Source: Macrostomum lignano | Taxonomy: Eukaryota | Length of the DNA stretch: 64,000 nt | Reading direction: 5' to 3' | Assembly: GCA_002269645.1 (NCBI GenBank) | Contig: NIVC01002079.1 | Coordinates: forward strand, 142,640-206,639 | Shown: in pieces, positions 1 to 64,000 of the stretch | Layout of the letters: the number at the start of each line of letters is the position of its first letter | How positions within the stretch are numbered: position 1 is the first letter of the stretch | Made by a program: the position numbers and the translations under genes | Notes under the pieces: generated by a model | Database searches by the model: none | What the model saw: the letters and a program-made list of their open reading frames with translations, nothing else | Told to the model about the DNA's origin: nothing

Positions 1-174
1 GCCGAGACGGTCCGAAGCCCCTGGCGACGTCGTCCCGCGGCTCCTTCCTGCCGTCCGCCGCCGGCTCTGCAGACTTGGCCGCCTGCTGGGTCTCCGCTGC
101 GTTGCCAGGCGGCCACCCGCGCTGCCTTTGCGTTGAAGACGCCGCGGGAGACGCCGCCTCCTCTTTGGTGCGTT
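1..174 (-). CDS. EIF4ENIF1: eIF4E-transporter (4E-T/Cup-like), exon 2 (continues beyond the left edge of the window)
   Basis: Minus-strand acceptor cctgtctaactcgtag| with a CTAAC branch-like site. A phase-1 join to exon 1 gives VRN-E-RTKEEAASP..., open to the window edge, and resembles 4E-T 'PRERVKED'. Confidence 0.7.
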
Positions 175-1406
175 CTACGAGTTAGACAGGTGGTATTTGA
201 GATTGTTTGAAATTTTATCAAACTTTTTACGACTCGTGGTGCTGTTTTGGCCTCGGGAGACACTATCCCACTAATACTCGTAGGATGCCATAATATTTAA
301 CTTCTTATAATACACTTGCTCAACACGCATCCGATTACTTTCGCGTGCACTGCATCATTAGGAAGCTAAACCATGCATAACCAAGTAAATTATATCATTT
401 TTTGGATCTACATGTACATGTGGGCTCGTGAAAAATAGAAAACGAAGGCTGTCGTGCATGGTCAGGGTAACACAAAGTGTATATGGCCATAAACAAAGCT
501 TTGAAAGCTTTGGCTGCTGAGCGATAAAACTGTCTATGGCATGTAGTTCTGCCTTCGACTTTGGCTTCCCGTCATCAGTCATCTAAAAACACTTCCGGGC
601 CATAGACAGTTTTAATCACGGGCCTCATTTGCTATTCAGTCTCTTCAAGTTGGTCTAAACACGAAGTCCAGTTATTTCGTTTGCACTCCATATGTATTGT
701 TTGCATTTTTGCGTGTTAAAAACCACCCGCAGTTTTTCTTTCTTAATTTTTGTGATTTGTACTTTGCTCAATTTATCTATTAGTAGTCATCAGCTGACCT
801 AAACCCTAGCCTAGCTATCGCACTATCTATAAGCAACAGCATTACCCTTTTGTACCCTCCAAGTCGCATGGTGGTATGAGTCAGCATGTCACATGACTGG
901 TGCCAAAGGGCAGTCTGATTGGCCCAGCCAACATAATAAATTAGCGATGGAAAAATCAATATCGGACTCACCCTCTGCCAACTATTATTAACCAAACGGG
1001 GTGTACACTAAGTCCAAAAAAATGTCAGAACGGCCGCCGACCACCCCACTTCTCGATTTGCAATTAACTAGTTGAATTAATTTCACAACGCCTAGTAGCT
1101 TATAATTTATATGTCTTAAATCGTTGTCACACAAACAACACTGCACGTAATAATGCATGAATGTGGAGTGCAAGCATTAGAATGGTCACTTCAACCAAGA
1201 AAAACAAAATAACTCACTTCTTCGTCTCGATGACCTTCCAAACGACTGGCTGTCTTCGGCGCTGGGCCCGCTGCTGTAAGATGGCTGCACCATGGCGGCA
1301 CCACGAACTGAAATTTCAGTTTGGTGCGATGATGATCAGCGAGTTGCAGCATCAACATAGTATTAATTATCAGGCAAGATGGAAGGAAAATGGCACAAAG
1401 TCTCAC

Positions 1407-1791
1407 CGTTCCTGACTCGCTCAATCTTCGTCTTGCCATCGAAGGCGCTCTTCCGCTCTCCTTCGAAGAGTTTCACCGGGTCCCACAGACCTCCGTCGCC
1501 CACGTACGCTCTGTTCAGAGCCCTGGGCCAGGCTGATGACAGGCGGGAGTCGCGCATCTGCAGGAGCGTGTCCCGGTTGTAGCGGATCAGCTGTCGCTGC
1601 TGCTGTCTCTGACCAGCTTCGTGCTGGTGACGCTTGCTCCCAGCACGGGGACCGCGAGGCTTCTTGCCTTGGCTTGTCTTGTCCTCCGTCTTGGCGCAGT
1701 TGTTGCTACCCGAGGCTGCGCTGGACAGCGAGGGCTGCGTGCTGTTGCTGCTGCTTGCATCCTTCTGCTGCTGATTGTTAGTGCTGCTCAT
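1407..1791 (-). CDS. EIF4ENIF1: eIF4E-transporter (4E-T/Cup-like), exon 1
   Basis: RYNRDTLLQM is a canonical YxxxxL-phi eIF4E-binding motif, followed by DGGLWDPVKLF (4E-T: RYTKEELLDI...DSDGVWDPEKW). Donor AACG|GTGAGA after 1407, phase 1. Confidence 0.8.
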
Positions 1792-3240
1792 TCTGAACGG
1801 TTATATGATGGTTTAGATGTTGGACGGACAGAGAATATGTTTACAAAAATGAAAATACTAGTTAAGTTAATTGCTCTCGCGCGTTTGTCTAGAAATAGGA
1901 TTGAACTTAAATATTTTAAGAGTTTCTATGAGATTCTGAGTATCGAAGAGTTCTCCATATACTTAGCCAGTAAACGCTACAGCGCAATGTCTCCAAGATT
2001 CTTCAGAGGTGTTGAAGGTATGGATGAAGTGCTAAATTATCAAGAGATTAAATTAGAAACAATAAGATGCATTTTGAAAACCCATGTCGAACATTTTAAA
2101 TGGAGAATACTTCCAGCACCCGAATATCGTCATCGGTAGTCCATCAGTAGTGTGGACTATACTAATAAGCAGTCGAAACATGGTTTTGTTTAATTCTATT
2201 GATTACAAAAAGAAACTGTTCCCGTGCTATGAACTAGTAAAAATTGAATGAGTAGACAAATGCAACACAAAAATCAATTACCTTGATGGCTTTAAGACTT
2301 GAACTCCCTGGAAGAAATAAAAGGCCCATAAGTTCTAACTGATGCACGAAGCTAAGAATTAATTTTAAAAGGATATTTTATATGTACAGTGAAAATTAAG
2401 TGCAAAGAAAATTTTTCTGCTTTATTATAAAGTAGTTCTGATCATAAAACACTAGTTTTTTTACTAATAATTGGGAATAAAAATAGTTTTAACAGAAAGC
2501 TGTGTTTCACTTGTTAAACACCGTAAAATAATAGACTAAAGAATCCCAGAAGCAGTTTATGCTGTTTAAATGTGATTAAATTTGTAAAAACGAATGCTGC
2601 ATGCAAACTCTGCTAAAGTACTTTTTAGTTGTTTTATTTGTTGTTATGTCTCTAGAGTTACCTAAATGATGGAAAAAGCTTATAAGCGCGAAGTCTATTT
2701 CTGTTTTTTATTATCAACGTTTTTTATATATTTGTTTCGAAAATTGTAATTCGTAGAAATAGGCGGAATTCAATGAAGAAAAGCGCAATGTTAGCATAGC
2801 TTGATAGCTTGCCTTGCCCCTGAGTCAATTTAATATTATTTTATTTATTTACATTTGCAGGCTACTATTTAATTATTTGTAGGTCTTATTTTATGCATAA
2901 ATTAACGTAAATCATAAGCCTGGTAGTCTATTAGTTTAATATGCATCGTGATCGTGTATGACAATAATATTAGGCTACTTCTGTCACATGTGATGATCAT
3001 GTGTAGATGTGCTAATTCAATGCATTTATTTCTTTCTTATTAGGCCTAACAATAACATTGACAAAGCAAAATATGATATATATATATAAAACTTAAAAGT
3101 TGAAACATCTAGGCCTAAGGCTGAGTCTTTAGGCTAATCCTTTTTATTTTATCAATTAAGACCTATGGGCTATGACATTAACTGTCATTCAAAATTACAA
3201 AACTGAATTCATAATATTGTTATGTATATAAGTAGAAAGT

Positions 3241-3915
3241 GCTTATCCCCATAGTCCCTTGCCAATAATTCCAATTTTATCCACACAGATCCATGCCAAT
3301 AATTTCCAGCTTATCCCCACAATAGCTTATTGAAATATAGCTGCTACCATTCAAGTCTATATAGGCCATGTCAATAATTCCAAGTTTATCCACACAGATC
3401 CATGTCAATAATTTTTAGCTTATCCCCATGGCTAAGATTGTGCAGTTGTTTGTGTTTAGTTTTGTGTACTGATTTTAAAGTAATATTGTCATTATTATTA
3501 ATATTATCATTACTATTAGTATTATATTTTGAATTTTAAATTTTGCAAGTCTTGTTTGCCTCAATCTTTGGGTCGTTTGATCGTTCTAAGCAAAGCTGGC
3601 AGCTAAGCAAATATTTTAAATTAACCCTTTTAATGATGAAAAAGTTTTAACAAAGTAGTCAATATTATTTAGAATTAATTACATGTAGTTTGTAGTTTAT
3701 TTTAAAGTTTTGTAAAACAGTGAAAACAAAAAGATGGTTTTTGAACAGATTCATTTTAAGGTTCTTTATTCTAATAAGCAGCTCTACTATGGGGATAAGC
3801 TAGAAATTATCGATATGGATCTGTATGGATAAAATTGGAATTATTGACATGGCCTATAGACTTGAATAGTGGCAGTTATTTCAATAAGCTGCCATGGAGA
3901 TTAGCTGGCAATTTA
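3241..3915. repeat. Inverted repeat pair (about 130-bp arms) with an internal direct duplication
   Basis: 3301-3430 matches the reverse complement of 3788-3915. An approximately 58-bp unit occurs at 3261 and 3370. Confidence 0.75.
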
Positions 3916-6540
3916 AATTAACTTTTAATAATAAAAAAAGCAATAGTTAGTATACCATGCTATGCTATAATCATTGTACAATGATTCTCTAGGGACACTA
4001 AAACTAGATAGCTAGAAACAATGATAAAGGAGGTCCCTATCTTGTTTCTAACATTCTAGGGTCTCTGTATTGATACTAATAGAAAAGTATTAGATTAGAC
4101 TATTGACTGACAATTTGTCTTTGACTTTGGGTCATATTAGTATATCTAAGTCTTTTTGCCTCCAACAATGTCAACTAGTTTCCTTGATGTTTTCTTTACA
4201 ATTTTTTAGCATTTTTTTATACTAGTCTATCTTAACCAATCTTTGCTCATGTGATCGCAAATATAGTACTTATTGAGTATATAGATTCCAAAGACTTAGA
4301 TAGGCCCTATTGCAATCTACAACCCCAAAGATTCTAGGTCCCAGGCAGTCTAGTACTACATGCATAGCATGCATCAAGGAGTTAGAAAAGTTTTTTGGCA
4401 ATCTTTGCACAGCAATAATATGGCATATAAAAAGTAAAAAAATGCATAGCACCATAGTTAAAGCTATATAATAGCTGAACCACAGAAATTTTTAGTCCTT
4501 TTATAAAAATATATATGATACTTGTCACTTTTGAAGTGAGTATTATATATTATGGTAAGAAAAATATAGAAAAAGAAAAAAAGCAAAAAAATATATTTAG
4601 GTTGCAACAAAAGAAGCATTTCTAAAAGCATTGTATATTTGCAGTCTCAAAAAATAAAAAAATTGTTACAATGCAAAAAGGTCCTTTATTGTTGCAACAC
4701 AAAAAAGTCCTTTATTCCTTTGTTGTCACAATGCCCCAACTTGCAACCCTCATTTTAGTCCATCAATACACTTAGTGGATTTGATCCCACCCTCCCATAT
4801 ACAATGTGCAAAGCAAAAAGTTATTGTATGCACAGTGCATAGGGTTACAATTGTTATACATAGTTAATTAAGATAGAAACTCATTGGGAAAGGGTGTTGC
4901 AAGCTGAGAAAAAATTTTGCTAGTTTTAGGTTGCACTTGAAATCAGGTAGTGAATAATTATAAGAAAATTGCAATTTTTAAGCCTCATGACTTTTAGCAT
5001 AGGGTTTGTGCTAATTAGACTCTAAATTAGAGTTGGCTAAGTAGATAGCAACAAGACTTAACATGTATTTCTGATAATAATTTAGTTTATAGGTTAAAGT
5101 TGATAAACAAAAAGTTTTATTTAGATTTCTTTTCTATTCTTAAGACTTTTATGGCATTTATAAGTCGTATGCTTTGTTACCCTTTTATATTTTGATAAAT
5201 TTAGTAAATTTCATTAGACTAATCTAAATATTTGCTAGGCATATAGATATTTATAATATAGTTAGCATTTAATATGCATATAATATACTATGCATATAAG
5301 ACTTTTGGTTTATGTATTGCATAGGGATAGTTAGATTATATTTGCAATATATGAATCAATAGACCAAATTGATAGGCAGGTCTAGTGGATAAAATTGGAA
5401 AGAATCATATAATTTCAATATTAGTTTTTTATTATATATTTGCAATTGATAGATCATATTATTATCATTGTCATCAAAACTTACTGAACTAAGCAAGTTT
5501 TAAAAATTCCTATATAGTACTATGGCATTAGTAGTAATATATGAGTATATAGTTACATGCCAAAAAATCTAGGTCTGATCTTTAAATCTTCCTAGATAAA
5601 ATTAAACAAGTCTAATTATAATTATATACAAATTCAATCAAAGCTATATTGATTAGCTATATTGCTTATTTAAATATATATAACAATTTTTCTTAAATTT
5701 CAAGTCAACATATATATCTTATAATGTAATATATTTTTTCTTTTGTATAGAGTCTATATTTTTAACAATTTATGTCTTTGAGCAAGACATTTAATTATAC
5801 ATTGCTTTAGTTTATTTAGCTATAAAATAGATATTAATATTAGCTAGGATAATTGAAGATACATGTGGTAACCCCCTAGTCCTTGGACTAAATAGCCATA
5901 TATAGGTTTTAGATACACTATAATAATTGCAGCAATGCTATCAGTTGCATATCTAGTCATTAGGATAGTTATAATCAATTAATTTTTCCATTCTTTGTTT
6001 TTTCTTCTTTTATTCATTTTTATATTTCTGTCCTCTGCAACCACTTAATTTTTTATGCTCTTCTAAGTTAATTGCAAACAATAAAAATAGATTGTTTGTC
6101 TATAATGACTTTTCTCTCATGACAATCTAATATTGAGTATAAAAGTTCAAGGATTAGAATCCTAAATGAATAGTAGCAATTAAAATTAATGCATTTAAAA
6201 AGATTGTACATTGCAACTTTTGAGTATTCAAAGTCTATTAGATAAAAGTAGACTATAGGCACACAATGGACACATTGATTTTAACCTTTTTTCATTAGGG
6301 TTAATCCCTACTTATAGCAATAATTTACATTGCTATAAGCAATAACTTTGCAAATGGGAAAATTTCTGCTTAGTTGCAAGGATGTTGATCAAATGATATG
6401 CTTTAATATATAACTATAATCTTGACCTTTTTAATAAAAAATGTAATGTTTAATAAATTTTGAAAAATCAGAACTACTACTAGTATAGGAAAATGAAACA
6501 TTGTGAATCAAGTGAGAGCATGTAGTGTTAGCATACATGC

Positions 6541-6692
6541 GCAACCTTGGGAATCACTCAGTCATTTCTATTGGCAACACACACATGTAAGTTGCTATTG
6601 GCTGAGAGCAGTCACGTGACTACTATTCCATCCAATAGCAACTTACATGTGTGTGTTGCCAATAGAAATGGCCAGGTGAATCCCTAGGTTGC
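6541..6692. repeat. 152-bp palindrome/hairpin
   Basis: 61-bp arms with a perfect 39-bp stem (6563-6601 / 6632-6670). The loop contains AGTCACGTGACT. Confidence 0.9.
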
Positions 6693-7261
6693 GCCCAAGC
6701 ATGAGTGTTAGAGTTTAAGCATTTGATAATTTAAAATTTATACAAAAAAGACAATCATTACATTTATGAATAATATAAGCAAAACAAATCTGAATTGAGT
6801 GTGGCACCATTATAGTTAAAATTAAATATTGCCCTAATTTGAGTTTCTTTTAAGCCCACCTTTAGCCATTAATAATACTATAGTTAAAGTATGGAATTCT
6901 ACAGTTTTAAATCTAATTTCTAACCTATATATAAAAGGTAGGTTTCATATAAAGATTCTCTTTTATCTATGCTATGCCAAGCTTGGCAGTGGATAAAAAC
7001 TATCAGAGCTAGTTGAATAAATAAATGTTGCTTTTTACGCTCATACTACTGAACAGAGAGTAGTTTTGTTATAAATATAGTTAAGTGAACCATTCAGCGT
7101 ACTTTGTATCTGTGCCAGTAACCAGTGGCTTGATGAAATTGCCCCCGCTCCCAGTTGGTACTTGCTAGCTAATTGTTTCGTCTATGGGCAGAAGTGCAAG
7201 TTATCTCTAAAGCCAACTATGCAATGCTTATTTATCTATCTGAGCCCGTGTCAATCTTCAG

Positions 7262-7556
7262 TCTGATGCTATCTCCGTTCAGCGGCGTCAGTCCGCACTT
7301 GTGGAAGACGATAACCGGACAGAAGCCGATTCCGGGTGTCCGAAAGCGGACGACCCAGTGTCCGAGACTGTCCGAGCTGACTCGGAGGAGTCGTGTTTAG
7401 TTGAAGGCGAAGAACTATCTAGCGAGTCGAGACAGCAGCAGTTTGCTAATCCACTGTTCGATTCGGATAGCGAGGGCGAAGATTCCGGCGGATTGGACGA
7501 GTTCGACGAGGAGATTCGAGCTGCTGTTGCTGCCGCCGCTGATCAGCCTGCTGAAG
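7262..7556 (+). CDS. Probable internal exon of an unidentified gene (acidic, SDAISVQRRQ...LFDSDSEGED...DQPAE)
   Basis: GC-rich open frame after acceptor atcttcag|, strong donor GAAG|GTGAGC at 7557, followed by a minisatellite-filled intron like other genes here. The upstream exon was not found and no family was recognised. Confidence 0.5.
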
Positions 7557-7559
7557 GTG

Positions 7560-8779
7560 AGCTGTCCTAATCCCATGGGGTGGGGGCTGAAAGTGATCTG
7601 TCTTTTTTAATCCCATGGGGTGGCTGTCCTAATCCCATGAGTGGCTGTCCTAATCCCATGGGGTGGCTGTCCTAATCCCATGGGGTGGGGGCTGAAAGTG
7701 ATCTGTCTTTTTTAATCCCATGGGGTGGCTGTCCTAATCCCATGAGTGGCTGTCCTAATCCCATGGGGTGGCTGTCCTAATCCCATGGGGTGGGGGCTGA
7801 AAGTGATCTGTCTTTTTTAATCCCATGGGGTGGCTGTCCTAATCCCATGGGGTAGGGGCTGAAAGTGATCTGTCTTTTTTAATCCCATGGGGTGGCTGTC
7901 CTAATCCAATCGGATGGCTGCCTTAATCCAATCGGATGGCTGTCTTAATCCCATAGGGTGGCTGTCTTAATCCAATCGGATGGCTGTCTTAATCCCATAG
8001 GGTGGCTGTCTTAATCCCATAGGGTGGCTGTCTTAATCCCATAGGGTGGCTGTCTTAATCCCATCGGGTGGCTGTCTTAATCCCATGGGGTGGCTGTCTT
8101 AATCCCATGGGGTGGCTGTCTTAATCCCATGGGGGTGGCTGTCTTAATCCCATAGGGTGGCTGTCTTAATCCCATGGGGGTGGCTGTCTTAATCCCATCG
8201 GGTGGCTGTCTTAATCCCATGGGGTGGCTGTCTTAATCCCATGGGGTGGCTGTCTTAATCCCATGGGGGTGGCTGTCTTAATCCCATAGGGTGGCTGTCT
8301 TAATCCCATAGGGTGGCTGTCTTAATCCCATAGGGTGGCTGTCTTAATCCCATAGGGTGGCTGTCTTAATCCCATCGGGTGGCTGTCTTAATCCCATGGG
8401 GTGGCTTTCTTAATCCCATGGGGTGGCTGTCTTAATCCCATGGGGGTGGCTGTCTTAATCCCATGGGGGTGGCTGTCTTAATCCCATAGGGTGGCTGTCT
8501 TAATCCCATGGGGGTGGCTGTCTTAATCCCATCGGGTGGCTGTCTTAATCCCATGGGGTGGCTGTCTTAATCCCATGGGGTGGCTGTCTTAATCCCATGG
8601 GGGTGGCTGTCTTAATCCCATAGGGTGGCTGTCTTAATCCCATAGGGTGGCTGTCTTAATCCCATCGGGTGGCTGTCTTAATCCCATGAGGGTGGCTGTC
8701 TTAATCCCACGGGGGTGGCTGTTTTGATCCCATAGGATGGCTGTCTTAATCCCACGGGGTGGCTGTTTTGATCCCATGG
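7560..8779. repeat. Intronic 22/23-bp minisatellite (TAATCCCATGGGGTGGCTGTCT)
   Basis: About 50 units; the first part is a 105-bp higher-order repeat. Confidence 0.95.
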
Positions 8780-8801
8780 AGAGCAGCTTGTGTGTGCTCA
8801 G

Positions 8802-8971
8802 CAGTCAGCGGAATGGGCAGAATCGCTTCAGCGCTGGTCGTGAGGAATGTCGCCAAAGGCGTTGCGCCAGGGTGCGCGCAGCCTTCCCCCGAATATTTAA
8901 TATTTGACTCCCACAATTCCAAGTGTCGCAAGTTCAAATCCCTGTATTACCTGAACTCGTACTGTCTATAA
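8802..8971 (+). CDS. Possible terminal exon of the same unidentified gene
   Basis: A cluster of acceptors (ctcag|cag|tcag|) follows the minisatellite. Phase-compatible frames end at 8971, or at about 8843 if the third AG is used. Ambiguous. Confidence 0.3.
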
Positions 8972-9170
8972 TTTAGATTGCAATCCACCATCAAGTCTGC
9001 CCGGAGAATCGGACCCAGCTTTCGATAGCAAAGTTGTTAGTACCAAGCACGCAGACGCTCCAGCGGCCTCCGTTGCCTGCACTCAATACAGAGTGGATTC
9101 GGGAGCAGTGGACCAGGCGGCGGTGGATCGCAGCGGTTCGCCGCTGTACCGCCACCCGAATCACCGGGAG

Positions 9171-9365
9171 ATGCTGTCGGCCATAGAGCTTGAGCTGGCT
9201 AACAATGACGAGCGAAACCTATGGCAGGACGCTTATAGACGATTGAGCCTGGCCTCGGGTTCGGACGGAGCTTCGTCTGCTCCGCTGAGCACGGCGGCTG
9301 CCAGGCATCCGGATAATCGGCTGCTCAACCGGTACCGCGACGTGCTGCCCTACGACCATAGCCGG
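9171..9365 (+). CDS. PTPN1: Non-receptor protein tyrosine phosphatase PTP1B/TC-PTP-like, exon 1
   Basis: MLSAIELEL...WQDAY aligns to the PTP1B N-terminus; pTyr-recognition loop NRYRDVLPYDHSR. Donor CGG|GTAAAA, phase 0. ATG at 9171 is preferred over the GTG start in the ORF track. Confidence 0.9.
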
Positions 9366-9469
9366 GTAAAACTGGCTTCAATATATTCTTGAATGCTGGC
9401 AATGATCTTGAATCCCCAGAATTGACTGCTTATGAATTAGATAATTTGATCAATCCTGACTGATCCCCG

Positions 9470-10050
9470 ACTTCCATAAGTCCCCAAATTATTTCCAAAT
9501 CCCATAATTCCCCAACAAGAACAGAACAACATAAATCCCCAAATTAATCCCAAATCCCATAAATCCCCGACAACAACAGAACAACATAAATCCCCAAATT
9601 ATTCCCAAATCCCATAAATCCCCAAATGATCCCTAAATCCCATTAATCCCCGAATGACCCCCAAATCCCATTAATCCCCAAATCCCCCAAATCCTCAAAT
9701 GACCCCCAAATTTCATAAATCCCCAAATGATCCTCGGATCCCATCTACCAAAAGAGCTTCACATTCATAATCCCTAAATAATACCCACATCATCTAATCT
9801 CCCAAATGATTCCAATTCCAGAATCCCCCAAATTATCCCAATTTCATAATCCCCCAAATTATCTCAAATACCATAGTCTCCCAAATTTTCTAAATTATCC
9901 ACAAATCCGATAATCCCCAAATGATCCCCACATCCGATTATCCCCGCATCCCATGATTTCCTAAATGATCCCTAAATCCCATAATCTCACAAATTATCCA
10001 AAAATCCCATCATTTCCCTAATGATCTCCAAAATCTATAATGTCCTAAAT
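9470..10050. repeat. Degenerate AAATCCC/CCCCAAAT-rich repeat in the PTP intron
   Basis: Recurrent aaatcccataaatcccc-like units; G nearly absent on the + strand. Confidence 0.8.
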
Positions 10051-10066
10051 GATATTTACTCTGTAG

Positions 10067-11248
10067 GTGCGGCTCTCCCCGATCAGCCGGTCGCACGCCA
10101 GCAGCCTGGGCCTGAGCGGGGATTACATCAATGCCAGCATAGTTCGAGCCGAGCACGCCGGCCGGGTGTTCGCCATGGCCCAGGGCCCTCTGCCGGCCAC
10201 GGTCGGCCACTTCTGGCTGATGGTGTGGCAGCTGCGCAGTCGCGGAGTCGTCATGCTCAATCGAGTATTTGAAAAAGGCGCCCTCAAATGTCATCCGTAT
10301 TTTCCGGACGAGCGAACGAAACGAGTCGATTGTCCGGACGTTGGCCTGCGAGTCGAGCTGGTCTCTTCCGAATCATTAGGCTATTACATTGTTCGCGGCT
10401 TCCGGTTGTCGTTGCTAAGCAATAAAACCAGCGATCCGGAGCCGGCGTCCGCAGTTCGAGACCTGCTGCACTATCAGTACTTGACTTGGCCGGATTTCGG
10501 GGTGCCGCAGACTCCGGGCGCTTTCCTGAACTTCCTGATGGCTGTCCGCCGTTCGGGCCTCCTGTCTGACCCGGACAGGCCGCCGGTTGTCCACTGCTCG
10601 GCCGGGATTGGCCGGACAGGCAGCCTGGCCGTCATAGACGTCTGCCTGGCTTTGATCGCCCGTCGTGGCAGCCTCTACGGAGTTGACCTGCCCGGCGAGA
10701 TCCGGCGCCTCCGCCGCGACCGCATGGGCCTGGTGCAGACGCCGGACCAGCTGCGGTTCTGCTACCAGGCCGTTGTCATGGGCGGCCGGGCGATACTGGC
10801 TAACGGAGTCGATCGGGCCGACAGTTTGTCGTTTAGCATCGACGAGGCCGACAGGCGACAATTCGGCATGGCTAATAACAGCTTCGCCGAGGCCGGCGAC
10901 TCTGATGACGAATCTTCTTCTAGTAGCAGCGGCGGCAGCAATCATTCTTCAGCAATAAACGATAACGCTTATAGTCTGTTGCGGGGTAACCTGGACAGGC
11001 AGAGGACCACCTGGCTGAGCTGCCAGCACAGGCTTAGCGGCGGTGGCGGCGGCGGCGTTCCATTTCCGCTGTACAATGAGGAAGACGAAGCTGCCGACGA
11101 CAAGAGGGCAGCAGCTGCGGGCGTCGATGCTGCTGAAGCCGCCTTCAAGCCGATTCCAACGCCTGTCGTTCGTCTGCGCGACCTGGCCTGGATCTCGCTG
11201 CTGACTGCCCTGGGCGCCTACCTGGTTTATCAGATGGGAGCAGCTTGA
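10067..11248 (+). CDS. PTPN1: PTP1B/TC-PTP-like, exon 2 (catalytic domain plus C-terminal membrane anchor); protein about 458 aa
   Basis: Acceptor ctctgtag|. Motifs DYINAS, QGPL, WPDFGVP (WPD loop), VHCSAGIGRTG (active site) and QTPDQLRF (Q loop). Hydrophobic tail WISLLTALGAYLVY resembles PTP1B LTAGAYLCY. Confidence 0.95.
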   Translation: MRLSPISRSHASSLGLSGDYINASIVRAEHAGRVFAMAQGPLPATVGHFWLMVWQLRSRGVVMLNRVFEKGALKCHPYFPDERTKRVDCPDVGLRVELVSSESLGYYIVRGFRLSLLSNKTSDPEPASAVRDLLHYQYLTWPDFGVPQTPGAFLNFLMAVRRSGLLSDPDRPPVVHCSAGIGRTGSLAVIDVCLALIARRGSLYGVDLPGEIRRLRRDRMGLVQTPDQLRFCYQAVVMGGRAILANGVDRADSLSFSIDEADRRQFGMANNSFAEAGDSDDESSSSSSGGSNHSSAINDNAYSLLRGNLDRQRTTWLSCQHRLSGGGGGGVPFPLYNEEDEAADDKRAAAAGVDAAEAAFKPIPTPVVRLRDLAWISLLTALGAYLVYQMGAA

Positions 11249-11494
11249 CTCTCTGCCAGCTGGTCGCTTTCACTCATTTTGAACATGTATCATTTTTTCG
11301 TTGATTTATAATATCAACTCGAGGTGTGCGCGCGTCTGTGTATGACTTTTTCCTCGGATCAAAAGATACTTGCATGTTTTTCAATGTTCTGTATGATAAA
11401 TATAAGCGAAAGTAGCCATAGAAACAACTCGATAAATTTATTGATTATTATTTCAGAATTTTAAGATGTGGGGACTTTAACCTTGCCTTGTGTG

Positions 11495-11635
11495 GTTGCT
11501 ATGCGGTATTACGGTTACTATGCGGTTGCTATGCGGTTGCTATGCGGTTGCTACGCTGTTGCTATGCGGTTGCTACGCGGTTGCTACGCTGTTGCAATGC
11601 GGTTGCTATGCGGTTGCTACGCAGTTGCTATGCAA
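11495..11635. repeat. 11-bp tandem repeat (GTTGCTATGCG)
   Basis: About 12 imperfect copies. Confidence 0.9.
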
Positions 11636-11819
11636 TTAAAATCTGTAATAAAATATTCTATGGCTTGGATGATGAGCTGGAATTTTATTAGACGGTGTAC
11701 GGCAAATCTCTGATATTAATGCCTGTCTTTTCTATGGTCTAAATACAATCTCTGCTTGGAATAATCATATTTATTATTGCTGTAATTTTAATTTTAATTT
11801 CCTTTCTGGTCATCCGCAG

Positions 11820-11840
11820 TTGCCGGATCTCTCTAGCCAG
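11820..11840 (+). other. Candidate 21-nt microexon
   Basis: Pyrimidine tract tttcctttctggtcatccgcag|TTGCCGGATCTCTCTAGCCAG|gtaaat in AT-rich flanks. Confidence 0.55.
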
Positions 11841-12294
11841 GTAAATAAAAAACTCACAAATAGTATTAATTTTGTAAATAATTATAAAATCCAGCGTCTT
11901 CTTGTGTGTCAGCCTGGAGCTTTTTCATATAGTCTTGCGACTAACGACCAATCAATCAATTTCTCTGCTTGTTGATGAATCTCTGTAATAAAAATACCAG
12001 ACCACATTTTTAGTATCGCTTTTCGTAACCCTGCTTTTGTAGCCTTTTTTGTCTTGTATACAGTTTTGTTTTAATAAGCAGGATCTTTTTTTCAACTCTA
12101 GCGAAAATTTGCGTCGTACTTTCGTTTGACTTTGTGTTTTTTAATGAAGTTTGAAATTAATACCGCGCTTGAGTCTTCTGCTATCGGAATTCTGTTTATT
12201 AATCTCATTTCTCGATGAGGATACAAGTCTTGGAGCTTCATTGCTTTTAACGGTTGTAATATCCACTCTTGCTGTAAATCCTTCCTTGCATTTC

Positions 12295-12595
12295 CCCCAT
12301 CTGTCTCTTGTCTTGCATCTCCCCTCCCCTCCATCTGTCTCTTATCTTGCATCTCCCCTCCCTCCATCTGTCTCTTATCTTGCATCCCCTCCCCTCCATC
12401 TGTCTCTTATCTTGCATCCCCTCCCCTCCATCTGTCTCTTATCTTGCATCCCCTCCCCTCCATCTGTCTCTTATCTTGCATCCCCTCCCCTCCATCTGTC
12501 TCTTATCTTGCATCCCCTCCCCTCCATCTGTCTCTTATCTTGGATCTCCCTCCATCTGTCTCTTACCTTGCATCTCCCCTCCATCTCTTGTGTTG
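12295..12595. repeat. 32-bp pyrimidine-rich minisatellite
   Basis: Unit ATCTTGCATCCCCTCCCCTCCATCTGTCTCTT, about 9 copies. Confidence 0.95.
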
Positions 12596-12702
12596 CACCT
12601 CTCAGGTCGCATATAAATTGTCTTTGATCTAGAGTATTAGTGCCTACTAATAGTAGAGTGCGCGTACATGTGTCAGTCACTCGCACACACTTCAGCAGAA
12701 GC

Positions 12703-12984
12703 ATGTCTACCCCAGAAGAGGCCTCGCCGGCAGCCTTCGAAGAAGAGTCCGCAGAGCCTGACGCCGATCCAGCACAATGGACTCCAGCTGGCGCAGAAAT
12801 CCGGCGCAGAAGCAAATCGGAGCGGTTGCGCCGAACCCAGGAACAGATCGATCGGATGCGAGCCAACATGAAGAACTGGGAGGTGAAACGGTGGCGAAAG
12901 CGGTGGTCAACTAGAATCGGTATTGCTGCGGCTATGCTGCTGTTTTCCGCTGGCTGCTACTACTTGTACTTTTACTACAGGTAG
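12703..12984 (+). CDS. 93-aa tail-anchored protein resembling the C-terminal basic region and TM of TC-PTP48
   Basis: Acceptor cacacttcag| just upstream. An acidic N-part, then IRRRSKSERLRRTQEQIDRMRANMKNWEVKRWRKRW, then the hydrophobic stretch IGIAAAMLLFSAGCYYLYFYY at the extreme C-terminus. Confidence 0.75.
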   Translation: MSTPEEASPAAFEEESAEPDADPAQWTPAGAEIRRRSKSERLRRTQEQIDRMRANMKNWEVKRWRKRWSTRIGIAAAMLLFSAGCYYLYFYYR

Positions 12985-13467
12985 TTGCGCGTTCCAGTGC
13001 TGGTGCGTTGTGTCCGCCAGCTAAGTGGTAGTAGATAAAAGAGTATTCGATATTGTTGCGTACGCGATATTAAAAAAAAAAGCGCTCCTCCGTGTTGCGC
13101 AAATACCGCTGCATTGGAAACCATCTGCTGCTGCCGATATGTATTGTAGTAATTGTTATGGCCCTGAGTTTCGACACTACTTGTTTATTGATTTTTCTCT
13201 CTCTTTCTGGAGTGGCTGCTGTCTGTATTTTCTATTAATTTTTAGTGTACTGTTCTTGAAATATAATTGAGTGTAGGCCAATTAGAAACTGTTTGCTTTA
13301 GTTTTTCATGTATTGCTAGTGTTGATTTTCTATTTTGTTTTACTGCCAAGTTTACTGCTGAGAGTACGAGTATACTTTAGAAAAAAGTACTATAGAGTCT
13401 AGGATTAAATAGAGACTCAATGGAAATATGACTGTAGAAGATCCATTCTGTCCATTCTAGAAGCCAA

Positions 13468-13760
13468 GGAGAATCCCAGTAGGAACTCGAGGGAATCCTA
13501 GGAAAAACCCGATGAGAATCCCAGTAGAAACTCGAGGGAATCCTAGGAAAAACCCGAGGAGAATCCCAGTAGGAACTCGAGGGAATCCTAGGAAAAACCC
13601 GAGGAGAATCCCAGTAGGAACTCGAGGGAATCCTAGGAAAAACCCGAGGAGAATCCCAGTAGGAACTCGAGGGAATCCTAGGAAAAACCCGAGGAGAATC
13701 CCAGTAGGAACTCAACGGAATCCTAGGAAAAACCCGAGGAGAATCCCAGTTGAAAACCGA
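13468..13760. repeat. 45-bp minisatellite
   Basis: Unit GAGAATCCCAGTAGGAACTCGAGGGAATCCTAGGAAAAACCCGAG, about 6 copies. Confidence 0.95.
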
Positions 13761-13851
13761 GGAAAATCCCAGTGAGAACTCGAAGGAATCCTATGTGAAA
13801 CCCGAGGAGAATCCCAGAGGGAATCCTAAGAGAATCCCAGAAGGAATCCTA

Positions 13852-14712
13852 AGAGAATCCCAGGGGCAACCCGTGGAGAATCCCAGGGGCAACCCGTGGA
13901 GAATCCCAGGGGCAACCCGTGGAGAATCCCAGGGGCAACCCGTGGAGAATCCCAGGGGCAACCCGTGGAGAATCCCAGGGGCAACCCGTGGAGAATCCCA
14001 GGGGCAACCCGTGGAGAATCCCAGGGGCAACCCGTGGAGAATCCCAGGGGCAACCCGTGGAGAATCCCAGGGGCAACCCGTGGAGAATCCCAGGGGCAAC
14101 CCGTGGAGAATCCCAGGGGCAACCCGTGGAGAATCCCAGGGGCAACCCGTGGAGAATCCCAGGGGCAACCCGTGGAGAATCCCAGGGGCAACCCGTGGAG
14201 AATCCCAGGGGCAACCCGTGGAGAATCCCAGGGGCAACCCGTGGAGAATCCCAGGGGCAACCCGTGGAGAATCCCAGGGGCAACCCGTGGAGAATCCAGG
14301 GGCAACCCGTGGAGAATCCCAGGGGCAACCCGTGGAGAATCCCAGGGGCAACCCGTGGAGAATCCCAGGGGCAACCCGTGGAGAATCCCAGGGGCAACCC
14401 GTGGAGAATCCCAGGGGCAACCCGTGGAGAATCCCAGGGGCAACCCGTGGAGAATCCCAGGGGCAACCCGTGGAGAATCCCAGGGGCAACCCGTGGAGAA
14501 TCCCAGGGGCAACCCGTGGTGAATCCCAGGGGCAACCCGTGGAGAATCCCAGGGGCAACCCGTGGAGAATCCCAGGGGCAACCCGTGGAGAATCCCAGGG
14601 GCAACCCGTGGAGAATCCCAGGGGCAACCCGTTGAGAATCCCAGGGGCAACCCGTGGAGAATCCCAGGGGCAACCCGTGGAGAATCCCAGGGGCAACCCG
14701 TGGAGAATCCCA
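13852..14712. repeat. 23-bp minisatellite
   Basis: Unit GAGAATCCCAGGGGCAACCCGTG, about 37 near-identical copies. Confidence 0.97.
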
Positions 14713-15038
14713 GGTGGAACCCAGGAAGAAACCCAAGGCGAATCCCTGTAGAACCCAAATAGAATCCCAGTGAGAACTCAAGGAGAATCCTAGTTGTAAC
14801 TCTACGGAATACCAGGGGAAATTCGAGGAGAATCCCAAGGAAAGCCAGAGGAGATTTCATGGGAACCCGGGGAAAATCCCAGTGGAATCCAAAGTGCATT
14901 CAAAGGAAACCGGAGAAAATGCAAGGAAATCCGCCGATAGTCTTAAGCGCAATTCTAGGAAATCCGAGAAAAATCTCAGGGGTATCCGGGGGTGACCTAT
15001 AATATGATCCCTGAGTTCCTGTCCCCTATTGCTGCGCC

Positions 15039-15542
15039 ATGTCCTCAGCACTGAAGGTGGCCGTAGTGACCGGCTCCAACAAGGGCATCGGGTTCGCCAT
15101 TGTGGAACACCTCTGCAAGCAGCTGGGCTCCAGCTGGGCCGTCTATGTGACCTCGCGCGATGAAGCTCGCGGCGCCGATGCTCTGAGCCAGTTGAAGCAG
15201 CGCGGAGTCGAGCCGCGATTTCACCAGCTGGACATCGACAGTCAGGAGAGCGTGGACCGCCTCGCCGCCTACCTTAAAGGCACCTACGGAGGCCTCGACA
15301 TTCTCGTTAACAATGCTGGCATTGCCTATAAGGGCGACTCGACCGCGCCGTTCGCCGAGCAAGCAGAGGTCACCATAGCAACCAACTTTTGGAGCACTCT
15401 GCGTATCTGTGATGCGCTGTTCCCTCTGCTGAGGCCGCACGCTCGGGTTGTGCACCTGTGCAGCAGCGTTAGCGATATGGCACTCAACAAGGCTTCTCCG
15501 GAGTTGCAGAAGAAGCTCACGCAGCCCATGAGTCTGGATGAG
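15039..15542 (+). CDS. CBR1: Carbonyl reductase (SDR family) copy 1, exon 1
   Basis: TGSNKGIG Rossmann motif, FHQLDID and LVNNAG. Donor GAG|GTAAGT, phase 0. Confidence 0.95.
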
Positions 15543-15599
15543 GTAAGTGCTGTCTTTGAAGTGATGTGCAACGCTTTACTTTACCTTTGGACTTTAAAA

Positions 15600-15980
15600 T
15601 AGACATAACCAATCTTATAGGCTGCAGACAGTGTTTACCCTAGACGTAACCAATCCTGTAGGCTGCGGACAGTGTTTACCATAGACATAACCAAAGCTGT
15701 AGGCTCCGGACAGTGTTTACCATAGACAACCAATCTTATAGGCTGCGGACAGTGTTTACCATAGACATAACCAATCTTATAGGCTGCAGGCAGTGTTTAC
15801 CATAGACGTAACCAATCTTATAGGCTGCAGACAGTGTTTACCCTAGACGTAACCAAAGCTGTAGGCTGCGGACAGTGTTTACCATAGACATAACCAAAGC
15901 TGTAGGCTCCGTACAGTGTTTACCATAGACATAACCAATCTTATAGGCTGCGGACAGTGTTTACCATAGACATAACCAAA
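15600..15980. repeat. 41-bp minisatellite in the CBR copy 1 intron
   Basis: Unit CATAGACATAACCAATCTTATAGGCTGCGGACAGTGTTTAC, about 9 copies. Confidence 0.95.
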
Positions 15981-16007
15981 TCAACCCCCTCCCCTCCTCA
16001 ACCGCAG

Positions 16008-16355
16008 GTTAAGCAGCTCATGTCGGATTTCGTGGCCCGAGCCAAGGCCGGCACAGTGCAGGAGGCCGGCTGGCCGCAGACCGCCTACGGCGTCTCCAAG
16101 GTGGGCGTCCGTCTCATGACCTACGCCCAGGCTAGGGAGGTCAAGGGAGACGACATTGTGATCAACTGCTGCTGTCCCGGCTATGTGGACACGGATATGT
16201 CCAGCCACAAAGGACCAAAGACTATCTATGAAGGTGCTGACACACCTGTGTACCTGGCGACCCTGCCTCCCGGCATCAAGGAGCCAATAGGAGAGCACCT
16301 GTACGAGCGCAAGGTCGTGCCGTGGGCTGTGAAGCCCGACTTTAAATTTGTGTGA
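16008..16355 (+). CDS. CBR1: Carbonyl reductase copy 1, exon 2 (protein 283 aa)
   Basis: Acceptor ccgcag|. Catalytic YGVSK (YxxxK), CCPGYVDTDM and GADTPVYLA. Confidence 0.95.
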   Translation, partial: VKQLMSDFVARAKAGTVQEAGWPQTAYGVSKVGVRLMTYAQAREVKGDDIVINCCCPGYVDTDMSSHKGPKTIYEGADTPVYLATLPPGIKEPIGEHLYERKVVPWAVKPDFKFV

Positions 16356-16814
16356 CATCTGGTAGATTTTCAATCCGAGACTTTATTAAACAGTAGTTAT
16401 ACATTTTATTAAATAATTAGCTTTTTGATAAATTAAGTAAGTAGGCATTAACTTTTTATAATCTTCATTTTATCTATTTTTCTTTATTCTATTTTTCTAT
16501 TTATCTACGAGCGTAGGTGCGAGGTTGCTGAACTATTCTAAATGATATCTTTTACATATTTTGTCTTCATGATTGGCAATTTTATTTCTATATCATGCTG
16601 CTTTCACATGTTCGTAGACTGTAGTGTAGTAATTGAAATTTATATATACTAACCTATTTCTGACTCTTTTATAGCAATTTTTCATAATAAAATATCCATG
16701 ATCTTCTGTAGTGTTTTAACATTGATGCCAAAATATTTGTAACGTCTTTTAGTTAGTTTCATAATAAATACTGTTTAGCTGTTAATTCAACTCTGTATAT
16801 GCCCCAGATGGGTA

Positions 16815-17330
16815 AGCCTAGAGTGCCTTAAGTAGGGAATCCTAGAGTGCCTTAGGTAGGGAATCATAGAGTGCTCCAGATAGGGAATCCTAGAGTGCCT
16901 TAGGTAGGGAATCCTAGAGTGCTCCAGATAGGGAATCCTAGAGTGCTCCAGATAGGGAATCCTAGAGTACCCCAGATAGGGAATCCTAGAGTGCCCTGGA
17001 TAGGGAATCCTAGAGTACCCCAGCTAGGGAATCCTAGAGTGCCTTAGGTAGGGAATCCTAGAGTGCCCCGGATAGGGAATCCTAGAGTGCCCCGGATAGG
17101 GAATCCTAGAGTACCCCAGATAGGGAATCCTAGAGTGCCCCAGACGGAATCCTAGAGTACCCCAGATAGGGAATCCTAGATTACCCCAGACAGGGAATCC
17201 TAGAGTGCCCCGGATAGGGAATCCTAGAGTACCCCAGATAGGGAATCCTAGAGTACCCCAGATAGGGAATCCTAGATTACCCCAGACAGGGAATCCTAGA
17301 GTACCCCAGATAGGGAATCCTAGATTACCT
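16815..17330. repeat. 24-bp minisatellite between the CBR copies
   Basis: Unit TAGGGAATCCTAGAGTGCCCCGGA, about 21 copies. Confidence 0.95.
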
Positions 17331-17533
17331 CCGATAAGAGTTTTGGGAAATCTTAAACAACATTAGAGTGTTTTAGAAACAAAGGAAGAAATTCCTGGGA
17401 ACCCCAAGGGGAATCTGAAGGTAATCCTTCCGAATCGCAGGGGAATTTTTGGGAAGACTTCGTGGCACTCCTTCAGAGCCAATACCCTAACCCCAAGTGA
17501 GTCCCAACAGTTCCTGTCCCCTATTGCAGCGCC

Positions 17534-18037
17534 ATGGCCTCAGCACTGAAGGTGGCCGTAGTGACCGGCTCCAACAAGGGCATCGGGTTCGCCATTGTGG
17601 AGCAGCTCTGCAAGCAGCTGGGCTCCAGCTGGGCCGTCTATGTGACCTCGCGCGACAAAGCTCGCGGCGCCGATGCTCTGCGCCAGTTGAAGGAGCGCGG
17701 AGCCGAGCCGCGATTTCACCAGCTGGACATCGACAGTCAGGAGAGCGTGGACCGCCTCGCCGCCTACCTTAAAGGCACCTACGGAGGCCTCGATATTCTC
17801 GTTAACAATGCTGCCATTGCCTACAAGGGCGACTCGACCGCGCCGTTCGCCGAGCAAGCAGAGGTCACCATAGCAACCAACTTTTGGAGCACTCTGCGTA
17901 TCTGTGATGCGCTGTTCCCTCTGCTGAGGCCGCACGCTCGGGTTGTGCACCTGTGCAGCAGCGTTAGCGATATGGCACTCAACAAGGCTTCTCCGGAGTT
18001 GCAGAAGAAGCTCACGCAGCCCATGAGTCTGGATGAG
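17534..18037 (+). CDS. CBR1: Carbonyl reductase copy 2, exon 1
   Basis: Same motifs as copy 1, with LVNNAA. Donor GAG|GTAAGT. Confidence 0.95.
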
Positions 18038-18094
18038 GTAAGTGCTGTCTTTGAAGTGATGTGCAACGCTTTACTTTACCTTTGGACTTTAAAA

Positions 18095-18678
18095 TAGACA
18101 TAACCAATCTTATAGGCTGCAGACAGTGTTTACCCTAGACGTAACCAATCCTGTAGGCTGCAGACAGTGCTTAACATAGACATAACCAATCTTATAGGCT
18201 GCGAACAGTGTTATCATAGACAACCAATCTTATAGGCTGCGAACAGTGTTTACCATAGACATAACCAATCTTATAGGCTGCAGGCAGTGTTTACCCTAGA
18301 CGTAACCAATCCTGTAGGCTGCGGACAGTGCTTAACATAGACATAACCAATCTTATAGGCTGCGGACAGTGTTTACCATAGACATAACCAATCTTATAGG
18401 CTGCAGGCAGTGTTTACCCTAGACGTAACCAATCCTGTAGGCTGCGGACAGTGCTTAACATAGACATAACCAATCTTATAGGCTGCGAACAGTGTTTACC
18501 ATAGACATAACCAATCTTATAGGCTGCAGGCAGTGTTTACCCTAGACGTAACCAATCCTGTAGGCTGCGGACAGTGCTTAACATAGACATAACCAATCTT
18601 ATAGGCTGCGGACAGTGTTTACCATAGACATAACCAAAGCTGTAGGCTCCGGACAGTGTTTACCATAGACATAACCAA
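18095..18678. repeat. 41-bp minisatellite in the CBR copy 2 intron
   Basis: Same unit as copy 1, about 14 copies. Confidence 0.95.
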
Positions 18679-18703
18679 ACCACCCCCCCCTCCTCAACCG
18701 CAG

Positions 18704-19051
18704 GTTAAGCAGCTCATGTCGGATTTCGTGGCCCGAGCTAAGGCCGGCACAGTGCAGGAGGCCGGCTGGCCGCAGACCGCCTACGGCGTCTCCAAGGTGG
18801 GCGTCCGTCTCATGACCTACGCCCAGGCCAGGGATGTCAAGGGAGACGACATTGTGATCAACTGCTGCTGTCCCGGCTATGTGGACACGGATATGACCAG
18901 CCACAAAGGACCAAAGACTATCTATGAAGGCGCTGACACACCTGTGTACCTCGCGACCCTGCCTCCCGGCGTCAAGCAGCCAATAGGAGAGCACCTGTAC
19001 GAGCGCAAGGTCGTGCCGTGGGCTGTGAAGCCCGGATTCACCATCGCTTGA
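18704..19051 (+). CDS. CBR1: Carbonyl reductase copy 2, exon 2 (protein 283 aa)
   Basis: Acceptor ccgcag|, YGVSK; ends KPGFTIA versus KPDFKFV in copy 1. Confidence 0.95.
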   Translation, partial: VKQLMSDFVARAKAGTVQEAGWPQTAYGVSKVGVRLMTYAQARDVKGDDIVINCCCPGYVDTDMTSHKGPKTIYEGADTPVYLATLPPGVKQPIGEHLYERKVVPWAVKPGFTIA

Positions 19052-19225
19052 AGCTCTGTTCGATCGTAGGACTTTTGGTTTCTGATTGAAATGGTTAAGC
19101 AACGTTTGTACTCGAATTTTCTTTCTAGGTAGCGGCTTCATATTAGCCATCTATCCCTGTCTGTGCGTGGCTCGATTCTTTGTTATTTAGCTTGACTGTT
19201 CTTTTCAATTTTTCACTATTGATAA

Positions 19226-20050
19226 TGATGTAACCGCCCTTGTCGCCTGCCCGCTCCGTAGAGAGACGAACGCATGACTAGAGGGGGCAATGACCGTAGG
19301 CTGCCTATGACCGGGCAACGACCTGACGGACCTCCAGCACCAGACTGTCCCGCCCACATGATTAGTAGCTTTTGGTAGCGCTTCGTGACCAGAGGGCCAA
19401 GGACCCACATGGACCCCACCTGTAGCCAAGGTGCAAAAACGAGAACAAAAGAAAGAGAAAATCGGAGAAAATGTGATAATTGGTGGGGGTCGAGAGAACA
19501 AAAGAAGCAAAAACGAGAACAATAGAAGCGGAGGTGGGGTGGGTGTCACATGAGAAATTTGGGGAGGAGAACAATGGCATGAGAAAAGGTTGCGCAAGAG
19601 AGGGGGATGAGTCATCGATGAGTCATCGGGGGGAAGAAGGGGTCACACGTCTTGCGTCACCGTTTGGGAGTTTGGGAGGGAATGGGGAGACGGTGAGCAC
19701 ACAAAATACTGTAAGTAGACACAGAGAAGGAGGGGACAGCGCAGGAAAAGAGTGCAGAGAGAGACAAAAAAGAGAGGAGATAGAGAAAGTACAGGAAGAA
19801 TAGGGCGGAAACAGAAGAGATAGGGTAGAGGGGGAGGTACAGAAAGGGGTAGGGGGCTCCGGAAAGGCAGGTGTGGCGGCAGGAGAGACGGGACCAAGGC
19901 AGCAGGAGGGGTGCAGCAGAGCGGGAGTCTCCAGGCCCGGTCGGAGACCTGGCCGAGTCTCGACAGCTCTGTGCAGAGGGTGCACGGGATAGGAGGCACT
20001 TTCGAAAAAGTTGCCATGCCCTATCCCGCGACCAGAGCGTGGTTACATCA
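19226..20050. mobile_element. Probable solo LTR (825 bp)
   Basis: Termini TGATGTAACC...GGTTACATCA (10-bp perfect inverted repeat, TG...CA), flanked by a 4-bp direct repeat ATAA (19222-19225 and 20051-20054). No credible ORF. Confidence 0.6.
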
Positions 20051-20399
20051 ATAATATTTAATCAAGTTAGATTAATTCAAAATACACACCGACGACGGCT
20101 GTTTTTCTTTCTGTCCTTTTTATAATCAATGTTAGTCTTGAAGTTATTTTTATCAAATATGATTTAGGAAGTCAGTTCCCACTAGCTAGACGTAAAATTA
20201 CCCAAATTAGTCATGAACTTCGCAAATGACGACGGTTTCACCTGTAGAGTTTTTAACAATCAATTTTTAACAATTTTCCTAAGAAAACGTCTTAAAAGCT
20301 ACGGAATCGGGTCAGTTTCCTTGCCTACTGTGGCTCCAGCTGTATTTGAAGGATTTTGAAAGACGCCAGCAACGTGATTTGGCAAACAGATGAAAAAAG

Positions 20400-21005
20400 T
20401 CAAGAAGACGTCTTTGAATATCCGGTCCTTTGTCGCCCAGCTGCCGAGGTTGCCGCAGTTGTGGATCTTGAAGCTGCCCGACTCTTCGCGCTTGACGCCG
20501 ACAGCAGCCTTACGAAGCTCATATCCCGGTCGCTGTTCTCCTCGAAGGTCATCATCCGTCGGAAGTCGTCCCAGTTGACTACGCCGTCCCTGTCGTGATC
20601 GGCGTGCCGCAGCATCTCGTCGATGTCTTCGTCGGTTAGAGGCTCGTCTAGTAGCAGCAGCATTGTCCGTTTGAGCTCCTCGTGCGTCACGTGACTTCCA
20701 TTGGAGCCGCGGCTCAGCACGAAGAAGGCTTCGCGAATCTCCGCCTCGTCGTCCACGTCGGCGCCGCGCATTTTGAGCACCAGGATGGCGCAGAGGGAGT
20801 TAAAATCGATGCGCGGCTTCGCGTCCGGGTCGGCGCCCAGTTTGATGAGGAATTTGCGCAGATCCGAGTCGCTCAGCTGGTGCCCGACTTTGCGCATGAT
20901 TGTTGAAACCCCGGCCATGGTGACGCTGCCCTCCGAGGTGCGGTCATTCTCTTCGAATGCTTCTTTCAGGTCCTTGAGCATGGCCTCCTCCAGTATTTCT
21001 GCCAT
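20400..21005 (-). CDS. Intronless calmodulin-like EF-hand protein (201 aa)
   Basis: Four calmodulin-spaced helix-loop-helix units (LKEAFEEND, EIREAF, LTDEDIDEML). Only EF4 (DHDRDGVVNWDD) is canonical. About 50-aa Ser/Ala/Arg tail. Confidence 0.9.
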   Translation of the reverse strand: MAEILEEAMLKDLKEAFEENDRTSEGSVTMAGVSTIMRKVGHQLSDSDLRKFLIKLGADPDAKPRIDFNSLCAILVLKMRGADVDDEAEIREAFFVLSRGSNGSHVTHEELKRTMLLLLDEPLTDEDIDEMLRHADHDRDGVVNWDDFRRMMTFEENSDRDMSFVRLLSASSAKSRAASRSTTAATSAAGRQRTGYSKTSS

Positions 21006-21529
21006 TGCTGCTATGTAGGAGCGGTAGCTCTGGTCGGTATGCCTGGCTCTGGTACTGGCCGAGGGACAGATGGTTTGAATAGAGAAGAGCGTCTTAAAAT
21101 CCGCTCCTTTGGCCTCTTGGCCGTGCCATTTTTCTCAAATTAAAGAGGGCAAGGAGTTTAAGGTTGCTACGCGTATTGTGTGCTGCGCTGCACAGCTAGA
21201 ACCCTTCGCCATCTCTCTCTCTCTCTCTCTTGCTCCTCACCCTTCCACCTGTCTCTCTGCTTATAGCACATTCTACTGCAGTGCTCTTTACTCCATCGCG
21301 ATTCCCCGTGGCCATGGTTTCACCCTCAATAAAGTGGCCGTTGTGCGATGCGGTCTTCCGCTCTTACCCCCCCCCTTCCAGTGCCCCTCTCTGGCACAGG
21401 CCAGTTTACTCTTAAGCTTTTTATACGTCGTATAGCTCGTACATATGGCTTAGCGCTTGACTTTTCTTAGTTGTCATTGGCTTACACTTGACTTCCAATA
21501 TCAATTGCATATATAATACAACCAGCTTG

Positions 21530-22770
21530 GACTCCCCGTGAAACCATGCTTGGATTCCCCGTGAAACCATGCTTGAATTCCTCGTGAAACCATGCTTGAA
21601 TTCCCCGTGAAACCATGCTTGAATTCCCCGTAAAACCATGCTTGAATTCCCCGTGAAACCATGCTTAAATTCCCCGTGAAACCATGCTTGAATTCCCCGT
21701 GAAACCATGCTTGAATTCCCCGTGAAACCATGCTTGAATTCCCCGTGAAACCATGCTTGAATTCCTCGTGAAACCATGCTTGAATTCCCCGTGAAACCAT
21801 GCTTGAATTCCCCGTGAAACCATGCTTAAATTCCCCGTGAAACCATGCTTGAATTCCCCGTGAAACCATGCTTAAATTCCCCGTGAAACCATGCTTGAAT
21901 TCCCCGTGAAACCATGCTTAAATTCCCCGTGAAACCATGCTTGAATTCCCCGTGAAACCATGCTTGAATTCCCCGTGAAACCATGCTTGAATTCCCCGTA
22001 AAACCATGCTTGAATTCCCCGTGAAACCATGCTTGAATTCCCCGTAAAACCATGCTTGAATTCCCCGTGAAACCATGCTTAAATTCCCCGTGAAACCATG
22101 CTTGAATTCCCCGTGAAACCATGCTTGAATTCCCCGTGAAACCATGCTTGAATTCCCCGTGAAACCATGCTTGAATTCCCCGTAAAACCATGCTTGAATT
22201 CCCCGTGAAACCATGCTTGAATTCCCCGTAAAACCATGCTTGAATTCCCCGTGAAACCATGCTTAAATTCCCCGTGAAACCATGCTTGAATTCCCCGTGT
22301 AGCCGGCCTGAATTTCTTGTGAAATCAACTTGAATTTCCCATGAAACCATGCTTAAATTCCCCGTGAAACCATGACTGAATTCCCCATAAAACTGACTGA
22401 ATTCCCCATAAAACTATAACTTAATTCCCCATAAAACCATGACTGAATTCCCCGTGAAGCCGGCTCGAATTTCTTGTGAAATCAACTTTAATTCCCCATG
22501 AAACCAGCTTGAATTCCCCATAAAACCATAACTGAATTCCCCGTGAAACGATGACTGAATTCCCCGTGAGACCATGACTGAATTCCCCGTAAAACCATGA
22601 CTGAATTCCCCGTAAAACCATGACTGAATTCTCCGTGAGACCATAACTGAATTCCCCGTAAAACCATGACTGAATTCCCCGTGAGACCATGACTGAATTC
22701 CCCGTAAAACCATGACTGAATTCCCCGTGAAACCATGACTGAATTCCCCGTAAAACCATAACTGAATTCC
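21530..22770. repeat. 23-bp minisatellite between the divergent calmodulin-like and AF10 genes
   Basis: CCCCGTGAAACCATGCTTGAATT, switching to ...ATGACTGAATT after about 22370. Confidence 0.97.
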
Positions 22771-22910
22771 AGTTGCAGGCTGTCGCCACGCCGCCGCAAC
22801 CTGCTGCTTTGCTGAGAGCCGCCACAGCAGCCTTTCCATAGCAGCAATCAATCAATCGGCGGCAGGCGGAGCTGTCAATCAATCAAAGCCATAATATAGG
22901 GGGTTAAAAT

Positions 22911-23440
22911 ATGAAAGAGATGATCGGCGGCTGCTGCGTCTGCTCAGAGGAACGCGGCTGGTCGGACAATCCGCTGGTGTACTGCGACGGGGCTCAGTGC
23001 AGCGTGGCAGTGCACCAGGCCTGCTACGGCATCCCCATTATCCCGATGGCTCCTGGTACTGCCGCAAGTGCGAGAGCAACGAGCGAGTCGCCAGGGTCCG
23101 CTGCGAGCTCTGCCCGAGCAGGTCCGGCGCTTTGAAACGCACCGATCGAGGCACCTGGTGTCACGTGATCTGCGCCCTGTTCATCCCCGAGGTGGACTTT
23201 GGCGACAAGGCGCTGATGGAGCCGGTGCTGCTGGAACGAGTGCCAGCCGAGAAGTTCAACAGGCTGTGCTACATCTGCGAGTCCCGCGGCCAGTCTGAGA
23301 GGGCGGTGGCCGGCGCCTGCATGCAGTGCAACAAGTCCGGCTGCAGGCTATGCTTTCATGTCACCTGCGCCCAGACACTCGGCCTGCTGTGCGAAGAGAG
23401 CGAAGCCAATGGCTCTGTGCGATTCTGCGGCTACTGTCAG
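22911..23440 (+). CDS. MLLT10: AF10/AF17 (Alhambra) homolog, exon 1 (PZP domain), with an apparent 1-nt deletion at about 23042-23045
   Basis: MKEMIGGCCVCSEERGWSDNPLVYCDG...VHQACYGI in one frame and WYCRKCES...RCELCP...GALKRTD...HVICALFIPEV in the next. The exon is 530 nt and needs 531. Donor CAG|GTGAGC. Confidence 0.92.
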
Positions 23441-23448
23441 GTGAGCTG

Positions 23449-23741
<293 letters not shown>

Positions 23742-23919
23742 GGCCCTGACTTTCTCATTGCCAGACAGCGCACACTCTCAGCGCCTTAAAAGTTAGCCGG
23801 CACTACAACGCACGACAATCCCTACAGGCAATTTTTTCTTTTATAAATCGCAAAATCAATCAATTCAGTCAAGTGCAGACTCGAACCTGGGACGTTGTTC
23901 TTCTAAAATTTGATTGCAG

Positions 23920-24885
23920 GGCCACTTCAAGAAGCTGGACAAGCGCGGCTCGGGCATCAAGCCCATACCGGCCTACATATCGCCTGAGCCGCCAGCCGTT
24001 AAACCGGGCACTTCCGCTTCCGCCTCCGCCGTGGCAACCGGCCTTAGCAACGGCGCCGCCCGCGGCCACTCATTATCATCGTCATTAGCAACGGAGCCGG
24101 TCAGCCCGGACGCGGCGCCGCCTGCATTGAAGCAATTCGGCGCCGATGAGGACGACCTTGATGAAGAGAATCGCAAATCCGGCTTCGCTGCACATCCGGC
24201 GGAAACGGCGCCAGGCAGAAACGGACACCGCGCCGGCGGCGGCAGCCCGCCTCCGCTGCTGCGCCTGGGAGCCCCGCTGCTGCAGCCGGCAACTCCAGCG
24301 GAACCGTCGCCTTTGTCCTTCGTCGCCGCCCCCGCTGACCCCGCCGCCGCCACCAGCGCCTCCAAGTCCAGCAGCGGAGAGACCGTGGCGGCGGCCTCCG
24401 TTTCCCCGGTGCCGCTGCCGAAGAAACGCCAGCTGGCCGTTGCCGCCGCTGCCGCAGCAGCCGCCGCATCCACCGCCGCCAGCGAAGCCGGCCGACAGCA
24501 GCGTCAGGCAAAGCCGAAGCAACTGCAGCAGCAGCCTAAGCGGGAGAAGATGGAGAAAAAGCGCCGGAAGCTGGACCTCGGAGGCGCTTCTTCCGTTGGT
24601 ACCGCCGCCGCCGCTTCTTCATCATCGGCCGGACTGAGTCAGCTCAGTCTTAGCCCGCCGCTGCATCCTTCGCCACCTTTGCCTCACCGTTCCATCCAAA
24701 GTCCCCGACAGCAGCAGCAGCCGCCTCCGCCGCCTCCGCTGCCGTACGTTGGGCCGCCGCTGCCCCGCGGCCTGACCCTGGCCGAGCTGAACGATCCCGG
24801 ACACGCCAGCGGCGGCACCTGCATGAGCATGGCTGACCTGCTCGAGTGGCAATGGGAACAGACTGGGGACTTTCTAATGCAGCAG
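23920..24885 (+). CDS. MLLT10: AF10 homolog, exon 2
   Basis: Acceptor gattgcag|GGC gives YCQ-GHFKKL (AF10: YCKYHFSKM). Ends with the octapeptide motif DLLEWQWEQTGDFLMQQ. Donor CAG|GTTGGT. Confidence 0.88.
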
Positions 24886-24924
24886 GTTGGTTAAAGACAG
24901 GGACAATCGACTTTGTAAAACAGT

Positions 24925-25560
24925 AGTCCACAACATCTATAGATGTCCCTGATCAGCAGTCCACAGCATCTATAGATGTCCCTGATCAGCAGTCCACAGC
25001 ATCTATAGATGTCCCTGATCAGTAGTCCACAACATCTATAGATGTCCCTGATCAGCAGTCCACAGCATCTATAGATGTCCCTGATCAGCAGTCCACAGCA
25101 TCTATAGATGTCCCTGATCAGCAGTCCACAACATCTATAGATGTCCCTGATCAGCAGTCCACAGCATCTATAGATGTCCCTGATCAGCAGTCCACAGCAT
25201 CTATAGATGTCCCTGATCGGCAGTGCACGGCTTCTATAGATGTCCCTGATCGGCAGTCCACAGCATCTATAGATGTCCCTGATCAGCAGTCCACAGCATC
25301 TATAGATGTCCCTGATCAGCAGTCCACAGCATCTATAGATGTCCCTGATCAGCAGTCCACAGCATCTATAGATGTCCCTGATCAGCAGTCCACAGCATCT
25401 ATAGATGTCCCTGATCAGCAGTCCACAGCATCTATAGATGTCCCTGATCAGCAGTCCACAGCATCTATAGATGTCCCTGATCAGCAGTCCACAGCATCTA
25501 TAGATGTCCCTGATCAGCAGTCCACAGCATCTATAGATGTCCCTGATCAGCAGTCCACAG
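24925..25560. repeat. 33-bp minisatellite, AF10 intron 2
   Basis: Unit GTCCACAGCATCTATAGATGTCCCTGATCAGCA, about 19 copies. Confidence 0.97.
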
Positions 25561-25594
25561 CTCGCTCAATCTTCATGCTTTGCTGCCCCGCCAG

Positions 25595-26665
25595 GTGGAG
25601 AGCACGGACATCGCCAGCCTGCTCACCTGCCTGCACCAGCTGCAGAAGGAGAACCGCGCCCTCGAACAGCAGATCGGCAACCTGCAGCGTCGAAAAGACC
25701 GACTGCAGTCGCTCACCAGCAAGCTGCAGCAGCCTCTGCCAGCTGTACAGCCCGCCTCAGTTGTCATTTCAGCCTCCGCTGGCGCTGCTTCTTCAGCTTC
25801 ATCTGCAGCTCCGCAGCAGCAGCAGGCAAGCGTTAACCTGCTACAGACTGGCGTCAGCAGCTGCTCTGCTGCCGTCACCAACCTGCTCAACGTGTCTACC
25901 GCAGCCTCTTCGGGTACAATGAGTGCTAATTTGCCAGCAACTCCGCAGCAGCTGCATCAGATGCAGAGTCAGACTCAGCATCAGTATCCTCAGCAGCATA
26001 TGCCTACAACGCCTCAGCAGCAGCAACAGCCCCAGCAGTTGAGTCCCGCTATGCCAATGGCTCAGTTCTCGCCACTGCTCATGCAGCAGCAGCAACAACA
26101 TCAGAAGCAGCAGTTTGTCAATCATCAGCTGATGAACCAGCATCACCGACAGCCTCCTCATCCTGGCTACCACCCGGTTCAGCAGCAACAGCAGCCTCAT
26201 CATCATCATCATAATCAGGCACCGGGCCCATCAGTCGCTTCCAGCATCGGCGCCTATCACCCGCAGCAGCACCAGCAGATGGCCATGGCAGCCGCCGCCG
26301 CTGCCGCAGCCGCCGCAGCCGCTCGGATGCCAGCGCAGCAGCCGCAGCAACAGCAGCCGCAGCAGCAGCAGCAGCAGCAGCAACATCACCTGGTTGGCCA
26401 CCACTCTGCTCAAAGTGCCGCTGGCAACTACCTACCAATGCCGTCTGCCCACCACCTCATGCTGACTGGCAGGACCCCGCCTCAGCAGCAGCAGCAGCAG
26501 CAGCAGACTGTAGCCATTTCACCTCCGTCTGGGCCAACCGGGCTGGCTGGCGTGTCGCCAACGGCTGGTCGTCAGCCTGCTGCTCCTGCTGCCGGCTCCA
26601 GCGGCGGCGCTAGGAAGAAAGCGGCCGGACCCAAAGCACCTGCAGCAGCAGCGACCAAATATTGA
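25595..26665 (+). CDS. MLLT10: AF10 homolog, exon 3 (leucine zipper plus Gln-rich tail); total about 855 aa
   Basis: Acceptor cccgccag|. DIASLLTCLHQLQKENRALEQQIGNLQRRKDRLQ matches the DOT1L-binding OM-LZ of AF10. Confidence 0.9.
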   Translation: MESTDIASLLTCLHQLQKENRALEQQIGNLQRRKDRLQSLTSKLQQPLPAVQPASVVISASAGAASSASSAAPQQQQASVNLLQTGVSSCSAAVTNLLNVSTAASSGTMSANLPATPQQLHQMQSQTQHQYPQQHMPTTPQQQQQPQQLSPAMPMAQFSPLLMQQQQQHQKQQFVNHQLMNQHHRQPPHPGYHPVQQQQQPHHHHHNQAPGPSVASSIGAYHPQQHQQMAMAAAAAAAAAAAARMPAQQPQQQQPQQQQQQQQHHLVGHHSAQSAAGNYLPMPSAHHLMLTGRTPPQQQQQQQQTVAISPPSGPTGLAGVSPTAGRQPAAPAAGSSGGARKKAAGPKAPAAAATKY

Positions 26666-26799
26666 TTCGATGTGTTATTTGGTATGACATTACTCCTATA
26701 AATCATTAAATTGCTTTTCTGCCTTCGACTCGCGGCTTTTAGCTTCATAGAAATGGATATCTTTAAATATCCCCATTGTAATTACGATTGGGATTATAA

Positions 26800-27055
26800 A
26801 CCTAAAATACCCCATCCAGATTCTAATCCCCACTTCAATTATAATCCCAAAATATCCCATCCCTGATTCTAATCCCCACTTTAATTATAATCCCAAAATA
26901 TCCCATCCAGATTCTAATCCCCACTTCAATTATAATCCCAAAATATCCCATCCAGTTTCTAATCCCCACTTCAATTATAATCCCAAAATATCCCATCCAG
27001 ATTCTAATCCCCACTTCAATTATAATCCCAAAATATCCCATCCAGATCCCAATTC
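26800..27055. repeat. 45-bp minisatellite
   Basis: Unit AATATCCCATCCAGATTCTAATCCCCACTTCAATTATAATCCCAA, about 5.5 copies. Confidence 0.9.
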
Positions 27056-28059
27056 CCACCCACAGCAGCAGTTGCTCAGAGCAGTAGTATGACGTGTGTT
27101 TTGTAATTGAAACTCTGTTGTGCTTATAAAATCGCTTATATTATAATTAATTAGCACAGCGCATTAATAGTTTCAAACTAATTGTGGAAATTTAAGATTT
27201 ATTGATTGGGGATGGCGGTAGGCGCGTGCGCTGTAAAATATTGAACCAGCTTTTTACTTCAAATTTAATCTTTTTGTGTTCCCCGCATTGCCTGAGTGTG
27301 TCTCTGTTTTCAATGGTTTATTTAGTTAGTATCATTAGTTTGCTGTGAGTTCGTGTTACACAGTTTTCCTTACCACGAGTGTTTAATCAGTTTATTGGTC
27401 TGTTTAATTCACACAATTTATTTAGCACTATTATCCATTTTGGTTTTGCGCTTCTATTTTGTAATTAATTTTTTATTTCTAAATGATCAACCAGCGACTC
27501 TGTGTTGCTGTATAGTAACATTACTGTGTAAATAGTAATATTAGTAACTTTTATTTAATATAACTGCTGCCGGCTTCTCAACAATTGTTGATGAATTCAT
27601 GAATGACTTTAATAAATTGTCCAGTCAAATGTGCGCGTTTATTTGTGCTTATTATGACTTTTAAGCATGCACAAGCAATACATACTACTTAGGCGAAACA
27701 GTTTGCAAGTAGTCAGATTGGCATATGTTTATTTACACAGAAATTGTTTTTAATAAACTTCAAGCCACACAGGTGATATTCATAACGCTATCAGTTACAA
27801 TATGAAATATGGAATAAAATTAATGTGAAATATTAATGAAAACAATGAGAAAGAAACGCACTGGGGATGAGATATGTAAGCGCAGCGCATTTAGAATGTG
27901 ACAAAATGAGTTCGTTTTGAGATTACTAAACGCACGCCTAATATAAGCCTAATATAAGTCTTTGAATTTTGAAAGCTGCTGAAATCTTGTACTAAACATT
28001 TTAAACTGTTCGGCAACCAATGGCATAGCGAACAAATAGGTAGATATACATGTAGAAGC

Positions 28060-28490
28060 CAGCTGGCATAGCAACCAATGAGTATCATAGAAACCAGTTG
28101 GCATAGCAACCAATGAGTATCATAGAAACCTGTTGGCATAGCAACCAATGAGTATCATAGAAACCTGTTGGCATAGCAACCAATGAGTATCATAGAAACC
28201 TGTTGGCATAGCAACCAATGAGTATCATAGAAACCTGTTGGCATAGCAACCAATGAGTATCATAGAAGCCAGTTGGCATAGCAACCAATGAGTATCATAG
28301 AAACCAGTTGGCATAGCAACCAATGAGTATCATAGAAGCCTGTTGGCATAGCAACCAATGAGTATCATAGAAGCCAGTTGGCATAGCAACCAATGAGTAT
28401 CATAGACACCAGTTAGCATAGCAACCAGTGGGTATTATAGAAATCAGTTGGCAAAGCAACCAATGAGTATCATAGAAGCCAGCTGGCATA
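28060..28490. repeat. 35-bp minisatellite
   Basis: Unit TTGGCATAGCAACCAATGAGTATCATAGAAACCTG, about 12 copies. Confidence 0.95.
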
Positions 28491-28534
28491 GCAACAAGAA
28501 ACCCAGTACGCGTGAAGTGCACCGCCTCTTCATC

Positions 28535-29913
28535 TCACCTGTGCGCTACCAGTTGGGGGTGGAAATTTCCCCCAGAGGCGGCAGCGGCGGCGGCTGCGGC
28601 AGCGGCGGCAGCAGCGGCTGCTCCGCCACCCTGCGCCTGCGAGCAGGTGGCCATGTGCTGCGGCCAGTGCCTCTGCTGGCACTTGGCGTCGCAGTAGGAC
28701 GTGTTCCAGCAGCAGTAAAAGAACGCCTCCTTGCTGCAGAACGCGCACCACTGTTTCCGCTTCACCTCCTCCAGCTGGCGTCTCGAGTCGGTCTCGAACG
28801 CCTGGCAGGCGGCGCTCAGCACGTTCTGTTTCTCGATGTCAAAGGCGGCCCGCAGCTCGCACATGGCCAGGCGGTGGTTGTGCTCTAGCTCGCTGGCCTG
28901 CAGCTGGTGCAGGAACTGCAGGCGGGCCATCTCGGCCGCGTGCTGGCGCCGCTGCACAATCAGCTTCTGGCTAAGTTGGCTGGCTGACTGCCTCGCCTGC
29001 GAGTCTGCGACTGCTGCCACCTGCTGCGGCTTCCGCTCGGCCAGGTAAGACTCCACCGCGGCGGCGAATGTCTTGATGGCGTCGGCTTTCACCGCCTCCA
29101 GCCAGATGGCCGCTGTCTCCTTGCAGACTGCAGGCTGACTGGAGCTCGGCCGGCCGCCAGGAGCTCGCAGCAACTCGGCCGCCCGGTCCAGCAGGCGGCG
29201 ATTCTCTTCAATGACGTCGGCTGCCTCGCCGCCCGCCCGCTGCAGCCGGTGGTGGCAGAGCAGGCGCAGGTCAGCCAGGAAGGCGGCCTCGGTGGCGAAG
29301 CCTCTGCTGGCGGCCTTCCTGCGCAGCGCCGACAGACTGGACGGACAGTCGGCGTCCTCGCCGTCCTCCAGCAGGTCCGCCCGGTTGTCGACTTCCCCGG
29401 CCAGCGAGTCCGCGACCGCCGTCAAAGTGTCGCTCAGGCGATCCAGCCTTCTCCGCGTCTCCTCCGGGCTGTCCGCCTCGCCCAGTTGAGCGGCCTCGGA
29501 CTCCAGCAGAGCCTCGCACTCCGGACAGGCTGTCCGGCGGCGGTCCGGCCAGCACGGGCGATGGTAGTGCCGGGGACAGGCCGGGCACTGGACACCGTCG
29601 GACACTGCCTGGCAGCAGCGGAAACAAAGCGGCTTCTCCGCCTCCTCGGCTGCCATTTCACCGTTAATCATCAGCCGGGGTCGTTTGGCCGTCGGTGTCG
29701 GCGACTGAGGCGTGTTTCTCCCGTCGTCCGGGTCGTCCGCGAGCAGCAGAGCCGCCCGCCTCGGCGGCGCTTTCCTGCTGGCCCGCCGGCGGCCAATCGG
29801 CGGCTCAGCCGCGGCCTCCGCTGACTGTGCAGTCGCCTCCTCGTCTCGGTTCCCTTCGTGATCTCCCTGATTTGAAGCTTTGGGCTCATCCTCAGTCGGA
29901 TCGCGGTTAGGAT
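28535..29913 (-). CDS. ZMYND8: ZMYND8/RACK7-like protein, long terminal exon (PHD, degenerate bromodomain, coiled coil, MYND)
   Basis: MYND finger KRKQWCAFCSKEAFFYCCWNTSYCDAKCQQRHWPQHMATC, C4HC3 PHD finger and the bromo-like AFLADL. The frame stays open upstream of the ORF-track start to acceptor aatctcccag| at 29914 (phase 1). The first exon was not securely located. Confidence 0.85.
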
Positions 29914-29964
29914 CTGGGAGATTTTTTTAAAGAATTGGGAGCTTGCAATACGTGCCGACCTATT

Positions 29965-30500
29965 GGGATTCCCTAAGATCGATTGGGATTCCCTCAGATC
30001 GATTGGGATTCCCTCAGATCAATTAGGATTCCCTCAGATCGATTGGGATTCCCTCAGATCGATTGGGATTCCCTCAGATCGATTGGGATTCCCTCAGATC
30101 GATTGGGATTCCCTCAGATCGATTGGGATTCCCTCAGATCAATTAGGATTCCCTCAGATCGATTGGGATTCCCTCAGATCAATTAGGATTCCCTCAGATC
30201 AATTAGGATTCCCTCAGATCAATTGGGATTCCCTCAGATCGATTGGGATTCCCTCAGATCGTTTGGGATTTCCTAATTTATCGGGATTCGCCAAGGTCTA
30301 TTGGGGTTCCCTCAGATTGATTGGGATTCCCTCAGATCGACTGGGATTCCCTCAGATCGATTGGGATTCCCTCAGATCGATTGGGATTCCCTCAGATCAA
30401 TTGGGATTCCCTCAGATCGATTGGGATTCCCTCAGATCAATTGGGATTCCCTCACATCAATTGGGATTCCGTCACATCAATTGGGGTTCCCTCAGATTTA
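29965..30500. repeat. 20-bp minisatellite in the ZMYND8-like intron
   Basis: Unit GATTGGGATTCCCTCAGATC, in two blocks. Confidence 0.95.
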
Positions 30501-30764
30501 TTGGGATTCTCTGATCTATCGGGATTCGCCAAGGTCTATTGAGATTCTGATTCGGGTCTATTGTGCTTCCCTTAGATCTTTAGAGATTAGCATGAAGTCT
30601 AATTCCCTCAGGTTTCTAGTTAATGAGGCTACAAGAGGACACGAAATGCTGCACATCGGCCCTGCCGGCCCACACACACTGTTGCTTACTCTCTAGTCTG
30701 AGACAACTGCCCGGTCCTCTGTCTTCTCTCCCCCTCTCCGTCCTTGCATCTCCATCCCCCTTCG

Positions 30765-31140
30765 GTTGCCATTGGCAACAGTGATACGCTGCCATCCAGC
30801 CCGGAACACAACAACTCAGCAAAGCTGGGCCGTTGCCATGGTGACTGCTTAGGCTGAGAATTATCCCCGCAGGTAAACAGGAAGAAAAAAACTGCCGTGC
30901 GTCGGTGGGGAGCTGATCCGCAGTCGAGAGAAGCGTTGAAGAGGCACGGGTGGGAAGGGACAGAAGGGTTGGGGATCTGGGCAATGCTCTGACTGAGAAG
31001 GGGATGCGGATTCCGCGGGCCAGCCTATAAGAGAGCCGGCCGGCTTCCTGCAGCAGGTCCTGCAGTGTTTTGCTGCTGCCTGTGCGCGCCTCCTGTTCCC
31101 AGGGGGAGGGGCGCCAATTTGAACTTGTCTCCATGGTTAC
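30765..31140. promoter_or_regulatory. Cluster of three RFX X-box-like motifs
   Basis: GTTGCCATTGGCAAC (30765), GTTGCCATGGTGAC (30832) and GTCTCCATGGTTAC (31127), upstream of the ZMYND8-like exon. Confidence 0.45.
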
Positions 31141-31339
31141 TGCCCCCACAGTCTCCACCGAACAATGGGGCTCCCGAGAATTGAGAGAGGTGGATAGAGG
31201 GTTGGGATGTACCTGACGGAGCTTATCCACACTTAGACTGTTGAATTAGATTATTAAGCTTAGGCGCTAATTTTTTAATTAGAGACTCGTGACGCCGCGC
31301 GCAGGCACAGTGCAGTGCAGAAGTTGAACGAAAGAAGAG

Positions 31340-33868
31340 AGATGCAAGCGATAAGGGAGAGAGACAAGCGATAAGGGAGAGAGACAAGCGATAAGGAAAA
31401 GAGACAAGCGATAAGGGAGAGGGACAAGCGATAAGGGAGAGGGACAAGCGATAAGGGAGAGGGAAAAGCGATAAGGGAGAGGGACAAGCGATAAGGAAAA
31501 GAGACAAGCGATAAGGGAGAGAGACAAGCGATAAGGAAGAGGGTCAGAGGGACAAGCGATAAGGAAAAGAGACAAGCGATAAGGGAGAGGGACAAGCGAT
31601 AAGGGAGAGGGAAAAGCGATAAGGGAGAGGGACAAGCGATAAGGAAAAGAGACAAGCGATAAGGGAGAGAGACAAGCGATAAGGGAGAGGGTCAGAGGGA
31701 CAAGCGATAAGGAAAAGAGACAAGCGATAAGGGAGACGGACAAGCAATAAGGGAGAGAGACAAGCGATAAGGGAGAGGGTCAGAGGGACAAGCGATAAGG
31801 AAAAGAGACAAGCGATAAGGGAGAGAGACAAGCGATAAGGGAGAGGGTCAGAGGGACAAGCGATAAGGAAAAGAGACAAGCGATAAGGAAAAGAGACAAG
31901 CGATAAGGGAGAGAGACAAGCGATAAGGGAGAGGGTCAGAGGGACAAGCGATAAAGGAGAGGGACAAGCGATAAGGAAAAGAGACAAGCGATAAGGGAGA
32001 GGGTCAGAGGGACAAGCGATAAGGAAAAGAGACAAGCGATAAGGGAGAGGGACAAGCGATAAGGAAAAGAGACAAGCGATAAGGGAGAGGGACAAGCGAT
32101 AAGGAAAAGAGACAAGCGATAAGGGAGAGGGTCAGAGGGACAAGCGATAAGGAAAAGAGACAAGCGATAAAGGAGAGGGACAAGCGATAAGGAAAAGAGA
32201 CAAGCGATAAGGGAGAGGGTCAGAGGGACAAGCGATAAGGAAAAGAGACAAGCGATAAGGGAGAGGGTCAGAGGGACAAGCGATAAGGAAAAGAGACAAG
32301 CGATAAAGGAGAGGGACAAGCGATAAGGAAAAGAGACAAGCGATAAGGGAGAGGGTCAGAGGGACAAGCGATAAGGAAAAGAGACAAGCGATAAGGGAGA
32401 GGGACAAGCGATAAGGAAAAGAGACAAGCGATAAGGGAGAGGGAAAAGCGATAAGGGAGAGAGACAAGCGATAAGGGAGAGGGTCAGAGGGACAAGCGAT
32501 AAGGAAAAGAGACAAGCGATAAAGGAGAGGGACAAGCGATAAGGAAAAGAGACAAGCGATAAGGGAGAGGGTCAGAGGGACAAGCGATAAGGAAAAGAGA
32601 CAAGCGATAAGGGAGAGGGACAAGCGATAAGGAAAAGAGACAAGCGATAAGGGAGAGGGAAAAGCGATAAGGGAGAGAGACAAGCGATAAGGGAGAGAGA
32701 CAAGCGATAAGGGAGAGGGTCAGAGGGACAAGCGATAAGGAAAAGAGACAAGCGATAAAGGAGAGGGACAAGCGATAAGGAAAAGAGACAAGCGATAAGG
32801 GAGAGGGTCAGAGGGACAAGCGATAAGGAAAATAGACAAGCGATAAGGGAGAGGGACAAGCGATAAGGAAAAGAGACAAGCGATAAGGGAGACGGACAAG
32901 CGATAAAGGAGAGGGACAAGCGATAAGGGAGAGAGACAAGCGATAAGGGAGAGGGACAAGCGATAAGGGAGAGGGACAAGCGATAAGGGAGAGGGACAAG
33001 CGATAAGGGAGAGAGACAAGCGATAAGGAAAAGAGACAAGCGATAAGGGAGACGGACAAGCGATAAAGGAGAGGGACAAGCGATAAGGGAGAGAGACAAG
33101 CGATAAGGGAGAGAGACAAGCGATAAGGGAGAGAGACAAGCGATAAGGGAGAGGGACAAGCGATAAGGGAGAGGGACAAGCGATAAGGGAGAGAGACAAG
33201 CGATAAGGAAAAGAGACAAGCGATAAGGGAGACGGACAAGCGATAAAGGAGAGGGACAAGCGATAAGGAAAAGAGACAAGCGATAAGGGAGAGAGACAAG
33301 CGATAAGGGAGACGGACAAGCGATAAAGGAGAGGGACAAGCGATAAGGAAAAGAGACAAGCGATAAGGGAGAGGGACAAGCGATAAGGGAGAGGGACAAG
33401 CGATAAGGGAGAGAGACAAGCGATAAGGAAAAGAGACAAGCGATAAGGGAGACGGACAAGCGATAAAGGAGAGGGACAAGCGATAAGGGAGAGAGACAAG
33501 CGATAAGGGAGAGAGACAAGCGATAAGGGAGAGACAAGCGATAAGGGAGAGGGACAAGCGATAAGGGAGAGGGACAAGCGATAAGGGAGAGAGACAAGCG
33601 ATAAGGAAAAGAGACAAGCGATAAGGGAGACGGACAAGCGATAAAGGAGAGGGACAAGCGATAAGGAAGAGAGACAATCGATAAGGGAGAGAGACAAGCG
33701 ATAAAGGAGAGGGACAAGCGATAAGGAAAAGAGACAAGCGATAAGGGAGAGGGTCAGAGGGACAAGCGATAAGGGAGAGAGACAAGCGATAAGGGAGAGG
33801 GTCAGAGGGACAAGCGATAAGGAAAAGAGACAAGCGATAAGGGAGAGGGACAAGCGATAAGGGAGAGG
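31340..33868. repeat. 2.5-kb purine-strand 20-bp minisatellite with a 29-bp variant
   Basis: Constant core GACAAGCGATAA with variable GA-rich flanks (GGGAGAGG, GGAAAAGA, and an inserted GTCAGAGG). Confidence 0.97.
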
Positions 33869-34289
33869 GGTCAATGAGATATGCAGGGCTACAAGACAAG
33901 ATATTGGTCAAGCAATAATGACAGCGATAAGCAGAAAGACAGTGCAGACTGCAGACACTCGGGTCTTTCAAGTTTGCTTCTTGAAAAAAACACGCAGCAG
34001 CTTTGCCGGGGGGGGGGGCAGCGCCGGCGGATTTTTTTCAGCTGCTCAGCGCCTGAATTTGGGATCTTGGAAGAAAAGTGGGAGATCGATATTGGAATTG
34101 AGAGGGAGAGAACGGGAGGGGGCAGTTTTGGCTACCACAGCGTTTCGCCGCCCTCAAGTAAGAGTGCGAGTATTGCAGGAATCGAACCCAGTTGGAGGAT
34201 AGGTATTATGCCTCCGGCTGAGAGCTGCGAGGTCACTTCAGGTCAATAGGGATATATCTCTGCAGGATAAACGAGCACTCAGAGCCACG

Positions 34290-34738
34290 CTGAGAATCTC
34301 ACCCATGAGAACCAACCTAAGAATCTCACCCATGAGAACCAACCCTGAGAATCTCACCCATGAGAGCCAACCCTGAGAATCTCACCCATGAGAGCCAACC
34401 CTGAGAATCTCACCCATGAGAGCCAACCCTGAGAATCTCACCCATGAGAACCAACCTAAGAATCTCACCCATGAGAGCCAACCCTGAGAAGCTCACCCAT
34501 GAGAGCCAACCCTGAGAATCTCACCCATGAGAACCAACCTAAGAATCTCACCCATGAGAACCAACCTGAGAATCTCACCCATCAGAATCAACCCTGAGAA
34601 TCTCACCCATGAGAACCAACCTGAGAATCTCACCCATGAGAACCAACCTGAGAATCTCACCCATCAGAATCAACCCTGAGAATCTCACCCATGAGAACCA
34701 ACCTGAGAATCTCACCCATGAGAACCAACCTGAGAATC
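34290..34738. repeat. 27/28-bp minisatellite
   Basis: Unit CTGAGAATCTCACCCATGAGAACCAAC(C), about 16 copies. Confidence 0.95.
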
Positions 34739-35954
34739 ATTTCGCAAATTTCACAAAACTTCAAAACTTCAAATTTCACTCACTATCGGAGTCCATCCTA
34801 TCCAGCAGCTGGTTCTGTTGCCTGTCCTGTCTGTGATGCAGAGGCGGAGGCTGGGTGGCCACAGCCGCCATTCGGTATTGAGTCGGGTTTAAAAGCGAGC
34901 TTTTTTAAAAAAGGCTTTCTTAAAAGCAACAATTCTCAGCGTCGTAAAACTACTGAGCAGAGAGCTCAAACAAGGCTCAAAGCCAGCCCGATTCTGTCTG
35001 TTTGCGTTGTCTCTTTGCGGGCCCGCACTCTAATGCTCTCCGAGAGTCAAATCTGCCAAGCTTGTGGCCAAGTTTAATAAACTCGTGAGGGGGGGCGCGT
35101 TTGTTGACAGGCTCGGTGTGGGGGGTGACGCGAAGGACCCGCCGGGCTCACAACACAACAATTCAGCAATATGCGAGTCGAGAGAGAGAGAGAGAGAGAG
35201 GTTTGAGTCTTGAGCCGTCCAGGCCAGAGCAAGGCTGGGGAGCTCATGCAGGTTGGCCGGCCAGCTATAAACTGACAGTAAAGAGGGCGGAGGTTGGCGC
35301 GCAACGCCGCAGCCAACCAGCAGAGGCTGAGCTCCGCCCAGCACCCTCTTGGCGGACTATCTGGCTGCCCTGGCAACAGGTAAACACTCGGACTGGTTGC
35401 CACTGGCAACTCTGGGAGTAGGTGGGGGTTGCTGCTGTGGGCGGGGTGAGGGGCTGGCTGGGGCTTGTTCTTGCATTGCCTCTAAATAGTCTCTCTTTCT
35501 TTCTTCCCCTTCTTTTAGAAGCGTATTTCACCTGAGTAGCGCGAAGCCACGCCCGTTCATGGCCCAGTGCTGTCTGCCCCCCCCACCCTCTGCCCCCTCT
35601 GGAACGGCAGCTGCTGCGCACATCTAGCTGGTGATGGCTTTTATTTCTCTTGCTGAAGCTGCTCAACTCATGCAGAGTCGGAGAGAAGAGATGACGCAGC
35701 TAAATGGGCAGGTTTTTGTTCGTTTCTATTTTTCTCCAATGTGATGTAACTGCAGCCTAGGCAGCCGAGGGTGCGTGTGGCTTGTTGCTATGGAAACCGG
35801 ATTAACACCAACCCCTCTTATAGCTACGATGGCTGCAGAGGTATTGAGGGACATGAGGGCCTCTGTTTAGCTGGGGTGACTCAGCGCGTCTTTTGCATTT
35901 GGAAGCCTTCCCGCCTTGTTGCTGAGAGACATGCAGTCAAACTGCTTTGATCAA

Positions 35955-36836
<882 letters not shown>

Positions 36837-37477
36837 TTAAGATTTATAATGTGAAATCTTTAATCTCAATGCTGTGCTCCTTTATGCCAAAATTGCAATT
36901 TCACTCAATTTATTACTTTATCTGCTACCTTCAGAAATTCGGAAATAAAAGCGTGGAAACTATTTTATTCGCTATTAACTATTCCATATACTCGTATTTT
37001 CTTATATTTCTACTGCAAGTAGACTCGTGCGAGTAAGCGCGCGCTGATGTTTTCCTACCGGAGCAGCAGTCGGGCCTGAATATCAATATCAGTTGAACCC
37101 TCTTGCCCGCCTGCAAGAGTCTAGAAGCGGACTTAACAGACCGCTTATCAATAGGGAAGGGAAAGATGCTGCCTCACTAATCCAAGAAACTGCACCCCTC
37201 CCCCCGATTAACTCACTATCCCCGGTCTGGCAGGCAGAATGCCTTCAGCAGCTTAAAACTAGTTCTGCTCGCGCATGCCTCCTGTGAAACAGATGGCGCA
37301 GATTTCATTAAACCAACTGAAACTTTATAGCGGGTATTTAGTTAGGGCCTCGAGTACTTCAGCTCAACACTTCCGACTTCGAACTACGCGTCACACAAGA
37401 GTGCGCTCTACGGATCTGAATAGAGTGGGGACTTAAGGAAAGCAAGGTTTTATTTTGTCATGAAACCCATTTGAAAG

Positions 37478-38675
37478 GGGCGCCATGAGGAGTGTCGCAG
37501 GGGGCGCCATGAGGAGTGTCGCAGGGGGCGCATTGAGGAGTGTCGCGGGGGGCGCATTGAGGAGTGTCGCGGGGGGCGCATTGAGGAGTGTCGCGGGGGG
37601 CGCATTGAGGAGTGTCGGTGCGCATTGAGGAGTGTCGCAGGGGGCGCATTGAGGAGTGTCGGTGCGCATTGAGGAGTGTCGGTGCGCATTGAGGAGTGTC
37701 GGTGCGCATTGAGGAGTGTCGGTGCGCATTGAGGAGTGTCGGTGCGCATTGAGGAGTGTCGCAGGGGGCGCATTGAGGAGTGTCGGTGCGCATTGAGGAG
37801 TGTCGCAGGGGGCGCATTGAGGAGTGTCGGTGCGCATTGAGGAGTGTCGCAGGGGGCGCATTGAGGAGTGTCGGTGCGCATTGAGGAGTGTCGCAGGGGG
37901 CGCATTGAGGAGTGTCGGTGCGCATTGAGGAGTGTCGCAGGGGGCGCATTGAGGAGTGTCGCAGGGTGCGCATTGAGGAGTGTCGCAGGGGGCGCATTGA
38001 GGAGTGTCGCAGGGGGCGCATTGAGGAGTGTCGGTGCGCATTGAGGAGTGTCGGTGCGCATTGAGGAGTGTCGCAGGGGGTGCATTGAGGAGTGTCGGTG
38101 CGCATTGAGGAGTGTCGCAGGGGGCGCATTGAGGAGTGTCGGTGCGCATTGAGGAGTGTCGGTGCGCATTGAGGAGTGTCGCAGGGGGTGCATTGAGGAG
38201 TGTCGGTGCGCATTGAGGAGTGTCGCAGGGGGCGCATTGAGGAGTGTCGGTGCGCATTGAGGAGTGTCGCAGGGGGCGCATTGAGGAGTGTCGCAGGGTG
38301 CGCATTGAGGAGTGTCGCAGGGGGCGCATTGAGGAGTGTCGGTGCGCATTGAGGAGTGTCGGTGCGCATTGAGGAGTGTCGCAGGGGGGCGCATTGAGGA
38401 GTGTCGGTGCGCATTGAGGAGTGTCGGTGCGCATTGAGGAGTGTCGCAGGGGGCGCATTGAGGAGTGTCGCAGGGGGCGCATTGAGGAGTGTCGGTGCGC
38501 ATTGAGGAGTGTCGGTGCGCATTGAGGAGTGTCGGTGCGCATTGAGGAGTGTCGGTGCGCATTGAGGAGTGTCGGTGCGCATTGAGGAGTGTCGGTGCGC
38601 ATTGAGGAGTGTCGGTGCGCATTGAGGAGTGTCGGTGCGCATTGAGGAGTGTCGGTGCGCATTGAGGAGTGTCGG
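37478..38675. repeat. Interspersed 20-bp and 24-bp minisatellite
   Basis: GCATTGAGGAGTGTCGGTGC and GCATTGAGGAGTGTCGCAGGGGGC units mixed. Confidence 0.97.
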
Positions 38676-39767
38676 GGTGCCACGAGGAGGTTGCGGTGCT
38701 TTCACCTAAGATCACCTGAGAGGACCCTAAGATCAGTAAGCGCCCCAAAGAAGGCTTTCGCGATTGAGCCGTCAGATTCAATATCAGAGGGACATTATAA
38801 GTGCTGAGCACTGAGCCAAAACTACTGCTTTCAAGCAGACTTAATAGCACACCCAGCAGACAGGCCGAATTAATATTACAGTTTTCCTCCTCCGGGGAAG
38901 TCCAGGGGTTGGGCGAGAAAGTTGCTCCCCCATACAAATCAATATTAGAATTTGCATAATAACGAAATTGTTCACGGGGAGGGGGTAGGCGGTTCAGACA
39001 GGACGCCTTGCCGTGGAAATGAACCGGTCTCTCTGTTCCCTCGCGTCGCTCTAGCCTCTTCTCTCCTTCTCTCGTATTAAGTTTTTCTTTTCAAGTTTGA
39101 AAGCAGATATGCAGGGGACACGCATTGCTTTCATATAGCTTAATCACTTATTTTGCCGGGGCAGAGGTAGGCGTGTGCATTGTTCTTACGTATGCTTTTG
39201 TCCGGCTGCCGGATTGGGCCTCTGGCAAAATTCCCTGCTTCTAGAAGGAGAGCGGCAAGCAGAGCAGTGACTTTTCTCCAGCTCTGCGGCGGGGGGGGGG
39301 TGCGGCACCCCTCCTGATATCTTCAGCGCGAAACCACTTCACTTCCCGTCCTTCCCCCTTACACACCGACTCCCCCCGATCCCGCCCCCACTCCTCCCCA
39401 TTCGTTGCCCTCCGCCACCCCCTCGCCGCTGCACAGGCAGAAACAACTCACGTACTGAGCATGCGGCAGCACCGACTGGGTGCCTCTCCTCATGCCTTAG
39501 AGACAGACAGAAAAGAGCGAGTTTAGTGAGACCGACAGGCGGACAAGCAGATACAGACAGGCAGACAGGGCAGTTAGACAGACTGTAAAGACAGCCTTAA
39601 CCGGAAGGTCACATCGAGAGCGTGTATCGATATAGTGTGTGTGTTGCTTTTAGTGTGTCCGCATGGATTATAGGCTCACGCTTAAGCACCTCTAGCCTAG
39701 CCTAGTAAACAAGACATAATTCTATTTGCTATTGAGATCCCATATCCCCCAAATCAGCTACATATGA

Positions 39768-40238
<471 letters not shown>

Positions 40239-40308
40239 TAGAAACGTTGGAGACAGCTGGTGTCTTTTGAGTATCCGTGGTGTCCGAATCTCCCGTTGCG
40301 ACCCCTTG

Positions 40309-40560
40309 ACTTGACTTAGCTGCAGGGGGCTCCGTGCGTCCGGAAACAGCGAGGAGGCGTTGCCGCCCATTTCGCTAGCCCCTGGCGACCACGGGCAGCT
40401 GGGGCTCCATAAGTCGCTGAAAGGCGAGTGGGGGCTAAAGGTGAGAAGCAGCTGGGCTGGAACCCCAAACCCAACAGCCAGGCCAAGAGGTAGCGACCGG
40501 GGGTGGCTTAAGCCCTTACCGGCCCGACCGCTAGCAACTGAGACACTCCCCGGCTAAGAG
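40309..40560 (-). mobile_element. Probable 3' fragment of a non-LTR retroelement with an (AAGTC)n-like tail
   Basis: The minus strand ends GCAGCTAAGTCAAGTCAAG. Its terminal 79 bp recur at 61456-61534. The far boundary is uncertain. Confidence 0.45.
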
Positions 40561-40602
40561 CCCGGCTTGAAAAAACCAGAGGCCGAACCAAAGGTCCATC
40601 AG

Positions 40603-40968
40603 AAGGGGCCGTAGCCCAGCGGTCTAGCGCAGGCTCTGGTGTGCCAGCGACCCAGGCTCGATTCCAAGTGCAGTCACATTAATTTGGGGCTGAATTGGAA
40701 TCTCGGCTTGGCTCTGCTCGTGCAATTAACGGCCTTGAGAGCCACCCCCCAAGGCGCAGTGAAGTGTACATGCCTAACGATAATATAAAGTTAGGGCCGC
40801 TGTACACTCCTCCTGTGTGAGTGTGTGCCTGCGTACGTATCCGCGCGCTTGTGTGCCTGCTCAGGGGAGTCGGCGGAATGGGCACTAATGCCTCTCGCCG
40901 GTTGTGTGCCTATGTCGCTTAAAGTGCGCCAGGGTGCACACAACCCCCCTGCCTCTAATAAAAAAATA
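40603..40968 (+). mobile_element. Full-length tRNA-derived SINE (family A)
   Basis: A box TAGCCCAGCGG, B box GGCTCGATTCC and an A-rich tail. 13-bp TSD AAAGGTCCATCAG at 40590-40602 and 40969-40981. Confidence 0.85.
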
Positions 40969-41412
40969 AAAGGTCCATCAGCGCGGTGCTACACTGGGCC
41001 CTTGAAGGAAGCAGGAGGACTGCCTCCGGAGCCTGCGGACTAGCCGCATACCCAAAACGGTAGAGACAGAAGCCAAGGCCACGGATGGGTTGCCGCCGCC
41101 GGAGCCCAGTCAGTCCAGCAGCCCTAGAGCTGCCTTGAGCACATGCGGGGCGTGAACCCCTGGGTCTGCTTGTGAGTCAGCTTGGAGAGAGTTCTCCTGC
41201 CATTCCTGCACCAGAATAGAGGGGGTGCAGGTGTGTAGGATCGCAGACCTTAGCTCGTACCAGTAAGCCTGGTCTGCCTCATGCTACACAGGCGTGCTGA
41301 ACTCACCATTGCATGTCGATGCGGCCCCTGGTTTGATTGCGTGTGCGGCCAGGTGGGTTGCCGTGCGGGTCAGCCTCAGGGAGTGTACCTGCCTGATGAT
41401 GCCTGGTTTGTA

Positions 41413-41670
41413 GGTAGCCTAGTGGTCAGAGCGTCGGCTTCACGACTCAAAGGTCGGGAGTTCGATTCTCGACCGAACTCGTAACAATTTGTGTCCTTGA
41501 GCAAGACACTTAACTCTGCGTTCAGTTCACCCAGCTGTAAAATGGGTGCCAGCATTAGCTGGGGCAATTGAGGGTGTGTGAGGACCCCCAGTCCTTGGAC
41601 TGAACAGCCGTGCGCAGCCTTCAGATGCGCCGCGCAATAGCTGCGGCTGAGCTGTCGGTTGCACATCTGC
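41413..41670 (+). mobile_element. tRNA-derived CORE-like SINE (family B, copy 1)
   Basis: Head GGTAGCCTAGTGG...GAGTTCGATTCT, followed by GTGTCCTTGAGCAAGACACTTAAC...CTGTAAAATGGG, which closely resembles the MIR CORE domain. Confidence 0.8.
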
Positions 41671-42529
41671 CTATTAGGGCCAATACTGTACACGGGCACA
41701 GCACTCGTACACACACACACACGCTCACACAGGGTGTACAGCAGCCCTGACTTTCTAATCGTCCGGCATGTACACTGTCTGTGCCTGGGGCTTTGGCATC
41801 GGTGCTTTAAAATTTTCTTTGAGTTGATTGATTTGTGCGCAAACCAAAAAATGCACTCAACTCAGAGCCAAAAATATGTAGAGCTCTGATGAAGGCCTCA
41901 CTGCTGCCCGCTACGGCTGATGAAAACCTCAGATTGCTGCTTTTTTGTCTTCAATTTCAACTGCAGAGCCCTGCGAGCGCTAGGGATGGCCTATGGGGAG
42001 ATTTATCCCTCGCTGCCCATAATGGACTGTAATGAGCATAACAGGATCTCCCTGATTGCGTGACGGCAGAAAGGAGACGACGGCGGGAGAAGGGACGGCC
42101 AGACTTCAGCAGTCGCCTAATCGAGGTTTTAGAAGAGATGGGAGATAGCCAGGCTCAGGGGGGGGGTCAATTAATTTGCTCGCCTGGGATCAGGCGGGGA
42201 AGGGAGAATAGCGGCCGGGGGTAACCGGAGGAGGGAGGCAGGGGAAGCCAGAGCAGTCCGAGAAGCTAAACTGGGAGAAAAATCCTCATTTCAAACGAAC
42301 ACTGGCCGTGTTTTATTTCGCCGCTTTTCTGAACGACAAAGAGAAAGGCGCGTTAAATTTTAAATCTTTGCCGCGGCACGGGAATTCCAGGGACTCGGCC
42401 GGTGCCTTGAAAAAAAGGGATCTTATTGGGATGACGAAAGCGTTATTGATTGTGAGATGGGACGAGTCAGGTGGTCGTTGCAGTAAGAAAATTGGCTTTT
42501 ATTGCATCCGAGGGTACAGATAAAAGCCC

Positions 42530-43605
42530 CAACACTGTCACCCCAACACTGTCACCCCAACACTGTCACCCCAACACTGTCACCCCAACACTGTCACCCC
42601 AACACTGTCACCCCAACACTGTCACCCCAACACTGTCACCCCAACACTGTCACCCCAACACTGTCACCCCAACACTGTCACCCCAACACTGTCACCCCAA
42701 CACTGTCACCCCAACACTGTCACCCCAACACTGTCACCCCAACACTGTCACCCCAACACTGTCACCCCAACACTGTCACCCCAACACTGTCACCCCAACA
42801 CTGTCACCCCAACACTGTCACCCCAACACTGTCACCCCAACACTGTCACCCCAACACTGTCACCCCAACACTGTCACCCCAACACTGTCACCCCAACACT
42901 GTCACCCCAACACTGTCACCCCAACACTGTCACCCCAACACTGTCACCCCAACACTGTCACCCCAACACTGTCACCCCAACACTGTCACCCCAACACTGT
43001 CACCCCAACACCGTCACCCCAACACTGTCACCCCAACACTGTCACCCCAACACCGTCACCCCAACACCGTCACCCCAACACCGTCACCCCAACACTGTCA
43101 CCCCAACACTGTCACCCCAACACTGTCACCCCAACACTGTCACCCCAACACTGTCACTCCAACACTGTCACCCCAACACTGTCACCCCAACACTGTCACC
43201 CCAACACTGTCACCCCAACACTGTCACCCCAACACCGTCACCCCAACACCGTCACCCCAACACTGTCACCCCAACACTGTCACCCCAACACTGTCACCCC
43301 AACACTGTCACCCCAACACTGTCACCCCAACACTGTCACCCCAACACTGTCACCCCAACACTGTCACCCCAACACTGTCACCCCAACACTGTCACCCCAA
43401 CACTGTCACCCCAACACTGTCACCCCAACACCGTCACCCCAACACCGTCACCCCAACACCGTCACCCCAACACTGTCACCCCAACACTGTCACCCCAACA
43501 CTGTCAACCCAACACTGTCACCCCAACACTGTCACCCCAACACTGTCACCCCAACACTGTCACCCCAACACTGTCAACCCAACACTGTCACCCCAACACT
43601 GTCAC
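42530..43605. repeat. 14-bp minisatellite (CCCCAACACTGTCA), JPH intron 1
   Basis: About 77 copies. Confidence 0.98.
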
Positions 43606-45574
43606 CCGAGAACCCACTGCCAAGTGTGCAACCCATTGAACTCCGCTACAAGCAAGCACCGGCTATGCAGAGGCAGTTGTTGAGCTGGAGCGCTGTCAAT
43701 GCAAAAAATCGATATCCAGTCCATTACGCCAGGCAAACAAAGCCTCGCAACAAAAGCTTCATAACGCAAACTCATTGATTAACACTTGATTAACACCAGC
43801 GCACCAGCTCGCTATGAAATATTTGCCCCTCTAATTTTACAGTCCACAATGCGAGCAGATTCGATTTAAACTTAAAAAAACTGCATCGCATCGCATGCTA
43901 TCGATAAGTGCGAGCTTAGTTATTCAGGTTAATGCGTGCTGCTGTTGCTATGGCAAGTGCTGCAAGCATGGGATAAAGTATGTATGCTTGGTCACTGGGG
44001 GAAGGGGGAAGGGAGAAGGAATCGAGGCGGGAGAGCAGTGCAGCTCTTCAATCCTGTTTTATTAACCACACAGCGGAACTGAATCAGCGGGCTCGGCTAT
44101 GGAAGGAGCGGCTGAAGCCGAGCTCACCGTCAATTAGCAGGCGGTCTTGAGAGCAAAGAAAGACAAGGATAGACAGAGATAGGAGAGATGCGGCAAAGGA
44201 GGCTGCAGAAGGGAGGGAAGAGATTTTGCTTCCCAATTTTATCCTGGGGGACGGACAGGCAGGCATGCTATGGAGGTGTTTGGCTGAGCACCGGGCTCTG
44301 ATGCAGATGAGGGACGCATGCTGTAGTGACGCCATCACATTTGAGACGCATTAAATATTGTCGCGTTCTGAAAAGAGCGGAGAAGAGCACTGCAATTATA
44401 AGAATTGAGAAAGCCGAGAGATGCTGACAGCCCAAATTTGGCAATCAGCGATAAAATTGGGCTGAGGAAAATTGATGTGGAACAGCTGTGATTTCGGCCG
44501 CCCATGTTGCTCGACGTTTTTTTCGGCGGCCTCGGGCTGGAGCCCTGGTTATCTGAGATGTTGTTTTGAAAGGGGCGAGAGGACGGGATTGATAAAAGAC
44601 GGAGAGTAGGGTGCGACACAGAGCCGCTTTCAGTTGCTTTGCATTCGGAAGAGAAGCAGAAGTGAGAGGTCGGGAATTTAGGAAATGCGAGTAGGAGAGG
44701 CAGGTCGGACGAGAGCTTGCCGGGAAAGTGTGAAGCACTGCTAAAGGAAACTTGGAGAGTTGCTAGGGGGGATATTGGAAAGCAGAGGGCAAAAGAAGGC
44801 GTGCAGATCTGTGGCACGAAATTCAAACCAAAAAGATATCCAAGGATCTTTCTGACCGACCGAGTTTTTAGCTTTCCTGGGCGGACTAAAGGTGACTGCG
44901 CCTGTCTCAGGGAATGCACTTTTGGATATTCGCCCGCAGCCCTAAGTTTTTGTGCGGCAGTTTTTGGGAAACCAACCGAATAGCGCTACCCGTTTCTAAG
45001 ACTGTTCGGCAGTCTGACACTGGGGGAAAGATATGAGACAGAATCCCCTGAAGTTTCATCAATAATTTTAGCTATATATAGTTTCTCGCAAAAATCTTGT
45101 CGAGTCGCCGTCTTGCCACCGCAGCCGACCCTGTGCGCTCTCTGGCCTGCTCTGCTATCGACAGTCACCAAGCTGGTGGTCTAATTAAATTCCTGGACTC
45201 TGGCTACTAGACTTCCTAGTGTACTCAAAAAGGTTCCCAGGGGAGTCTGCAGTCTCCCTGTCTCGCTGAGTGACAAAGCTTCATACTTTTGCTGCTGCTG
45301 CAGCCTCCCAGAGATCATACCGTCTTGCGGTGAAATTGGAAAAATTCTCCCCCACACAGTGGGGCCACCTTTGGAGCCAACATGCGTTCGATGCTTGGAC
45401 AAAATGAGGAATATAAATAATAGACAAGATAGTGTGGGGTTGGTCTTTTTCTCTCGCTATTCTGCGAATCTCATAAAGCTTCTCTGACCCGGGTACTTCC
45501 AGCTTGCTTGCAACCAGCAAACTGTCGAATTCTTTTTATAGTCATTTTTTGCAACTCAATTTGCGTTACTTGCA

Positions 45575-45842
45575 GTCAAAATGTCACTGGCAGTCAAAAT
45601 GTCACTGGCACTCAAAATGTCACTGGCAGTCAAATGTCACTGGCACTCAAAATGTCACTGGCACTCAAAATGTCACTGGCACTCAAAATGTCACTGGCAC
45701 TCAAAATGTCACTGGCACTCAAAATGTCACTGGCACTCAAAATGTCACTGGCACTCAAAATGTCACTGGCACTCAAAATGTCACTGGCACTCAAAATGTC
45801 ACTGGCACTCAAAATGTCACTGGCAGTCAAATTTCACTGGCA
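45575..45842. repeat. 18-bp minisatellite (TCAAAATGTCACTGGCAC), JPH intron 1
   Basis: About 14 copies. Confidence 0.95.
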
Positions 45843-45964
45843 GTCATACGTCAGTGGGTTCCAATTTCCTCATCAGGGAGATTTTCGCAGTTAATTTTCA
45901 TAGAAACTTCTTGCCCCAGAAAATCCCTCTTGCCTCACCGGTTGACCTGCAATCCGATCGGCAG

Positions 45965-46324
45965 GGACCTACTCGGGCTGCTGGTTTCACGGCACCCGTC
46001 ACGGTCTTGGAGTTCGTCAGTCGGTGCCGTTCGGCCTCGCCGCTCCGTATCGAGACGAAGCCGCCGATGCGACCGCCGCCTCCGACACCGCCGCCTCCGC
46101 CACCGCCGGCAGACATCGCGACGAGTCGCTGACGTCGCTTCGATCGGCTCGACCAGACGACGCTGCCGTCACCGAAGATGCCGAGCGTCCGGAAGGTCGC
46201 AGACGGCGTCGACTGCCTGGCGACGAGTTCAGGGCCGGTTTCGTCCTGAGCAGCCGGCACTGCGAAGCCGAGGTCACAGCCTCCTCGGGAGAAGGAGCTG
46301 AGGACAGCAACCCGAACTCGCCAG
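45965..46324 (+). CDS. JPH: Junctophilin, exon 2
   Basis: Acceptor ggcag|. GTYSGCWFHGTRHGLGVRQSVPFG; donor CCAG|GTAAGC. Confidence 0.92.
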
Positions 46325-46620
46325 GTAAGCATTAGTTAAAGTGCATGCTTACTCAGCTCGTGTATGCATAGGTGGTGGCACTTTGTAACTGACGCCCCGG
46401 GGCCCCGGGTCTTGAAGCGCTCATCCCGCTTCGCTGCTGACCTCACGGATCCGTACACAGGCCCATTCTGCAGAGTGCAGCACAGTATAGTCTGGATGAT
46501 ATCCCTAGCGCCTACGTGCGCAAGCGTCAGACGTTGCTCCCTCCAGGTTGTAAAGAGAATAGCTAGCAGATAAAATCGAGTCTGGGACCACTCGCTAAAG
46601 AGAGCAATGCTAATCGGCAG

Positions 46621-47308
46621 GTTATCTGCGACGAAGGCTGCGAGCAACCGGCGGGGGCACATCGCTCGGCCGGGCCCTGCTCGGCCGGCTGAGGAAGCAG
46701 AGATCCGCCGGCGACATCGAGCAGCAGCAACAGCAAAAGCAGAAGCAGCAACAGCAACAGCAGCCGCAAGAGTCCCCATCGCCGTCACCGGGACCTCATC
46801 ATCAGCAGCAGCAGCAGCTGGACAAGCAAAAGCAGATCCGGCGTCGATTCCTCGGCCATCGATCCAGCTCAGTCCGCTCGGCCATCAGCGAACGAGCCTC
46901 CCCGGCGTCCGGGGCGTCGGTGTCGGCAGCCGGTAGCGGCGAGCTCAGAGCAGGCGAAGACGCAGAGTATGAGGAGCCCCTGGACCCGTCCGTGACTGAG
47001 GTGTTCTGCGGCGAGTGGAAGCAGGACCGGCGCTGCGGCCTGGGAGTCGCGGAGCGCAGCGACGGATTGAAATACGAAGGCGAATGGGAGGGCAACCGTC
47101 GCCATGGTTACGGGGCCACCACATTTCCGGACGGCAGCTGCGAGGCCGGAAAGTACAGGGGAAACTTGTTGAACGTGTCAACCGCCCGCCGAGGCCGGTT
47201 GTTCCTGTTGAAGAGCTCCCGGCTGAGGGAGAGAGTTGACACGGCGGTCAGGGAGGCTCGAGTGGCGATGGCCGAGGCTCTGAAACGGGCTGAGAATGCG
47301 CAGAGCAG
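46621..47308 (+). CDS. JPH: Junctophilin, exon 3 (joining region, MORN 7-8, start of alpha-helix)
   Basis: Acceptor taatcggcag|. GRLRKQRSAGDIE...RSSSVRSAIS...EVFCGEWKQDRRCGLGVAERSDGLKYEGEW. Donor AG|GTGAGT. Confidence 0.92.
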
Positions 47309-48233
47309 GTGAGTGTTTGGGGAACAGAGGCAACCGAGGCTGTGGGATAGCACTGAGGATGCAGTTCTGACTGGGATTTTGTAACTCGTTCTGGCATCAG
47401 TGGCGTAGCCGGGATCTCAGGCACGTCTTTGGAGGCGAAATGCATTTGGGGGAGGGGCTGAATCAGCAATCACATTGCCTAACTTATTGCCGGCAGTAGC
47501 TGGACCGCAAATATTTTTATGAGAATTTTTATGCGCCACTTCTAATCCCTATTCTAATCTCTGGGCGCGCGAGAGGGCAAGCTGAGATGAAAATCTGCTG
47601 GGCTGCTAAGGCTGGCAGCCGGGAGGAATCAATTTCGCTCATGCTGACTGTTCAAAAATATCCCTAAAAGACCGAATTCCCTTCTCCCCAAAAGAGTGAG
47701 ACGGTGCTAGTCAACGAGTGGAATAACGGGAGCAAGCAGTGGAGCAAATAATCAAAGTGCGCCCGGAGCCTCGAGCTTAAAAGATGGAACGCGGATATAT
47801 CAAGATGGAGAGAGTGAGAGAGTCTGGCCGAATCGGGAAAGGGGTTATTGGTAGTTTTTTTCAGGAATTTCCGATCTCTAGATTGCCGCGGCCTGAGTAG
47901 AAAAAGTCAGCCTAATGAGCTGGCTCTCTGTTCTTTTTCTCTTCCCTGCCTTTCTGAGGCCCTGCGGCGCTCTAGCACCCCCCCCCCCCCAATTCCCTCA
48001 GCCTGGCACCCTTACGCCGTGCTTGAATCTAATTGCATCAAGTGCATCTGTCTTGCCAGCTGCCTGTTAGGCTGTTTAGGCAGTTCGGCCGCCCACGCAG
48101 TGTTTAAGCTTGTTTTTGCCGAGTTCCCAGCTTTTCTTCATTCCGTTTTTTTTTTCTAGGAAAGCCTCTCCCGGCTTTGCTTAAAGTCTTAAACGCTCCG
48201 AACTGAACTTGAAATGAAATAAACAAATTGCAG

Positions 48234-48352
48234 GCAGCAAGTCAGCCAACAGAAAGCGGCATTGGCAGATGCGGCCGCGGAGAAGGCCAGACTGGACAGT
48301 GAGTCGGCTCGCAGGGTCGCGCGGGAGTTCGCGCCCGACTTCCATCAGCCGG
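48234..48352 (+). CDS. JPH: Junctophilin, exon 4
   Basis: Acceptor ttgcag|. KAALADAAAEKARLDSESARRVAREFAPDFHQPG (JPH: ARELAPDFYQPG). Donor G|GTGAGC. Confidence 0.92.
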
Positions 48353-49358
48353 GTGAGCGAGTTTCCCTGATTGGATCAGTCAGTTCGAATGAGTAAAATA
48401 ACAGGAAACTAACATTGCAACAATAATAACAAGTCGTTTGTTTTCCATCAGGTTGGGTAAACTTTGAGAAGTACTATCTTTCGCGTCGGGCGTCGTTAAT
48501 GCAAATCATTCATCCAAATCACTAAAACAAATCGTTCACAAGTGTAAATCCGTTAATGTTCCTGAAGAACGCTTAGTTAAAAAAGCTTAAATGCACTAGC
48601 GATAAGACAGGAATATTGCTTTCCTCGACGGCCTTTAGCTTGTTTCTAAGAAAATCGAGGTTTAGCGATGTATAGCGAGTGTCACAATTATGAGAAGCTA
48701 ATGCTATTGCCAATATTTATTGTTAAAAAACTTGACACTTCTTACGGCAAAAACTTTGTATTGAAAAATTAATTCTAAAATAATGTAGTTAACAATGAAA
48801 CTTTCTAATGCAAATTTTGTTATTCCGTTCAATAAAAATATCTCTACGACTCGCCGCGAACGTTGATAAAAAAGTCTTGCGCTTATCAACGGATTGTTAC
48901 CCAACCCCTACTTGTATACGCGGGTTGTTATTTGTTATAAAGTTAGAAAGATAAGAAAAAGATAAGATAAGAAAAGCAAGAAAAGCTAGCCGACTTAAAC
49001 TGTGGTCACGTGACTACTTTATAGCCCTACTAAAACCTCATCAATTAGATGAAATTAAAAGGGTTTGTTCTGGCATGGAAAGGTTCAGAAACTTCTATGT
49101 ACACTGCAATGTACATTCGTGAAAGTCGCAGAGAGAAAACACAGTAAGACAGAGTCGGGTTTAAGTTTTACGAGCTATTTGTAAACTCAATGTACAAAAG
49201 TTTGAAAACGGTGTACATTTAAATGTGGACTTTTTGTTCTTATTCTTGAAGCTATAAACAGGCATGTCCTGCCCGTCTTTTTTTCTCGTATCGGGTATGT
49301 AAAAGAGATTATAAAATTTAAATTATGTACTACCCCACATCATATTTGAACCCTTCAG

Positions 49359-49597
49359 GTCCTGATTTCCTGAAACGACGCACAGAAACAGACGTATTAA
49401 GCAGTTTGTCATTGACAACGGCTCGATCTAGAGCGTCCAGGGCTTCGCCTCCTGCCAATCACCGCGTTGCATCCACTAACAGGTCGCTAACTCGCCAGCA
49501 CCACATAGAGGAGTCTTCGCCTGCTAGGCCAGGTAGCAATAATAGCAATAGTGCCTCGGCAAATGCTTGCCTACAGGTGGCTGACTCTGTGCTGCAG
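49359..49597 (+). CDS. JPH: Junctophilin, exon 5
   Basis: Acceptor cccttcag|, GPDFLKRR; donor CAG|GTGAGA, phase-consistent. Confidence 0.8.
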
Positions 49598-50134
49598 GTG
49601 AGAACGATTGAAAAAGTTGGAATTGATTTTGTACTTTTTTTGCTTCCGTTTCCAAGCCCGCTTTCTTTGTCTTTTTGAAAATTAAAAAAAGGGTCTAACT
49701 TTTATGTTTGCTGTAAGGCGGAAGTTAGAGTCGTATGTTTGATTCGTATGAGCAGCCCCTCGGTACAGGAAAAATGAATCGGTATAAATATTTTTCCACC
49801 GAAGAAAATAAACAAAAAATTTATCGCCTATACTGTAAGGCCTAAAACTGTCAACTTAGTCGTAAAAGTGCAAAAATTGGCATATACGCTCGTAGCTACA
49901 AATTCATGGAAGCAGGGAATAAATGAAAGAGCTGCGAGTGCGTGCCGCCGACCACCAAAAACGTCTTGATTTAAGGAGCATTCTGACTGCAGAATTTTAA
50001 AGCCAGTGGGGTTTCGGTACTTCTTTAGCTTAGCCGCTATTTTGTCTGTAATTATTTCCGGCTGTCTCTGTCAATGGAAAGATTTATTATTTTTTTGGAG
50101 GGACTTTGAAATTGTTGAGTATCTTTCAGGCTCC

Positions 50135-50460
50135 CTGCTAACCCTTAACCCCCGCTACCCTTAACCCCCGCTACCCCTAACCCCCACTAACCCCTAACTC
50201 CCGCTAACCCCTAACTCCCGCTACCCTTAACCCCCGCTACCCCTAACCCCTAACCCCTAACCCCTGCTACTCCTAACCCCCGCTACCCTTAACCCCCGCT
50301 ACCCCTAACCCCCGCTAACCCCTAACTCCCGCTACCCCTATCTCCCGCTACCCCTAACCCCCGCTAACCCCTAACTCCCGCTACCCCTAACCCCTGCTAC
50401 TCCTAAACCCCGCTAACCCCCGCTACCCCTAAACCCCGCTACCCCTAACCCCTGCTTACC
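50135..50460. repeat. Degenerate telomere-like (CCCTAA-derived) repeat, JPH intron 5
   Basis: CCCTAACCCC(CG)CTA units. Confidence 0.85.
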
Positions 50461-50710
50461 CCAAAGTATTGCCATTCGAAATTTCTAACAGTAAAATTTT
50501 GTGCTACAGCCCCAAACATATGACTGCTTCCCTCAACACTGGTCAAACGCTAAGAGTCAAATACGAGTATCAGCATTTGAAAGAAGAAAGGTAAGGCAGT
50601 CGAATCGGTGTTATGCTGTGTCTAAAGATGACCAAGGCTACCGGGATATGCCAGAATTTTTCATCATGTTGTCAACTAATGCAGAATATTAGCTGGTGTT
50701 TAGTATGCTC

Positions 50711-50975
50711 GTAGCCTAGTGGTTAGAGCGTCGGACTCACGGCTGAAAGGTCGGGGGTTCGATTCTCGACCTACTCGGAACAATAGGTGTCCTTGAGCAA
50801 GTAAAATGGGTGCCAGCATTAGCTGGGGTAATTGAGGGTGTGTGTGGCGACCCCCCAGTCCTTGGACTGAACAGCCGTACGCAGCCTTCAGATGCGCCGC
50901 GCAATAGCTGCGTCTGAGCTGTTGGTATTAGATCTGCGCATTAGGGCAGGTGTAATAAATTATTATTGTTATTAT
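50711..50975 (+). mobile_element. CORE-like SINE (family B, copy 2) with a 32-bp deletion in the CORE domain and a (TAT)n tail
   Basis: Colinear with 41413-41670 except that GCAAG joins directly to TAAAATGGG. Confidence 0.8.
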
Positions 50976-51477
50976 GAATATCAATATTACTGCAGTAGAA
51001 TGAGAGCCGGGTTTTCGCACAGATTCTTTATCCTATTATTTAATTTATCAATATACAATAATAAACACTATATTTTTTCATTTACGCTCGTATTATTCTG
51101 TAACCGGATGCTCTGCAGAGGCAGCAGACGCCAAAATCCGCATCTCCCATTCTCCAAACCCTATTGAACCGCGCACTTCTGTCACCTCTCTCTCGGCTCC
51201 ACTGCTGAATTAAAAAAACCCCACCGACATTTACACAGCATTTTTTCCATTAGGATATTTGGAAAATAGCAAAAAATGGATAGGAATTTCGCATATTTGC
51301 TGTGCCGCACGCCCACGCAAGAGGCTATTGAGCCTCGGAGACTCAAGTCGCATCCTTGATGAAAAACCCACACAAGGCATACGGGGAGTCAGGGCGAACG
51401 CTGCGGGAAGTCTCATCTCGCAGACATTCTCGCTGTGCTGTAATTCCTTTTGTAATTTGTTTAAAACCATACCCGGT

Positions 51478-51910
51478 GGGGCCCTGTCTCTTGGTGGGTG
51501 CCCCTGTCTCTTAGTGGATGCCCCTGTCTCTTAGTGGGCGCCCCTGTCTCTTAGTGGGTGCCCCTGTCTCTTGGTGGATGCCCCTGTCTCTTAGTGGGTG
51601 CCCCTGTCTCTTAGTGGGCGCCCCTGTCTCTTAGTGGGTGCCCCTGTCTCTTAGTGGATGCCCCTGTCTCTTGGTGGGTGCCCCTGTCTCTTAGTGGGTG
51701 CCCCTGTCTCTTAGTGGATGCCCCTGTCTCTTAGTGGGTGCCCCTGTCTCTTAGTGGGCGCCCCTGTCTCTTAGTGGGTGCCCCTGTCTCTTAGTGGATG
51801 CCCCTGTCTCTTGGTGGGTGCCCCTGTCTCTTAGTGGGCGCCCCTGTCTCTTAGTGGGCGCCTGTCTCTTGGTGGGCGCTCCTGTCTCTTAGCGGGTGCG
51901 CCTGTCTCTT
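51478..51910. repeat. 20-bp minisatellite (GCCCCTGTCTCTTAGTGGGT), JPH intron 5
   Basis: About 21 copies. Confidence 0.95.
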
Positions 51911-52191
51911 AAGCCAGAGGATCAAATTCTTATTTTTTGAGGAGCGCAGTTTTGTGAAGCCGATTAAGGAAGGCTGCGGCCACCTGCACCCCCTGCGCTG
52001 GTGATTGAATAGCAGTCGATTTAACACTCTGCTGTAAATGTGAGGAACAGTGGTAAGCTTGGTTGACATCGCCACAGTGAATAAACTTTGCTTTCTGCAC
52101 AATTGTTGTCTCACTACAAGTATACAGTATATATACGTTGGAATGTGAATATAGCTGTGCTGATGGAGGAAATTGAACTCGCTGCACACAG

Positions 52192-52406
52192 GTCGGCGGC
52201 AGTCGGAGGGGCAGCTTTCGCTTGTCCCCAGCAGCTGCTAGGAGCGCCGCAGCCGCCGCAGCGTCCGCCGAACCGGAATCCGCGGAAGCGACACCTTCGG
52301 CAGAAGCTGCTGCACCAGCGGCCCAGGCGCGATACCGGGACAGAGTGGAACCCCTGGCGAGGGTCCTGGACTCTGCGCCGGCGATTGACCACTTTGACCA
52401 GTACAG
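52192..52406 (+). CDS. JPH: Junctophilin, exon 6
   Basis: Acceptor cacacag|, open frame ending IDHFDQY; donor AG|GTGCGT, phase-consistent. Confidence 0.75.
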
Positions 52407-52425
52407 GTGCGTCTTTTTGTGGAAC

Positions 52426-52592
52426 CGTTTCTCCGGTTCCCGGTTTCTCCGGTTCCCGGTTTCTCCGGTTCCCGGTTTCTCCGGTTCCCGGTTTCTCCGG
52501 TTCCCGGTTTCTCCGGTTCCCGGTTTCTCCGGTTCCCGGTTTCTCCGGTTCCCGGTTTCTCCGGTTCCCGGTTTCTCCGGTTCCCGGTTTCT
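52426..52592. repeat. 16-bp minisatellite (CCGGTTCCCGGTTTCT), JPH intron 6
   Basis: About 10 copies. Confidence 0.95.
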
Positions 52593-52667
52593 CAATTACA
52601 TGCAAGAGTAAGCAACATAATTTTTATTTCTAACTCTGAGTTCTAATTTTCTTGTCTCAACAATCAG

Positions 52668-53027
52668 AGCGGCTCCGAGCCTCTACCGCAGAAAGCGGGA
52701 CAGCGGCCTTGGTCGCGACTCGTCGTTCGAAGATTCGCCAAGCAACAGCGGTTTTGTTGCTTCGGATCGGGCCACGTTAGCAGCTGCGGCAACAGCCGCT
52801 GCCGCTGCCGCCGCTTCTGGGGCCGGAACCGCAAATGTGCCACATGCTGGTAGAGCTGCAAACAGCAATGCCAATCACCGAGGTGATTCCGACAGTGGAC
52901 TCAGCGAGGTGAGCGGCGGCTCCTTGGGCAGGAGCCGGCGGCGCACCTTGCCGTCCCTGCTGGGCTCAAACTCGGCGCGTCCATCGACGTTAGTTGGCCC
53001 GGCCGAACTTGAAGATTCGTCGCATAG
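52668..53027 (+). CDS. JPH: Junctophilin, exon 7
   Basis: Acceptor caatcag|, open frame with RRRTLPS; donor AG|GTAAAG, phase 2 at both ends. Confidence 0.75.
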
Positions 53028-53061
53028 GTAAAGTATTGGTTTGTGTGCAGTGGGGGTGGTG

Positions 53062-53350
53062 TCTTGAAGTTAGCGACCGCAGCGCCCGCGGAGTGAGCTG
53101 GGTCTCTGGAAAGTTTATCGACCGCAGCGCTCGCGGAGTGGGGTGGGTCTCTTGAAAGTTTATCGACCGCAGGGTCCGCGGAGTGGGGTAGGTCTCTTGA
53201 AAGTTTATCGACCGCAGCGCCCGCGGAGTGGGATGGGTCTCTTGAAAGTTTATCGACCGCAGCGCCCGCGGAGTGGGGTGGGTCTCTTGAAAGTTTATCG
53301 ACCGCAGTGTCCGCGGAGTGGGGTGTGGTCTCTTGAAAGTTTATCGACCT
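53062..53350. repeat. 45-bp minisatellite, JPH intron 7
   Basis: Unit GAAAGTTTATCGACCGCAGCGCCCGCGGAGTGGGGTGGGTCTCTT, about 6 copies. Confidence 0.93.
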
Positions 53351-53944
53351 CTGCGCCTGCAGATTTGGGGATTGTATATTGAACTTTTTTTCACTGGGTG
53401 GTTGATTTTTTTGCTTCGATGTACATTTAGTAAGCCTAGTGAATTCAATACGGCAATAGTTTAGCTGTAAATTAATTTCAAGCGGCACTCAGACACCAGC
53501 GTTGTTCGATTCATAAAAGTACATTTCTTACGATCGAAAAGTTTACACATTTAATCATGAATTTTAGTCCAGTTAGAATCTGTTAGATAATCTTCTTAGA
53601 CTGGACTGACTCTGCTGGAAAGCCGAAAACTAAAAGAGTCTGCATCGGAGCATCGGATTGACAATTTCGACAGACTGGTCACGGAACATGACATGCTACT
53701 CTCCCTCTCTCTCCCAATCCCCCTAGTCCTAGCGTCACTGCTTGCTCAGTCCTTATAGAATAAGGACTGTTAAATATTTAATTATCTGCATAGTCCAGTT
53801 TTCTTGCTCGTCCCGCAAAGGATGAGAGAGTCGGTGCACGACGAAGAGCAGAACAGGTTGCCATGGCTGCTAATAGTATATCTTGTACTTGTGATTGGAT
53901 TTTGTAGTTTACTCTAGCCGCATTTCAACATCAGATAGACCTCC

Positions 53945-54710
53945 GATCCGACACAAACTGGGGCTGATTGCCACACCCCAGCTGACACAAACTGACTCTC
54001 GATAGCAACTCTTCATCTGACACAAACTGGGGCTGATTGCCACACCCCAGCTGACACAAACTGACTCTCGATAGCAACTCTTCATCTGACACAAACTGGG
54101 GCTGATTGCCACACCCCAGCTGACACAAACTGACTCTCGATAGCAACTCTTCATCTGACACAAACTGGGGCTGGTTGTCACACCCCAGCTGACACAAACT
54201 GACTCTCGATAGCAACTCTTCATCTGACACAAACTGGGGCTGATTGCCACACCCCAGCTGACACAAACTGACTCTCGATAGCAACTCTTCATCTGACACA
54301 AACTGAGGCTGGTTGTCACACCCTATCTGACACTAACTGAGGCTGGTTGTCACACCCCATCTGACACAAACTGAGGCTGGTTGTCACACCCCATCTGACA
54401 CAAACTGAGGCTGGTTGTCACACCCCATCTGACACAAACTGAGGCTGGTTGTCACACCCTATCTGACACTAACTGAGGCTGGTTGTCACACCCCATCTGA
54501 CACAAACTGAGGCTGGTTGTCACACCCCATCTGACACAAACTGAGGCTGGTTGTCACACCCCATCTGACACAAACTGAGGCTGGTTGTCACACCCCATCT
54601 GACACAAACTGAGGCTGGTTGTCACACCCTATCTGACACTAACTGAGGCTGGTTGTCACACCCTATCTGACACAAACTGAGGCTGGTTGTCACACCCTAT
54701 CTGACACAAA
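53945..54710. repeat. 69-bp dimeric repeat passing into a 34-bp monomer array, JPH intron 7
   Basis: All units start CTGACACAAACTG; about 5 dimers, then about 12 monomers. Confidence 0.95.
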
Positions 54711-54791
54711 CCAAAGTTGAGTAGCCACATCATATTTCACTAGCTGAATCACGCACACCGTTAGTACCAAATAACTAACTGACTTCATCAG

Positions 54792-55227
54792 CAGAGACCG
54801 GCAGCAGTCTGCAGGCGCCGCCACCTTCATCATCGAGAACGGCGTTCGCAAACGCGTTCTGCACTCGATTTCCAGCACAGCCGCGGCCGCAATCTCTTCG
54901 CCTCATCGTTATAACAATCGGAAGCAGAATTCGCTGCCTCATCAGCGCAGCCTTCGGCATCCCCAGCAGCTTCAGCAGCATCGACTCTGTCGTATCGAGT
55001 CGCAGGCTCGACTATGCAAAGATCTCGGCGAAGGCAGCTTGCCGGATGTCAGCGTTTGTCGATACATCGTGCGGCGCGGCCTGATGTCCAGGGAGGAAGC
55101 TGCTCAGCTGGGCCGGCAGCGGAGGCTGGAACTGCTCAAGCTGGAGGAGATGCAGAACCAGCAGCGGCGGCAGCGACAGCAGCAGCAGAGGGCAGAAGAT
55201 GGAGATGCAGTGCTTGCTGATGTGAGG
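54792..55227 (+). CDS. JPH: Junctophilin, exon 8
   Basis: NAGNAG acceptor catcag|cag|. Contains FIIENGVRKRV, GSLPDVS and MSREEAAQL; donor AGG|GTAAGC. Confidence 0.8.
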
Positions 55228-55261
55228 GTAAGCATTTGTGCTAGGCTGGATAGCTTGTGAT

Positions 55262-55640
55262 AGCTGGAGTGTCCGGTTTTATGATAAGGTTTCAGACAGA
55301 CGGAGTGTCCGGTTTTGTGATTAAGGTTTCGTACAGCTGGAGTGTCCGGTTTTGTGATTAAGGTTTCGTACAGCAGGAGTGTCCGGTTTTGTGATTAAGG
55401 TTTCGGACAGCTTGGGTGTCCGGTTTTGTGATTAAGGTTTCGGACAGCTTGGGTGTCCGGTTTTGTGATTAAGGTTTCGGACAGCAGGAGTGTCCGGTTT
55501 TGTGATTAAGGTTTCGGACAGCTGGAGTGTCCGGTTTGTGATTAAGGTTTCGGACAGCAGGAGTGTCCGGTCCTTTTTAAGGTTTTGGACAGTGGAAGTG
55601 TCAGTTTTGTGTTTAACATTTCGGACAGCTGGAGTGTCCG
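55262..55640. repeat. About 37-bp minisatellite, JPH intron 8
   Basis: Unit GGAGTGTCCGGTTTTGTGATTAAGGTTTCGGACAGCT. Confidence 0.92.
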
Positions 55641-55863
55641 GTTGTGTTGGTTGGAGTTCAGAAATCTTAGTAGCTACCATTAATTCTATTTCTACAAGCT
55701 ACACGTATGATTCTAAAATTTTGTCAGGTGTACGCATCTAAGCTTTACACATGACTTTGAAGACGCAGGGTGTACACTTCTCTATCTATACACGATGCTA
55801 TCTCTTTTGCTCAAATTGGTGCTTGAAAATCCTAATCTTCCTCGCTCTATGCGCCTCTCCCAG

Positions 55864-56217
55864 GAGTGCAAGCGGCTGCCAGTCGATGACCCGCTGCACA
55901 GTTTCGTCTCCCGAGGTGGCTTGCGTCGCCGCCTCCTGTGCAGCCGCTGCGCCTCCATTGAGCCTTCTTCGAATTGCTCCACATCCCTTCGAGTTCAAGA
56001 TCCTACCACCGCTTCTCAGCACTGGCGCCGGCTGCTGCTGCTGTCGCTGGAGGAGCCGCAGGCGGCCACTAACAGCGGCAGGTCGTCGACGGACTCAACT
56101 CCGAGCAGGACAACAAGGACGTCTTCTTCAACGTTCGCCGCTGCTGCTCGACTGTCTGGGGCGGCGGCGGCTCACGCATTTTGGCGAGTGGTTAACTGGC
56201 TGCGGCTGAATACTGGG
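55864..56217 (+). CDS. JPH: Junctophilin, exon 9
   Basis: Acceptor ctctcccag|, 354-nt open frame ending FWRVVNWLRLNTG; donor GGG|GTGAGT. Confidence 0.75.
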
Positions 56218-56239
56218 GTGAGTCGCTTTGCGGGCGGAC

Positions 56240-56540
56240 GGGATGTCCGGTTTTGTGGGTCCTGAGTTCGGACATTAGTGTCTGACTGTGTGGGCTCAGG
56301 CTCGGACAGTATTTTCCTGTTGTGTGCGTTTTGAGTTCGGAGAGTAATGTTCGATTGTGTGGGTTCTAGATTCGGATAGTGATGTCCGGTTTTATGACTT
56401 GGGTTCGGAAAACAGTGTCCGGTTTTTCTGGTTAAGGTTCGGACAGTAGTGTCCGGTTGTACGGGTCATGGGTTCTGGGTTCGGACAGTAGTGCCCAGTT
56501 GTACGGGTCATGGGTTCTGGGTTCGGACAGTATAGTGTCC
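56240..56540. repeat. Degenerate repeat of about 40 bp related to the intron-8 unit, JPH intron 9
   Basis: Recurrent TGTCCGGTT...GGTTCGGACAG. Confidence 0.8.
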
Positions 56541-56866
56541 GGCCGCTTGTGTGTGTAAAGACTCAAAAAAGCCATGGAAGCCAAACAGCTTATTTTATTC
56601 TTCTTAAAGTTCTTCATCTTGAGGGAGAGGAAACTTTTGGGGCTTCCCCGGCGCGTCACCGGCTCGTTCAGCAACTGCCCTGCAGCTCGTGCTTTTGTGG
56701 CTGACCCATTCTGCTAGAAATTGTGTGTGCTTTTTCTTTTAGAATTCAATAGAAAGTTGCAATACTGTGGCTCCTTATTCTCACGTCGTTCTGATTCATT
56801 ACTGTAGAATCCTATTCATGTACATTATATTACACTAGCTTAACCAACCTATCCTTGCCATTGAAG

Positions 56867-56971
56867 GAGCTGGTACAGGAGCACTTTCTCCTGCTGTTCG
56901 TGCTGATCGTGAACACAGTCTTGGCTGTGCTGGTATTTCACCTGCTCAACAGCAATGCAAAACTTCCCTGA
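56867..56971 (+). CDS. JPH: Junctophilin, exon 10 (C-terminal ER anchor); the ten exons sum to 3261 nt, about 1086 aa
   Basis: ELVQEHFLLLFVLIVNTVLAVLVFHLLNSNAKLP* matches the JPH tail (VILLNIGLAILFVHLL). All ten exons join in frame. Confidence 0.85.
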   Translation, partial: ELVQEHFLLLFVLIVNTVLAVLVFHLLNSNAKLP

Positions 56972-57870
56972 GTAGCAAGGCTTGCTGCTGGTTTGCAGTT
57001 GAGTCGTATCTGTTTTGACAAATAATCAAACGCTTTACTAATTATGCGTGTTTTCTGTCCAGTCTTTGTTAAAATTCTCGACCAGATGATCAACAAGAAA
57101 GCATTGCATTCAAGTATAGATGTTATACATTTACTGTCGTTAAACTTATAGCTCCACACACGATCATGCAACCAGTTTCATATCCGTTTAGATGAAACCT
57201 GCAAGGAATAGTTTTTAATCGCATATGGCACCCGTTGTGTAAATGTATTAGTTAATTGATTAATGCATTACAGTGTCCGATGCCATACAACGCTATCAAT
57301 ATAACATGCAATATCGTGTTGTATAATCCTGCTTAATTTGTCCGCCGTGTGATATCAAGTTTCATGTCAGGTTTATCAAGTTTATGTTTATTCTCGATAT
57401 TTTTGTTTAATACACGTACTTGTGGTACATGTTCGACTAACAAAAAGTATTTGTTTTCAACTTCAAAGCACATTTTGCCCAAAATTTTCATTTTAATTTG
57501 AAAAGACAGCAAAACGTGATGCAGTTATATTTATCGACCATTTAAAAAAATTCGTTTGCTGAAACTACAGAGGATGACATTATATAGTGTCTCTCGCTGC
57601 ATAGAATCAAAACTCAAAATCTTAATTACAGAATATTTTTAAAGCTTCTGAAAGTAAATAGAAGGAAAAAAGGACTTAAATAATTAGTATCAAGGATTCA
57701 AGGGTTCATGCATGGATTGAGCTAACATGTATTGCTACTACACATACTGTGCACGTGAATGTGCACGTACATACAACGTGGACATGTATACATGCACAAG
57801 CCAAGAACTACTGAAATGTAGGAAGAGGACTCTTCATTCGCCAATAGTGCAACCTTTAAGGCTTAACTAT

Positions 57871-58559
57871 TGACCCGCACCAGTAGACTGCACCCGGAGA
57901 AGAAACTGTCTGTCCTTGGCTACGCGGACGACCTCGCCCTGCTGTCTTCGACGGCCGAAGGCGCCCAACGGCTGCTGGACGGCTTGACTGCGGCGGCGGC
58001 AAGGCCTGGGCTGCCTTCCGATCTGTGCGGGCGGTGCTGCTCTCCGAGGCCCTGTCCGACGGCGCCAGGTCCCAGCTGTTCCAGGCAGTTGTTGAGACCG
58101 CCCTGCTGCACAATGCTGAGACCTGGACGCTGACCGGGGCGCTTGAGGCGCAGCTCGACGCGGCACATGCGGCCCTAGTCCGCGCCGCTTTCGGCGCCCG
58201 CCGCGGCCCTGGCAGCGAGACAACCAAGTCCCTGTACAAGCGCACAGGCCTGACGCGGCCTTCTGCCCTGCTGAGTCAGCGGCGCCTGCGGCTGGCCGGA
58301 CATGTCATCCGGGCCGAAGCTTACTGCCCAGAGCCGCTGCAGGACGTCCTGTTGTGGACACCGCAGGGACCGCGCAGGCGTGGCCAGGGACGATCAGCCC
58401 GCTACGTCGACCGCCTTTTTGAAGATGCGCGAGCACCCAGCCAGGCGGCCGGTGTGAAGCACTTTAGAGACCTAGCTCTGAAACGCGCGATTTGACGCTC
58501 CCCCTTTTGGCCACTTCTGTGGCTGGCGTGGGGCGTAACTATTATTATTATTATTATTA
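57871..58559 (+). mobile_element. 5'-truncated, internally deleted RTE-like LINE
   Basis: RT motif LGYADDLALL, then GKAWAAFRSV...LLHNAETWTLT...RLRLAGHVIR in a second frame, and an (ATT)n tail. 15-bp TSD TTAAGGCTTAACTAT at 57856-57870 and 58560-58574. Confidence 0.9.
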
Positions 58560-59820
58560 TTAAGGCTTAACTATGCCAGAGTATGCTAAATACAATGGCA
58601 ATAAGTTAAGTAGTATAACGAATCAATTTTTTCCTGATGCGAATCAGGAATATTGATTATCCTACACGAATTCTGTATCCTACACGAATGTTTTAATTCT
58701 ATGTGGTACCTAGCAAAAAAGCTAGTCAGCTAGAAGTATCGAATAAAATTATAATCTCAAAAATTCTGCAACGAAATTGTCACAATATCAGGGGCGTATC
58801 TAGGGGGGGATACGGGGATATATCCCCCCATTTTTATGATTTATAGGAAACAAAAATGAGTTTTTTTGGAAAAAAATGTAATATGCAGCAGCATAGACGT
58901 AGAAAAATTGCCAAGATCGGCCTATTTTACCAGTAGTTACTATTAAAATGTTTTAAATGATTATCTCAGCGAATCTCTAGTTCCAAAAATGTCGTACTAT
59001 GTCGTAAAATGTCGACAATATACTATAAATCTAAATCTGCTTTATGCGTAAATGTTTTGGTGTAATGGATTAAATGTCAATATTTCACCGGATAACAATA
59101 CAAGTAAAACTTGACATTATTCTCTGAAAGTTAAGAGAGAAATAACTGCTTACAATAGCTTTCTTATGACAGATTGTATTTGTTTTTTTAACAACATAAA
59201 ATTTTACAAAATTTCAAATAATCGACGACGACTATTTAATATTTATTGAATCTAACTAACGGATGCATGAAATTCTGAATTCATCCATGCCCTAATGATG
59301 AGATGAAAGGAGGAGCTTACATATATTTATCTTTGCTGCTGCATTGAATCGATTTTTTATTTTTTAGCTCGATGCGTTATAACTATAACAAGGCCGACTT
59401 CCAATTCCTAGAATATTCTGTATTTTTTACTCTTAGTTGTAGTTTGTAATAATTTAGTTCGTAGGCTCTCAACCAGCATAATAAGCATAATTATAAATCC
59501 ATTGGCAGAAAATTAGAATTTAGAATTACAAGCCAGTTACAAGACTCCTAAGTTTGGGCCTCGGCCTAGACAAAAAATATACTGCAAAATCATTTTTGCC
59601 ATTATTGACTTTTACAAAGTGGGTTGACCATTCACAGTCTAGTCTATACAATATAGAACACATCTCCCACTAGAGACAGCATTGCCAATGGCTATGTCAA
59701 TGAAGTCTTTATAGTACCAGCAGCCATGTCATTAATAGACTCCTATTAAAAAGTTTACACTTAAACATGGAGGGTAGCTCTGTGTCCCTAATATAGAATC
59801 TATTTAACATTAGAGATAGG

Positions 59821-60218
59821 TAGAGGTCGGACAGGATTGAAATCTTCGGGCGGGATCGGGATCGGGAATAATTTTTTTCTCGGGATCGGGATCAGGATCG
59901 GGATTCGGGAATCGGGATCAGGTCTTTTAGTGTATTGTCCATGTAAAGTTAAACAAAATTGAGAAAGATTGTCAAGATCAAGAAGTAAAACACAATGAAA
60001 TTGATATGAAGTTTTGTAACCAACAAAGTAAATAATGTAACGAGTACAAGTTAAAGCAAAATACCTTCAAGTAATCACTAATTCTATAAATTATTAATCG
60101 AAAGACCTGTTCCCGAATCTCGAGTTTTTTAGGGTCGGGATTCTGGTCCCGCGGGAATTCAATTTTCCTCGGGTTCCCGAGATTTCGGGATCAGGATCGG
60201 GATCCCGTCCGACCTCTA
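59821..60218. mobile_element. Non-autonomous hAT-type DNA transposon (MITE 1, 398 bp)
   Basis: 17-bp TIR TAGAGGTCGGAC(A/G)GGAT (16/17 match); 8-bp TSD GAGATAGG; subterminal CGGGAT repeats. Confidence 0.88.
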
Positions 60219-60549
60219 GAGATAGGGTCTCAACAGCATAAATATAATTCTCATTTCTCACAAAAATATTTAGTGTTCCGCCATAAGGAGGGTCCATGTA
60301 CTGTAGCTGTAGCCATAAGCAAAACTATGGGTTATTCCAATTCTCCATATTCCATAGCCGTAGGGACTAGGGATCCCATTATTACTTTGATAATATAGTT
60401 TACTAAAGTATCTTTGTTTTACTCTACCTGTTTCTAATAGGGGGGGGCTATTTTTTTCAATTTTTTAAAATAATAACTATAGCTATGGGAATCTATAGAA
60501 TGTGGTAGCAACTATCATATTTCTATATAGCCATAAGAGTAGGCCTAGC

Positions 60550-61053
60550 CCACACTCCAGATCATGAAGTATACACCCAAAAATTAAGGCGTGCATTGGC
60601 CTTGCATGCCAAAATTAGGCGTGCACAGTTGGCATGCATCACTCCTGAGAAAAAAGTATGCGTGCCCACCTGGCGTACACTTTATAGAATCATGCGTAAG
60701 AGTTATTGTAAAGTAGAAAAAAGATGAAAAAAAGTTCATTTTTAGGCATAAATTTCAAGCTTTCCGGTTTTTTCCAGCTCGTAAAAGAGTATTTAAACAA
60801 ATCTTTGCGTGTATAAACTTTCCACTGTAAATAGTATCGCCCAAAAAGCCTTAAAAGCAACAAAATTATCTAATAATAAGGGTCTATTATGCAATTGAAA
60901 AAAGGTCTTTTATTGTCACAACATAAAAAAGGTCATTTATCGTCGCAACACTGGCATATTTTTGAGAATAGGCATGCACTAATTTTTTTCGGCGTGCATT
61001 TGTAATTATTCAATTTTTGTTCAGGCGTGCACCCAGCATGATCCAGACTATGG
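60550..61053. mobile_element. Non-autonomous hAT-type DNA transposon (MITE 2, 504 bp)
   Basis: Imperfect 17-bp TIR (CCACACTCCAGATCATG versus CCATAGTCTGGATCATG, 13/17); 8-bp TSD GGCCTAGC at 60542-60549 and 61054-61061. Confidence 0.7.
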
Positions 61054-62799
61054 GGCCTAGCTAGCTAACATAGGCATATCTATAGCTAACATAGGCACCT
61101 ATTTTATCATATTTGCCATAAGATTCCATAGCCAAAGCTATGGCTATGGTGGAATACTATCTTAATTAATCTTTTAATTTTTGAATTTAGTCTAGATATA
61201 GGCCTATTTGTAATTTTAACAAAATTGAAATTTAATATAGAAGTGTTTATTTTGTCAATAAGTTTATTTTATTGTTCCTATTTAGAAAACAACTTTTATA
61301 GGACCTACTATGTTAAATTATGTCTATTTTAAAAAGATTAAAAGAACAAAGGCATATGTAAAAAGCAAAAGTTTTGAAAAAATTGTAGTCTCTTATTACA
61401 AATTTTGCCTATTTATAACAATATTAGTGATGTAATAGTAGTAGTATACCTATTTACTTGACTTAGCTGCAAGGGGTTCCATGTGTCTAGAAACAGCAAA
61501 GAGGCATTGCCACCTATTTTGCTAACCTCTTGCAAATAATAGTGGTATAATGCTAAGCAAATGCTTCCTTGGCAGATAGCAAATAAAGTTAGCAATCAAA
61601 ACTTAGTCAGATAAAATCAATATAAACAATAGATTAGCTAGTTAGATTGATTCTATTAAATTATACCTTATTTATTTGGTTGACAGTAGATCACACTGAA
61701 AGGCACTAGCAAAATAAAGCTAAGAACAAAGGCATGCTATTGGCAGTGACTTACAATGGAAGGAAAATTGGATAAATAAACAAAACATGCATTGCATGAA
61801 AGGCAAGGGAGTAAAAAGAAATAAGCATATAAGAAGCAAATTTAAAACCCTATTAGGGAACATACTATGGGTAATATAGGATAACAAACTTTCATAATTA
61901 TTATTATATTGATTACAATTATTTAATTCTAGAAAGGAAATATACCAAAATTTGGCCAACATTAGCAATGTTATCTTATATCTAAAGCTGAGTGGATCAA
62001 TCAATCGACTGGCTGGGTTTTACGCATATCTCCTCCTAAATGGCTGGCAACTCAAATGCAGGACTTATATATATCAATGTAAAATTTTCCTACGCAACAA
62101 ATAGGCTATTTTAATGTTGAAGTTTTCAAAATTAAGTCTATTAAAAAAGCAGAAAACTGTTTTCTTAACCTTCTTTGGCCACTTTTTCTGCTCTGAACTG
62201 AAAATTTGCATCAGTTTTGAGTGACTGCGCCACAACTTTTTCCTATCTCGGCAGTGTATTTTCTCTCCAGTGGGGGGATGGGGGCATTCTAAGTGGCTGC
62301 GTGTATATACTTGGACCCTTGCTAACTGGCGGGCAGTGAAATTCAATGCATAAACTTGCAAGCCTCTCACTGTAGTAGGCAGTGAATGTATGTCACACAT
62401 ATTCAATGCTTTAAACTGGGAAATTTCAAACGCAAACTGTTCCTCAAGTTTTGAACTTTGAAAGAAGAGACTTATATTGCTGGAAAGATCTTTCAATGCT
62501 GATATAAGTTGTTTGCTTTAAGTATGAAAACTAAAAGCACAGTATTCAAAAAACAATTTCCATACTTTTAACTTTCTGCAAATATTGTACTCATTTTTGC
62601 GAGATGCAATAGATAAATTTGGGGCTTCAACTTCTAACTATATTATCAGCGCCTTTCAACAGGCAGTACTTTGCAGCTCTAACCCTAACCCTAACCATTG
62701 AATCCTTTTCTTTGCATATATTTAAGCCAGACAATTAGAAAGCGTTTTTAATACACTCCAATTTAACAGAGTCTGTTGATTAAATTGATGGATTTTTGC

Positions 62800-63160
62800 T
62801 TGAAGGAGATAATATTGATAGATATTCGTTTAACAGAGTGAATTTTGATGAATATCGGTTTCACAGAGAGGATTTTAGTGGATTTGAGTTTCACGGAGAG
62901 GATTTTGATGGAGTTCTGTTTCACAGAGAGGATTTTGATAGATTTCTGTTTCATGGAGGGAATTTTGATGGATTTAAGTTTCACGGAGAGGATTTTGATG
63001 GAGTTCTGTTTCACAGAGGGAATTTTGATAGATTTCTGTTTCACGGAGAGGATTTTAATGGAGTTCTATTTCATGGAGAGGATTTTGATAGAGTTCTGTT
63101 TCACGGAGGGAATTTTGATGGATTTCTGTTTCACAGAGAGGATTTTGATGGATTTTAGAG
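62800..63160. repeat. 30-bp minisatellite
   Basis: Unit GATTTTGATGGAGTTCTGTTTCACAGAGAG, about 12 copies. Confidence 0.92.
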
Positions 63161-64000
63161 AGGACTTGGATGATGGGATTTGGGTCATAGGATTTAGCTG
63201 ATGAATTCTGGTGATGGGAGTTCTTCCCCTTTCTCCTCCAACAGAGGAGTTGGCCTCGTATCCTTATATATTTTAAGCCTAAAACTAACTTTTTGGCTTT
63301 ATTGCAAATTCAAAGGTTTTTAGGTTTTGGCTATTTTATCTATATTAGATTTATTATAAAAAGCTAAAAAAAGCATATTGGACTATAGATATTGGTTAAA
63401 TAAAAAAGTTATCTAGATGGGTCTTAATTTTGCACATTTAATTATTTTCTTAAAATTTTTTACTTCAAATTGATATACAATGATATAGCTTGAAAGATTT
63501 GTCTCTGGTATAAAGTATAACTATTAGTTAGATAGGTAGACTTATTCAGTGGTCAATCAATATAGGATAGATATAGTAGACTTATTAACTCAAGCATTTA
63601 TAACTCAATTATCTTAGTGCAATACTAAAACCATGGGTGGCTACCTATTTGCTGCTACACTTATAACCATTGTTTATTGTTGATTTTTTATCTGTAAGAC
63701 TATCCATTCACCAAGTTTCACTAGTTGGCAGTTTTTAATTTATTACCAATCTGTCCATTGAATCTATTATGGTATTTATCATTAAACTAAATAGAAACTA
63801 CAATTCCTAAAGAAAATAGTTAAACATAGGCCTATGATAGGCACTAAAAAGTATTAATTGTTTTATTACGAGTATATCAGAAAAAGTATATATGATAGTT
63901 CAAAGGCAAAAACAAAACCTTATTGGAATTTTTATTAAAAATCATAAATGCATGCTAGGTGCTTTTAGAAAACCTGCAGACACACTTTAGACCCCTAGAA

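What the first reader, a model, noticed from the sequence alone, without database searches (positions are those of the whole stretch)
12703..12984. A TC-PTP48-like tail encoded separately, downstream of a PTP1B-like gene that already has its own anchor
IRRRSKSERLRRTQEQIDRMRANMKNWEVKRWRKRW aligns without gaps to human TC48 LRKRIREDRKATTAQKVQQMKQRLNENERKRKRWLY (sequence recalled from memory) and is likewise followed by a terminal TM segment. The upstream PTP ends in a PTP1B-like anchor. The locus may therefore hold two alternative tails (compare TC45/TC48 and Ptp61F m/n isoforms), or the tail may have split off as an independent 93-aa catalytically dead microprotein. I found no strong phase-2 donor in PTP exon 2, which favours a separate gene.
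Basis: partly seen in the sequence, partly recalled or inferred. Interest (0 to 1): 0.75.

Follow-up and report, generated by a model that had tools for sequence, protein, structure and literature searches.

The report
Phosphatase membrane tail encoded as separate gene
In the flatworm Macrostomum lignano, the ancient membrane-anchoring and self-inhibiting tail of a PTP1B/TC-PTP-type tyrosine phosphatase is an intact 93-residue reading frame 1.45 kb downstream of the phosphatase gene and is annotated as its own gene, so it may be a case of a regulatory tail split off from its enzyme.

Summary
Window 12703-12984 (+) is an intact 93-aa ORF with a disordered acidic N-terminus, a long basic helix and a C-terminal TM segment. 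It is homologous to the extreme C-terminal tail of PTPN1/PTPN2/Ptp61F-family phosphatases. The ORF alone hits the C-termini of PTPN1/2 proteins (best E 2.6e-10). An HMM of 47 orthologue tails finds only this ORF among 1106 reading-frame segments of the window (E 8e-11). The window is M. lignano contig NIVC01002079.1.

The one PTPN1/2 orthologue lies upstream, colinear and on the same strand. It ends at its own stop (11248) after a different, weakly hydrophobic C-terminus that has no significant similarity to family tails.

In Xenopus, an annelid and a trematode, the tail exon follows a phase-2 intron. The ORF also sits 7 nt behind a phase-2 acceptor (CTTCAG|C), which fits the published M. lignano spliced-leader acceptor motif. 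Exon 2 has no consensus donor. The transcript-based GenBank annotation starts a separate 5'-partial CDS exactly at that acceptor.

Most likely (about 0.55) the ancestral tail exon has become a separate, probably SL trans-spliced, tail-anchored microprotein gene. A cryptic alternative 3' exon and a transcribed relic are not excluded, because I had no RNA reads.

The parts
9171..9365 (+). First homologous coding exon of the PTPN1/2-type phosphatase. It starts at ATG 9171, carries the NRYRDVLPYDHSRV motif and ends at the donor CGG|GTAAAA (phase 0).
   Evidence: Exon mapping of UniRef M. lignano protein P0005. tblastn of orthologues starts at their residue 1 here. The GenBank model starts further upstream at 7262, which is doubtful.
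10067..11248 (+). Phosphatase exon 2. It holds the rest of the catalytic domain (WPD loop, HCSAGIGRTG, Q-loop), a roughly 150-aa linker, its own C-terminus and the TGA stop (11246-11248).
   Evidence: (Y_phosphatase 1.6e-54). GC is 0.58-0.64 against 0.33-0.38 in the flanks.
11183..11245 (+). The phosphatase's own C-terminal hydrophobic segment, LAWISLLTALGAYLVYQMGAA. It is a putative weak tail anchor and is not detectably homologous to the family tail.
   Evidence: Mean Kyte-Doolittle 1.35 over 19 aa. phmmer best E 0.13 to fish PTPN1 C-termini. Not hit by the orthologue-tail HMM.
11635..11652 (+). ATTAAA (11635) and AATAAA (11647). These are candidate poly(A) signals for the phosphatase mRNA. 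Further AATAAA copies lie at 11844 and 11987.
   Evidence: Pattern scan. Their use is inferred, not shown.
11820..11840 (+). It is open in the tail's frame but absent from the annotated CDS.
   Evidence: Sequence. The donor GTAAAT is listed. The annotated CDS begins at 12697, not here.
12297..12586 (.). A 32-nt x 9 tandem repeat in the spacer, just upstream of the acceptor.
   Evidence: TRF.
12690..12695 (+). Splice acceptor CTTCAG|C in phase 2. It matches the M. lignano SL trans-splice acceptor motif [T/C]TNCAG. The annotated transcript/CDS starts immediately after it.
   Evidence: Sequence. The annotated 95-aa CDS is 12697-12984. The motif comes from PMC8629364. The same intron phase is seen in orthologues.
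12703..12792 (+). Residues 1-30 of the ORF: ATG and an acidic segment predicted to be disordered (MSTPEEASPAAFEEESAEPDADPAQWTPAG).
12793..12909 (+). Residues 31-69: the conserved basic helix AEIRRRSKSERLRRTQEQIDRMRANMKNWEVKRWRKRWS. It is the counterpart of the TC-PTP 344-385 autoinhibitory/NLS segment.
   Evidence: Alignments. The function of the human segment comes from PMC8748766.
12916..12972 (+). Residues 72-90: transmembrane tail anchor IGIAAAMLLFSAGCYYLYF. It is followed by YYR and the TAG stop (12982-12984).
   Evidence: Hydropathy 1.69. Helix in blocks averaging pLDDT 95-97. Aligned to orthologue TM segments.
13069..13074 (+). ATTAAA 85 nt after the stop. This is a candidate poly(A) signal for the tail mRNA.
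   Evidence: Pattern scan. Inferred only.

Best explanation
The 93-aa ORF is the ancestral terminal 'tail' exon of the PTPN1/PTPN2-family phosphatase gene that lies just upstream. That exon encodes a basic regulatory helix plus an ER-type tail anchor.

In M. lignano the phosphatase coding sequence no longer runs into it. Exon 2 continues through the linker to its own stop and has no consensus 5' splice site. The old acceptor is therefore left without a cis donor. In an organism with spliced-leader (SL) trans-splicing, such an acceptor is by default a trans-splice site.

The exon is then processed as the 5' end of a separate mRNA. That mRNA is probably the downstream member of a two-gene transcription unit with the phosphatase. 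Its first genomic AUG, 7 nt after the acceptor, opens a stand-alone 93-residue tail-anchored protein.

Shown: the homology, the colinearity, the intron phase, the absence of a consensus donor, the separate annotated CDS starting at the acceptor, the coding-like base composition and the helix-plus-TM architecture.

Inferred: SL trans-splicing at 12696, translation from ATG 12703, and insertion into the ER membrane.

By analogy only: the basic helix may bind and regulate or dock the phosphatase catalytic domain in trans. The homologous human TC-PTP segment 344-385 does this in vitro.
For: Homology:
- phmmer of the ORF alone against 120 PTPN1/2 proteins gives E 2.6e-10 to 2.4e-4, always at their C-termini.
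- An HMM of 47 orthologue tails (no M. lignano sequence) against 1106 stop-to-stop segments of the window hits only 12628-12981, at E 8.2e-11. The next best is 0.22.
- tblastn of scallop PTPN1-like residues 423-478 lands on 12775-12942, E 2.7e-7.
- BLASTP against lizard PTPN2 gives E 4e-7.

Colinearity: there is only one PTP catalytic domain in the window. It is upstream, on the same strand and in the orthologous order.

Intron phase: the last intron is phase 2 in the annelid and the trematode and in Xenopus PTPN2. By their acceptors it is also phase 2 in metagenomic exon fragments L003 and L004. The M. lignano acceptor at 12695|12696 is phase 2.

Separate mRNA:
- The GenBank annotation of both genome copies gives a separate 95-aa 5'-partial CDS starting at 12697.
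- The annotation pipeline cuts transcription units at experimentally mapped SL sites and calls ORFs with TransDecoder (PMC5730564).
- The acceptor CTTCAG fits [T/C]TNCAG, and an acceptor without a cis donor is trans-spliced by default (PMC8629364).
- There is no GT[AG]AG anywhere in 10067-12695. The best phase-2 GT in the linker is CT|GTACAA.
- Two independent gene models end the phosphatase at 11248.

Coding-like state: GC is 0.57 and GC3 is 0.69 in the motif+TM part, against 0.33-0.38 in the flanks. The ORF is intact up to the homologous C-terminus.

Trans activity of the homologous human segment: PMC8748766.
Against: - I had no RNA reads, so SL trans-splicing at 12696 is inferred from the annotation's boundary and not seen directly.
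- The M. lignano SL ends in ATG. Spliced at 12696, that ATG is out of frame and opens a 22-codon uORF overlapping ATG 12703 (read directly). This could depress translation of the 93-aa ORF.
- The two genome copies are 99-100% identical across exons, introns and spacer alike, so there is no test of purifying selection.
- No stand-alone homologue exists elsewhere. The only small relatives in 1.8 billion representatives are terminal-exon fragments on 1-kb metagenome contigs.
- The spacer (1447 nt from stop to acceptor) meets the published <1 kb operon criterion only after subtracting an assumed 3'UTR and the tandem repeat.
Confidence: 0.55

Rival explanations
1. Alternative (or the true canonical) 3' exon. 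A non-consensus phase-2 donor in the exon-2 linker is cis-spliced to 12696. That would give a phosphatase isoform with the ancestral TC48-type tail alongside the annotated read-through isoform, in the manner of TC45/TC48 or Ptp61F m/n.
For: Every other PTPN1/2-family member retrieved carries this tail on the same polypeptide. The acceptor phase equals the conserved last-intron phase. The frame is open from the acceptor. A phase-2 GT exists at 11071 (CCGCT|GTACAA), and using it would even preserve the Leu codon (the sequence is). The out-of-frame SL ATG is no problem under this model.
Against: There is no GT[AG]AG or GT[AG]A donor in phase 2 anywhere in exon 2; 65% of M. lignano donors are GT[GA]AG. 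Neither annotation contains such an isoform. The transcript-based model starts at the acceptor with no upstream exon. The composition of 11072-11245 is exon-like rather than intron-like.
Confidence: 0.2
2. Relic exon. The tail exon was recently orphaned when the phosphatase acquired its own stop. It is still transcribed, and perhaps SL-spliced, as a by-product of read-through, but it makes little or no functional protein.
For: The SL ATG would be out of frame and would open an overlapping uORF. No stand-alone relatives exist in any other organism. There is no measurable constraint between the two genome copies.
Against: The ORF is intact over 118 sense codons and ends at the homologous position. 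Nearly all family-consensus residues are retained (E32, R34-R36, E40-R41, T45, Q48, M52, E60 and the K/R cluster before the TM). It keeps exon-like GC and GC3 in an AT-rich spacer. It has a genomic ATG 7 nt after the acceptor.
Confidence: 0.2
3. Chance resemblance: an unrelated basic, tail-anchored small ORF.
For: Pfam has no family for it. Basic helices align easily. A coiled-coil giant protein (P0002) scored spuriously in the exhaustive search.
Against: The reciprocal, compositionally corrected tests are significant and specific to the C-termini of PTPN1/2 proteins. So are the location next to the only PTPN1/2 gene and the shared intron phase.
Confidence: 0.02

Closest known systems
C-terminal tail of TC-PTP/PTPN2 isoform TC48 and of invertebrate PTPN1/2 (Ptp61F-type) phosphatases
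   Same: The sequence module is homologous: E[IL]RRRxxEER..T..Q[IV]..M[KR]...E..[KR]-rich, then a TM segment ending within a few residues of the stop. Like the Xenopus, annelid and trematode tail exons, it is a terminal coding segment behind a phase-2 acceptor, and in the genome it lies downstream of the catalytic exons.
   Different: Here it is not part of the annotated phosphatase polypeptide, and no consensus donor links it. It has its own ATG and a 30-residue acidic N-terminus. It lacks the conserved Pro before the TM and has a 2-residue insertion in the basic cluster.
TC45/TC48 (human PTPN2) and Ptp61Fm/Ptp61Fn (Drosophila) alternative 3' ends (established knowledge; TC45/TC48 also in PMC8748766)
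   Same: One locus offers two different C-termini for a PTPN1/2-type phosphatase. One of them is the hydrophobic ER anchor.
   Different: In those genes both ends are joined to the catalytic domain by cis-splicing. Here, both candidate ends are hydrophobic and the second has no detectable donor upstream.
TC-PTP autoinhibitory segment 344-385 acting in trans (PMC8748766)
   Same: The M. lignano basic helix aligns to this segment. The human peptide binds the catalytic domain and inhibits it when supplied as a separate molecule.
   Different: The human experiment is in vitro, with a soluble fragment. The catalytic-domain loop L1 residues used in human TC-PTP are not obviously conserved in the M. 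lignano enzyme (by eye, from the sequence). No binding was tested.
SL trans-spliced downstream genes of M. lignano transcription units/operons (PMC5730564, PMC8629364)
   Same: Same-strand neighbour. The acceptor fits the [T/C]TNCAG motif. The gene model starts at the acceptor. The upstream gene has its own poly(A) signals. The spacer is repeat-rich.
   Different: SL reads at this site were not seen by me. The raw spacer is 1447 nt from stop to acceptor, above the 1-kb repeat-adjusted threshold unless the 3'UTR and the 290-nt repeat are subtracted.

Membership tests
PTPN1/PTPN2/Ptp61F C-terminal tail module (TC48-type) | Significant sequence similarity to the tails of family members | tested here: met
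   phmmer gives E 2.6e-10 to 2.4e-4 against 120 family proteins. The orthologue-tail HMM gives E 8.2e-11 and a unique hit in the window. BLASTP gives E 4e-7.
PTPN1/PTPN2/Ptp61F C-terminal tail module (TC48-type) | Basic helix followed by a single TM segment at the extreme C-terminus | tested here: met
   Hydropathy is 1.69 for residues 72-90, with 3 residues after it. AF2 gives one helix for residues 28-92.
PTPN1/PTPN2/Ptp61F C-terminal tail module (TC48-type) | Encoded by the terminal exon behind a phase-2 intron | tested here: met
   The acceptor at 12695|12696 is phase 2. Phase 2 is also found in the annelid, the trematode and Xenopus and in L003 and L004. The distance from the acceptor to the motif is 33 codons here, against 2-3 in the annelid, Xenopus and the fragments, and about 100 in the trematode.
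PTPN1/PTPN2/Ptp61F C-terminal tail module (TC48-type) | Covalently continuous with the phosphatase catalytic domain (same mRNA and polypeptide) | tested here: inconclusive
   There is no consensus donor. Both annotations end the PTP at 11248, and the tail is a separate CDS. I had no RNA reads to exclude a minor isoform.
PTPN1/PTPN2/Ptp61F C-terminal tail module (TC48-type) | ER targeting, and autoinhibition of or binding to the catalytic domain | not testable with these tools
   Rests only on analogy to PMC8748766.
Alternative 3'-exon isoforms (TC45/TC48, Ptp61F m/n type) | A usable 5' splice site of compatible phase in the upstream coding exon | tested here: not met
   The best phase-2 GTs are CT|GTACAA (11071) and TT|GTCGTT (10828). 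The only GT[AG]A is at 10986, in phase 1.
Tail-anchored membrane proteins | No N-terminal signal or TM; a single TM within about 30 residues of the C-terminus | tested here: met
   The N-terminus is acidic and disordered, and the only hydrophobic segment is residues 72-90 of 93.
SL trans-spliced gene in an M. lignano transcription unit | SL-containing reads ending at the acceptor | not testable with these tools
   Only indirect support: the model's 5' end is at the acceptor, and the pipeline (TBONE) cuts at SL peaks.
SL trans-spliced gene in an M. lignano transcription unit | Acceptor motif [T/C]TNCAG and a repeat-adjusted spacer under 1 kb to the same-strand upstream gene | tested here: inconclusive
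   The motif is met (CTTCAG), but it is frequent: 135 copies on the + strand of the window. The spacer is about 735 nt only if the PTP mRNA ends near the 11647 AATAAA and the 290-nt repeat is subtracted.

The most novel reading that the evidence does not exclude
Loss of the cis 5' splice site turned the phosphatase's last acceptor into an SL trans-splice site. That split an ancient autoinhibitory and ER-anchoring tail from its enzyme. The tail now works as a stand-alone, membrane-anchored 93-residue subunit that binds the catalytic domain in trans and inhibits it or docks it at the ER. This would be a natural 'split' version of TC48, and an example of gene fission made easy by SL trans-splicing.
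Probability: 0.25. Interest if true: 0.75.

Novelty: new variant of a known kind. Interest (0 to 1): 0.55.

Why it matters
The TC-PTP/PTP1B tails decide where these phosphatases sit and, for TC-PTP, how active they are. These enzymes are major regulators of insulin, JAK/STAT and growth-factor signalling.

A natural case in which the conserved tail is made as a separate tail-anchored protein would give three things:
- An in vivo test of regulation in trans by the tail, in an animal where transgenesis works.
- A concrete example of how SL trans-splicing can turn loss of a splice donor into gene fission.
- Evidence that the basic motif plus anchor, known from vertebrate TC48, dates back at least to the bilaterian ancestor with a conserved phase-2 intron. 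This last point already follows from the comparisons made here.

If instead it proves to be a cryptic alternative exon or a relic, the value is limited to correcting the annotation of one gene.

Tried and rejected
1. Pfam scan of the ORF: only sub-threshold DUF hits.
2. Word-indexed searches of 5.8 billion proteins, with the ORF and with a 3-sequence profile, found only the ORF itself and two fragments. Those searches demand E<=10 on a database of 5.8 billion, so the family link appeared only when PTPN1/2 proteins were fetched through the catalytic domain and searched locally.
3. The exhaustive phmmer search gave a spurious 25-stretch hit to a 4364-aa coiled-coil protein (P0002), which I rejected as repeat and compositional.
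4. A PDB profile search gave no phosphatase hits, only septin, MacA and CFTR noise at E>0.2.
5. Comparing the two genome copies for purifying selection had no power. Exons, intron and spacer are all 99-100% identical.
6. I tried to locate the ancestral donor by aligning linkers with flatworm and other orthologues. The linkers are not alignable. A short resemblance (trematode PAVRD|R against M. lignano PVVRLRD, just before the hydrophobic end) is too weak to use.
7. The mini-exon 11820-11840 is open in frame but absent from the annotated CDS, and it would still need a phase-2 donor upstream.
8. The donor at 10986 (phase 1) spliced to 12696 would read the +1 frame, giving a soluble tail with an NLS-like ...PQKRPRRQPSKKSP.... 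I noted it as a curiosity without support.
9. Weak HMM hits at 46574-46933 and 53774-53914 (E 0.2-0.3) were inspected and dismissed as chance.
10. The exon-2 anchor as a homologue of PTP1B's anchor: not significant.

Full report
**Where the window comes from.** The 95-aa database protein identical to the ORF lies on two contigs of assembly GCA_002269645.1 (NIVC01002079.1 and NIVC01000647.1). Locus L002 is the window itself (window = L002 + 2696). NIVC is, to my knowledge, the Macrostomum lignano Mlig_3_7 assembly. This agrees with the 99%-identical UniRef protein of M. lignano for the upstream gene. The second contig is a near-identical copy, as expected from the duplicated large chromosome of the DV1 line (PMC8629364).

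**The observation.** Window 12703-12984 (+) is an ATG-to-TAG ORF of 93 codons. The peptide has three parts:
- An acidic N-terminal 30 residues.
- A 19-residue hydrophobic segment at 72-90, three residues from the end (mean Kyte-Doolittle 1.69).

AlphaFold2 with an 18-sequence alignment predicts residues 28-92 as one continuous helix (blocks from residue 41 average pLDDT 91-97) and the N-terminus as disordered.

I could not check the recalled human sequence. Real PTPN2 tails from lizard, Xenopus and coelacanth carry the same motif and score alike. BLASTP against lizard PTPN2 gives E = 4e-7, at residues 343-417 of 422.

**Is it really the PTPN1/2 tail?** The large-database searches were nearly empty.
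- The word-indexed search found only the ORF itself.
- The exhaustive phmmer search of 1.8 billion representatives found, besides a spurious coiled-coil giant, only two small proteins at E about 4e-4 and 9e-4.
- Those two lie on 1-kb metagenome contigs.
- In both contigs the similarity begins immediately after a splice acceptor (TTTGCAG|A and TTCTAG|G), with the first exon base completing a codon. They are therefore terminal exons of eukaryotic genes, not small genes.

I then fetched 120 PTPN1/PTPN2/Ptp61F-family proteins through the catalytic domain and searched them locally.
- The M. lignano ORF alone hits their extreme C-termini. E-values are 2.6e-10 for scallop-like proteins, 3.7e-7 for an annelid, and 4.9e-6 to 2.4e-4 for vertebrate PTPN2 (shark, lizard, coelacanth); cockroach PTPN2-like proteins are weaker (E 1.8e-3).
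- The reciprocal test used an HMM of 47 orthologue tails with no M. lignano or metagenome sequence, run against all 1106 stop-to-stop segments of at least 30 aa in the window. It finds only 12628-12981, at E = 8.2e-11. The next best is 0.22.
- tblastn with whole orthologues shows one catalytic domain in the window (9171-9374 and 10118-10867). It also places the tail at 12775-12942, on the same strand and in the orthologous order.

The homology is therefore established. The ORF is best read as the ancestral tail exon of this very gene.

**The upstream gene.**
- It has the full set of catalytic motifs and a Pfam Y_phosphatase hit of 1.6e-54.
- Its nearest solved single-domain relatives are PTP1B, and its nearest database relatives are all PTPN1/PTPN2/Ptp61F.
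- Two independent gene models, the 621-aa GenBank model and the 458-aa UniRef model, end at the same stop, 11246-11248.
- Its last 21 residues (LAWISLLTALGAYLVYQMGAA) are moderately hydrophobic (1.35).
- Their similarity to PTPN1 anchors is not significant (E 0.13), and the orthologue-tail HMM does not hit them.

The enzyme thus ends in a different, weaker putative anchor and lacks the family's basic motif.

**Gene structure in relatives.** The intron before the tail exon is phase 2 in every case examined:
- Annelid Lamellibrachia: GA|GTGAGT ... TTGTAG|G.
- Trematode Calicophoron: AG|GTAATA ... TTTTAG|G.
- Xenopus PTPN2: AG|GTAATA ... ATCTAG|T.

In the annelid, Xenopus and the two fragments the intron sits 2-3 codons before the motif. 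In the trematode it is about 100 codons upstream. The M. lignano acceptor CTTCAG|C (12690-12695|12696) is also phase 2 and lies 33 codons before the motif.

**Joined or separate?**
- Exon 2 has no GT[AG]AG. The whole interval 10067-12695 has none either.
- The M. lignano donor consensus is GT[G/A]AG (PMC8629364), and this gene's own first intron uses GTAAAA.
- The only phase-2 GTs in the linker are very poor (CT|GTACAA at 11071 and TT|GTCGTT at 10828).
- The base composition steps sharply. GC is 0.58-0.64 through to the exon-2 stop, 0.33-0.38 in the spacer, 0.57 in the ORF (GC3 0.69 in the motif+TM part), and 0.38 after it. Both the exon-2 end and the ORF therefore look like coding exons.
- The spacer contains ATTAAA/AATAAA at 11635/11647 and two tandem-repeat arrays.
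- The GenBank annotation gives the tail as a separate gene. Its CDS is 5'-partial and starts at 12697, the first in-frame codon after the acceptor.
- That annotation was made by cutting transcription units at experimentally mapped SL trans-splice peaks and poly(A) sites, then calling ORFs with TransDecoder (PMC5730564).
- The acceptor fits the published SL acceptor motif [T/C]TNCAG. An acceptor with no cis donor upstream is what makes a site SL trans-spliced (PMC8629364).

Together these points favour a separate, SL trans-spliced mRNA, probably processed from a transcript shared with the phosphatase.

**Caveats.**
- I saw no reads.
- The 35-nt SL ends in ATG. Spliced at 12696, that ATG is out of frame and opens a 22-codon uORF overlapping ATG 12703 (from the sequences), so translation of the ORF may be inefficient.
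- The two genome copies are too similar to test for selection.
- No stand-alone homologue exists elsewhere.

**Mechanism proposed.** Shown: the M. lignano locus encodes a catalytically complete PTPN1/2 enzyme without the ancestral tail. It also encodes, 1.45 kb downstream, the ancestral tail as an intact reading frame with its own ATG. Inferred: the tail is made as a tail-anchored ER-type membrane protein.

By analogy, in human TC-PTP the homologous residues 344-385 form the autoinhibitory domain. That domain binds the back and N-terminal surfaces of the catalytic domain. It does so, and inhibits, even when added in trans (PMC8748766). The M. lignano microprotein could therefore act as a membrane-bound trans regulator or docking partner of the phosphatase.

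**Rivals.** One is a cryptic alternative 3' exon (0.2) and the other a recently orphaned relic exon (0.2). Chance similarity is excluded for practical purposes.

**Verdict.** The choice between a separate gene and an alternative exon leans towards a separate gene but needs RNA evidence. It is a new variant of a known kind: the TC48-type tail, here detached from its enzyme. Interest is moderate (0.55). It would be higher if the split tail proves functional.

Noticed in passing
window 7262-9170: The GenBank model of the phosphatase (621 aa) starts at 7262. All orthologues align from their residue 1 at ATG 9171, which matches the 458-aa UniRef model. The extra 163 residues run through a self-similar repeat region (about 7556-8779) and look like an annotation artefact.
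   Followed up: partly
window 9474-10053: Intron 1 of the phosphatase gene is almost entirely tandem repeats of CCCAAAT-like units, with periods of 17-73.
   Followed up: no
window 11494-11633 and 12297-12586: Two tandem arrays lie in the spacer between the phosphatase stop and the tail ORF: an 11-nt x 13 array and a 32-nt x 9 array. The copy number of the second differs between the two genome copies.
   Followed up: partly
window 13467 to about 14900: Long 23/45/68-nt tandem repeats produce 200-350-aa spurious ORFs in all six frames, just downstream of the tail gene.
   Followed up: no
window 12668-12871 (+1 frame of the tail exon): The overlapping frame is open for 67 codons and contains an NLS-like PQKRPRRQPSKKSP. 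It would be read if the only GT[AG]A donor of exon 2 (10986, phase 1) were spliced to 12696. There is no evidence that this happens.
   Followed up: partly
L007 23568-23621 (Xenopus tropicalis PTPN2-like model P0082): There is an extra internal mini-exon encoding SLVRRRQQEDRKASTAQK. It is a partial duplicate of the start of the tail exon and also follows a phase-2 intron. It could be an alternative tail exon or an annotation chimera.
   Followed up: no
L003 271-495 and L004 574-780: Two 'hypothetical proteins' called on 1-kb metagenome contigs are really terminal exons of invertebrate PTPN1/2 genes. Each starts at a splice acceptor, and prokaryote-style gene calling gave them false starts.
   Followed up: yes
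window 46574-46933 and 53774-53914: These are weak matches (E 0.2-0.3) of the tail HMM to EEAEIRRRHRAAA and to QRMRESVHDEEQNRLPWLLIVYLVLVIGFCS. I judged them to be chance on inspection.
   Followed up: partly

Follow-up and report, generated by a model that had tools for sequence, protein, structure and literature searches.

The feature described here lies at 28535-29913 on the minus strand of a 64,000-nucleotide stretch of the Macrostomum lignano genome, which we refer to as the window, and it encodes a paralog of ZMYND8; its strand was absent from the earlier note on this DNA. As that note had claimed, the feature is a single continuous open exon. The minus-strand frame from 29911 to 28538 runs for 458 codons without a stop, against 4-10 stops in each of the other five frames, and only one in 20,000 shuffles of the stretch was open over the whole length. 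A search for the marks of a pseudogene across these 458 codons revealed no disabling stop or frameshift. Based on the openness of the frame and on codon usage, a coding sequence of 378 amino acids can be drawn from the ATG at 29671 to the TGA at 28537-28535 (28535..29671, minus strand). This first ATG has a weak context, and the ATG at codon 6 has a better Kozak sequence (gaaATGg); the conservative gene model thus begins at 29671, or at the better-context ATG five codons on, and ends at the stop. A codon usage model trained on other M. lignano genes favoured the frame in every segment (GC3 86-90%), and the strongest in-frame bias of the gene was found in its bromodomain remnant (0.43 bit per codon, GC3 86%). 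Both flanks of the ORF reach minisatellites within 40-50 nt: a 35-bp minisatellite (28053..28495, unstranded) begins 40 nt past the stop codon, and a 20-bp minisatellite (29962..30527, unstranded) begins 47 nt upstream of an acceptor-like site. An exact-product look-up of the 378-aa ORF returned no record, neither of the M. lignano protein sets available in the searched databases contained the ORF, and an Rfam scan of the 64 kb gave 0 matches. Elsewhere in the window, a PTPN1/2-like phosphatase exon (10067-11248) showed 99% identity over its full length to the M. lignano protein A0A1I8G638 of UniProt. This neighbouring exon has 393 codons, and large exons are common in the M. lignano genome. 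In addition, repeat families of the window occur on other M. lignano contigs at 88-90% identity.

Upstream of the ATG at 29671, the frame stays open for a further 80 codons that include no ATG (29672..29911, minus strand). The translated extension is basic and acidic and contains a KRPR motif. Frame 0 was favoured here as well, but more weakly (0.14 bit per codon, GC3 70%). When the extension was compared with the N-terminus of a short M. lignano paralog that is described below, the Smith-Waterman score was 55, against 36 +/- 6 for shuffled sequences, and 4 of 500 shuffles reached this value; neither the other two reading frames nor a comparison with the full-length paralog's N-terminus gave such a signal. 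The extension is either coding, in which case an exon farther upstream would feed into it, or 5'UTR that was once coding. An in-frame TAA at 29926-29924 closes the frame upstream, and 9 nt downstream of it lies an acceptor-like AG (tctcccAG/at; 29914..29915, minus strand), a candidate 5' exon border. This site explains why the earlier note had placed the end of the feature at 29913, which would be a plausible exon start. The cis-acceptor motif of M. lignano is CAG, and the spliced leader of this species terminates in ATG (PMC8629364). We considered the spliced-leader ATG as the start codon and rejected it: joined at the AG at 29915-29914, it would open the frame of a 72-codon upstream ORF (29889..29671), which ends in a TGA overlapping the main ATG (TGATG), and not the main frame. 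When the sequence up to 37.4 kb was scanned for a first exon lying upstream (ATG ... GT(A/G)AG, phase 1), the sole candidate, a weak one, was at 34871..34784. At the other end, a donor-like AG/GTGAG overlaps the stop codon of the ORF; it is probably unused, since the tail motif and the position of the stop match those of the full-length paralog.

The C-terminal half of the protein is clearly of the ZMYND8 type. It includes a ZMYND8-type coiled coil (aa 243-307; 28751..28945, minus strand), which matched Pfam PF23460 ZMYND8_CC over its entire length (E 3e-18, 1-65/65), and a MYND zinc finger (aa 309-343; 28643..28747, minus strand), which matched PF24324 MYND_ZMYND11_ZMYD8 (E 4e-13); both matches exceed the curated Pfam cut-offs. 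Ahead of the coiled coil lies a conserved helix (TAAIWLEAVKADAIKTFAAAVESYLAE; 29036..29116, minus strand) that is common to both M. lignano paralogs and is weakly recognisable in arthropod ZMYND8. In searches of the PDB, the coiled coil and MYND finger (CC-MYND) matched the human ZMYND8 crystal chains 9wv4 and 5mq4 with an E of about 2e-32. All 8 zinc ligands of the MYND finger are identical to those of the human protein (C1028, C1031, C1039, C1040, C1046, C1050, H1058 and C1062), and the four residues that bind PPPL-phi are all kept (F318, W322, Q332 and W336, corresponding to human F1037, W1041, Q1051 and W1055). Mutation of these four human residues abolished the binding of the GATAD2A PPPL-phi motif in a 2026 JBC study that combined mutagenesis and ITC (PMC13196413). 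The intact MYND finger reported in the earlier note therefore stands. Most residues of the MYND dimer interface are retained, Q307 and N323 among them (human Q1026 and N1042). Human K1024 is replaced by Arg. Human Y1048, an auxiliary contact in a human docking model, is Ala in the protein from the window and is non-aromatic in both other M. lignano paralogs. The protein ends in a tail of 15 Ala residues followed by SGGNFHPQLVAHR and the stop (28538..28621, minus strand), a layout that is also found in the full-length paralog.

The N-terminal half is far more derived, and the Pfam scan of the ORF revealed no PHD finger, bromodomain or PWWP. In a phmmer search of the PDB, the significant matches of this half, over aa 20-148, were solely ZMYND8 PHD-BRD-PWWP chains (E 0.002-0.01). 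We built a ZMYND8-specific profile, for which 61 canonical ZMYND8 homologs supplied the reader cassettes; it matched the ORF with an E of 1.8e-10 over profile positions 17-174, which take in the PHD finger and, as far as helix B, the bromodomain. The PHD-type finger (aa 16-52; 29516..29626, minus strand), placed by alignment and by the profile match, retains 8 of 8 C4HC3 zinc ligands and the CPR..H motif with suitable spacing in an alignment with 19 canonical cassettes. The near-invariant residues D, W, H and W of the ZMYND8 PHD finger, which are not zinc ligands, are replaced by K13, F17, C20 and T47, a loss that the earlier note had overlooked. The bromodomain remnant (aa 66-170; 29162..29476, minus strand) was delimited by alignment, by the profile and by an AF2 model, with helices Z, A, B and C present. 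Its ZA loop is short and acidic, with the PF, PV and PDY residues deleted or replaced and with PMDL changed to PSSL. The earlier note had paired LCHHRLQRAGG with ILHNCIIYNGG of ZMYND8, and the phmmer alignment pairs them in the same way: the docking Asn is replaced by Ala146, encoded by a GCG codon at 29234..29236 (minus strand), Arg145 occupies the preceding Tyr/Phe position, and His141 stands where helix B has its Asn. In BRD4, an Asn-to-Ala change at the docking position abolishes the binding of acetyl-lysine (PMC3326523). Across the highly conserved columns of the cassette, 23 of 101 are kept in the protein from the window and 55 of 101 are absent, as compared with 62 of 101 kept in the full-length paralog.

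The claim that a PWWP is missing also held when the domain HMM scan that the earlier note had called for was run: neither Pfam nor the ZMYND8-specific profile detected a PWWP, whether within the ORF or across all six frames of the 64-kb window, and the profile found no helix C or zinc knuckle in these frames either. In ZMYND8, the PWWP follows the bromodomain and precedes the coiled coil; in the protein from the window, this stretch is continuous ORF with only about 15 linker residues. AF2 modelling of aa 1-190 with an MSA gave a PHD finger and four helices (pLDDT 80, with the ZA loop at low confidence), and the top fold matches of this model were ZMYND8 PHD-BRD-PWWP structures, although the model rests on an alignment of canonical ZMYND8 sequences and is biased toward the canonical fold. 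A single-sequence AF2 prediction of the 378-aa protein was uninformative (pLDDT 49). Taken together, these results show that the PHD-bromodomain survives as a scaffold, in which the zinc ligands and four helices stay while the residues that read histone marks are lost.

The protein has the same order of PHD finger, bromodomain, coiled coil and MYND finger as human ZMYND8 (also known as PRKCBP1 or RACK7), for which structures of the PHD-BRD-PWWP cassette (4cos, 5b73, 5y1z) and of the CC-MYND part (5mq4, 9wv4) are available. In contrast to the human protein, it has no PWWP, no zinc knuckle between bromodomain and PWWP and no long central region, and its length is 378-458 aa, whereas that of human ZMYND8 is >1,000 aa. 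Relative to the human sequence, the docking Asn has become Ala and the adjoining Tyr has become Arg, the ZA loop lacks its PF and PDY residues, near-invariant surface residues of the PHD finger are replaced and Y1048 is Ala. ZMYND11 (BS69), which belongs to the sister family, combines a PHD-BRD-PWWP cassette with a MYND finger and shares the Pfam family MYND_ZMYND11_ZMYD8; it matched the protein from the window in the MYND finger only, with an E of about 4e-12 as opposed to 2e-32 for ZMYND8, and sequence searches with the N-terminal half returned ZMYND8 chains and never ZMYND11. A replaced acetyl-lysine anchor in a retained helical bundle is also known from the MLL bromodomain, in which the residue is Asp (PMC3326523). 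In comparison with atypical human bromodomains, however, the Ala in the protein from the window offers no hydrogen-bond donor, and the hallmarks of the ZA loop and of helix B are lost as well, so that the degeneration of this bromodomain is broader than that of the known atypical human ones.

An exhaustive search of representative proteins revealed that the closest relatives of the protein are all from M. lignano, and no ortholog turned up in the databases searched. One of them is a full-length ZMYND8 (PAA77361.1, BOX15_Mlig003609g3; 921 aa, 6 exons), of which there is a second copy, PAA88507.1. Its bromodomain is recognised by Pfam (1e-16) and carries an intact CIVYNG motif, and its PWWP match (4.7e-5, 24.2 bits) is slightly below the Pfam cut-off of 25.6 bits. 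Over the CC-MYND part, this protein shows 72% amino acid and 75% nucleotide identity to the gene in the window, and its tail is built alike, with poly-Ala followed by an H..QL..R motif (AHYRQLIGR) and the stop. The search for a full-length copy had been called for in the earlier note, and the presence of one in the same genome justifies the label of paralog used there. A third, shorter CC-MYND paralog had been overlooked (PAA81575.1, BOX15_Mlig017092g1; UniProt A0A1I8ITZ6; 310 aa, 3 exons). Any trace of a PHD finger or bromodomain is missing from it: apart from a basic N-terminus, it comprises the helix that precedes the coiled coil, the coiled coil itself and the MYND finger. Over these shared parts it is 67% identical to the gene in the window at the amino acid level. 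A word-indexed protein search, performed with and without the poly-Ala tail, recovered the short paralog together with a handful of CC-MYND fragments and missed the full-length paralog.

In a neighbour-joining tree with 24 other ZMYND8 homologs, the three M. lignano genes formed one clade within ZMYND8 in 100 of 100 bootstraps, and 84 of 100 placed the gene in the window next to the full-length gene. The weak N-terminal similarity and the high GC3 tie it to the short paralog instead; in the CC-MYND part, GC3 is 94% in the gene in the window, 87% in the short paralog and 66% in the full-length paralog. The bootstraps and the tail thus favour one branching order among the three genes, and the N-terminus and GC3 favour another. 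The window showed no synteny with the locus of either paralog, the two sharing repeat families only with it. In the literature, we found no paper on ZMYND8 in Macrostomum or on the three locus tags, and the top results of searches for ZMYND8 together with planarian, Schmidtea, Schistosoma or flatworm included no paper containing ZMYND8.

The exon structure of the full-length paralog allowed us to consider how the gene in the window arose. In that paralog, the N-terminal region, the PHD finger and the bromodomain as far as ...VYNGSQ are all found in exon 2, helix C and the PWWP fall in exon 3, and exon 6 runs from the helix before the coiled coil through the stop. The exon in the window corresponds to parental exon 2, the helix C part of exon 3 and exon 6, with no intron between them; the introns missing are that within the bromodomain (after parental Q366) and one before the CC-MYND exon. 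The latter is retained in the short paralog, and a 5' intron of the gene in the window, either inherited or newly gained, may be marked by the acceptor-like site at 29914. From splice-junction and gene counts, about 2.6 cis-splice junctions per gene are implied for M. lignano (PMC8629364). The earlier note had taken the single exon as a hint of a retrogene origin, and the absence of the two parental introns agrees with this. However, the gene is not colinear with the whole parental mRNA, since it lacks about 300 aa (the PWWP and exons 4-5) and the parental N-terminal start. Neither a poly(A) remnant nor a target-site duplication was visible around it; its flanks become minisatellite within 40-50 nt, and with a dS of about 1 such marks would be gone. 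A retrocopy, possibly 5'-truncated and then internally deleted, is thus weakly consistent with the structure, and a DNA duplicate that underwent one internal deletion and one or two intron losses fits it equally well, because the parental PHD finger and most of the bromodomain already lie in one exon and the CC-MYND part and tail in another.

The dN/dS check suggested in the earlier note was run against the M. lignano paralogs. In the comparison with the full-length paralog over 102 codons of the CC-MYND part, dN was 0.16-0.17, dS was 0.8-1.3 and omega was 0.14-0.19, which is not neutral; as pairwise values, these blend both lineages, and dS here is near saturation. Between the gene in the window and the short paralog, omega in this part was 0.42-0.46. 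The PHD finger gave a dN of 0.6, a dS of about 1.5 and an omega of about 0.4 against the full-length paralog, while in the bromodomain remnant dN was about 1.0 and dS was saturated, so that omega is not estimable. A relative-rate test of the CC-MYND part with eight outgroups counted 3-7 changes unique to the gene in the window and 5-8 unique to the full-length gene, a difference that is not significant. In the consensus columns of the reader part, 31 changes were unique to the gene in the window as compared with 9 in the full-length paralog (chi-square 12.1). The reader part is about 5 times more diverged than the CC-MYND part, and the change lies mostly on the branch of the gene in the window. 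The pattern of substitution indicates that the CC-MYND part is under purifying selection, with no acceleration. Dating of the duplications from dS was dropped, since GC3 differs strongly among the copies (94%, 87% and 66%) and dS in the reader part is saturated.

From these data, the gene in the window is an intact, lineage-specific duplicate of ZMYND8 in M. lignano that is contained in one large exon. Judging from its sequence, we regard it as somewhat probable that it is a functional paralog that has kept dimerisation and PPPL-phi binding and has lost histone reading of the ZMYND8 type. Such a protein is predicted to dimerise, possibly with full-length ZMYND8, and to bind partners that carry PPPL-phi motifs, such as the GATAD2/p66 subunit of NuRD and proteins of the ZNF687 type, and it would not dock on H3K14ac-type chromatin in the manner of ZMYND8. 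Since partner binding and dimerisation would be kept and this docking lost, the protein may work as an adaptor uncoupled from chromatin, as a decoy, or by modulating full-length ZMYND8. The competition with NuRD recruitment, or its redirection, that the earlier note had proposed is something that we infer only, and heterodimerisation with full-length ZMYND8 would be an equally good mechanism.

One challenge to this reading is that the gene may be a silent or decaying duplicate, in which the reader half drifts neutrally, the GC-rich sequence keeps the frame open and the CC-MYND part has not yet decayed. A dN of about 1.0 in the bromodomain remnant, which is similar to the dS of the CC-MYND part, would be expected under this scenario, and the absence of the gene from both annotated M. 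lignano protein sets, an N-terminal extension with no ATG and the tight enclosure by minisatellites are in line with it. However, neutral decay is difficult to reconcile with 458 codons that are free of stops and frameshifts, an openness reached by one in 20,000 shuffles, or with an omega of 0.14-0.19 and no acceleration in the CC-MYND part despite a dS of about 1. The PHD and MYND fingers have lost none of their 16 zinc ligands, and it is precisely the bromodomain remnant that shows the strongest in-frame codon bias. We consider decay unlikely. The same codon bias in the reader part, together with the 8 retained PHD zinc ligands and four bromodomain helices that persist at about 27-33% identity to the paralog, would also be expected if the reader cassette had not died but had changed its ligand, to another histone state or to a protein partner. 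Fast, one-sided change is what positive selection would produce as well, and there is a structure of the human cassette bound to the ADF-H domain of drebrin (5y1z). On the other hand, the ZA loop has become shorter and its modelling is of low confidence, and the short paralog has dropped the cassette, which is thus unneeded for at least one derived function. A change of ligand appears to us as doubtful as decay.

It could also be supposed that the exon belongs to a larger gene, whose other exons supply a PWWP or other domains. The acceptor-like AG at 29915-29914 with the in-frame extension that has no ATG, the donor-like GTGAG overlapping the stop codon and the weak candidate first exon at 34871..34784 are the signs of such a gene. 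Yet the ZMYND8 cassette profile matched no helix C, zinc knuckle or PWWP in any frame of the 64 kb, the site at which the PWWP should lie is continuous ORF with its short linker, and the stop position and tail motif are those of the full-length paralog, all of which makes this explanation highly improbable. The three genes might also make up a graded natural series in M. lignano, from a full reader through a scaffold-only protein to CC-MYND only. In such a series, the truncated members would pair with full-length ZMYND8 as heterodimers, or sequester partners with PPPL-phi motifs, the p66 subunit of NuRD for instance, and would thereby exert dominant-negative control over where NuRD is targeted, in neoblasts or in the germline for example; we put this forward as a speculation with rather little chance of being right.

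The gene is a modest, lineage-specific variant of the known ZMYND8 family and not a new kind of system. The M. lignano genome shows hidden polyploidy and contains many duplicates. If the gene is expressed, it would represent a natural separation-of-function allele of ZMYND8, in which partner binding and dimerisation are kept and histone reading is removed; if it is not, the gene is a commonplace example of a duplicate that lost domains in a duplicate-rich genome. M. lignano is tractable by RNAi and transgenesis, and three paralogs in a regenerating animal could make it possible to separate the share of ZMYND8 function that depends on chromatin reading from the share that depends on MYND-mediated recruitment.

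Minisatellites are scattered across the 64 kb of the window, in about 25 distinct arrays whose repeat units measure 14-45 bp; examples lie at 7607-8779, 13468-14722, 21520-22770 and 24921-25561, with further ones at 31337-33867, 37486-38674 and 42527-43607. Many of these arrays produce long spurious ORFs on both strands, and such ORFs make up most of the listed window ORFs of at least 150 aa. The array at 31337-33867 spans 2.5 kb and is built of a 20-bp purine-rich unit (GAGAGAGACAAGCGATAAGG), and it shows extreme strand asymmetry, with a GC skew of 0.56 and an AT skew of 0.75 in the 32-34 kb bin. In addition, a 16-bp minisatellite at 50133-50462 (ACCCCTAACCCCCGCT) contains an internal telomere-like core, CCCTAA. 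On the plus strand, a tyrosine phosphatase domain of the PTPN1/PTPN2 type (Pfam match to Y_phosphatase at 1.6e-54) is encoded by a single exon of 393 codons (10067-11248). This exon is 99% identical to the M. lignano UniProt entry A0A1I8G638, a match that assigns the window to this species.

A third ZMYND8-family gene of M. lignano was found on NIVC01000522.1 (locus L001, 10001-13419). Its three exons encode PAA81575.1, a protein of 310 aa without any PHD, bromodomain or PWWP. Intron 2 of this gene holds a long (TATC)n tract, similar to one at 35957-36837 in the window, and a retroelement ORF with RT, RNase H and integrase lies 5-7 kb upstream. Repeat families with 88-90% identity are common to the window (51482-51911 and 6532-6703) and other M. 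lignano contigs, with copies at 1726-2194 and 21826-22596 of L001 and at 15457-15619 of L002, the locus of the full-length ZMYND8 gene; one of these families sits in intron 5 of that gene.

Upstream of the window ZMYND8 paralog, we noted an Arg-rich ORF of 72 codons on the minus strand (29671-29889), whose TGA stop overlaps the main ATG (cTGATGa). If the transcript were trans-spliced at the AG at 29915-29914, the ATG-terminated M. lignano spliced leader would set the frame of this ORF. The leader frame and the TGA-ATG overlap could be the result of chance or a feature of translational control.

In the region encoding the coiled coil and MYND finger (window 28643-28945), the window gene has a GC3 of 94%, against 87% for the short paralog and 66% for its full-length counterpart, a sharp difference that distorts synonymous distances among the three paralogs. 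This contrast may reflect differences in recombination or expression regime.

Follow-up and report, generated by a model that had tools for sequence, protein, structure and literature searches.

Methylation-driven decay of CpG dinucleotides in animals, described for vertebrate bulk DNA and for the methylated compartments of 'mosaic' invertebrate genomes, proceeds through CG>TG/CA substitutions and lowers CpG content in a defined compartment. Methylation can also extend to non-CpG cytosines in a DNMT3-dependent manner: mammalian DNMT3B prefers CAG, as in the mCAG of ES cells, and DNMT3A prefers CAC, as in the mCAC of neurons, and this non-CpG methylation lies close to methylated CpGs (PMC5595995, PMC7736785). 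Fungal RIP, as in Neurospora and in the AT-rich isochores of Leptosphaeria/Plenodomus, has duplication as its trigger, spares unique DNA and produces almost only C>T/G>A changes, leaving AT-rich blocks in which mobile elements are inactivated. APOBEC3/AID editing of retroelements leaves clustered C>T/G>A changes in retroposon copies, in strand-coordinated runs of a single change type along the element when cDNA is edited. The flatworm Macrostomum lignano retains DNMT1 and DNMT3 and has a low overall level of 5mC, the genomic pattern of which has been stated to be unknown (PMC11292947, PMC9246332, PMC10658182); the presence of both enzymes is taken here from the literature (PMC11292947, PMC9246332).

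The sequence analysed is a window of 64 kb from the M. lignano assembly GCA_002269645.1 (Mlig_3_7), the end of which is the end of contig NIVC01002079.1. It was compared with two paralogous contigs, NIVC01000647.1 and NIVC01000975.1, found via an EF-hand cluster member, a 95-aa ORF and a carbonyl-reductase cluster member, and the evidence presented here comes from this one window and these two contigs. GC content across the window is about 0.48 and CpG o/e is about 0.8-1 in most kilobase bins, with values of 0.7-1.2 in gene bodies. The genes recognised are a PTP1B-like tyrosine phosphatase (PTP) gene (7262..11248, forward strand), which served as a CpG-normal control (CpG o/e 0.75), an EF-hand protein gene (20400-21005), two tandem carbonyl-reductase genes, a PHD-finger gene, a ZMYND8-like gene and a junctophilin gene. 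The first coding exon of the latter (39831..40215, forward strand) encodes MORN repeats and is followed by a GT donor at 40216, and a further MORN exon lies near 46920-47312. A protein search with the first exon confirmed the identity of the gene, with 72-75% identity to mollusc and vertebrate junctophilins and no M. lignano protein among the matches. Look-up of paralogues for a 142-aa ORF, the 378-aa ZMYND8-like ORF and ten more ORFs (39-62 kb) returned no record, and a LINE RT fragment used as query matched short metagenome contigs only.

Extinction of CpG in complex sequence is confined, over the whole window, to three segments. Domain A, an intergenic segment of 4.1 kb (2954..7038) that flanks the PTP gene on its upstream side at a distance of about 220 bp, contains 8 CpGs where 83 are expected (GC 0.29; CAG/TAG 0.22). 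Domain B (61027..62006, 980 bp) contains none where 21.4 are expected (GC 0.30; CAG o/e 0.66; TAG o/e 1.78), and segment B2 (63258..63869) none where 10.3 are expected (CAG/TAG 0.15). GC content in the three lies between 0.26 and 0.30. Adjacent AT-rich DNA of like GC (2000-2953 and 59000-61026) keeps a CpG o/e of 0.81-0.84, and AT-richness alone is therefore not the cause of the CpG loss. All three segments are also poor in CAG (o/e 0.66-0.81) and rich in TAG (o/e 1.46-1.79), so that their CAG/TAG ratios of 0.15-0.22 compare with 0.44-1.27 in AT-rich CpG-normal controls and with 1.43 window-wide. GpC o/e is high in the domains (about 1.76-2.0; 1.76 in domain A), because AGCT cores survive. Other long gaps without CpG are simply tandem arrays built from a CpG-free unit. 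Translation of the domains in six frames revealed no coding remnant, and the roughly 117 stop codons in each frame are what chance would give at this base composition; terminal inverted repeats bounding the domains were not found either. Both domain B and B2 are near the assembly end, as the window closes its contig.

The original prediction concerned a repeat with one copy at 40309-40387 and another at 61456-61534, and proposed that the latter had lost cytosines in one direction. The two align without gaps over 79 bp with 16 differences, exactly as described, and going from the 40-kb to the 61-kb copy these comprise nine G>A, six C>T and one G>T, with no T>C or A>G. Each of the eight CpGs of the 40-kb copy is destroyed in the other, including a CCGG>CTAG altered on both strands, and the six non-CpG transitions fall in the contexts that had been reported (four CpT, one CpA and one CpC). 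Chance similarity is ruled out by the blastn match within the window (61448-61533 against 40301-40386, E = 2e-16), and an alignment tolerant of transitions lengthens the pair to 88 bp (40301-40388 and 61448-61535), over which the 61-kb copy differs by 16 C>T/G>A changes and three transversions. The GC-rich copy (40301..40388; GC 0.65, 8 CpG, CpG o/e 0.87) does lie in a junctophilin intron, namely intron 1, 86 bp past the MORN-repeat exon, and the mutated copy (61448..61535, which contains 61456-61534; GC 0.43, 0 CpG) does lie in a CpG-free domain of what is indeed an animal genome, domain B, the lack of CpG in which has a Poisson P of 5e-10 (0 against 21 expected). Besides all its CpGs, the mutated copy has lost 7/41 non-CpG G/C. 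Neither blastn nor a collapsed-seed search found a third copy in the window or in the fetched paralogous loci, and because only two copies exist there, the polarity of this pair is read from the CpG>TpG/CpA pattern and from analogy with the second repeat described below.

This second repeat is independent of the first and shows the same directional, position-dependent loss of cytosines in another CpG-free domain. Sensitive blastn and purine/pyrimidine-collapsed seeds were used to compare the CpG-free segments with the whole window, and the only repeats shared with them were the 88-bp pair, a 27-bp unit (4662-4716 and 60898-60950), domain-internal repeats and a SINE. A 5'-truncated copy of this SINE, c5, lies inside domain A (5754..5990, forward strand; GC 0.27, 0 CpG) and is heavily C>T mutated, and two GC-rich copies on the same strand, c41 (41397..41680, in junctophilin intron 1) and c50 (50694..50967), have 16 CpGs each and are 90% identical in the core. 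An A box, tested as TRGCNNAGTGG, is present at 41415 and 50712, where the sequence TAGCCTAGTGG has its sole two matches in the window, and a B-like box, tested as GGTTCGANNCC, is present at 41459 and 50756 with tRNA-like spacing. The latter reads RGTTCGATTCT, lies 44 bp downstream of each A box and departs from the B box at one position in c50 and at two in c41. These boxes class the repeat as a tRNA-derived SINE, the body of which may resemble the CORE/MIR core; ARAGORN and Rfam called no tRNA in it, and neither had a match in the window or in 40200-41800 taken separately.

In a three-way alignment of the copies, 41 of the 48 changes on the c5 branch are C>T or G>A, whereas the c41 and c50 branches, with 11 and 9 changes, have a balanced spectrum (4/20 C>T or G>A; P = 5e-7 against c5). 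Conversion affected about half of the G/C sites of c5 (54/107), and transitions affected 3/131 A/T sites. The original prediction had allowed that the family consensus might match the AT-rich copy, or that copies everywhere might show the same spectrum, scaling with age. The first objection fails for the SINE, as the GC-rich form, with its pol III A and B boxes in two independent insertions, is the consensus, and the second fails because spectra outside the domains are balanced. A further baseline was provided by distinct variants in 22 tandem arrays (86 GC>AT transitions, 59 AT>GC transitions and 113 transversions), from which the copies in CpG-free domains differ (70 vs 16, P = 6e-15). We considered dating the c5 insertion by the absence of 5286-6128 from contig NIVC01000975.1, and rejected this, given that the segment has no target-site duplication and is longer than the SINE, and that a deletion in that contig is equally likely.

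Both paralogous contigs carry domain A. Its two borders are conserved there to a precision of tens of bases, and CpGs lying immediately beyond the left one persist in 3/3 contigs; domain A is therefore real, old and sharply delimited. The context of the changes can be followed both in the SINE and in the domain itself. Sorted by 3' neighbour, SINE cytosines were converted at 13/18 CpG (none of which survives), 22/32 CpA, 9/28 CpT and 7/24 CpC, CpA being the favoured non-CpG dinucleotide (22/32 vs 16/52, P = 0.001). This preference resolves to CAG at the trinucleotide level: CAG became TAG at 14/15 sites, whereas the complementary CTG lost its cytosine at no more than 2-3/15, as in CAGCTG to TAGCTA. 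For the SINE and the 88-bp element together, CAG was converted in 14/19 cases against 31/103 for other non-CpG contexts (P = 5e-4; CAG vs CTG, P = 8e-4). Changes inside domain A that postdate the divergence of the three contigs have the same preference (CAG 10/27 vs other non-CpG 54/559, P = 2e-4; CAG vs CTG, P = 0.02), and CAC (5/44) is not elevated. Outside domain A (7039-22984), where 11/643 CpG, 3/217 CAG and 17/1601 other sites changed, neither CpG nor CAG is hypermutable. Favoured YpC and protected GpC appear in the three-way data as a weak YpC excess (P = 0.005) and are absent in the SINE.

The cytosine loss had been called RIP-like. As far as one-way loss dependent on position is concerned, this description stands, but repetition is not the trigger. 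Tandem arrays, which make up 18.4 kb or 28.7% of the window, are not affected, and those with CpG in their unit (1.2-2.5 kb; 31337-33867 and 37486-38675) have a CpG o/e of 1.24 each. The GC-rich SINE copies likewise keep their 16 CpGs each despite being repeats, and domain A is CpG-free throughout, although little of its sequence recurs in the window. Because arrays and GC-rich copies keep their CpGs and unrepeated domain DNA is equally CpG-free, repeats are not singled out by the process; any sequence lying in the domains is affected. The loss is thus restricted to domains, directional, specific for CG and CAG with an asymmetry between CAG and CTG, and independent of repetition.

The order of C>T and G>A changes along the elements is random, with 10 runs against 8.9 expected in the 88-bp copy and 29 against 27.9 in the SINE. 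Such random interleaving points to numerous separate events that struck either strand of double-stranded DNA, and processes that act in few, strand-coordinated events are excluded. The same observation contradicts a strand-coordinated deaminase (cDNA editing of APOBEC type). A retroposon copy with clustered C>T/G>A changes does recall APOBEC3/AID editing; however, such editing of cDNA yields a single change type along the element, and here a random mix is seen, the surrounding non-repeat DNA is equally affected and the SINE has no 5' TC/CC preference.

The likeness to fungal RIP goes further. Changes are almost only C>T/G>A (16/19 in the 88-bp copy, 41/48 on the c5 branch and 35/38 on the stem that c5 shares with its orthologue in NIVC01000647.1), and they run one way towards AT-rich blocks in which a mobile element would be inactivated. 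The preference of RIP for CpA among non-CpG dinucleotides is seen in the SINE (22/32) but not in the 88-bp copy (1/9), and the RIP indices disagree: TpA is raised, with TpA/ApT values of 0.99-1.17 in the domains (RIP threshold > 0.89), but the composite index (CpA+TpG)/(ApC+GpT) is 1.42-1.48 in domains A and B, and not below the threshold of 1.03. Unlike RIP, the process has no duplication trigger and does not spare unique DNA, CpG is its prime target and strand coordination is absent. We know of no sexual dikaryon or RID-type enzyme in animals. The outcome, an AT-rich inactivated element, is RIP-like, but dependence on duplication, which defines RIP, is lacking, and the domains should therefore not be classed with it.

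Dense methylation followed by deamination, with CG and CAG as asymmetric targets, is the best fit among the three mechanisms that had been offered. We consider it somewhat probable that these domains were produced by methylation of CG and CAG cytosines in certain regions of the germ-line genome and by subsequent deamination of the 5mC, in a position-dependent process distinct from classical RIP. According to this proposal, the germ-line cytosines of separate intergenic AT-rich domains, about 1-4 kb long and with sharp borders, would be densely 5-methylated, now or formerly, in the contexts CG and CAG, the latter being the flanking preference of DNMT3-type de novo methyltransferases. Deamination of 5mC would then convert CG to TG/CA and CAG to TAG, and a GC-rich element landing in a domain would decay one way to the local composition, as the SINE at 5.75 kb and the 88-bp element at 61.4 kb would have done, with copies outside domains keeping their cytosines. 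The lesion would be 5mC, which is indicated because CG hypermutability exists only inside the domain. The writer would be a DNMT3 homologue, given that the asymmetry between CAG and CTG matches DNMT3 substrate choice, and the domain mark may be chromatin or small RNAs.

Both hallmarks of methylation-driven CpG decay are found here, namely a low CpG o/e (0-0.1) restricted to a compartment and CG>TG/CA substitutions, polarised by means of the SINE, in a species that has DNMT1 and DNMT3 according to the literature. The differences from the described cases are that the compartment consists of short intergenic AT-rich islands and not of gene bodies (CpG o/e 0.7-1.2), that CAG is co-depleted with strand asymmetry and that about half of all G/C is removed. 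As in DNMT3-dependent non-CpG methylation, the cytosine of CAG is targeted in addition to CG and that of the complementary CTG is spared, except that here, in a flatworm, the pattern is seen solely through the mutations that it would have left during evolution.

Two observations on the sequences count against the methylation account. In the 88-bp copy CAG>TAG is seen at 0/4 sites, with CpA changed at 1/9, so that in domain B the CAG/TAG footprint is seen only at the level of the whole domain; this copy represents either an earlier stage of decay or a different pattern. The low 5mC reported for adult M. lignano also counts against the account, although little bulk 5mC is what one would expect once most targets in the methylated compartment are gone. 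Furthermore, methylation is not the whole story, because domain A also has raised rates of transversions and of change at other non-CpG cytosines. This general rise (2.6-fold for transversions, about 9-fold for other non-CpG C>T) may stem from an absence of constraint together with easier, and hence faster, deamination in easily melted, GC-poor DNA. CpG decay is known to be faster in GC-poor DNA (PMC3169530, PMC5054122).

Possible, but in our view clearly less probable than decay of regional 5mC, is a domain-targeted mutagenic genome defence, in which dense CG and CAG methylation of marked islands, or direct action of a DNMT or deaminase on cytosine, would strip an inserted element of about half of its G/C and of every CG and CAG in little evolutionary time. 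Functionally, such a defence would amount to an animal counterpart of fungal RIP, with location or small RNAs, and not duplication, as its trigger. There is room for it because the C>T bias is much stronger on the old stem of the SINE than on recent branches. The stem common to c5 and its orthologue in NIVC01000647.1 carries 35 C>T-type changes and three transversions; on the two terminal branches, for which c41 and c50 give the polarity, there are four C>T-type changes, five transversions and two AT>GC transitions in total. The dominance of C>T on the stem (35/38) compared with recent branches (4/11) could reflect a past burst rather than a steady process, the transversion clock behind this question being 3 vs 5 events.

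The same figures bear on a somewhat less likely reading, in which an active enzymatic burst of hypermutation, by RIP/MIP-like DNMT-driven deamination or by an AID/APOBEC-like deaminase, struck newly inserted or duplicated domain DNA and then stopped. The 35:3 ratio on the stem, set beside 4:5 on the terminal branches, suggests a much higher early rate, the conversion of 54/107 SINE G/C sites is extensive, the favoured CpA of the SINE (22/32 vs 16/52, P = 0.001) recalls RIP in Neurospora, and TpA/ApT in the domains is 0.99-1.17. Nevertheless, repetition is not sensed, as the arrays with a CpG o/e of 1.24 and the intact c41 and c50 indicate, and apparently unique domain sequence is equally CpG-free. 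The absence of strand coordination, a composite RIP index of 1.42-1.48 instead of < 1.03 and a CAG-specific, CTG-sparing pattern that equals DNMT3 substrate choice also argue against a burst of this kind, as does the continuation of CAG C>T after the paralogues split, and the clock itself has only three and five events to count.

It is improbable that no targeted process operates and that the domains are simply old, unconstrained, non-recombining DNA at the AT-rich equilibrium set by a universal GC>AT mutation bias, with GC-rich DNA being young or maintained by biased gene conversion. The mutational bias that this requires does exist outside domain A, where 5,037 three-way columns contain 31 GC>AT transitions, 13 AT>GC transitions and 45 transversions. 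Domain A is also more diverged between paralogues in every class of change, with 65 GC>AT transitions, 28 AT>GC transitions and 47 transversions in about 2,000 three-way columns, and the PTP gene is nearly identical in contigs NIVC01002079.1 and NIVC01000647.1, which suggests homogenisation of genic DNA. The rise in domain A is uneven, however, amounting per site to 8.7-fold for C>T, 3.8-fold for T>C and 2.6-fold for transversions, so that C>T makes up 65/140 changes where 23% is expected from non-domain per-site rates (P = 7e-10). Moreover, a generic bias is not specific to CpG, and the neighbours of like GC have a CpG o/e of 0.81-0.84, with CpGs conserved in three paralogues up to a sharp border; nor would it raise CAG 4-fold over other non-CpG contexts inside the domain only.

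Far less likely still is that the AT-rich copies are ancestral and that the GC-rich ones gained G/C, for example by GC-biased gene conversion. The 88-bp element, with two copies only and hence a polarity that is not formal, leaves some room for this reading. For the SINE, gain of GC is excluded by the polarity obtained from c41 and c50, from the boxes and from the terminal branches: c41 and c50 are independent insertions 9 kb apart with common G/C states and pol III A and B boxes, and the terminal branches of c5 and its orthologue lose G/C by 8:2. In addition, no mechanism is known by which T>C and A>G changes would so specifically build up 8 or 9 CpGs. Since the pattern resembles C>T conversion and domain B is near a contig end, an artefact of assembly or sequencing, such as bisulfite-converted reads, was also considered. 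It is scarcely credible, as we found no support for it, C>T and G>A take turns over distances of tens of bases, which is impossible from converted reads, many cytosines remain, and domain A occurs in three separate contigs with 2-4% divergence per branch, conserved borders and indels of their own.

If decay of regional 5mC at CG and CAG is the correct reading, these islands predict both where the low-level 5mC of M. lignano sits, in short intergenic AT-rich domains and not in gene bodies, and its sequence specificity, CG plus CAG. They would preserve, as an evolutionary trace, the non-CpG methylation of an invertebrate germ line, would add a spiralian with a non-canonical pattern of methylation directed at repeats or heterochromatin, and would imply that methylation alone can mutationally erase inserted mobile elements, a RIP-like outcome without RIP. 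Neither domains of this kind nor a CAG>TAG footprint turned up, for M. lignano or any other animal, in a literature search of incomplete coverage, and to our knowledge this decay footprint has been described in no animal. Repeat annotation and divergence-based dating of transposable elements will be badly biased inside such domains of the M. lignano genome. Domain A itself also contains foldback or MITE-like repeats, at 3257-3913 and 6539-6694.

Across SINE c5 (5754-5990, plus strand), the C>T-mutated copy inside the CpG-free, AT-rich domain A (2954-7038), and the 88-bp element found as a GC-rich copy at 40301-40388 and as a mutated CpG-free copy at 61448-61535, conversion of CpG cytosines depended on the flanking base, as 16 of the 19 cytosines lying in CGC or CGG were converted compared with 2 of 10 in CGA or CGT. 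Which strand of a CpG was converted varied with the flank.

Loss and retention of CpG were also seen in small repeats in and near the CpG-free domains. A unit of 26-27 bp occurs as two tandem copies at each of two sites, 4662-4716 in domain A and 60898-60950, and the copy at 60925-60950, just outside CpG-free domain B (61027-62006), retains two CpGs (ATCGTCGC). Both CpGs are replaced by TG or CA in the neighbouring copy and in the two domain A copies. The stretch between domain B and the CpG-free domain B2 (63258-63869), at 62007-63257, is partially depleted of CpG (observed/expected 0.37-0.47) and contains, at 62785-63155, a tandem array whose 30-bp unit has a single CpG; 6 of approximately 12 units keep this CpG, and the rest have CA. 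This stretch may represent an intermediate stage of decay.

Domain A also carries two foldback or MITE-like inverted repeats, at 3257-3913 and 6539-6694, one with arms of approximately 70 nt that are 87-93% complementary and the other with 66-nt arms and a 24-nt loop. Differences between arms are mainly transitions (19, against 5 transversions, counted over two overlapping alignments).

Sequence comparison with the paralogous contigs NIVC01000647.1 (647) and NIVC01000975.1 (975) showed that an 843-bp AT-rich, CpG-free segment which includes SINE c5 (5286-6128) is present in 647, as it is here, and missing from 975, where the corresponding site is at 2636-2641 of the fetched region. Because this presence/absence site has no clear target-site duplication, insertion and deletion of the segment are indistinguishable. 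Directly downstream of domain A, the region of the PTP1B-like tyrosine phosphatase gene (7262-11248, plus strand; compared over 7001-12000) differs from 647 at only 3 positions in 5 kb, a near-identity which extends to the intronic minisatellites of the gene, whereas domain A itself differs by 3.5-9%; the change occurs at approximately 7000. Divergence from 975 in the gene region is approximately 1.5%, on the 975 branch. As judged from these alignments, a near-identical gene region beside a diverged domain is suggestive of either recent gene conversion or recombination, over a tract that stops at the edge of the domain, or mosaic coalescence within this neopolyploid genome.

Of the window, 28.7% consists of minisatellite arrays (unit length 14-45 bp), which are present in almost all of its introns and intergenic spacers (for example 7607-8779, 13468-14837, 21520-22770, 31337-33867, 37486-38675 and 42527-43607). 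Long microsatellites, of the types (GTTA)n and (TATC)n, occur at 23449-23742 and 35957-36837. The 16-bp tandem unit ACCCCTAACCCCCGCT at 50133-50462 has a telomere-like CCCTAA motif at a contig-internal position.

The open reading frame at 58025-58495 is similar to the C-terminal region of reverse transcriptases from non-LTR retrotransposons. All of its relatives in the database, with identities of up to 76% and a Pfam RVT_1 hit in two, come from short environmental-metagenome contigs, and no annotated M. lignano protein was found among them.

Within 15036-19051, two carbonyl-reductase genes lie in tandem, at 15039-16355 and at 17534-19051. The public record merges them into one gene of 284 aa, in which exon 1 of the first is spliced to exon 2 of the second. 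Several public models here are marked "5' partial" and start one codon ahead of the ATG.
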